DNA of 31,737 bases from Nanobdellota archaeon (GCA_038046385.1 JBBSWH010000016.1:1-31737), one strand, 5' to 3'; positions 1 through 31,737 are shown, counted from the stretch's first letter. Notes: a model not told the origin generated them from the letters alone. Numbers and translations are program-made.

Positions 1-17
1 CGTTGCTTTTACCTAAA

Positions 18-53
18 GGAAACTCCACCCTTTAGGGTGCGAGAGGAGGTCAT
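18..53 (+). mobile_element. Right end of an IS200/IS605-family (TnpB-type) element; rest of the element presumably upstream of the window
   Basis: GGAAACTCCACCCTTTAGGGTGCGAGAGGAGGTCAT: subterminal hairpin CTCCACCC-TTTA-GGGTG(C)GAG (23-43), then AGGAGG and a TCAn tetranucleotide. This matches the usual layout of IS605/IS1341 right ends. Sequence turns abruptly AT-rich after 53. No tnpA/tnpB is visible in the window. Confidence 0.6.
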
Positions 54-113
54 TCTAGTTTAATTGTACTTTTTCTTATCTTTTTTGCTAGCCTACTTTA
101 TTTATAAAATAAA

Positions 114-128
114 CGAAAGATTTAAATA
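114..128 (+). promoter_or_regulatory. Archaeal-type promoter: BRE (CGAAAGA) + TATA box (TTTAAATA)
   Basis: Purine-rich 7-mer directly 5' of TTTAAATA, about 50 nt upstream of the ATG at 176. Confidence 0.6.
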
Positions 129-133
129 GTAGT

Positions 134-170
134 ACACCAGTATACTAAATATCTTAAGTATAACTGGTGT
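134..170. promoter_or_regulatory. Inverted repeat, putative operator
   Basis: ACACCAGTATACT (134-146) and AGTATA(A)CTGGTGT (157-170) are reverse complements except for one extra base. The repeat spans the expected transcription start and the GGTG RBS (166-169). Confidence 0.55.
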
Positions 171-175
171 TTTAA

Positions 176-898
176 ATGGCGAAAAATAATTCGAATGATA
201 TTAGGTTGACTGATAATGATACTACAATTGATAAATATTCAGATGGAACAAATCAAAATAAACCAATCATTTATAGTAAAGAATTAACTTCCGCAAAGAG
301 AAATATAAAATTAGAGTTAAGAACGTGGAACTCTCTAAGAAATTTAAAAAAATTTAATGAAACTTTTAATGATGTTATTCTATCACTTCTAAAAGAAAGA
401 ACGGTATCTGTTGGGGGAGAAAACCTAAAGGCAATAAAATATTCACGCAAGACGGTATTCTTAGAAACAGAGTATGGGTATACACCTATCGGAGCCGAAT
501 TTGAATATAACGATGTAAAAGAAGAACACTCTAACTTTAATTTAGACTTAAAAATAAAGAAAATATTTTATGGTAAGAAGGTTATGAATCCATCAGAGTT
601 TTTTGGTGTCGATAATCTGCGAAAATCTTTTCATCATATCTATCTGAATATATACCTTAAATGTTTAGCTCTAGCACTAGAAAAGGAATTTAAAGTTCGT
701 ACAAGAATGATATTTGATAAAGATTTTGAAAATATAGCACGATGGAGGAAAATCTACTATGATCACTCCTTAAGCGAAGATTCGTTCATAAATGATATAG
801 AAGAGCCTTTAAGATTAAGTGAAGAAAGACCAGATCAAAAAATTATTGACAGTATCAAAAAATCACCTTCTAATTCTGCTTGGAACATTATAAAATGA
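176..898 (+). CDS. Protein with an archaeal VapB/CopG-like ribbon-helix-helix DNA-binding segment plus an unknown C-terminal domain (240 aa)
   Basis: KRNIKLELRTWNSLRNLKKFNETFNDVILSLLKE fits the archaeal RHH antitoxin pattern (I-x-I/L...L..LK...E[ST]F.DVI..LL). Preceded by a promoter and RBS. Confidence 0.65.
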   Translation: MAKNNSNDIRLTDNDTTIDKYSDGTNQNKPIIYSKELTSAKRNIKLELRTWNSLRNLKKFNETFNDVILSLLKERTVSVGGENLKAIKYSRKTVFLETEYGYTPIGAEFEYNDVKEEHSNFNLDLKIKKIFYGKKVMNPSEFFGVDNLRKSFHHIYLNIYLKCLALALEKEFKVRTRMIFDKDFENIARWRKIYYDHSLSEDSFINDIEEPLRLSEERPDQKIIDSIKKSPSNSAWNIIK

Positions 899-1488
899 AA
901 GAATTTTATTTTTCAAAGAAATATTTTAACAAATTAACCTATGATGATGTAGAATCAAATATTAGGATAATCATAAAAGAAATCCCTAGCTTGGATGTTT
1001 CTGAAGAGGATTATTCCCTTCGTGTCGAAACCCATCATGAAGAAGAGAAATTGGTTCATAGACAATATGCAATTGAACATCATTCTAAACAAGACAAGCA
1101 TAACTATCCCCACTTACAATTTAAATTCCACACTGAAGAAATTGGGACATTTTGGCTTCGTCTTGAATTTAATACCCGTGAAGACTATAAAAAAGCAATC
1201 TTGGGATTCATATACAAAATAAAAAACATCCTCGAAGATTTGGAAAGATTTAAACCTGGGATTTGTGATGATATTTTAGTATTGGATTTGGTAAACAATC
1301 TTTCAAGCGAAGGGAAGTTTCTTACCAAAAAAATTTCTGAAAGTATTGCCAAATACCGTTTGGAATTTCAAAATGATGGTATTAATAGAGAGAAAGTAAA
1401 TAATCTTAACAAAAATCACCTACTAATAGATTTCTTAGGCAAAGATAATGTTGCTAAAGTTTTTGAATCATATAATAAGAAAAAATAA
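895..1488 (+). CDS. Hypothetical protein with a His-rich motif (possible metal-dependent enzyme or toxin partner)
   Basis: Long ORF. The ATG at 895 overlaps the upstream TGA (ATGA), so it is preferred to the TTG at 880. Motif IEHHSKQDKHNYPHLQFKFH. Confidence 0.7.
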   Translation: MKEFYFSKKYFNKLTYDDVESNIRIIIKEIPSLDVSEEDYSLRVETHHEEEKLVHRQYAIEHHSKQDKHNYPHLQFKFHTEEIGTFWLRLEFNTREDYKKAILGFIYKIKNILEDLERFKPGICDDILVLDLVNNLSSEGKFLTKKISESIAKYRLEFQNDGINREKVNNLNKNHLLIDFLGKDNVAKVFESYNKKK

Positions 1489-1498
1489 TTTTTTAATG

Positions 1499-1726
1499 TC
1501 AGTAAAAAGGATACCTTCTAGAAGTATACTTATCAATTATAATAAAAAAGGGGCGCAAACTGCCGCGCCCTTCAAAGGAACACGGCAGCTGCGCAAATTG
1601 GGTCAAACCAAAAAATGTAAAAAATTTGGGAAATTTTTTATCATGCTCAAGAACCAATGGAATATCTTGCGATAAGCAAAATTCAAATATTCCATTAATT
1701 TGGTTCTTGACATGTGATTCTGTCAT
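1499..1726 (-). CDS. Possible small ORF or gene relic (75 aa)
   Basis: ATGA overlap with the stop of the 717-aa gene and a GGAG upstream. It runs through the putative terminator and has no clear motif. Confidence 0.2.
   Translation of the reverse strand: MTESHVKNQINGIFEFCLSQDIPLVLEHDKKFPKFFTFFGLTQFAQLPCSFEGRGSLRPFFIIIDKYTSRRYPFY
1544..1572 (-). terminator. GC hairpin followed by a U-tract, downstream of the giant-protein operon
   Basis: Minus strand reads AAGGGCGC-GGCAGTTT-GCGCCCCTTTTTT and lies between convergent genes. Confidence 0.45.
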
Positions 1727-2298
1727 GTCAGCTCCACGTAAAATGAAACAGTGTTGTCGTTGTCTGGAATGCGGTATGATTTCAGCCTTGCAGGAACCCT
1801 TACCTCATAGCTGTAATGCCCGTAAAATCCGGCTTTTCTTCCGCTTATTTTTGTGATAAACACTAAATCCTCTTTTTCTGCTGCGTCATATTCTTCATCA
1901 GAAGAATCAGACGAGTCCCACAGCACTCCCGTTATAAAATTTGATGAGTTTGTGGAATTTACAAAAGAAACATTCTCTATAATGCGCGAGGATACTGTAA
2001 AATTTTCAAAATCTCTCGCCGCGCCGTTCAGAGTGTATGTCTTGTTTATTGAATCATTGAGGTTTGTTGTTCCAAACAGCAAATCTATGTCCTCCCAGTC
2101 ATTTGATATTGTATTCAGCGACTTGTCTTTTCCTATTGCCAGAAGCGACGGCCATGAGATTCCGTTTTTTGTGTCGCTGTCAGTGGCGTAAATGTTGCCG
2201 TTAAGGTCAGTGGAGTTGGCCCACGCCATCATGCTTATGTTGTTGCGGGTTCCAAGCACTATATTTGAGAATATGTTGCCGTAGAATACATGGTACTG
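1723..2298 (-). repeat. C-terminal ~190-aa domain, copy in the 717-aa protein
   Basis: Aligns with 3873-4437: GNI..DSD...W, NSTN.SNFITG.LWD.SD, G.YG.Y..EV.VPARL..Y..P.NDN.V.FYVEL. Confidence 0.9.
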
Positions 2299-3876
2299 GA
2301 CAACAACTATGAACGTCTGCACATCAGTCGCATTGAAATTATTGAATGTGTCGTTGGCATAAAACACCCACCCCACCACTATATTTGGAGATGAATTCAC
2401 CTGAAAAGTCGTGTTTGACTCGTTTGCAGATCCTGAAAATTCAACGCCTGACAGGTTAATCCAGATGCCGCTTGAATTTGTCGAGAAAATATATGCGCTT
2501 AAATTAAGGTCATCATTCCAGCTTGCATTGAATCTTACAAAATCCGACTGCTCCACAAAAGTGCTGTTCTTTTCCGGGTTTTGCCATCTTGGCGGCTGCC
2601 AGTCGGTTATGTTGCATGTAACAATAAGGATATCTTTATCAGAATCCTCTGTTGAATTCACTGAGAAATTTGCGTAAAACGCCCCTATATCAGAAGTTGT
2701 GCAGTTGAACAGGACATCAATATGGGTGTCGTTTATGTCCTGCATTGTGAAATTGCTTGTTATCCTGCCGCAGTCACCCTCGAAACAGCTTGCATTCACA
2801 AAAGTGTTGTTGAGATATCCGAAAATTCTTGCAGATGAAGCAGAATTGTTCTTAAGGTAGCCCCCGTTCAGATTCAGGCTGCTGCGGTTCCATGCAACCC
2901 CTCCGACTCCAAACCCTTTTAATCCTGTAGAGGCCCAGTTTCCGTCGCTGTCGTTTGCATTAAACACATATCCGACTGCCCTTCCCGGAGGAACAGTCAC
3001 GCTCATATTTACTGTGTAGTTCACAGATGTCTGGCCGGAAAGCACAGAAGTGTTTGAAACATTAATCCACGCACCATTCGAAGTTGCATTCCATGAAAAT
3101 ATTACCATGCTCATCTCATTTTCATCTGTCGCATTGGCGCTTATCTGCACGGTTTCAAACTGGTAGATTCTGGAGTCGTTTATTGCAGCCTGTGAATTCT
3201 GCGGGAAAAATTCAGGCGGCGGCGTGTTGTAAGATACATTATAGAAAAGCGCATCAAGATTGAAGCTTGCGGTGTCAGTTACTGCTGTGCCGCTTGTTGA
3301 ATAATTAAAGACAGCATAAGCCCTGCTTCCTGCTTCTGCTCCGAAGAAATTTGCGCACTCCCATCTCTTGCTTGAAGTAACATCCTGGCACACAAGCCCG
3401 CTGTCTTCCCCCTGCGATGATGCGCATGAACTATCGGCAAGAGTATAATTTGTTCCGTTTTGGTTGTCAGTGTAAACTTCGCACACAGCAGCAGCGCCGG
3501 CAAGCGCCGTATTTACCCAGTTGAAGCACAGCCTGACGCTAATTATTGACGAGCAATCATTAAGGCTCGAATTAAAATAAGTTGAATTCCAGAAATGCCG
3601 TTTTGGATTTGATGTGCCTGTCACAAGGCTCCCTGTTTCAACAAAATCATCATCGCATGAAATCCTGTCGTTGTTTGGCGCAGAATTTCCGCATGGGCTT
3701 GGATAAGTGCCGTCGCAGCTCACGAGAGAAGAACTATCAACATCAAGCTTGTAGCATTCCTGGGCCATCAGTTTTTTCTGCCCGTTAGGGGCAGCAGTCT
3801 GAACTGCAAATGCTACAATAAAGATAAGCGCTGCGGCAATTGCCCAGATTATTGGTTTTAATTTTGCCGTTTTCAT
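1723..3876 (-). CDS. Secreted/surface glycoprotein (717 aa): Cys-rich N-domain, Ig-like repeats, C-terminal FYVEL domain
   Basis: Signal-like N-terminus MKTAKLKPIIWAIAAALIFIVAFA. Ten Cys in the first ~180 aa. Two related repeats (IFSxN...G.WIN.S...VG.VF.AND). Many N-x-S/T sequons. ATGA overlap with the giant gene. Confidence 0.85.
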   Translation of the reverse strand: MKTAKLKPIIWAIAAALIFIVAFAVQTAAPNGQKKLMAQECYKLDVDSSSLVSCDGTYPSPCGNSAPNNDRISCDDDFVETGSLVTGTSNPKRHFWNSTYFNSSLNDCSSIISVRLCFNWVNTALAGAAAVCEVYTDNQNGTNYTLADSSCASSQGEDSGLVCQDVTSSKRWECANFFGAEAGSRAYAVFNYSTSGTAVTDTASFNLDALFYNVSYNTPPPEFFPQNSQAAINDSRIYQFETVQISANATDENEMSMVIFSWNATSNGAWINVSNTSVLSGQTSVNYTVNMSVTVPPGRAVGYVFNANDSDGNWASTGLKGFGVGGVAWNRSSLNLNGGYLKNNSASSARIFGYLNNTFVNASCFEGDCGRITSNFTMQDINDTHIDVLFNCTTSDIGAFYANFSVNSTEDSDKDILIVTCNITDWQPPRWQNPEKNSTFVEQSDFVRFNASWNDDLNLSAYIFSTNSSGIWINLSGVEFSGSANESNTTFQVNSSPNIVVGWVFYANDTFNNFNATDVQTFIVVVQYHVFYGNIFSNIVLGTRNNISMMAWANSTDLNGNIYATDSDTKNGISWPSLLAIGKDKSLNTISNDWEDIDLLFGTTNLNDSINKTYTLNGAARDFENFTVSSRIIENVSFVNSTNSSNFITGVLWDSSDSSDEEYDAAEKEDLVFITKISGRKAGFYGHYSYEVRVPARLKSYRIPDNDNTVSFYVELT

Positions 3877-4437
3877 CTTAGCTCCACGTAGAACGTAACT
3901 GAATTGTCATTATTTGGCCTGATGTACTCCCTTAATCTTGCAGGCACTTTTACTTCAAAGTCATAGAACCCGTATTTTCCGTCTTTCAGCCGGTTTATTT
4001 GCGAAACAAATATCACGTCCTGGCTTCCGTTGAACTCTCCTGGATTAGCATCACTCTTGTCCCATAATATTCCGGTAATGAAATTTGAATTGTTGGTGCT
4101 GTTTGCAGTAGGGGTATTATTTATTGCCTGGGCAAATATGATCTGGGTTTGGACATCTTTTGGCCTGTTATTGAAAGTAAAAGTCCTGTTCAGTGAATCA
4201 GTCAAATTGGTCATGTTCATTGCAAGATCTAAATCTTCAAAGTCGTTTGTCACATTTCCGTCTGTAACATTGACACCCAGTGCAGAAATATTGGTCCAGA
4301 TTACATTGCTGTCAGAATCAACCACGAATATGTTTCCGGCTGTTGCATTGCTGACATCCCAACTGTATATTGTCTGGTTCGAAAGTCCGGCTATTATCAG
4401 GCTCCCAGTCAGGTTTCCGGTTACTGTGTTGTATGCG
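3873..4437 (-). repeat. C-terminal ~190-aa domain, copy in the giant protein
   Basis: Paralog of 1723-2298 with the same motifs. Confidence 0.9.
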
Positions 4438-7400
4438 CTTACATTCAGGCTTTTGTTAGCCTTATTGTTGATTTCAATAAGCTCAGTTATCCTGCTGTCC
4501 CTGTCAATCTGCACGAAAACATTTGTCGTTCCGATTCCGAAGCCCCAGCTTAAGTTGATAACCCTATATTCCCCTATGCCCAGGTTTAATGTGAAATTGG
4601 AGCCTATCTGAATGCCGTTGGCATCAGGATCTCCGTCGAATATTTGCGCTATGAAATTCAGCGCAGGGCCTCTTCCAATGTTGGTTATGTTTGCAAATAC
4701 CGTTATGTTTATGTTTTCTTCAATTTCAGAGTCATTGAAATATATATCAGATGAAGATATCTCCAGGTCCGGCGGCGTTATGTTGAAATAAAACACACTG
4801 CTTGTGAAAATGTTTGTTGCATTGTCCTTGCAGGTAACGCTCCAGTTATGGAATCCCGTATTAAACCCGGAAACTGATTTTGAAGTGTTTTTTGTAGAGT
4901 TTGCGGCAAACCCTGAAATATTAACCACACTGTCTATTGTCAGGTTGCATACGAGCTCATCGTCAAGATTGTCCGTTGCATTAAAAAAGAACACAAGGTC
5001 AAGGATGCTAAGGTTTGATTCGTTAAGCGGGCCAAGAAGGGTGATATTCGGCAGCGCAGTATCTATAATTATTGTAAGGTTTGTGCTGTTTCTTAAATTG
5101 TATGCGTCATCGTACGTTTCTATTATTATTCTGTGCGTTCCGTTTTGCAGCGCTGATATATTTCTTGCTATTGCTGTGCCGTTAACAGCATAGCTTAAGT
5201 TTTCAAGAACGCCGTCGGCATAAACAGTGTAATTCAAAACTCTGTCAAAATTATCTGTTATGTTGAAATATATGTCAGGCGTCGGGTCGCTGTACCATGT
5301 GCCGTTGTTTGTTATGAAAGTAATATTCGGGGCAGTGAAATCAACATAAAGGACTCTTAGCGTATCGTTTGTTCCTGTGTTTCCGACGCTGTCTGTGCAG
5401 TTTATCGTCCATTCATACTTGTTTTCTTCAAGGTTTGTTGCAGTAATATTATTTGATACTCCTTTTGTTATCGTGTAATTTGTCTTGTTGATTCTTCCGT
5501 TAAGCACAAGCGAGCAGTTGCTTATCACGAGCAGCGCATCGTTTGGAATGTAAGAGAATTCTACAGTTGACGACCCATTGAATGAATTGTTTAAAGGCCT
5601 GTCTAGCAGTATCGTAGGCACAGTCGTGTCAACTGTGAAGTTTCTCGTCAGGCTTGTGTTGAAATTGCCTGCATTGTCCTCGCATGTCACATTCCATAAA
5701 TGATATCCCTCTGAAAGCTCGGAGTAAGTTACGTTTGTTCTTGTGTTGTTGGTTGCATTAATCTCTTGCACAACAATTGCGCCGTCGAGTGTGAGGTTGC
5801 AGTTCAGATAAAGGTCCATGTTGTCGTTTGCAGTGAAGTTGAACTGCAGCGACGACAATGTTGTGTTGAACCTGTCGTGCGGGAACACAAGCGTCACGTT
5901 TGGATAGCTTCTGTCCACCCTGAACCTGTTATAGCTCGTCCTGTTGTTTCCAACCTCGTCGATAGCAAACACAGTTATATTGTATTCTCCATTCGGGAAC
6001 ATCGTCTCGTTTGACAGGTTTATCTGGTCAAAGAACGAGAAGCTCGTCGAGAAAATTGATGCATTCAGCCCATTAAGCACAAATTCATCAGTTGAGTTTG
6101 TTATATTCCATCCAGCCACAGTAAGGTTTCTGTTCTGTATGGATATATTGAGGCTGAAATTTCTGTTGAAATCTTCCCCGTTCGGAACATAGAATGTTAT
6201 GCTCGGCCTCTTGTTATCGACGATAAATCTTACAACCGCTGTTGCTGTGTTATTGAGCGTGTCATTTGCGGTAACTGACAAATTGACAATCATAAACTCA
6301 ACAGATTCGTCTATGTCTATTGTGGAATTCCAAAGGTCATCAAACCCTGTTGAAGCATTAAGAGTTCCGTTCTTGTAATAAATGTAAGAATCGTTGAATA
6401 TGCTGTACCTTACGTTGCTTATTCCGACTCCGGAATCAGCAACATCCGCAAGTATGCTTATCAGATAGCCGTACGGATGGCCTTCAACCGGATTACTTAT
6501 TGTTATAACCGGAGGCGCTGTATCAATTGTTATGTTTATGAAAGTTGAATTTGCCTTGTTGCCTGCAAGGTCAGTCGCTTCCAGTATGACTCTTCTGAAC
6601 CCGTCGGTTAAAGACGACAGATTATCGAATCTGATGATTCCGTTTGATGCATTGCCTGCCTTATTAAAGGAATTTTCAACGTAGAATGTGTAGTTTATCA
6701 GATTGGCCAGGTTGTCTGTTATGTTGAACCTGATTTCAGGAGTTGCATCGCTGAAATTAGTGTTGTTTAATGTCATTATGCTTGGGAACGGCGCAGCAGT
6801 GTCGACAAATATTATTATGAAAGAAGAATTCCTTCTGTTGCCTGCCTCGTCGAGAGCTTCAATGTTTAGCGTATAGTTTCCGTCTCCAAGCAGCGATATG
6901 TTAAATGAGGATAAAGTTCCGTTCTGCGTCAGGTTTGTAAGGTTTCTTGTATTGTTTACATAAAGCGTGTAGTTTATTACAGCATCCATGTTGTCTGTTA
7001 TGTTAAAGAATATCTCCGGCGTATTATCCCTGAACCACGAATTGTTTGCCGTTATGAAATTAGTTACAGGTGCTGTCAGGTCAACATTTATGTAAAGCGT
7101 TGTGCTGTTTTTCTTCCTGAACAATCCGGAATCTTTTCCCTGTATATCTATCCTGGGCCCGTTTGCCTCGACAACAACAAGATTAATCCCTTCGCTCAGG
7201 TTAAGCTCGGCAACTCCGCTTGAGTTATCCGTTATGTTTGCCGTCCTGTTGAAAATCCCGTTTGAATAAACTGTGAAATTCAGCGTGCTGTTTGTAAAAT
7301 CATAAATGCTGAAATTGATTATGCTTGATTGGGCTCTTGTCCAGCTGTCGTTTAGCGGGCTGTTTATTTCCGACAGAAGCAAAGTCAGGTTGTTTGTTGC

Positions 7401-10400
7401 GTTGTTGTTGCTTTTGCTTAACTCAGCTCTTGCGTAATCGACAACAACAAATATGCTGTGGAAATTTCTGGTTGCATTGAAGGTCGCGTTTACTGTTGTG
7501 TTTCTTCCGAAGTTGAGAGTTTCAACTGTCACGTTTCCAAACAATGCAAGCTGGTCGTAGAACTGCACAGTGAAATTGTTCGCAGCCACTCCTCCTATGT
7601 TGAATATTGTTGCATTGACCCCTATAGGCTCATTTTCATATGGGTTTGTGCTGTTGAAAGTTATATTGCCGGAAGTGATTGCGACATCAGGAGAGTTGAC
7701 TATAAAAGTTCCAACTGCGCTTGAGTTTGTGTTGTTAAGGTTATCATAGCATGTCACGTTCCACCTGTGCTGCCCCTGGGTGAGGTTTTCAATTACAGTA
7801 ACATTGTCAGAGCCGCTTATTGCCCGTATGCCGCTTACATTAACGCTTCCATCAAGCGAGAGGTTGCATGTTATGCCTGTTGAAAGTCCAAACTGGTCAG
7901 TCGGGGTAAAATTAAATGTGATGTCGTCTGTGTTGAATGACTGGCCTTCAGTTGGCAGGTTAAGCGTTATCGACGGGCCGAGCAAGTCAACAAATAAAAT
8001 GAAGCTGGTCAGGTTGGTCCCGGTGTTCCCTCTTGGGTCAGTGCAGTTCACAGTCCAGTTGTACTGGTTATGCTCGAGGTTTGTTACAGTAAGGTTGTTT
8101 TCCAGCCTGTTTCTTATTGTCGAGTTTGTAACATTAATCGCATTATTCAGCACAAGGGTGCAGTTGGAAATATTTCCTGAATTGTCAAGCGGGGTAAATG
8201 TAAAATTCCTGTTCTGCACTCTGTCCCTTGTGTAATTAATTGGGAAAAGAAGGCTTATGGAAGGGGCTTCACTCACGCTGAATGTCCTTGTCAGGCTGCT
8301 GTTGGTATTATTGGCGCCGTCATAGCATGTCGCGTTCCATCCAAACACGCCGTCATTAAATCCCGACGCATTGTACATAAACAGTGAGGCGTTTGGAACA
8401 GTCAAAATTTGTGAATTGTTTACTGTCTTGTTTATTGAAAGGTTGCAAGACAATGAAGATGCAAAATTATCTCTTGCAGTAAAGTTAAGCTGCACATTGC
8501 TGAATGTTGATGCAAATCCGCTTGCAGGATTCAGCAGCGTTACGTTTGGCGGGCTGAAGTCTACATAAACATTCCTTGTTGGAGAAGGCCCGATATTGCT
8601 GTTTGAGTCGGTGCAGTTTACAGCCCATTGCACAAGGCTCTCTGACCTGTTCTCTAGCCTGAATATATTTGATGTTCCGCTTGTCGGGCTTGTGTTGGTC
8701 TGGTTTGTAACTCCGTTTATGATGAGCCTGCATGATACAAGGCTTAAATCATTTGGTGTATAATACAGGGTTAAGTTGTTTATCGGGGACAATGTGTTGT
8801 TGTCCGGGTTGTCAAGTGTAACTGTTGGCGGCCCAAGGTCAACTGTAAACTGCCTTGCCAGGCTTATATTTGTATTTCCTGCGTCATCAGAGCATGTCAC
8901 ATTCCATGCGTGGACTGCCTGCGACACTACTATCGTAACATTTGTAAGCGTGCCGTTTGTCGCGTTCACAAACGCAGATGCCACTCCGTCAATGTTGACG
9001 CTGCAGTTTGTTATGTTATCAAAGTTATCAAAGGCAGTAAAATTAAAATGAACATCAGTGTGGTTAAATGTCTCTCCGTTTTGCGGGCCTGTCAGGTTTA
9101 TGCCGGGCTCGACAAGATCTACTGTTATATTTTTGAGGCCGCTTGCTCCGATGTTGCCGGCCCCATCAGTGCAGTTCACGCTCCAGTTGTAGAATCCTTC
9201 TGTCAGATTGAAAACTTTTATGCTGTTCTGTGCGTTGTTTGTTATTGAATAATTTGTTGTGTTCAGCCTGCCGTTTATGATGATTGTGCAGTTTGCAATG
9301 GAATTTGTTTCAGTTACATTGAAAACAAAAGTTATATTTGCAGTGTTAGTAAACCCGGTTGGGCTGATGGATGTTACATTTGGCTTTGTGACGTCGCCTG
9401 AAACGACAAACACGAAGAAGTCTGCCCCGAGCCTGTACAGTGTTTTATTTGCTATGGCTGTTGCAGTGTAATTTCCAGGAGCCTGATTAATTGTGCTCCA
9501 GTTGAATGAAAACAATCCTGCAGAATCTGTTATGCTTGCTGTGTCGTTGACAAGCTTTTCTGCTTTTTTCCTGGTTACATTTAATGGGAAATCTGCGTAA
9601 TCCTTCAGGTCAAGCGCCCTTTTCCATGTCCTGTTGCTTGACATAACCATATAGGTAGTCAAAGAATAAGTATCGCTGGCAGAAATTGTCTGGTCAGAAT
9701 TAAGATTAAATCCGACTCCGTCAGATTCTGTTGTTTTTGGTTCAGGGATATTCCAATAGTCATCGAATGAGATTATTCCCTTTGTGCCTGATGCGCCATT
9801 AAGCAGGAAGTTTTTCACATAGAGGTTGACCGAACCTTTCTGCCCGTTGAATTCAGAATACCATTCAGCATCATTAAACTGGTTGGTGGTATCTGACAGT
9901 GAAGTTGGCAGGTGATACCTGTGCACGCCGTCAAATGAGGTTGAGTTTACAAATCTTACGTAGCTGCTCCAGTCGCTTTCATAGTCGAAAAGATAGGCAA
10001 ACCACAGGTTGTTGAAGAGGCTCTGGGGATCATTTACAGCCTGGTTGAACTTTACAGACAGATCAGCCTTGACAAACACTTCATCATCGCCAAACCATAT
10101 TGTGTAATTGACTTCTGCATTGGTGCCGGATGTTCCGTTCAGGTAGCCGGGAATTCTTATTTTTGTATACACTGGGCCTGAAGTTATGTTTGCAGTTCCG
10201 TTTTGGGTCAGGTAATAATTGTCGTATATTGCAACCGGAATTATGCTGTCATAGTAATTGGACAGCTGCGTTCCGTCAACTGTCATGTTCCATATGCTTC
10301 CGGCTCCCTGATAATTTATGTTCTGCTGGTTGCTTATATCCTGTCCATCTGCAAACTGAATAGACAGCGATTCTGTTGCTTTTGATATCGAAGCATAATT

Positions 10401-13400
10401 CGCACTTGCCGCAACTCCATTTTTATACAGGCTTCTTTTGCTTCCGGAAAGGCTGATGTTAGGATAATATGAGTTATAATTAGCAGCGGGCTTTGCCCCG
10501 TTCTCAGTTATGTCAAAATAAACATGATAAATTCTTATTGTGCTGTTTGGAGTGGATCCGTTCATTATCCAGCTTAGCCTTCCGTATGCACTGCTTGCGG
10601 CGCTGAATGAGCCGCCGCTAACAAACTGGTAAGGTACTTCAGCTGATTTGTTGTTTATCCATTCTATGACCCTTATGGAATTTGAATCAAAAATTTTTCC
10701 AGTCAGTCCAAGATCACTTATAAGGACCCTGCTGAAGTTTAAATCAGTCTCCACAAGCGCGCTTTTTCTCGGAGAGTTTGAAGAATTAATTTCTATGGGT
10801 ATCCTGTACTTCCATGCAGAATCAAAGAAGGGTGCAGTCGTGTTGCCTCTTATAATATTGACATAAACATCAGATGCAAAAGGGCTAAATGACAAATTGG
10901 TGGTGTTGACAGTAATCAGTGCTGTTTTTCCCTGCTCATAGGAAGTCTGGTTAGGATAGACATCGGCAACTATCTGCCTGGGCGCAAAAATGGTAAAATT
11001 AAACATTTCGGACAATTCCGAATTGTTTTTTGGCGAGTTATCGGTGCAGTTTACTGTCCAATTGTAAAATCCATCCGGCAGATTAGTCAGATAAAAGTAA
11101 TTTGCCTCTAATTCAGTTATAGTGCTGTTTGTAATATTTGCCCTGTCGTTTAATATCAGTGTGCAGTTTGCAATTGAATAAGAAGAATCTGCTGAAGTGT
11201 ACTGGAATGTCACATCAGCCCTGTTGATAAAACTGTTGTTGTCCGGGCTTATTAAAGTTGTTACAGGCGGAGTTACATCTTCCCCTATTGTAAAGTTTCT
11301 GAATTCAGACTGGCCAGCATTGAGGTTTGTAGAATTGTCAGTGCAGTTGACGCTCCAGCTGTAGTCCCCAAGGCCAGTGTCATTAAGCGTGAAATTAAGC
11401 TTTGCATCTTCCTGCGGCCTGAACATAGTCTGGTTTCTTGTTCCGTTAACAACAAGCGAGCAGTTTGCAATTCCGGATGCAAAATCAGTCACATTAAATT
11501 TAAATGTCAAGTTTCCGTCTATATCCTGTATTGCATTGTCAGGTTCAATTATGCTTATTGTAGGGGCAACAACATCCGGGCCGACAATTATAATTCTTTC
11601 CAGTGAGCTTCCGACAATGAAATCCTCTGTTGAATCTGTGCAGTTAACGCTCCATCCGTACACTCCGCTTGTCATATTTTCCGCAGTAAAGTTAAGCCGT
11701 GTATTCTGCACAACCCTGCTGGAATTTGTCTGGTTTAAGCTTCCATTCAGTATCAATGCACATGATTTTATCGGGAATGAATCAGAAACATTGTAGAAAA
11801 ATGTGACGTTGTTTATTATTTCCTGCGTGAAGTTAACCGGGGAGACAAGCTGAACAACAGGCGCTGAAGAGTCAAGCAGCACGCTCAAATTCCTTTTTTC
11901 AGAAGCCCCGAGGTTTCCATTTTCTGAGTCATCAGCGCAGGTTATGTTCCAGTAGCGGTCTGCGGTTGTCAACCCGGTTATGTTGAACTGCTGCAGCACC
12001 CCTTCCTGTATAGTTCTGTTGACATAGGTATTGCTTCCGGCAAAAAGCGTGCAGTTTGAGATTCCGGCTGCAGCATCGCTTACTGTATAGTTAAAAGTGA
12101 CGTTGCCGTTGCTGTCGCTGTAATTATCCGGCGGGCCCAGCAAAGTGACAACAGGCCCAATGTTATCATTTATTACTGTGAGGTTCCTGAAAGCAGATTC
12201 CCCTTTGTTTAAATTCTCAGAGTTATCAGTGCAGTTGACGCTCCAGTTATATTCTCCGTCATTGAATCCGCCCACCGAGAAGTTTTGCAGTCTATCCTCA
12301 ACAACAAATGTGGTGTTTGTTCTGTTTATATTGTTGTTTATTATCAGGCTGCAGTTTGCCAATTCAGATATTGTGTCGCTTACGTTATAGAAGAATGTCC
12401 TGTTGCCGTCAGTGTCAACTGTTTTGTTTGGAGGGTTTACAAGCTGCACAATCGGGGGCTCAACATCCAGTTTTACATTGAACATTCTTGAAGAAGAGTT
12501 TGCAGTGTTGAATCTTGATGAATTGTCTGTGCAGTTTACCTGCCATCTGTAAGTTCCGTTGTTGAAACCCGACATTGAGAAGTTCTGCGTTATGAGCTTT
12601 GTGATTGAATTGTTTGTAATATTCTGTGTGTTGTTTATTATCAGGCTGCAGTTCAAAATATTTGATGCAACATCGTTTGCAATGTAAAAGAAATCCAAAT
12701 CCCCGTTTGTGTCATTATATCCTTCTGATGGGGATTGGAGCGTTACATCCGGAGGAGTAGTGTCAATACCTATGGTGAGGTTTCTTATTTCCGATATATT
12801 GGCATTTTTATTTCCCGAATTGTCGCTGCAGTTGACATACCATTGGTAGAACCCGTCGCTCATATTAACTGTGAAATTCTGGGAAGTGTCCTCCAAAATT
12901 CCTTTTTTTGTAGCATTCAGGATAAATGAATTGCTTTTGTTGATGTGCAGGCTGCAGTTGTTTATTTCTGATGCAAAGTCGCTCACGTTGTACCTGAATG
13001 TGATATTAATTCCGGTAAACGTGCTGTTGCTTAGCTCTATGTTATTCGGGGGGAACTCCAGCTTCACAACAGGGGGATCAACGTCAGTAGCTGAAAGAAA
13101 AGTTCTTGTGACAGTTGTTGCGACATTCCCGTTTTCAGAAGTATCAGTGCAGTTTATGCTCCAGTTGAAATATCCGTTTAGATTATCATTGACTGTAAAG
13201 TTTACTCTTCTATTTTCAGCAACGCTGAAATTAGTCTGGTTCCTCGTGTCATTTATTGAGAGGGTGCAACGCGATATATTGGTTATCAGATCGCTTACAT
13301 TGTAAATGAATGAGACATTTCCTGTGGTATCCTGATAGAATTCTGCAGGGAAGAAGATAGTTATAACGGGCCCTTCAAGGTCCTCAAGCGCGGTAAAGTT

Positions 13401-16400
13401 GAATATTTCAGATATGTTGTAATTTCTTGACAAAGAATCATCGCTGCAGTTGACATACCAGTTGTAGGTTCCGTTGTTGAACAATGAAACATTGTTGAAT
13501 ATTTTTGTCCCTCCGTCTGTTGTTGAAATGTCATCCTGGGTTGCGTTCAGGGTGCCGTTTATGTACAGCGCGCAGTCTGCTGTCCCGGTCAGATCGTCGC
13601 TTAGCGTGTAGTTAAAGGAAACATTCAGGTTAGTGTCTGTGTAATTGTTGAAAGGCCTTCTGAGCGTCACAACGGGATTTGTTGTGTCGACTGCAATAGT
13701 GAAAAGCCTGTTTCCTCCTGTCCCAGTGTTCCTGTTTGAAGAATCGTCAGTGCAGTTGACAGTCCACCGGTAAAGCCCGTTTGGAAGTCCAAATTTAGTG
13801 AAGTTAAGCCTTGCATTTTCCAGGATTGTTGTATTTGACTCATTGAGGGTGCTGTTTATTAACAGGGTGCAGTTTGCAATTCCGGAAAGGGCGTCACTTG
13901 TATTATAAACAAAAAGCATGTCGTTTACTTCGCTTATATTATTGTTAAGGGGCCTTATTATGTTCACAGCCGGCGCAGTCTGGTCTGTAACTATCCTGAA
14001 TAATGTAAAATTAGTTGCATTATTGTAGCTGACTGCGCCTGCAAACGAAACAAGAGAATACTCCCCGTTGGTAAGATTTGATATGTTGAAATTAAAGTTA
14101 AATCCGCCATCTGCGCTGGTGTCGTTTACTGTTGTGTTTATGAGCACCTGTTCTGTGCCGACAGAAGCTGTTATGTTAAAAGATCCAAACCTGTAACCTG
14201 TGATATTAACATAATCAAACCAGCCGTCTTCATTGTTGTCTGCAGTCGCGTTGAACCTGAAAGTGAAGTTTCCAACATACATCCTCGAGCTCAATGTCTT
14301 ATTTTCTATCACCCAGAAGTTTTCCTCGCCGCTGCATGTAGATGTCGTCCCCTGCCCGACCAATGAATCATTTTCTCCCCATTCAGTTCCATTGTTCATT
14401 GAAAAACTCAGAGAATCATCGTTGTCGTCGTATAGGCACGATATAAAATAAGCAAATGTCAGGTTGACAATATCATATCCTGTAAGGTTGGTAGTATTAA
14501 GGGGCCTAGCCTGGGCGTTAGTGACGGCACCAGCTGCCTCTGCCGCTGCTGATCCTGTCGGGAAGGAGGTAGTTGTAACCCTTGACCAGCCGGTGTCTGC
14601 CTTCCAAACAGATGCAAAATTGCTTGTTTCAAAATCATCTGCGAACAAAAGATATCTAACTAATTTTATCGGGGCATAATTTGTATTGGAGGCGCCGCTG
14701 TAATTATAGTATGCATAATAATTATTTTCATTTCTAGCATTTGCAGATATATTTGCAGGGAACCTTATGTAGCACCAGGTTGAGTCGTCTCCGTCCAATA
14801 CATTAAAAGGAACTTCTGCAAACATCAATGACCTGTTTCTTATTATCCTGAGCTCATTTTGGCAGCTTTGGATATATCCGCCTAATTCAGTTATGTTTGC
14901 AGTTATTGTGTCATTTCTTCTTCCAAGGTTTCCGGTTTCATTCAGGAAAATCGGCTTTCTCCTTATCCAGCTTTCATTCCACCATCTTAAGGAGGTGTTT
15001 TGGAATATGAGGTTGGTTGTTATGCTGGAGTTTAGCCTGTTGCCTAGTGAATCGGTAGTGTTTAAGACTACAAAAGCAGTTTCAGTGTCTTGCGTGCCTT
15101 TTTGATAGACAGAATTGTCAGTTGCAACTTTCAAGCCCATCCCAGATATTCTTGTAATCGTGAAGTTTCTTGTTTCAGAATTATTCTTGTTTAATGCAAA
15201 GCTGTTGTCAGTGCAGTTAACGCTCCATATGTAGAACCCGTCGTTGAAAGCAGATGGATTGAAGGAAAGAGTCTGGTATTCGGAAGGGGAAGAAATTGTT
15301 GTGTTCATTGTATTGTTTACTATCAGGGTGCAGTTTGAAATTCCGGAAGAAGCATCACTTACATTGTACTGGAAAGTTATAACTCCGTCTGTGTCAGTGG
15401 ACTCGCTTGATGGATTGATAAGGATTACAATCGGGAAATCCAGGTCTCTTGTTACATTAACTCTTCTTGTAGAAGAGTTTCCCATGTTATGGGCGCTTGC
15501 CGTGTCAGTGCAGTTAACGCTCCAGTTGTACACTCCGTCAGGCACATCATAGACTGTGAAATTATTATATTTGAACGGGAATCCCTGCTCAATTATTGTA
15601 TAGTTTGTTTTGTTTATTTTTCCGTTTAGTATGAGGCTACAGTTGGCTATTGTTGATGTTGCATCATTCACCCTAAAGTCAAAAAGAACATCGTTGTTTG
15701 TGCTGTTGTACCCGTCAATTGGGTTTCTTAATATTACAGCTGGAACATCGGTGTCCTGCCCTACTATAAACTGCAGGAAGCTGGAATTGCCCATTATCCT
15801 GTTTGTTGAATTATCGACGCATTTGATCCTCCAGAAGTATGGGCCTCCGTTGTCAAGCCCGTTTATTGCTATGCTAAGATTTCGGTTCTTCGTAATGGAA
15901 GAATTTGAAACATTGTCTACAGACTGGAATTCCAGTGTGCAGTTGCCTATTGCAGATACTGCATCGCTTACATTATAGGCAAAAGTTATGTCTCCATCAA
16001 TCTCCTCTGAATTATTCACAGGAAGGGAAACCTGTACAATTGGAGGGGTCTGGTCCGTTGTGTTAAAGACTATCCTGTTTGAATTAGATAGATCGCCTTG
16101 AGTATCATTGCAGTAAAATGTTAAGTTGTGCTGCCCCTCTGAAATTGCAGTTGTGAAATTATAAAAGTGAGTTGATGTGTCATTTGCAAGCGGAATTCCT
16201 GATGCAAGCTTTATTGACGCAAAATCCAGAATGAAATATGACGACTGGCCAGGCACGGAATTCGTCATCCTCGGCCTTATCCTGAGCCTTATCTGGCCGC
16301 TTGAAGAATTTATAAAATTGCTTAGGGTGCCGTTTGGATAATATAAATTGCTGATTAAGTTGCCGTTGCTGTTAGTGCTCAGTGTTCCCATACTTGCCCA

Positions 16401-19400
16401 TTTTAAGGCCGAGAAATTGTAAATGGAAACATTCTGGTCAGCTTCTAAAGTGCCGGTAGCTGCTGTCCCGCTGCACCTTATGTTTGATCCGGATTTTGCA
16501 GCATGGCAGTAAGTGATATTGAAAGTTATGTTTTTCAGGTATTCAGGCCTTACGAATTCATCAATTGTTACTGTTATCGTGAAATTGGCGCTTACTTCAA
16601 ATGGCGATGAGACCTGGTCGCCTGCATACCATATCGACCTGTTGTCAGGCGAGGTAATATTCTTATAGTCGCCTGCAGATTCAGTGGCGGTTGCGGAAAG
16701 CGTGCTGTTGACCATCAATCCCTTTTTGTTCTGGTCAATCTCGTATTCGCAGTATTCTCCCGAAGGGAAACTGATGTAGCTTAACGATGCATTTGCCCAG
16801 AAGCCTGTTGCGTCCTGCACTGAATTATTCAGCGGGCTTTGCACATTTATGCGCAAATAATCCAGGGTGAAGAAGAAGGTGTCATTAAGGAAAGTGCCGT
16901 CTAAATTTTGCATGATGTTATAGCTGGAATTAAAAAATGCAACGTATGCTTTATAAGTCCCCAAAGGATTTATTTCAGTGTTCCAGATATTTGCTGCCCA
17001 GAGCCTTGAAATGTTTGTTGTCGAATTTGCCTGCACAAGCCGGGAAGAATTGTAGACTGTCTGCATCAACCCCCCTGAAGAATTGAACACCTGCATTATC
17101 AGCCTTCCTGAAATGTTTGACCCTCCGTAATTCTCAAGCTTCGAAGGCGCTTCAATTGTGTAAAAAACCCCTGTCCAGTTTATTGTGTCGTTTTGGTCAT
17201 TCTCATTGTCTAAGTCAATACCCCTTACTCTCATTTTCCTGTTAAGAGAGTTATTCCATGTATTGAGTATGCTTGAATTTGTGATACGCATTGAGCAGTT
17301 GTATCTAAAGTTCCCCGCTGATTTGTATGTTTGATTCAAATAACAGACATTGGAATAAGGATAGCCTGTTCCGTTGAAAAGTTGGACTTCAAGATCAGGA
17401 AAATCATTGTTTGCGTTGACAGAACCGGTTGCATTGTAATAGCTAATTTCCACAAGTACTTTTACGTCGCTTATTTTTGTGAAATTTTGGCCTGAAGTTG
17501 TGTTGTACTCCCGAAATGAAGTGTTGCCTTCATTGTCTTGCACCATCTTTCTTGCGATTATAATTATATTATCGAACCACGCACGAGTGTCTTCATCATT
17601 TGCGCTTGTGTCAGTCATATACGCGCCGACATCTAAGCTGTCTGTTCCGTTCGAAAGCGTGAAGTTGAATACCCTCGGGCCACCCTGATATCTTATTGGG
17701 GGAGTTGGACCGAGCATCGTGTCGATTAAAACATCTGATCCAGAACTTGCGTTTCTCATATACACAAAAGAGTTCTCATTATTGTCGGGCGATCCCTCCT
17801 GGGTGAAGTTATAATAGTAGTAAAAATCAACCCAAGCATAGCTTGTAAGTGTAAAACTTTTGTTCCATCCGCCGGAAGTTGGCCCTGTTGATGCAAGGTC
17901 AATGTTTACTAAAAGGCACGACCCTGCGTTAAAGCACCCAACACCAGATGCAACATATGTTCCGTCAACCCCATCGGAATTAGTTGCAGATTGGTAAAGA
18001 TTATCCTTATACACGAACCCTTCTTCATCACTGTCGAATGTTGAGTTGACTAGAACAACATCCGTCGTTGTGCTTCTTGTATCAGGTTCAAGATCAGAAG
18101 AGATGAATCTCGAGATTGGACTTAGGTTTACCTCCCTGTTGCTTTTGTATGACTGATTGAATGTTTTTATGCTTATGATTGATCTGATAAAGTTCGCCTG
18201 GAATCTCCCTACAGTGCTTGCATTGACTTTTCCTGACCGGTCTACACATGTTACATTCCATAAGTGAGGGCCTTCATCTATTTTGGTGAAATATCCGGAT
18301 AAAGTACCGTTTTGTGATGAAATATTGGTAACGAACTGGTTGTCGATAGTGACGTTGCATGTCATTATTGTATCAAGATTGTCAACAACCAACCACGTGA
18401 AGTTGAGAAATTCCCTGCTTATGTTTGAATTGTTCAGAGGGCTTGTGAGATTGACAACATTGGGAGCGACATTGTCAATTATGAAGGTAGTGTTTCCCTG
18501 GTTGTTTCCATCGTTAGTGTTCCCGATTGCGTCCCTGCATTTTATGAAATAAATATACGATCCCTCTGCCAGTGACCCCAGGCTTTGTGAATGTGATGTG
18601 CCTCCTGTCGTAGAAAATAATGTGCCCCCTATATCAAAATTGAAGCTTGAATTGGAGTTGTTGTATCTGCATGTTGCAGATTCATCTGTGGATAGACTCA
18701 ATGTTATCGGGTTCGAAGGAGAAGAGCCATCCTGCGGGCTGATTCCCGATATCACTGGAACTTCAATATCTGATGTGTAGTTTATCGTGACGTTTTCAAG
18801 TTCAGGAGATACATAAGGGTCCGGGGTCTTGAACACTGCTCTGTATTGTACATACATGCCGATATCATCTGTAAGTCCCTGTATTCCACTGTTGTTAAGA
18901 TATGCTGTGCTCCAAGGAGTGAAAGTGATGCTGTTATTACTCACTCTTGTGTAGAGTGTTACATTTGTATAGGCGGTAATGTTGAATCCGGCATGGTATG
19001 TGGTGCCAAAGTATGTGGCAAAGGCTATGTCTGTGGTGAAACCAGTCTGGGAGTTGTCAGACAGCCTGCTCACATTCTTGAAGAATGATGTGATATCATT
19101 GCCACCAGAATGATAGTCCACCCCTGTCATATCCTTAAAGTTAAATCCTGCAGGAATTGTGTAAACCCTTGCTGTTGTGAACTTGAATGGCGCAGCTTCT
19201 TGCGCAGCTTCTATGAATGTCCCGTTGTTGAAGAAAACAGCAGCGCCTGTATTGTCAGTGTCTATTGCAAATCCGATTATGTTGCTTACGTTGAATCCAG
19301 GGGGTATCGTCCATGTGTTGAGCCCGTTTAAAAAGTCTATGTCTGAAGTTAAATCCGCCTGGCTGGTATCAGCCGCAGTGCTGCCGTTTTGAAAGAATGC

Positions 19401-22400
19401 GTATGCGACATCTGAGTCGCCGTCAAATCCCAATCCCAATATGTCGCTGTAGGAAGTGTCAGGCGGGATGGTGTACCTTCTGAGCGCAGTCGTAAAGTCG
19501 AGGGCCGCACCATAACTTGCTGCAGTCTCGTCTGTGCCAAAAGATCCGTTCCTATAGAATACAGCTGCCATGTCAGCAGGGCCGTGCGTTGCATACCCTA
19601 TGACATCAGAGGAATTTGGCAAGGATCTGCTCCAAGAAATTTTGTCATAGGCAGTCTGGTTTACCGTTGAGTTGAAGATTCTTGACGTGAAATTTCCTGA
19701 AAAGTTAGTGTACTTTTTGATGCCGCCACTCATGTTTCCCGGCAAGAAAGTAAAATTTAAGGTCACATTTGCTGTTGCGCCAAACCCGGAGAGGTTTGTC
19801 TGATGCATTATCCCATCTCCAAAATCCGCGTTTGATGTGTCAACAAAGAATGACGCGAAGTTGTTCGCATAGGCTATGCCTTCCCCGAACTCGAAGCGCA
19901 GGATATGCTTTCCTGGAGTGATTACCTTGCTTCTCTCCGTGCTTATCTCGCTGCAGTTGTAATTTGGAATGAAAACAGAAGAATTTTGCGCCCCGTTGTC
20001 TATCCATGTGTAACCCATCACAGTTGCGCCGCACTTCAATTCAACAAACATCAGGTCATAGTTCTGGTTGGTGTTGCTCCACTCTGTGCCGTTTGAAGCG
20101 GAGATGTACAAATCTGCAGTTCCTGTTGCGTTGAACTGGACAATCCATTCTCCCCCTACTGTAGGGTAACTCTGGACATTCAGTATTGTTATGTTTGACT
20201 CTCCAAATCCCGGATCGTTTGGATCAATTTGTACTGTGTAATCTTCGCCGGGAGTTATGTCCATAATATATTTCCATTCTCCAAGGCAGGATTGCGATGC
20301 AAAATCCCAGTCCTTGCACTTGAACAATGATTTTCCTGATGCAGTTGCTGTTATTGATCCGCTTGTGAAGTTTATTGCAGGGTCTATCGCGTACATCTTG
20401 TCCCATTTTTTTGTTGTGTCTTTTGCGCTTGGGACATCATCAATCCCGATGCTTGCAGTTATGTCAGAAAATCCGCTTATTTCATTTATGACAATCTTTT
20501 TTATGTGCTTGCCTGAAGGCGTTATCACAATGTCATTCTTTTTTGTAAGGTTTAGCAGTTTTGATACGCCGCTGCCTGAGCTTTCGGCAAGAATCCCGTC
20601 GGCATAAATGTCATACACTGCGCTTACTACATTTCCGCCGGAATCTTTTGAGCCGATTGCTACATCAATTGCCTTTACAATTTTTATCTTGAACTTTTGC
20701 TCTGAAAGCCTTGGAACATTCCAGCTCACTTTGTCAATTAACCCATTGCCGTTCGTATCAAGCAAAGTGGCGTTGAATTCCGGCATTCCAACAATGTCAA
20801 CTTCGCTTCCGTTGACTATCCAGAAAATCCTGACTTGCTTCGGGTTCGACTCGTCTATGTCAGAATAAGAAAGGACATTGGAATAATGCACGCTTGCATT
20901 GCTTGCAACAACAATCTCCGTTTCATCTGTTTTTGGGGTTGAATTTAGAGTTTCACGTTTTTCAGGCGCGCTTGTTTCAAACTCTGCAGTGTATTCTTTT
21001 TCCTCGAACGGAAGAAGCTCGTCATTGAACTCAAGTATTGAATTTGAATCATCGTGCTGCGTAATTGAAGAATCAAGGCCCCAGGAGTCGGAAAATATCT
21101 CAAGAGACGAGACTTCTTTCGGTATCGGCACCTGCATTGAAACGCGGTCAGATTCCCTGTTCCTGAACTTTATTGTTTTTTTCCACTTTACGGCCTTGCC
21201 TATCTCTGCTTTTGACTGCGTTTCTTCTGTGCTGAAAAACGGCTCGGATGCTGCGGCGCCAGATACAGTAAAACTTTGCTCCGCAGCATTTCCATTGCTG
21301 TCATGTGCCGTAACCGTGTACAGCCCCTCAAAAGGTGGCGCAAATAAGAGCTCCGGCACATATCCGGAAGATAGAGTGAATGTTTTTCCGCTGAAAATAA
21401 TTTTTACATCTGAAAGATTTGTTTTTATTGTGATAGCCTCTCCGAGCCTGTAATTGCTTTTGTCAAGAGTTATGCTGCTCGGAAGCAGATTTCCCTTTTC
21501 TTTTAGCTCATTGAAAAAGTCAATCTCGTCGCTCAATCCCCAGTTAAACAGGATTTCTTTTTTGTATATTTTTTTGTTGTATTTTCCCGCAATAACCAGC
21601 CTGTAGATGCCGGGCTTGATGTTTGCGTTTGATGCAACTGTAACTCTGAACCTATCAAACTCAACATGCTCAAGACCCAATGAAAAATCGTCATCTTCTT
21701 CATGTTTGGAAACATAAGCAGTTACCTGCTCAAGAATTGTGGACTGCAATGCAATCTGGGCTGCATTTCTTGTTATTTTGTCTGAAAAGTCTGCTTCAAT
21801 GACTGCATCCTGATTAATATTGAATGAATACTGCACGCTTCCGAGGGCCTTTTCAGCGCTTAATACAGGCCTTGCAGCAACAGAGAAAGAATACGATGCA
21901 AGCACAGTGCCGGTTTCTTCTATTGCAACATAATAATCCCCCACATCTTTTGGGAAGAAAGTAAGCCTGTCTCCAAGAACTCCAAAATATTTGTAGACAT
22001 TCTGGCCGGATTTAATGTAAAACTGCAGGTCGCTGTCTTTCGGCAAAGTTAATCGGAGCTCAACACTTTCCCCAATGATGTACCTTTTCTTTTCAGAAGT
22101 TATCCTGACATTTGATTTTTTTATTTTTAATGGGTCAAAAGTTTCAACAGTGAAATTTGTTTTTGCCTCTGATTTGGTGCTTGCAAGGCTTACCTCATAC
22201 GAGCCCAGGCTTCTTGGCACAAATTTTAATTGATTTTGCAGCTGCCCGAGAAAATAGAAAACATCAGTTCCGGTTTTTATTGAAAGGTTATATGTGCTGT
22301 TTAAGTATCCGGAATCAATGTAAATTGTAACAGTTTCCCCTATTTTGTAAGATTTTTTGTCGGTGAAAACACTCAATTCAGCTGGGTTTATGACTGCAAA

Positions 22401-22700
22401 CTGCAGTGATTCCTTTACAGTGCCATAAGAAGAATTAATGAGGCTTGCTTCATAGAATCCCTCATTTGTCGGGATAAAATTAAATTTTTTTTCATTTCCG
22501 ATATAAGTAAAAGTTGCTCCATTGGAAGAAATTTCCAGCTTCAAGCCGTCCATTGAAGAAACATTTAACTCAATCGGTATTTCTTCTCCCAAAGAATATT
22601 GAGATTTTTGCAAAGAAATAAGCGCGCTGGAGCTACTTAGAGTCAGCGCCATGGCTAATACTACTCCTAAAAGTACACTATATACCCAATTTGCTCTCAA
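3873..22700 (-). CDS. Giant Ig-like repeat surface protein / adhesin-like (6275 aa)
   Basis: Uninterrupted 18.8-kb ORF with a TTG start, GAGGGG RBS and signal peptide. MG2-like starts (TDKKSYKIGETV). About 30 ~100-aa Ig-like repeats, two DUF2341-like starts (WWNESWIRRKPI, FDSAWKYRIPI), two CARDB-like domains (PDVAI..NIG, PDLEI..NIG) and the C-terminal FYVEL domain. Confidence 0.92.
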   Translation of the reverse strand: MRANWVYSVLLGVVLAMALTLSSSSALISLQKSQYSLGEEIPIELNVSSMDGLKLEISSNGATFTYIGNEKKFNFIPTNEGFYEASLINSSYGTVKESLQFAVINPAELSVFTDKKSYKIGETVTIYIDSGYLNSTYNLSIKTGTDVFYFLGQLQNQLKFVPRSLGSYEVSLASTKSEAKTNFTVETFDPLKIKKSNVRITSEKKRYIIGESVELRLTLPKDSDLQFYIKSGQNVYKYFGVLGDRLTFFPKDVGDYYVAIEETGTVLASYSFSVAARPVLSAEKALGSVQYSFNINQDAVIEADFSDKITRNAAQIALQSTILEQVTAYVSKHEEDDDFSLGLEHVEFDRFRVTVASNANIKPGIYRLVIAGKYNKKIYKKEILFNWGLSDEIDFFNELKEKGNLLPSSITLDKSNYRLGEAITIKTNLSDVKIIFSGKTFTLSSGYVPELLFAPPFEGLYTVTAHDSNGNAAEQSFTVSGAAASEPFFSTEETQSKAEIGKAVKWKKTIKFRNRESDRVSMQVPIPKEVSSLEIFSDSWGLDSSITQHDDSNSILEFNDELLPFEEKEYTAEFETSAPEKRETLNSTPKTDETEIVVASNASVHYSNVLSYSDIDESNPKQVRIFWIVNGSEVDIVGMPEFNATLLDTNGNGLIDKVSWNVPRLSEQKFKIKIVKAIDVAIGSKDSGGNVVSAVYDIYADGILAESSGSGVSKLLNLTKKNDIVITPSGKHIKKIVINEISGFSDITASIGIDDVPSAKDTTKKWDKMYAIDPAINFTSGSITATASGKSLFKCKDWDFASQSCLGEWKYIMDITPGEDYTVQIDPNDPGFGESNITILNVQSYPTVGGEWIVQFNATGTADLYISASNGTEWSNTNQNYDLMFVELKCGATVMGYTWIDNGAQNSSVFIPNYNCSEISTERSKVITPGKHILRFEFGEGIAYANNFASFFVDTSNADFGDGIMHQTNLSGFGATANVTLNFTFLPGNMSGGIKKYTNFSGNFTSRIFNSTVNQTAYDKISWSRSLPNSSDVIGYATHGPADMAAVFYRNGSFGTDETAASYGAALDFTTALRRYTIPPDTSYSDILGLGFDGDSDVAYAFFQNGSTAADTSQADLTSDIDFLNGLNTWTIPPGFNVSNIIGFAIDTDNTGAAVFFNNGTFIEAAQEAAPFKFTTARVYTIPAGFNFKDMTGVDYHSGGNDITSFFKNVSRLSDNSQTGFTTDIAFATYFGTTYHAGFNITAYTNVTLYTRVSNNSITFTPWSTAYLNNSGIQGLTDDIGMYVQYRAVFKTPDPYVSPELENVTINYTSDIEVPVISGISPQDGSSPSNPITLSLSTDESATCRYNNSNSSFNFDIGGTLFSTTGGTSHSQSLGSLAEGSYIYFIKCRDAIGNTNDGNNQGNTTFIIDNVAPNVVNLTSPLNNSNISREFLNFTWLVVDNLDTIMTCNVTIDNQFVTNISSQNGTLSGYFTKIDEGPHLWNVTCVDRSGKVNASTVGRFQANFIRSIISIKTFNQSYKSNREVNLSPISRFISSDLEPDTRSTTTDVVLVNSTFDSDEEGFVYKDNLYQSATNSDGVDGTYVASGVGCFNAGSCLLVNIDLASTGPTSGGWNKSFTLTSYAWVDFYYYYNFTQEGSPDNNENSFVYMRNASSGSDVLIDTMLGPTPPIRYQGGPRVFNFTLSNGTDSLDVGAYMTDTSANDEDTRAWFDNIIIIARKMVQDNEGNTSFREYNTTSGQNFTKISDVKVLVEISYYNATGSVNANNDFPDLEVQLFNGTGYPYSNVCYLNQTYKSAGNFRYNCSMRITNSSILNTWNNSLNRKMRVRGIDLDNENDQNDTINWTGVFYTIEAPSKLENYGGSNISGRLIMQVFNSSGGLMQTVYNSSRLVQANSTTNISRLWAANIWNTEINPLGTYKAYVAFFNSSYNIMQNLDGTFLNDTFFFTLDYLRINVQSPLNNSVQDATGFWANASLSYISFPSGEYCEYEIDQNKKGLMVNSTLSATATESAGDYKNITSPDNRSIWYAGDQVSSPFEVSANFTITVTIDEFVRPEYLKNITFNITYCHAAKSGSNIRCSGTAATGTLEADQNVSIYNFSALKWASMGTLSTNSNGNLISNLYYPNGTLSNFINSSSGQIRLRIRPRMTNSVPGQSSYFILDFASIKLASGIPLANDTSTHFYNFTTAISEGQHNLTFYCNDTQGDLSNSNRIVFNTTDQTPPIVQVSLPVNNSEEIDGDITFAYNVSDAVSAIGNCTLEFQSVDNVSNSSITKNRNLSIAINGLDNGGPYFWRIKCVDNSTNRIMGNSSFLQFIVGQDTDVPAVILRNPIDGYNSTNNDVLFDFRVNDATSTIANCSLILNGKINKTNYTIIEQGFPFKYNNFTVYDVPDGVYNWSVNCTDTASAHNMGNSSTRRVNVTRDLDFPIVILINPSSESTDTDGVITFQYNVSDASSGISNCTLIVNNTMNTTISSPSEYQTLSFNPSAFNDGFYIWSVNCTDNSFALNKNNSETRNFTITRISGMGLKVATDNSVYQKGTQDTETAFVVLNTTDSLGNRLNSSITTNLIFQNTSLRWWNESWIRRKPIFLNETGNLGRRNDTITANITELGGYIQSCQNELRIIRNRSLMFAEVPFNVLDGDDSTWCYIRFPANISANARNENNYYAYYNYSGASNTNYAPIKLVRYLLFADDFETSNFASVWKADTGWSRVTTTSFPTGSAAAEAAGAVTNAQARPLNTTNLTGYDIVNLTFAYFISCLYDDNDDSLSFSMNNGTEWGENDSLVGQGTTSTCSGEENFWVIENKTLSSRMYVGNFTFRFNATADNNEDGWFDYVNITGYRFGSFNITASVGTEQVLINTTVNDTSADGGFNFNFNISNLTNGEYSLVSFAGAVSYNNATNFTLFRIVTDQTAPAVNIIRPLNNNISEVNDMLFVYNTSDALSGIANCTLLINSTLNESNTTILENARLNFTKFGLPNGLYRWTVNCTDDSSNRNTGTGGNRLFTIAVDTTNPVVTLRRPFNNYTDTNLNVSFNYTLSDDLTGTADCALYINGTLNATQDDISTTDGGTKIFNNVSLFNNGTYNWYVNCSDDSLSRNYNISEIFNFTALEDLEGPVITIFFPAEFYQDTTGNVSFIYNVSDLITNISRCTLSINDTRNQTNFSVAENRRVNFTVNDNLNGYFNWSINCTDTSENGNVATTVTRTFLSATDVDPPVVKLEFPPNNIELSNSTFTGINITFRYNVSDFASEINNCSLHINKSNSFILNATKKGILEDTSQNFTVNMSDGFYQWYVNCSDNSGNKNANISEIRNLTIGIDTTPPDVTLQSPSEGYNDTNGDLDFFYIANDVASNILNCSLIINNTQNITNNSITKLITQNFSMSGFNNGTYRWQVNCTDNSSRFNTANSSSRMFNVKLDVEPPIVQLVNPPNKTVDTDGNRTFFYNVSDTISELANCSLIINNNINRTNTTFVVEDRLQNFSVGGFNDGEYNWSVNCTDNSENLNKGESAFRNLTVINDNIGPVVTLLGPPDNYSDSNGNVTFNYTVSDAAAGISNCTLFAGSNTYVNRTIQEGVLQQFNITGLTTADRYWNITCADDSENGNLGASEKRNLSVLLDSSAPVVQLVSPVNFTQEIINNVTFFYNVSDSFPIKSCALILNGSLNQTNSSRVVQNTRLNFTAENMTSGVYGWSVNCTDSTEDFIVGSSLERIIIVGPDVVAPTISIIEPDNAIQDIDGNLTFKFNVTDFASGIANCSLVVNGTRNQTMFRPQEDAKLNFTLNDTGLGDYSWSVNCTDNSTNLNAGQSEFRNFTIGEDVTPPVTTLISPDNNSFINRADVTFQYTSADSSYSIANCTLILNDRANITNSTITELEANYFYLTNLPDGFYNWTVNCTDNSPKNNSELSEMFNFTIFAPRQIVADVYPNQTSYEQGKTALITVNTTNLSFSPFASDVYVNIIRGNTTAPFFDSAWKYRIPIEINSSNSPRKSALVETDLNFSRVLISDLGLTGKIFDSNSIRVIEWINNKSAEVPYQFVSGGSFSAASSAYGRLSWIMNGSTPNSTIRIYHVYFDITENGAKPAANYNSYYPNISLSGSKRSLYKNGVAASANYASISKATESLSIQFADGQDISNQQNINYQGAGSIWNMTVDGTQLSNYYDSIIPVAIYDNYYLTQNGTANITSGPVYTKIRIPGYLNGTSGTNAEVNYTIWFGDDEVFVKADLSVKFNQAVNDPQSLFNNLWFAYLFDYESDWSSYVRFVNSTSFDGVHRYHLPTSLSDTTNQFNDAEWYSEFNGQKGSVNLYVKNFLLNGASGTKGIISFDDYWNIPEPKTTESDGVGFNLNSDQTISASDTYSLTTYMVMSSNRTWKRALDLKDYADFPLNVTRKKAEKLVNDTASITDSAGLFSFNWSTINQAPGNYTATAIANKTLYRLGADFFVFVVSGDVTKPNVTSISPTGFTNTANITFVFNVTETNSIANCTIIINGRLNTTNYSITNNAQNSIKVFNLTEGFYNWSVNCTDGAGNIGASGLKNITVDLVEPGINLTGPQNGETFNHTDVHFNFTAFDNFDNITNCSVNIDGVASAFVNATNGTLTNVTIVVSQAVHAWNVTCSDDAGNTNISLARQFTVDLGPPTVTLDNPDNNTLSPINNLTLYYTPNDLSLVSCRLIINGVTNQTNTSPTSGTSNIFRLENRSESLVQWAVNCTDSNSNIGPSPTRNVYVDFSPPNVTLLNPASGFASTFSNVQLNFTARDNFASSLSCNLSINKTVNNSQILTVPNASLFMYNASGFNDGVFGWNATCYDGANNTNSSLTRTFSVSEAPSISLLFPINYTRDRVQNRNFTFTPLDNSGNISNCTLVLNNAINVTNSTIRNRLENNLTVTNLEHNQYNWTVNCTDPRGNTGTNLTSFILFVDLLGPSITLNLPTEGQSFNTDDITFNFTPTDQFGLSTGITCNLSLDGSVNVSGIRAISGSDNVTVIENLTQGQHRWNVTCYDNLNNTNSSAVGTFIVNSPDVAITSGNITFNSTNPYENEPIGVNATIFNIGGVAANNFTVQFYDQLALFGNVTVETLNFGRNTTVNATFNATRNFHSIFVVVDYARAELSKSNNNATNNLTLLLSEINSPLNDSWTRAQSSIINFSIYDFTNSTLNFTVYSNGIFNRTANITDNSSGVAELNLSEGINLVVVEANGPRIDIQGKDSGLFRKKNSTTLYINVDLTAPVTNFITANNSWFRDNTPEIFFNITDNMDAVINYTLYVNNTRNLTNLTQNGTLSSFNISLLGDGNYTLNIEALDEAGNRRNSSFIIIFVDTAAPFPSIMTLNNTNFSDATPEIRFNITDNLANLINYTFYVENSFNKAGNASNGIIRFDNLSSLTDGFRRVILEATDLAGNKANSTFINITIDTAPPVITISNPVEGHPYGYLISILADVADSGVGISNVRYSIFNDSYIYYKNGTLNASTGFDDLWNSTIDIDESVEFMIVNLSVTANDTLNNTATAVVRFIVDNKRPSITFYVPNGEDFNRNFSLNISIQNRNLTVAGWNITNSTDEFVLNGLNASIFSTSFSFFDQINLSNETMFPNGEYNITVFAIDEVGNNRTSYNRFRVDRSYPNVTLVFPHDRFNTTLSSLQFNFTANDNMDLYLNCNLTLDGAIVVQEINATNNTRTNVTYSELSEGYHLWNVTCEDNAGNFNTSLTRNFTVDTTVPTILLDRPLNNSFNGSSTVEFSYIPNDALLVISNCSLVLNGRINKTNYTITKGVSNNITATNLEENKYEWTINCTDSVGNTGTNDTLRVLYVDFTAPNITFITNNGTWYSDPTPDIYFNITDNFDRVLNYTVYADGVLENLSYAVNGTAIARNISALQNGTHRIIIETYDDAYNLRNSTNLTIIIDTALPNITLLGPLNESNLSILDLVFFFNATDNLDDELVCNLTIDSVVNISGFAANSTKNTSKSVSGFNTGFHNWSVTCKDNATNIFTSSVFYFNITPPDLEISSSDIYFNDSEIEENINITVFANITNIGRGPALNFIAQIFDGDPDANGIQIGSNFTLNLGIGEYRVINLSWGFGIGTTNVFVQIDRDSRITELIEINNKANKSLNVSAYNTVTGNLTGSLIIAGLSNQTIYSWDVSNATAGNIFVVDSDSNVIWTNISALGVNVTDGNVTNDFEDLDLAMNMTNLTDSLNRTFTFNNRPKDVQTQIIFAQAINNTPTANSTNNSNFITGILWDKSDANPGEFNGSQDVIFVSQINRLKDGKYGFYDFEVKVPARLREYIRPNNDNSVTFYVELR
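4770..18480 (-). repeat. Degenerate ~300-bp coding repeats (Ig-like domain with a Cys pair)
   Basis: About 23 copies (hand count) of D..P.V.L..P.N...F.YNV.D....NC.L.IN...W.VNC.D, interrupted by non-repeat modules. The DNA core CAGTGCAGTTnACGCTCCA recurs on the + strand. Confidence 0.85.
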
Positions 22701-22718
22701 TTGCGCCCCTCTTTTTTC

Positions 22719-22743
22719 ACAGCAGCTTGTACAAACTGGCTGT
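22719..22743. promoter_or_regulatory. Imperfect palindrome just upstream of the giant gene RBS
   Basis: ACAGCAGCTTGTACAAACTGGCTGT, centred on TTGTACAA, with one mismatch and one bulge. Confidence 0.3.
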
Positions 22744-22988
22744 CAAAAGATTTTTTTAGAAAGGTAAACCGTCTCCCGCTTCCGGCCTCCACCCCCTGAT
22801 TTAGAACTAGATTTTTGGGGCCTTTTTCAGGATAAAGTATACAATTCCATATACTAATCTATACTACTGTTTTTTTGGTTTTTTCCCACGATGTTTTACT
22901 TGTCCGTTACTCATATTTACTCGTAAACTAGTATAAAAAGATTGTTAATTACTTTAAAGGAACATTCAGTATTTTCGAACAGTGGAAA

Positions 22989-25298
22989 TTAAATGATTAT
23001 TGTTAAGTTTCTAGAATCAATCAAAGTTCCGTTTCTTGCAGTTGTGTTTATGTTATAGATTCCTGCACTCGTGTAATTGTAGTCAATGTAAACAAATATT
23101 TTTTCATTAGGCTGCAGTATTATATTTGATGTTGCGTTTATTACGTTGCTGTTTCTTGTATCCAAAGTCCAGTTTACATTTGTAAGATTTGTTGAAAGTC
23201 CGTTTTCAATATCAAATCCGAATATCCTCTTGTTTCCTGATTCATTCAATACTGCAATATTGTTGATATTGATATAGTGCAATGTGACAGAAGCAGCTTT
23301 GATGCTTGAATGAGTTGAGCTTGCTACAACGGCTATGGGGTTATAAGTTCCGCCGCTTGCATAGTCATGCTGCACAAATATGAAAATAGTCTCTCCGGAT
23401 TGAAGATCAAACTGCTGGTTCGACAAGAGAATTGAATCTTTATTTGTGTCTATTGACCAGTTTATTCCGCTTATTGCTTCATCTGCAATATCTTTTGCAT
23501 GAATTTCAAAAATTGCTTTTGAAGCATCAACATTAACTGCATCAAAGCTTGTTATCAAAAGGTTTCCAATCTCAAGATTTTCCAGCATAGAACTCAATAT
23601 TTGATTGCCCTGGTTTATTCCGGTTGCGCTTGCGTTGATGCTATAGCTTCCATCGCCGCTGTAGCTGTATTGAACGTAAACAAATGCTTTTTCTCCTGCA
23701 TTTAACAAGCTTATGTTTGAAGTGCTGTTTATTATGTAATTGTCGCCAGTGTTGAACTGCCATTGGATATTTGATACAGTTGTATCGCCGTCGTTTAGAA
23801 TTGAGAATTCGAATATTCTTAAAGTGCTGTTAGCATAAATTGTGCTGATTGATTCTATGTTTAATGATACAATTTGCTCTTTTGTGTTCTGCGCTATGTT
23901 GTTGCTTTCATTGGATTCGTCAACTAGATTGTCAAAGTCTGCTATGGCCGTAATAAGAGATGCATTGCTACTGTTGGTTATATTAAATTCATAAATTATA
24001 CTTTCTCCATTGCTTATGAATGATGAACTGCCATTATTGTTGTATGTGGCGTTGTCAAATATGTCTAAAAATATGTTAAAAGCAGGAGCTTGCCCGATAT
24101 TTGATAAATTGATGGTTATATTTGTCGTATTTGTTGTGTCATCAAAATTAATGCTTATATTTAGGTGTAAATCAGGCAAGGGGGGCCTTTCATAATCTGT
24201 ATAGGCGTTTTGGCTCGTGGTGTAGGCATTGAAAAGTATATCTTCTGTTTCAGCTCCAACCGCCAATTTTGCAAAGCTTACGAGATAAGGCCCGTTTATT
24301 TTAGTTTTGTATATTTCTGAGCCGTTGATTAGGGTTTGAACTGTATTATCACCTATCGACAAAGCTTGCGTCTTGTTTATGCTTATGACAAAATTATCAA
24401 ATTCATCATACAGATCATAAGTTAGATTATAAGTTTCTGTGCTGAAAGAATTTACTGTAAAATTTATTTCCAAGAATTCAGAAAGATTGTTGTTGTTTGT
24501 ATCGATTCTAGTGTCAGTTATAGACTTAATGTAAGTGGTCTTTGCAAAATCTTCATAGTTGTAGATTGAAGTATTTTTATTGATGTAGAAAATCTTATCC
24601 CCTACAACCATAGTTTCTATAGTGAAGTTTCCATGATGGTGTGTCGATTTAATAGTTTCATTGTCAAAATCCAATCCAAATATATTAAGACCAGGTCCTA
24701 GCAATTTTTCTTCCGTTCTTGAGATAGTGCTAGAATTATACCTAAGAGTGATAGTAACGTTAACAGTGGCAGTCTTCGTATAGTTGAGATATGGCCCTAC
24801 CCTTAACCAATTGTTGTCTATATTTGCATCTGACATTTGAATTACGCTAGAACCATTTTCATATCCTTTATATTTGTTAGTTTGTGTTTTGTACTGCCTA
24901 TAAACTAACTCATTGTTCAAGTCGGTTATTTCCACAGTATAATTAAAAAAATTCCCCAAAAGAAGCTCTGTTGGAAAATTTGTTTGGATTGAATCAGAAC
25001 TACTAAAAGTTTTAGTTGTCACATTTATGTAAAAGTTGTTGGAATCAACTAATTTTACTATGAAGTTAAATGATCCAGAACCGGAGCTTGTGAGGTTTAT
25101 AACTAATGTATCGTTTAATCCGTTTGAATTGCCATCAAACATATAATCATTAGAACTAATGATGCTTATAGAGCCATTATAATAAGAATAGTTAAAGGAG
25201 TCAATGAGATCGTTAATTGACATATTGCTAGCTAAAGCTAAAGATGACAAAATCATTATCATAAATATATAACTTATTGCTAGCTTGCTTTTATTCAT
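22989..25298 (-). CDS. Secreted CARDB/Ig-like glycoprotein (769 aa)
   Basis: Signal peptide. Two DxDxDG-like loops (DGNSNGLND, DTNNNNLSE). CARDB-like PDL...NIG...DFDNLVDESNESNN. Three C-terminal repeats (IF.F.I.N...N..W..[DN]T...L..GE..F.[YF]...Y...G.Y). GGAG RBS. Confidence 0.85.
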   Translation of the reverse strand: MNKSKLAISYIFMIMILSSLALASNMSINDLIDSFNYSYYNGSISIISSNDYMFDGNSNGLNDTLVINLTSSGSGSFNFIVKLVDSNNFYINVTTKTFSSSDSIQTNFPTELLLGNFFNYTVEITDLNNELVYRQYKTQTNKYKGYENGSSVIQMSDANIDNNWLRVGPYLNYTKTATVNVTITLRYNSSTISRTEEKLLGPGLNIFGLDFDNETIKSTHHHGNFTIETMVVGDKIFYINKNTSIYNYEDFAKTTYIKSITDTRIDTNNNNLSEFLEINFTVNSFSTETYNLTYDLYDEFDNFVISINKTQALSIGDNTVQTLINGSEIYKTKINGPYLVSFAKLAVGAETEDILFNAYTTSQNAYTDYERPPLPDLHLNISINFDDTTNTTNITINLSNIGQAPAFNIFLDIFDNATYNNNGSSSFISNGESIIYEFNITNSSNASLITAIADFDNLVDESNESNNIAQNTKEQIVSLNIESISTIYANSTLRIFEFSILNDGDTTVSNIQWQFNTGDNYIINSTSNISLLNAGEKAFVYVQYSYSGDGSYSINASATGINQGNQILSSMLENLEIGNLLITSFDAVNVDASKAIFEIHAKDIADEAISGINWSIDTNKDSILLSNQQFDLQSGETIFIFVQHDYASGGTYNPIAVVASSTHSSIKAASVTLHYININNIAVLNESGNKRIFGFDIENGLSTNLTNVNWTLDTRNSNVINATSNIILQPNEKIFVYIDYNYTSAGIYNINTTARNGTLIDSRNLTIII

Positions 25299-25611
25299 GC
25301 AGTTCTCCGTCTAATAATTGATCCCATATAGTGTAGTTCGGACATGTGTCACACTCTATTTGTGGTCCGCCATTAAGTTCAATTGTCCAGACATCATAGC
25401 CTTCTTTAACCAAATCACTGCCAAGGCCATCCTCAAATGTGAATAAATCGCTAAATATGCCTCCGCCCATAACGACTGGTTTTGGGTCATTAATTATTAT
25501 ATCTTTAAAATTGTCAGAGTGGTCTGAATTGAGATTCTTTAATCTCAAAGTCGTATTCTGCCCGTAGGATGTTCCGTTTGTCTTCTGGACTGTTTTTATG
25601 GCAATACTCAT
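25291..25611 (-). pseudogene. Truncated third copy of the alpha/beta-hydrolase module (106 aa, lacks GHSNG)
   Basis: Near-identical to the start of the hydrolase domain of the S8 protein up to ECDTCP.YT, then stops before the nucleophile elbow. Confidence 0.75.
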
Positions 25612-25612
25612 T

Positions 25613-26167
25613 TTAACCTCCTGTCGAAAGACCGTAGAGTAGGCTCATTATATTAATTATTATCAGTATAAAATAATTCAAAAACAAAAAAGATATAACC
25701 ATAATAGCTATAATCAAATACTTATTTAGTAAGTTCTCATTTTTTCTAAAAGATTTATCTTTATTATATCCCAAAATCAATGCTACTGCTAATATAATTG
25801 CTAATCCTAAATAATTTGCAGCTACTAAGAAATTGTTTGGAATTTCCATTGGCCTTATTTGTGGATTGTCTGATACTTTAACAAAACTAGGACCCAATAA
25901 ACCGCCCAGAATTCCAGACAATAAGTGGAATGCTATTGTTCCAGTAATCAACAAAGTAATCATAATCTTAAAACCATTTGTTATTTCACTATATTCCCTA
26001 ATCTTAGAATTTTTAAGAGATATGAACAACAATAAAGAGATTATTCCTAATTCCAAGAAAAATTGCCATGGGAATATCCCAAAAGTAATTATTGAATTGA
26101 AGCTAGTCGCATATGTTATGAAATATACAATTCCAAAAAAATAGAGTAAATTTATTTTTTTATTCAT
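25613..26167 (-). CDS. 5-TM membrane protein, partner/immunity candidate for hydrolase copy 2
   Basis: Five hydrophobic segments. The ATG at 26167 follows GGTGA-TTAAA, so it is preferred to the GTG at 26176. Shares H...LGP..V...DN...PNN[FY]L...N with 27160-27693. Confidence 0.8.
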   Translation of the reverse strand: MNKKINLLYFFGIVYFITYATSFNSIITFGIFPWQFFLELGIISLLLFISLKNSKIREYSEITNGFKIMITLLITGTIAFHLLSGILGGLLGPSFVKVSDNPQIRPMEIPNNFLVAANYLGLAIILAVALILGYNKDKSFRKNENLLNKYLIIAIMVISFLFLNYFILIIINIMSLLYGLSTGG

Positions 26168-26168
26168 T

Positions 26169-27158
26169 TTAATCACCTTTTAATCTATCTTTTACATCAT
26201 TTTTTACTTTTGGATTGTTTTTAATAGAAACATGGTTAACAAATTCCAAACTCAAAATATTTGTTGTGTAAGGTATTCCCTGCTCATTTTGGGAATCTAA
26301 ATTTGAGCTATTTAAAATTCTAGGTTGATCATTAAAAGGTACAATAAAATCTGAATCATACCCGTTAAATAAATACAATTTACTTACATTGATATTGCTT
26401 ACATCAAACACAGAATCATTATTGATTGCTAAGGTGTTATAAAATTTCATTACATTTCTTGACATAGCTGCATCATTGTCAAAATATAACGTTATTGGGG
26501 AAAAGTATCTTGCATAATCCTTTAAGAAAATATGTTTTTTCCCTGCAGTCTTGTTAATAGCATACTCTCCTAATTTTAAAGGTGCAGTTACATCCTTTGA
26601 TCGTGCTATGGTCGTATATAAATTTTCATCATTCAGCGTAGCAGGACAAGCTATCCCAAAAAACTTGTCAACTGGTCGTTGAGGCAAATCCACTAAAGTG
26701 TCATACAACCCGGTCTGAGTGTTAAACACGTAACCAGCATTGTTCTTGCCATTGGAATAAGAATTCAGAGACGACAAAGCAACACGGCAGCCATTGCTAT
26801 GCCCGATATAATTTACCTGATTTTTATTTGAATAATCCATAACTCCGGCAATTAGAACAGGCCAGTAATAATCAGCTAAGTCCTGATAGATATAGTTGGG
26901 GCACGTAGGACATTCGATTTGTGGCCCACCCGTAAGTTCAATTTCCCAAACATCGTGACCTTCTTTTACTAAATCTTGTCCTAAACCTTCTTCAAAGTAG
27001 AACAAATCATTAAACAATCCACCACTCATAACAACTGGTTTAGGAGTGTTAAGAATGACATCCTTAAATGTTGGTGAGAAATCAGAATTTAAATTCTTCA
27101 ATCTTAATGTTGTGTTCTTCCCATAGGAAGCATAATTTGTAGTTTGGTATGTCTTCAT
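26169..27158 (-). CDS. Stand-alone alpha/beta-hydrolase (lipase/esterase-like), paralog of the S8 protein C-terminus (329 aa)
   Basis: GHSNG nucleophile elbow (Ser 26796-26798), candidate Asp in LFNGYDSDFIV and candidate His in VNHVSI. No signal peptide. Confidence 0.85.
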   Translation of the reverse strand: MKTYQTTNYASYGKNTTLRLKNLNSDFSPTFKDVILNTPKPVVMSGGLFNDLFYFEEGLGQDLVKEGHDVWEIELTGGPQIECPTCPNYIYQDLADYYWPVLIAGVMDYSNKNQVNYIGHSNGCRVALSSLNSYSNGKNNAGYVFNTQTGLYDTLVDLPQRPVDKFFGIACPATLNDENLYTTIARSKDVTAPLKLGEYAINKTAGKKHIFLKDYARYFSPITLYFDNDAAMSRNVMKFYNTLAINNDSVFDVSNINVSKLYLFNGYDSDFIVPFNDQPRILNSSNLDSQNEQGIPYTTNILSLEFVNHVSIKNNPKVKNDVKDRLKGD

Positions 27159-27159
27159 T

Positions 27160-27693
27160 TCACCAATACCTCGCTAATAATAAAATATTCAAAATAGGGG
27201 TTATTATCACATTACACACAATTAATATTAATTGAAATTTGAAAAAATCAAAATAAACATTAAAATCATCAATTTTCCATCTCTTTAAAAAACCACCAAT
27301 TATAAGTGGTGCTATGATCCAAAATAGGATAAACAATAAATTAATCTTTATTAAATAGTTATTTGGACTAACTAGTGTAGTATTATCATCCAGTTCAACT
27401 CTAGTGGGTCCTAACTTAGCATCTGCAATTGTAGTAAAAATATGAATAAGTATAGTAAAAGTAAGTAGCGTTAACAGAAAATTTCTAAAGTTAAATATTA
27501 ACTTTTTTTTAACTTTAAACTTTATTTTTCTGCTTAAATAAATAAATAATGTTAAATCAATAAAAAAAAAGATTACCCATCGGTACGCGCTTGCCCATAA
27601 TCCAAATTTAGTCCCTTCTAAAATTGTAATAAAACCTACGGAATATGATGCGAAATAACTTAATATTAATGATACTAACAATTTGTTGTCCAT
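27160..27693 (-). CDS. 5-TM membrane protein, partner/immunity candidate for hydrolase copy 1 (177 aa)
   Basis: Five hydrophobic segments, very AT-rich, AGGAGG RBS. Paralog of 25613-26167. Confidence 0.8.
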   Translation of the reverse strand: MDNKLLVSLILSYFASYSVGFITILEGTKFGLWASAYRWVIFFFIDLTLFIYLSRKIKFKVKKKLIFNFRNFLLTLLTFTILIHIFTTIADAKLGPTRVELDDNTTLVSPNNYLIKINLLFILFWIIAPLIIGGFLKRWKIDDFNVYFDFFKFQLILIVCNVIITPILNILLLARYW

Positions 27694-27697
27694 TTTT

Positions 27698-30600
27698 TTA
27701 CCTCCTAAGTCTAGTTTTAATATCTTCTTTAACGTCAGTATTATCTTTTATAAATCCATGACTTTCAAACGTTGCAATACTATTATAAACTAATCTTTCT
27801 TTATTTCCAGAAGTTAATGTAGAGCTGTTTATTATCCTACTACCATCGTTTGAATGAACTAACAAATCAGTTGGATATCCGTTGAAAAGATATATTTTAC
27901 TAACGTTTACCATACTTACATCAAAAATTGAATTTTCATCAATGGCTAAATCGTTATAGAATTGCATTAAATTTCTGGAAATACTTTTATCTTCAAATAC
28001 TGCAGAGATAGTTGTTAAATCCCCTATTATGTCTGCTCCAAATTCTACAAGTCTCCATGCATAATTGAACTTGGTTATATGGGTTTTACCACTTTGGTTT
28101 ACCTTATTCATTGCATAATTGCCATTTATAAAAGAATTATATAAAATTCTCCTTCTAGTTAAGTTTATAAGACTCGTATTATCATTCAGCGTAGCAGGGC
28201 AAGCTATCCCAAAGAACTTATCCACTGGACTACTTGGCAAATCCACTAAGGTATCATACAACCCAGTTTCTGTATTGAAAATGTACCCTGCATTATTCTT
28301 TCCGTTTGAATATGAATTTAAAGATGATAATGCAACTCTGCACCCATTAGAATGCCCTATATAATTAACTTGGTTTTTATTTGAATATTCCATAACTCCT
28401 GAAACAAGTGCAGGCCAATAATAATCAACCTGATCCTGATAAGTGTAATCCGGACAAGTATCGCATTCAATCTGTGGTCCGCCATTAAGTTCAATAGTCC
28501 ACACATCGTAGCCCTCTTTTACTAAATCGCCACCTAATCCGTCTTCAAAAGTAAATAAGTCGCTAAATATTCCGCCTGACATAACTACTGGCTTTGGATT
28601 GTTTAATATTACATCCTTAAAAGTCGGAGAGAAATCAGAATTTAAATTCTTCAATCTTAATGTTGTATTTTGCCCATACGAGGTCGTATCTAAGGTCTGA
28701 ACTGTTTTTATAGCAATCTCATAGTTATTGTCCAGAAGAATTTTCTCTATAACGCTTTTGAAATTGTTTGTTTTTTTATTATAATGAAGTTGATTATCAT
28801 GGTTATGCATTATATCCATCACAGACAATCCAGTTAGGTCATGAGAATCAATAACTATTGTGTGAGAATATAACTCTGCATTGTTCTTTTGATAAGAATC
28901 CGGATTGAAAAACTCATTTTTGGCTGAAATCAGTTTTTTCACGGCTGCTACATCGCCTTCTATATATTTTCCATAAGCAAAAATGTAAACTTTGTTGTTG
29001 TATATAAAACTGCCAACCAAGCCTAAATCAATTGGTGTTTTTCTGTTCACTATAGGTGTACTGGAAGACTTATCCACATACCATCCAAAATTTCTTTTTG
29101 TATAATCATTTAAGGAATTTACTTTTGATGAATTTCTGCTTATAGATATGATTATATTTGAATTGGATTCCTCGACCCGTTGAACAAACAATTTCAAATA
29201 TCCCCTGATTGCCTCATCCGCTTTAGAATTTCCAGTATTTATGTCCAAGTAAGCCTTTTCCTTAATTTTAACAAAAGGCACTATGACATAATTGTCAGTT
29301 TCTGTAACCTCTTTAATGTTATCTTTTACATCGACATATACATGGAAATAGTCAACATTTGAAGTGTCGATGCTTATCAAGGAGTTATATTGAGTAATTG
29401 ATGAACTGGTTATAGTTTCAATGCTGCTTGCTTCTTTTGTAACCAATCCGGTGCTTTTATCTTGACCTTTTATTGTTACATTAAAACTGCCAGCTACGTT
29501 TTCGTTGTTAATTGTTATATTAAACTGATAATTGTTTCCAGATACTTGTTTATAATCAATATCTGCAAGGGAAATCTCTAAATTTTTATTATTATTGCAG
29601 ATATTACAATTAAAAACTAAGCTATCATTGTCTCCATTGAAGTCGATTGAAGCGGTTTTTGATTCGCAAACTTTTGATTGATTAGTCTTGCATGTTACAT
29701 TAATTGTCTGGCTGACTCCGCATTCCACACCTAAGTCAACCTGTTTGGTGCCGCCAGTATTTGTCGTTCCATTCAAAACTCCATTAACATAAACATAATA
29801 TCCTGCAAAATTTGTTTCTTTATTATTACTCACTCCAACGTTTAACCCACCGTTGCAGGTTGACACTGGAGATGTGCACGGATTAGGGACAGTTCCAGAC
29901 GAACTCGTTATAATTTGATTATCTAAACTCGTGTCACAAGTAGTTGAGCAAGAAGCGCTTTTATAATTAATCCATTGAGTTGAGCTGTATCTTCCTTCAT
30001 AATGGTAGCTCGCCCCCGTGTCGCAAATTGCTCTTTTAGCGTCTATAATATAATAAAATGGGTCATTGGAATCATCAAAATCTTGCTGCTCAACAGAATT
30101 ATCACAGTCGGTGTAGTCTGTGATTTCTACCTGCCCTTGTCCTCGAGAATCTGTCGTTAATGGTTCATTGTGAGGGACACCGACGGCACAAGATGACGAG
30201 TTTAAACATCTTTCATAAAACTTAGCTTTGTCACTCCCACCAACACCTTCAGAACTAAAAGTGTTGCATTGAGTCAGCTTTCCTGCCTTGTGATAGCATC
30301 TTTCTGGATTATCATTGCCATCATCGTCAAAGCACTCTGCGTCTCTTTCGCTATTTGGGTTGGATATATTATATGTTAAGACACCATCTTCCCAAACTAC
30401 GGCATCATTGGTAGAGCTTCCTTCTCCTAAATAATTATCTGTAAATCCTATTGATGTTATTCCTAGTATGATTAATGTACCGTTCTCGCTAACATTGTAA
30501 ATTTTTGATTTCTTAATCCCATCAAAAGTAAAGTTAACCAAGTAGTATCCTTCCTCAAAACGAACATCATCAATAGTCCCAGCCCCGTTCAGCCAGAACT

Positions 30601-31737
30601 TATAGGTGATATTTGACACTCCATAATTTGATATATTGAATATTTCGTAGAAATATGACAAATTCACAAGAGTATAATTTGTTGTATACAAATTAGCCTG
30701 CACCAAGCCAAATCCGTAATAATCGTCTTTACCGGAACTTCCCAAATCCGAAGCATCATTCTGCATCTTGCCTCTTATCTGATTATTAGTTAAAGAATTA
30801 TTATGGGATTTAATCAATGCAGCAACGCCTGCAACATGCGGAGCAGCAAGAGAAGTGCCGGAAAATAAAGAATATCCATTATTCAGCCATGTTGTATTGA
30901 TATTAACGCCATCAGCAACCAATTCCTGCTCAAATCCGTAAGAAGAAAAAGAAGCTAAATTGCCAGAAGAATCGACTGCCCCGACAGCAACAACAGAAGA
31001 GTATCTTGCAGGATACAATATATTATCCTGCCCGTTGTTGCCTGAGGCAGCTATTAATAACATATTGCGGTTGTAAGCATCATCCAAAACTTCCTTGAAT
31101 ATCTGCGAATAAGTTTCCATTCCAAAGCTCATCAAAACTATTGACATATTGTTGTCAATAGCCCATTCAACGCCTGAAATTGCATCAGAAAGCGAGCCAA
31201 CTGAATTATTCATTATCTTGACAGCATAAACGGAAGCAGAAGGCGCAACTCCAGCATTGCCATAATCATTCAATACAGATGAAACAATGCCGGCAACAGC
31301 CGTTCCGTGTCCATTATTGTCGGTAAAATTACTGCCAATAACAGAAACACCGCCGGCAATATTTAAGTCACTATGCGATGAAACTCCTGTGTCAAGAATC
31401 CCAATTTTAACTCCATTGCCTTTTGTAAAATTCCAAGCGTTCAAAGCATTAGTTTTTACAATATTCTGTTGTACAACATCAGAATAATTATTATAATAAT
31501 CTAGAACAGAAGTTTTTTGGTCTAACTCAATATAGGATACGGAATTATCATTTAAAAGTGCTTCAATATCTTTCACTTTGCCGGTTACTTTTACAGCATT
31601 GAAGCGATTATATTCTTTCTCTGTTTTAAACTTGCCAAGCTTTGAATTATCGATTCCATCTTTAAACTTCACAATAAATATGTTTTGCTCGTTTTTGTCT
31701 GCTTTCTCTAGATATTTTTCTGTTTTTACATTTAATT
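27698..31737 (-). CDS. Subtilisin-family (S8) serine protease fused to a C-terminal alpha/beta-hydrolase; 5'-truncated by the window
   Basis: The frame stays open beyond the GTG at 31672 to the window edge (..LNVKTEKYLEKADKNEQNIFIVKFKD, I9-prodomain-like). Triad: ILDTG (31391), NGHGT (31307), GTSLAAPHVAG (30851); oxyanion AASGN. Then a Cys-rich region, a CARDB-like domain and the GHSNG hydrolase (Ser 28349-28351). Confidence 0.92.
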   Translation of the reverse strand, partial: LNVKTEKYLEKADKNEQNIFIVKFKDGIDNSKLGKFKTEKEYNRFNAVKVTGKVKDIEALLNDNSVSYIELDQKTSVLDYYNNYSDVVQQNIVKTNALNAWNFTKGNGVKIGILDTGVSSHSDLNIAGGVSVIGSNFTDNNGHGTAVAGIVSSVLNDYGNAGVAPSASVYAVKIMNNSVGSLSDAISGVEWAIDNNMSIVLMSFGMETYSQIFKEVLDDAYNRNMLLIAASGNNGQDNILYPARYSSVVAVGAVDSSGNLASFSSYGFEQELVADGVNINTTWLNNGYSLFSGTSLAAPHVAGVAALIKSHNNSLTNNQIRGKMQNDASDLGSSGKDDYYGFGLVQANLYTTNYTLVNLSYFYEIFNISNYGVSNITYKFWLNGAGTIDDVRFEEGYYLVNFTFDGIKKSKIYNVSENGTLIILGITSIGFTDNYLGEGSSTNDAVVWEDGVLTYNISNPNSERDAECFDDDGNDNPERCYHKAGKLTQCNTFSSEGVGGSDKAKFYERCLNSSSCAVGVPHNEPLTTDSRGQGQVEITDYTDCDNSVEQQDFDDSNDPFYYIIDAKRAICDTGASYHYEGRYSSTQWINYKSASCSTTCDTSLDNQIITSSSGTVPNPCTSPVSTCNGGLNVGVSNNKETNFAGYYVYVNGVLNGTTNTGGTKQVDLGVECGVSQTINVTCKTNQSKVCESKTASIDFNGDNDSLVFNCNICNNNKNLEISLADIDYKQVSGNNYQFNITINNENVAGSFNVTIKGQDKSTGLVTKEASSIETITSSSITQYNSLISIDTSNVDYFHVYVDVKDNIKEVTETDNYVIVPFVKIKEKAYLDINTGNSKADEAIRGYLKLFVQRVEESNSNIIISISRNSSKVNSLNDYTKRNFGWYVDKSSSTPIVNRKTPIDLGLVGSFIYNNKVYIFAYGKYIEGDVAAVKKLISAKNEFFNPDSYQKNNAELYSHTIVIDSHDLTGLSVMDIMHNHDNQLHYNKKTNNFKSVIEKILLDNNYEIAIKTVQTLDTTSYGQNTTLRLKNLNSDFSPTFKDVILNNPKPVVMSGGIFSDLFTFEDGLGGDLVKEGYDVWTIELNGGPQIECDTCPDYTYQDQVDYYWPALVSGVMEYSNKNQVNYIGHSNGCRVALSSLNSYSNGKNNAGYIFNTETGLYDTLVDLPSSPVDKFFGIACPATLNDNTSLINLTRRRILYNSFINGNYAMNKVNQSGKTHITKFNYAWRLVEFGADIIGDLTTISAVFEDKSISRNLMQFYNDLAIDENSIFDVSMVNVSKIYLFNGYPTDLLVHSNDGSRIINSSTLTSGNKERLVYNSIATFESHGFIKDNTDVKEDIKTRLRR
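28181..28722 (-). repeat. Conserved hydrolase N-half, repeated at 26628-27158 and partly at 25330-25611
   Basis: Direct repeat. 28629-28666 and 27076-27113 are identical over 38 bp. By hand alignment, copies 1 and 2 differ at 22 of 163 aa with no gaps. Confidence 0.95.

Follow-up and report, generated by a model that had tools for sequence, protein, structure and literature searches.

We conclude, with a probability of roughly 0.55, that an array of hydrolase and membrane-protein genes in the DNA studied here belongs to a polymorphic lipase-effector/immunity system of Woesearchaeota-like (DPANN) archaea. The window is the complete 31,737-nt contig C16 from the genome of a small groundwater Nanobdellota archaeon, a metagenome bin that is 85% complete. 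What such a system exchanges is, as far as alignments, trees and recombination scars can tell, the back half of one hydrolase family together with the membrane gene, and not a whole warhead as the first-pass annotation had supposed. A wider claim, that DPANN archaea which have lost ether lipids and adopted bacterial-type ester membranes wage lineage-wide lipid warfare by swapping half an enzyme along with a membrane-embedded plug for its active site, is advanced here tentatively and at less than even odds.

The array was confirmed, with every part of the order proposed earlier (S8 protease-hydrolase, TM gene, orphan, TM gene, relic) recovered (Table 1). All its genes lie on the minus strand, and the stop and start codons of consecutive genes abut or overlap throughout. 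The carrier gene runs off the edge of the contig, all of which is in the window, and so lacks its 5' end. Its S8 domain is recognized both by profile and by Asp115, His143 and Ser295 motifs. The Cys-rich region averages 30% identity among eight carriers of the genus and is 23% identical to that of the paralogue on contig C14, although the S8 parts of these two proteins are 86% identical. The stalk is common to carriers with different front ends. No Pfam name was found for its domain of about 200 aa preceding the hydrolase, which we presumptively call 'S-layer-like', a working label to which we give no value as evidence. The nucleophile of the carrier hydrolase, Ser1129 at position 28351, lies within a GHSNG motif.

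Table 1. Features of the array, from the carrier downstream; positions count from the first letter of the window.
Feature	Position	Strand	Description
Carrier	27698..31735	-	1345 aa; 5' end missing (contig edge)
Carrier domain order			pro-domain, S8 protease, Cys-rich variable region, Ig/CARDB-like stalk, alpha/beta domain, C-terminal serine hydrolase
S8 protease domain	30707..31420	-	carrier residues 106-343; Pfam Peptidase_S8, E 3e-51
Cys-rich second variable region	29924..30475	-	carrier residues 421-604
Conserved stalk	28727..29923	-	Ig/CARDB-like domains and a domain of about 200 aa
Hydrolase front half	28196..28717	-	conserved; oxyanion loop, CxxC motif, nucleophile, as far as the ACP motif
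Hydrolase back half	27698..28195	-	variable, putative exchanged part; cap, Asp1290, His1326
TM1	27160..27693	-	177 aa; 4-5 membrane segments; predicted to inhibit its cognate carrier hydrolase
Orphan hydrolase	26169..27158	-	329 aa; 63% identical to the carrier hydrolase
TM2	25613..26176	-	184-187 aa; TM1 paralogue, predicted inhibitor of the orphan's variant
Relic	25291..25611	-	97 codons of hydrolase front half, 84% identical
Ig/CARDB/PKD protein	22989..25298	-	769 aa, secreted; conserved downstream flank

The orphan starts at the equivalent of carrier residue 1009, has no hydrophobic leader and retains an intact triad (Ser121, Asp270, His309), matching its earlier description as a signal-less duplicate of the hydrolase only; it is 83% identical to the carrier hydrolase in the front half and 46% in the back half. 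The relic, the truncated third duplicate of that description, starts near carrier residue 1007, stops short of the nucleophile and is coupled in frame to both neighbours. The common start of the duplicates remarked on by the first-pass annotation thus holds here, but it is particular to this locus, as relatives' orphans start anywhere between the Ig domains and mid-hydrolase. TM1 and TM2 are indeed divergent paralogues (31% identity, z 13.8, a score reached by 0/300 shuffles); each shows the five membrane segments ascribed to it at three looser settings and only four hydrophobic segments at the strict one. The family of the Ig/CARDB/PKD protein closes many arrays (48 fetched loci, not de-duplicated). 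The same genome carries a second array on C14 and a third carrier on C1, and it has five hydrolases and six membrane proteins of this system in all.

Across the hydrolase family, a membrane gene of 77-225 aa stands directly behind the hydrolase in 133/139 distinct members, against a genome background of 27/464, which agrees with the expectation that homologues would have an adjacent TM gene. The gap between the two is within 20 nt in 130 of these 133. Co-inheritance of back half and membrane gene is also expected from adjacency alone. Depending on the threshold, the partners form 33 to 76 mutually unrelated families, one lipoprotein-like protein being among them, and adjacent cassettes often have unrelated partners. 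A profile of TM1/TM2 recovered only these two among 3546 scored candidates, an iterated local profile found no further member, and an Atlas search gave feature scores below 0.9 and no structure match with a TM by query above 0.48. Some loci have a second membrane gene (11 in all, at least two of which look like spurious frames and two of which are one identical sequence), and the one on C1 is a homologue of another hydrolase's partner.

The hydrolase combines an alpha/beta serine hydrolase fold (structure model pLDDT 88) with a Ser-Asp-His triad, whose alignment columns hold Ser in 69/73 sequences (four are cut short), Asp in 73/73 and His in 72/73. Its closest fold match is gastric lipase 1k8q (Z 25.3, rmsd 3.8, 279 aligned), and its best profile matches are acid lipases (E 1.5e-7 to 7.5e-6), over the nucleophile half. 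Acid lipases (gastric 1k8q/1hlg, lysosomal 6v7n) likewise have a cap inserted after the nucleophile half, but identity with them is just 13-16%, their substrate is not transferable, and, unlike the archaeal family, they have neither a partner gene nor cassette arrays. The fold match in second place is a PHA synthase, PhaC (Z 23.1), so the substrate cannot be read from the fold. A first hydrolase model, built from five sequences, was poor (pLDDT 59.5) and gave generic hydrolase matches only.

We modelled the complex of one relative's hydrolase with its membrane protein, which is of another family than TM1/TM2. The pair scored 0.84 and the best control 0.01; the score mark for complexes is reached by 116/157 solved pairs and 2/215 mismatched pairs, and close cousins can also pass it. 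Runs agreed in at least 85% of contacts, with a partner pLDDT of at least 86. The modelled interface has 28 enzyme residues, 21 of them in the back half, and takes in the oxyanion loop as well as Ser110 and His265. A membrane-protein loop lying on the catalytic Ser and His in the model points to an inhibitor, and by extension from this pair we predict that TM1 and TM2 are cognate inhibitors of the window hydrolases.

Judging from the alignments, the conserved front half of the hydrolase is the homology anchor. Identity collapses past the ACP motif (front/back 99/47% and 96/38%, and 87/43% for the window against locus L004), and pairs with the reverse pattern, more alike in the back half than in the front, also exist. 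Trees of the two halves conflict at 15/25 supported splits, compared with 4/27 in an odd/even-column control. AU tests (p 1.6e-5, 3.7e-39) set each half against the best tree for that half, a comparison that leans towards rejection; we therefore relied on the split-conflict control. A sequence shares its membrane family with its nearest neighbour in 85/100 cases by back half and 59/100 by front half, and at tighter thresholds in 67 versus 39 of 79 and 61 versus 38 of 67. Scars were also present: in 5/131 downstream regions, the tail of another family's membrane gene lies right behind the present stop codon, a sixth initial match (23 nt) having been dropped as chance. Mosaics, tree conflict and scars together indicate replacement of the C-terminus and its partner by recombination on a constant body. 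An unrelated warhead was found in 0/25 stalk loci, of which 21 run into the same hydrolase, three end at contig edges and one is a relic; similarly, none of 51 homologues has an unrelated tip, 50 of them having both hydrolase halves and the remaining one ending early. A DNA motif common to the cassette junctions would have pointed to a site-specific recombinase, and none was seen by eye or in the part of the pairwise blastn output that was listed. This genome, at 85% completeness, yielded neither DprA nor ComEC.

Distribution of the system is patchy, with carriers in 24/43 genus genomes and 28/251 order genomes. Cassette number varies, as had been anticipated: ten genus loci have from zero to at least three orphans each, and a terminal relic is present in 9/10 comparable genus loci, while among 35 complete loci an orphan or relic occurs in nine and neither in 26. 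The label of S8 carrier fits the window but not the family, in which front ends may be S8, FG-GAP or beta-helix. Most full-length relatives have hydrophobic leaders; the window carrier's own leader lies off the contig. No relatives were found in plasmids or viral contigs, and no RNA holder of the locus was listed. In the literature searched, which took in neither subscription journals nor the 2019 paper of Makarova et al. and its supplement, no description of this hydrolase family was found.

That the array arose in assembly or binning is extremely improbable, even with an incomplete bin and a carrier cut at a contig end that C16 and C14 have in common (55 identical nt), beyond which a shared 5' piece of 2.1 kb appears to be missing. 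The window copies are just 70-78% identical as DNA, and similar arrays occur in many other records. Moreover, run X3, from another sample, contains one 4206-base piece with zero differing letters that leads from the downstream gene through the relic and TM2 into most of the orphan, and the next X3 piece bridges TM1 and the carrier hydrolase; the entire array is not spanned by any single piece, the break sitting on a 38-nt exact repeat. Because these pieces are identical and bridging, we do not regard the array as an assembly artefact, a concern that the first-pass annotation had raised. Synonymous sites of the window copies are saturated and their longest exact match is 38 nt. Recombinant carrier/orphan joints, which had been proposed as a check, were not listed in any of four runs; these consist of contigs, from which rare variants drop out. 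On this sequence evidence, the window cassettes are old copies that have diverged and show no trace of ongoing exchange.

GGGP synthase was above cut-off in 0/43 genus genomes, and PF01553 acyltransferases were present in 39/43. In this genome two plsC-like genes and gpsA are consecutive, the PlsC-like proteins clearing the Pfam cut-off and failing that of TIGR00530; an AMP-binding (acyl-CoA-synthetase-like) protein is also encoded, and no ether-lipid enzymes were found. The genus thus appears, from gene content, to have bacterial-type ester-lipid enzymes and no ether-lipid synthesis. Across the order sample, GpsA occurs in 11/28 carrier genomes and 48/223 non-carriers, a weak co-occurrence to which no statistical test was applied because the genomes are related. 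With GGGP synthase in none of the genus genomes and bacterial-type acyltransferases in most, the objection that ether lipids would resist such an enzyme weakens. That objection had led the first-pass annotation to consider a docking rather than an immunity role for the membrane protein; the gene content of the genus and the active-site-covering model both speak against it.

In the effector/immunity reading, an exported and probably surface-held carrier, whose export is suggested by relatives' leaders, would present an acid-lipase-fold serine hydrolase at the end of an Ig stalk, and the enzyme would most likely attack the membranes of cells in contact, cutting their fatty-acyl ester lipids. The outward loop of the small membrane protein, modelled for the relative's pair, would cover the active site in the window's pairs as well, a self-protection that would be needed because the lineage itself, by its gene content, probably has ester lipids. 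Other strains or species would supply new variants through crossovers in the conserved front half, with back half and membrane gene arriving jointly, as mosaics and scars indicate. Displaced versions would persist downstream as orphans, relics and spare membrane genes, and spare genes retained in this way may leave the cell immune to older variants. Competing kin are the presumed main targets, perhaps where they share a host surface. If this is true, the many small membrane proteins, unrelated to one another, would add a new group to the natural inhibitors of serine hydrolases. On the wider and less probable claim of lipid warfare after a change of membrane type, the arrays would also testify indirectly, at the genetic level, to ester membranes and to conflict between cells in uncultured archaea. 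New specificity would arise by an unusual route, intra-enzyme recombination that draws the triad halves from different donors. The system also bears on the composition of Woesearchaeota membranes and on whether these archaea have bacterial hosts, since immunity to a lipase would be pointless in a producer that has no ester lipids. The family supplies more than 130 natural enzyme-partner pairs, testable in laboratory E. coli or as purified proteins with no need to culture the archaeon.

The same genes might serve feeding on a host, an unlikely reading that is compatible with ours. A lipase with a self-protecting inhibitor would strip fatty acids or lysolipids from a bacterial host for re-acylation onto glycerol-3-phosphate, and variation would reflect host lipids or host inhibitors, not kin war. 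This genome's GpsA, two acyltransferases and AMP-binding protein, alongside the ether-lipid enzymes not found, would suit such a life, as would the majority of loci being single pairs, the S8, FG-GAP and beta-helix front ends typical of surface enzymes and adhesins, and the bacterial hosts proposed for Woesearchaeota in the excerpted text of PMC8204110. However, self-protection alone leaves unexplained the dozens of unrelated inhibitor families, the spare inhibitors that lack their enzyme and the wholesale swap of enzyme half plus inhibitor, and the patchy distribution also argues against host feeding.

Kin recognition or adhesion, in which a variable tip, serving as a self/non-self tag, would bind a corresponding membrane receptor of like cells and catalysis would be secondary, is improbable: the triad is retained in essentially all units, orphans included, and the modelled contact sits over catalytic residues, although the binding model would suit a receptor as well as an inhibitor and VARTIG of Thermococcales, as excerpted, has the same layout (PMC8416519). 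We regard it as quite improbable that the arrays are debris of tandem duplication in which the membrane protein serves an ordinary surface esterase as its dedicated chaperone, anchor or activator. Strict adjacency and translational coupling would fit such a partner, and TM1/TM2 paralogy would fit an old local duplication; yet chaperones are normally conserved, whereas here partners belong to many unrelated families and often differ between neighbouring cassettes, and the scars speak of replacement between lineages. Lipase foldases are comparable dedicated partners of lipases.

Little is known of the weapons that archaea use on one another, and next to nothing where DPANN lineages without cultures are concerned. 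The Tle phospholipase effectors of the T6SS are GxSxG serine hydrolases with adjacent, outward-facing Tli immunity proteins, and the archaeal hydrolase also has a GxSxG motif and an adjacent, outward-facing partner. Unlike Tle proteins, it is fused to its own exported stalk and not injected, and its fold is closest to gastric/lysosomal lipase. We do not place it in a Tle family, given that the window hydrolase scored 17.2 bits (E 0.004) with the Tle3 profile, below the cut-off of 27, and that 2/53 alignment members matched (best E 0.003). No VgrG/PAAR-type gene was noticed among the genes listed beside this genome's three loci, and no Rhs, FhaB or T5SS/T6SS/T7SS markers were among the Pfam matches. 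Makarova et al. (mBio, 2019) reportedly predicted that archaea have loci for contact-dependent toxins with immunity genes alongside. To judge by passages citing that work, the adjacency resembles that of the lipase arrays, and one citing paper names DNase and RNase domains as the most frequent toxin tips in archaea.

Polymorphic toxin systems (Rhs, CdiA, MafB), as defined in the excerpted text of Zhang et al. 2012 (PMC3482391), have a long exported carrier, toxin-then-immunity order, headless cassettes with 5' homology and strings of spare immunity genes, and lipase-like alpha/beta hydrolases are among their listed toxin domains. Gene order, cassette number, mosaics, scars and extra membrane genes bear out the likeness that the first-pass annotation had drawn, with the corrections given above: we found a multi-domain carrier, exported by prediction, with a C-terminal enzyme, a downstream partner and variable headless cassettes, and no unrelated toxin domains on the same carrier. 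In contrast to the bacterial systems, just one catalytic family was found at the tip, and crossover falls within the enzyme, separating the nucleophile from the Asp/His half; front ends differ among carriers, most partners are small integral membrane proteins, and the host is a DPANN archaeon. Compared by layout, the arrays also resemble VARTIG, a long Ig-domain protein whose hypervariable C-terminus is swapped among species and which is accompanied by shorter homologues downstream and by matched membrane genes (excerpted text of PMC8416519). They fall outside the VARTIG class (arCOG07710, variable terminal Ig domain, Thermococcales), as the terminal domain is a hydrolase and the carriers are not from Thermococcales; the excerpted text identifies no toxin or enzyme domain in VARTIG, whereas here the tip is an intact hydrolase with a partner modelled on its active site.

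The first-pass annotation had read one end of the window as a protease-hydrolase carrier followed by a membrane gene, an orphan hydrolase, a second membrane gene and a relic, and we confirmed this gene layout. The window makes up all of contig C16, in a genome bin of 1.28 Mb that is 85% complete. The S8 domain of the carrier (E 3e-51) has all three catalytic motifs, and the carrier's C-terminus is the hydrolase. The small membrane proteins TM1 and TM2 are paralogs (31% identity, z 13.8) with four to five hydrophobic segments, depending on settings. In run X3, which comes from another sample but the same study as the two possible source runs, pieces without a differing letter bridged two stretches, one from the downstream gene to the orphan hydrolase, the other from TM1 to the carrier. 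We conclude that the array is real.

Genes of the array and the gene that follows it, in window coordinates
Feature	Position	Strand	Content
Carrier, 5'-open	27698-31735	minus	S8 domain, then terminal hydrolase
TM1	27160-27693	minus	membrane gene
Orphan hydrolase	26169-27158	minus	
TM2	25613-26176	minus	membrane gene
Relic	25291-25611	minus	
Ig/CARDB/PKD protein	22989-25298	minus	769 aa

Directly behind the S8 domain lies a second hypervariable region, rich in Cys (29924-30475; 23% identity to the paralog on contig C14), possibly a target-binding domain. Further along, positions 3873-22700 encode a secreted 6275-aa protein of Ig-like repeats, whose last 190 residues share 40% identity with the C-terminus of the next gene product (1723-3876, 717 aa), which suggests a common anchoring or export domain. 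Seven contigs (C2, C7, C12, C14, C16, C17 and C18) have in common a terminal repeat of ~55 nt, which in the window occupies positions 1-58; two overlapping low-GC plus-strand genes beside it (176-1488; 240 and 202 aa) matched no Pfam family above the cut-off.

A structure model of residues 726-1345 (53 sequences, pLDDT 88) gave gastric lipase as its top fold match (1k8q; Z 25.3, rmsd 3.8, 279 aligned) and PhaC as its second (Z 23.1), and the best solved-structure matches of the hydrolase profile were acid lipases (E 1.5e-7). The catalytic triad is intact: across 73 units, Asp was present in all 73, His in 72 and Ser in 69, the other four being cut short. There is good support for an active serine hydrolase, whose substrate would be a lipid. 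Membership among the Tle effectors was rejected by profile.

The membrane gene next to the hydrolase proved to be a feature of the homologs as well. From 172 hydrolase genes with complete 3' ends (relatives' loci plus the window), 149 remained after near-duplicate removal, and 139 of these had at least 400 nt downstream, the other 10 being dropped. A gene of 77-225 aa with at least two membrane segments came next in 133 of the 139, within 20 nt in 130, compared to a background of 27 membrane genes behind 464 long ORFs in this genome. Of the remaining six, four had nothing comparable downstream, one was followed by a lipoprotein-like gene, and in one the membrane part was joined to a long gene. 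These partners formed 33, 64 or 76 families, depending on the threshold; at the loose setting the largest had 69 members and was probably chained. The search detected no homologs of TM1 or TM2 beyond each other. At locus L028 (1052-1456; identical protein in L131), a lipoprotein-like 135-aa protein replaces the integral membrane protein in the partner position; bacterial Tli proteins are also lipoprotein-like. From position 4339 of locus L058 onward, a membrane partner is fused to a downstream protein of the 769-aa family, giving 1486 aa.

Within the hydrolase, identity falls sharply just behind the ACP motif (about residue 1180), separating a conserved front half with the nucleophile from a variable back half with the cap, Asp and His. 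The two halves were 99 and 47% identical between two cassettes of one complete genome, 96 and 38% between two genomes, and 87 and 43% between the window and locus L004. Other pairs had the reverse pattern: their stalks differ, and their back halves are alike. Different C-termini on one type of S8 carrier, which the first-pass annotation had named as support, occurred in the genus: across eight carriers, identity was 60-87% in the S8 part and 15-35% in the back half, and one relative matched the window carrier at 58-73% over six segments and at 21% over the last. Trees built separately for each half from 108 sequences had 14 of 105 splits in common, compared to 43 of 105 in an odd/even-column control, and supported splits conflicted in 15 of 25 cases, compared to 4 of 27.

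Partner families track the back half. The nearest neighbor had the same partner family in 85 of 100 cases by back half and in 59 of 100 by front half, and back halves at least 60% identical came with the same family in 37 of 40 pairs. Outside the largest family, front-half identity reached 80% or more in 16 pairs, 12 of which combined diverged back halves with unrelated partners. Scars were left in 5 of 131 downstream regions (at least two events), where a 37-60 nt tail of another family's membrane gene sits directly past the present stop codon; in the three cases compared, the flank beyond it was 83-93% identical to loci retaining the old family. The position of the scar and the origin of its flank thus indicate that the incoming piece ends where the membrane gene ends. 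We conclude that the back half is exchanged together with its partner. Extra homologous membrane genes were clear in two cases among 11 flagged of 117, namely one further locus and contig C1, whose second membrane gene is a close homolog of another hydrolase's partner; Zhang et al. 2012 (PMC3482391) regard such strings of spare immunity genes as marks left by replacement.

Cassette number varied, as predicted. Ten comparable genus loci held zero to at least three orphans, and nine had a terminal relic; several of them are the same DNA as GTDB loci, so that the two sets are non-independent. Among 35 complete GTDB loci, orphans or relics occurred in only 9 (6 of 10 S8-type, 3 of 25 others). Orphans start at many different points, most without leaders, and at one other locus the anchors are nearly identical (87% DNA identity over 1.2 kb). 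In the window, comparisons among carrier, orphan and relic show saturation at synonymous sites (front-half pS 0.75-0.87) with the protein conserved, and the longest exact match between copies is 38 nt, which argues that these copies are old displaced variants rather than a currently used reservoir. The proposal of swappable cassettes thus holds for back halves and partners exchanged between lineages; the window's own copies give no hint of ongoing exchange. VARTIG membership of the array was rejected, but the window copies are VARTIG-like in this respect: VARTIG exchange has been observed from species to species and not inside a locus (PMC8416519).

The same genome carries further loci. Contig C14 starts with a second array of S8 carrier, membrane gene (146 aa), orphan (588 aa), membrane gene (95 aa) and relic (212 aa), closed by a homolog of the 769-aa protein, and on C1 lies a third carrier, with FG-GAP as its front end and accompanied by two membrane genes. 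The carrier ends of C14 (1-55) and C16 (31683-31737) are identical over 55 nt, where a 2101-nt X3 piece of about twofold depth attaches; beyond the identical 5' nucleotides, their S8 DNA is 83% identical. This suggests that both loci share one collapsed, probably identical 5' segment, the product of recent duplication or gene conversion. Such a collapse would explain why the window carrier lacks a leader and why the bin lacks the gene found upstream of many relatives' S8 carriers. That gene encodes an unnamed secreted protein of 430-500 aa (L019:727-2124 and relatives), variable at its N-terminus and conserved over its C-terminal 230 aa; Pfam and NCBIfam scans of the members scanned gave no matches.

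Because TM1 and TM2 lack an alignment, we folded the pair of a relative's locus, L042 (301 and 80 residues, 23-row alignments). The complex scored 0.84, compared to 0.01 for the best of three controls. The mark used for comparison was reached by 116 of the 157 solved complexes and by 2 of the 215 mismatched pairs. Runs were in agreement on at least 85% of contacts, and partner pLDDT was at least 86. In the model, a Cys28-Cys34 loop and the following helix of the partner contact the oxyanion loop, Ser110, residues beside Asp235, His265 and the cap, and 21 of 28 enzyme interface residues fall in the back half. This predicted geometry is that of an inhibitor, and would explain why back half and partner travel together; the L042 partner belongs to a different family than TM1/TM2, and the model does not bear on cognate specificity.

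The first-pass annotation had held ether lipids against an immunity role, as they resist esterases. For the genus this objection loses force: GGGP synthase was above cut-off in 0 of 43 genomes, and acyltransferases, mostly tandem, were present in 39. Across the order sample, GGGP synthase was found in 1 of 28 genomes carrying the hydrolase and 3 of 251 overall, but only 11 of the 28 had GpsA versus 48 of 223 others (hand count; the 48 and the 251 include unpublished genomes G147, G166, G211, G233 and G235). Ester membranes are therefore plausible for the genus and open beyond it. PF01884 (GGGP synthase), HMG-CoA reductase and UbiA were not found in the 85%-complete genome studied here. Its GpsA passes two NCBIfam subfamily cut-offs and stands in a row with two tandem PF01553 (PlsC-family) acyltransferases (G000:C6:173868-176101; L177:7869-10102), near radA-like and ribosomal-protein genes named by reading their sequences. 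CDP-alcohol transferases, an AMP-binding enzyme and a weak CTP-transferase match are also present. The row is a candidate bacterial-type phospholipid pathway in an archaeon and merits separate study; earlier publications (PMC8204110 and PMC6431249) describe a bacterial G3P dehydrogenase in Woesearchaeota, the possibility of bacterial hosts, and PlsC in DPANN.

In their genomic layout, the hydrolase-partner loci share four defining features with polymorphic toxin systems, in keeping with the proposed effector/immunity arrangement in an archaeon, and would work in the same mode. Unlike in those systems, no unrelated tips emerged: a stalk-only search (Ig/CARDB-like body plus ~200-aa domain) returned 25 loci, a count that omits one from an unpublished genome, with 21 hydrolases, 3 cut ends and 1 relic. 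The idea of a swappable warhead thus survives as exchange of back half and partner rather than of a whole warhead. We conclude that these loci are a real, widespread variant of polymorphic effector-immunity loci, apparently undescribed; no description was found in the literature searched, and Makarova et al. 2019 with its supplement, outside that search, may include the family.

We favor conflict among kin, at a probability of roughly 0.55. The carrier would be exported and displayed on the surface, where its hydrolase tip may act on lipid and damage neighboring cells; the partner, as modeled, would sit on the active site, and retained partners would be of value to the cell. The S8 domain may serve to mature the tip or to set it free, or may simply be a second surface enzyme. 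Feeding on a host, with the partner giving self-protection, is a rather unlikely alternative, yet one compatible with kin conflict, the membrane protein being an inhibitor under both.

A search with residues 820-1345 returned 51 proteins, whose front ends were of S8, FG-GAP/VCBS, beta-helix, CARDB or unnamed type; one protein was labeled Parcubacteria and one Methanococcoides (labels taken as given), and the hydrolase profile matched 337 clusters at 50% identity. By title, 50 of 65 GTDB loci were Woesearchaeota, Pacearchaeota, Nanoarchaeota/Nanoarchaeia or "archaeon", 15 were "uncultured Methanosarcinales archaeon" and none was bacterial; these titles lead us to assign the window to Woesearchaeota-like archaea. 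The family was present in 24 of 43 genus genomes and, in the order sample, in 28 of 251. Most carriers lack the S8 domain, and most full-length carriers have a hydrophobic leader at their start. In several S8 carriers a K/R-G-Q/E motif precedes this leader (P0003, P0004, P0007, P0022, P0032, P0034, P0042; L016-, L032- and L043-type). Such leaders look like class III (pilin-type) signal peptides, which hints that the carriers are tethered to the membrane or displayed in connection with pili. A secreted 454-aa member at L067:9404-10765, with neither stalk nor partner gene, is possibly an ancestral stand-alone esterase.
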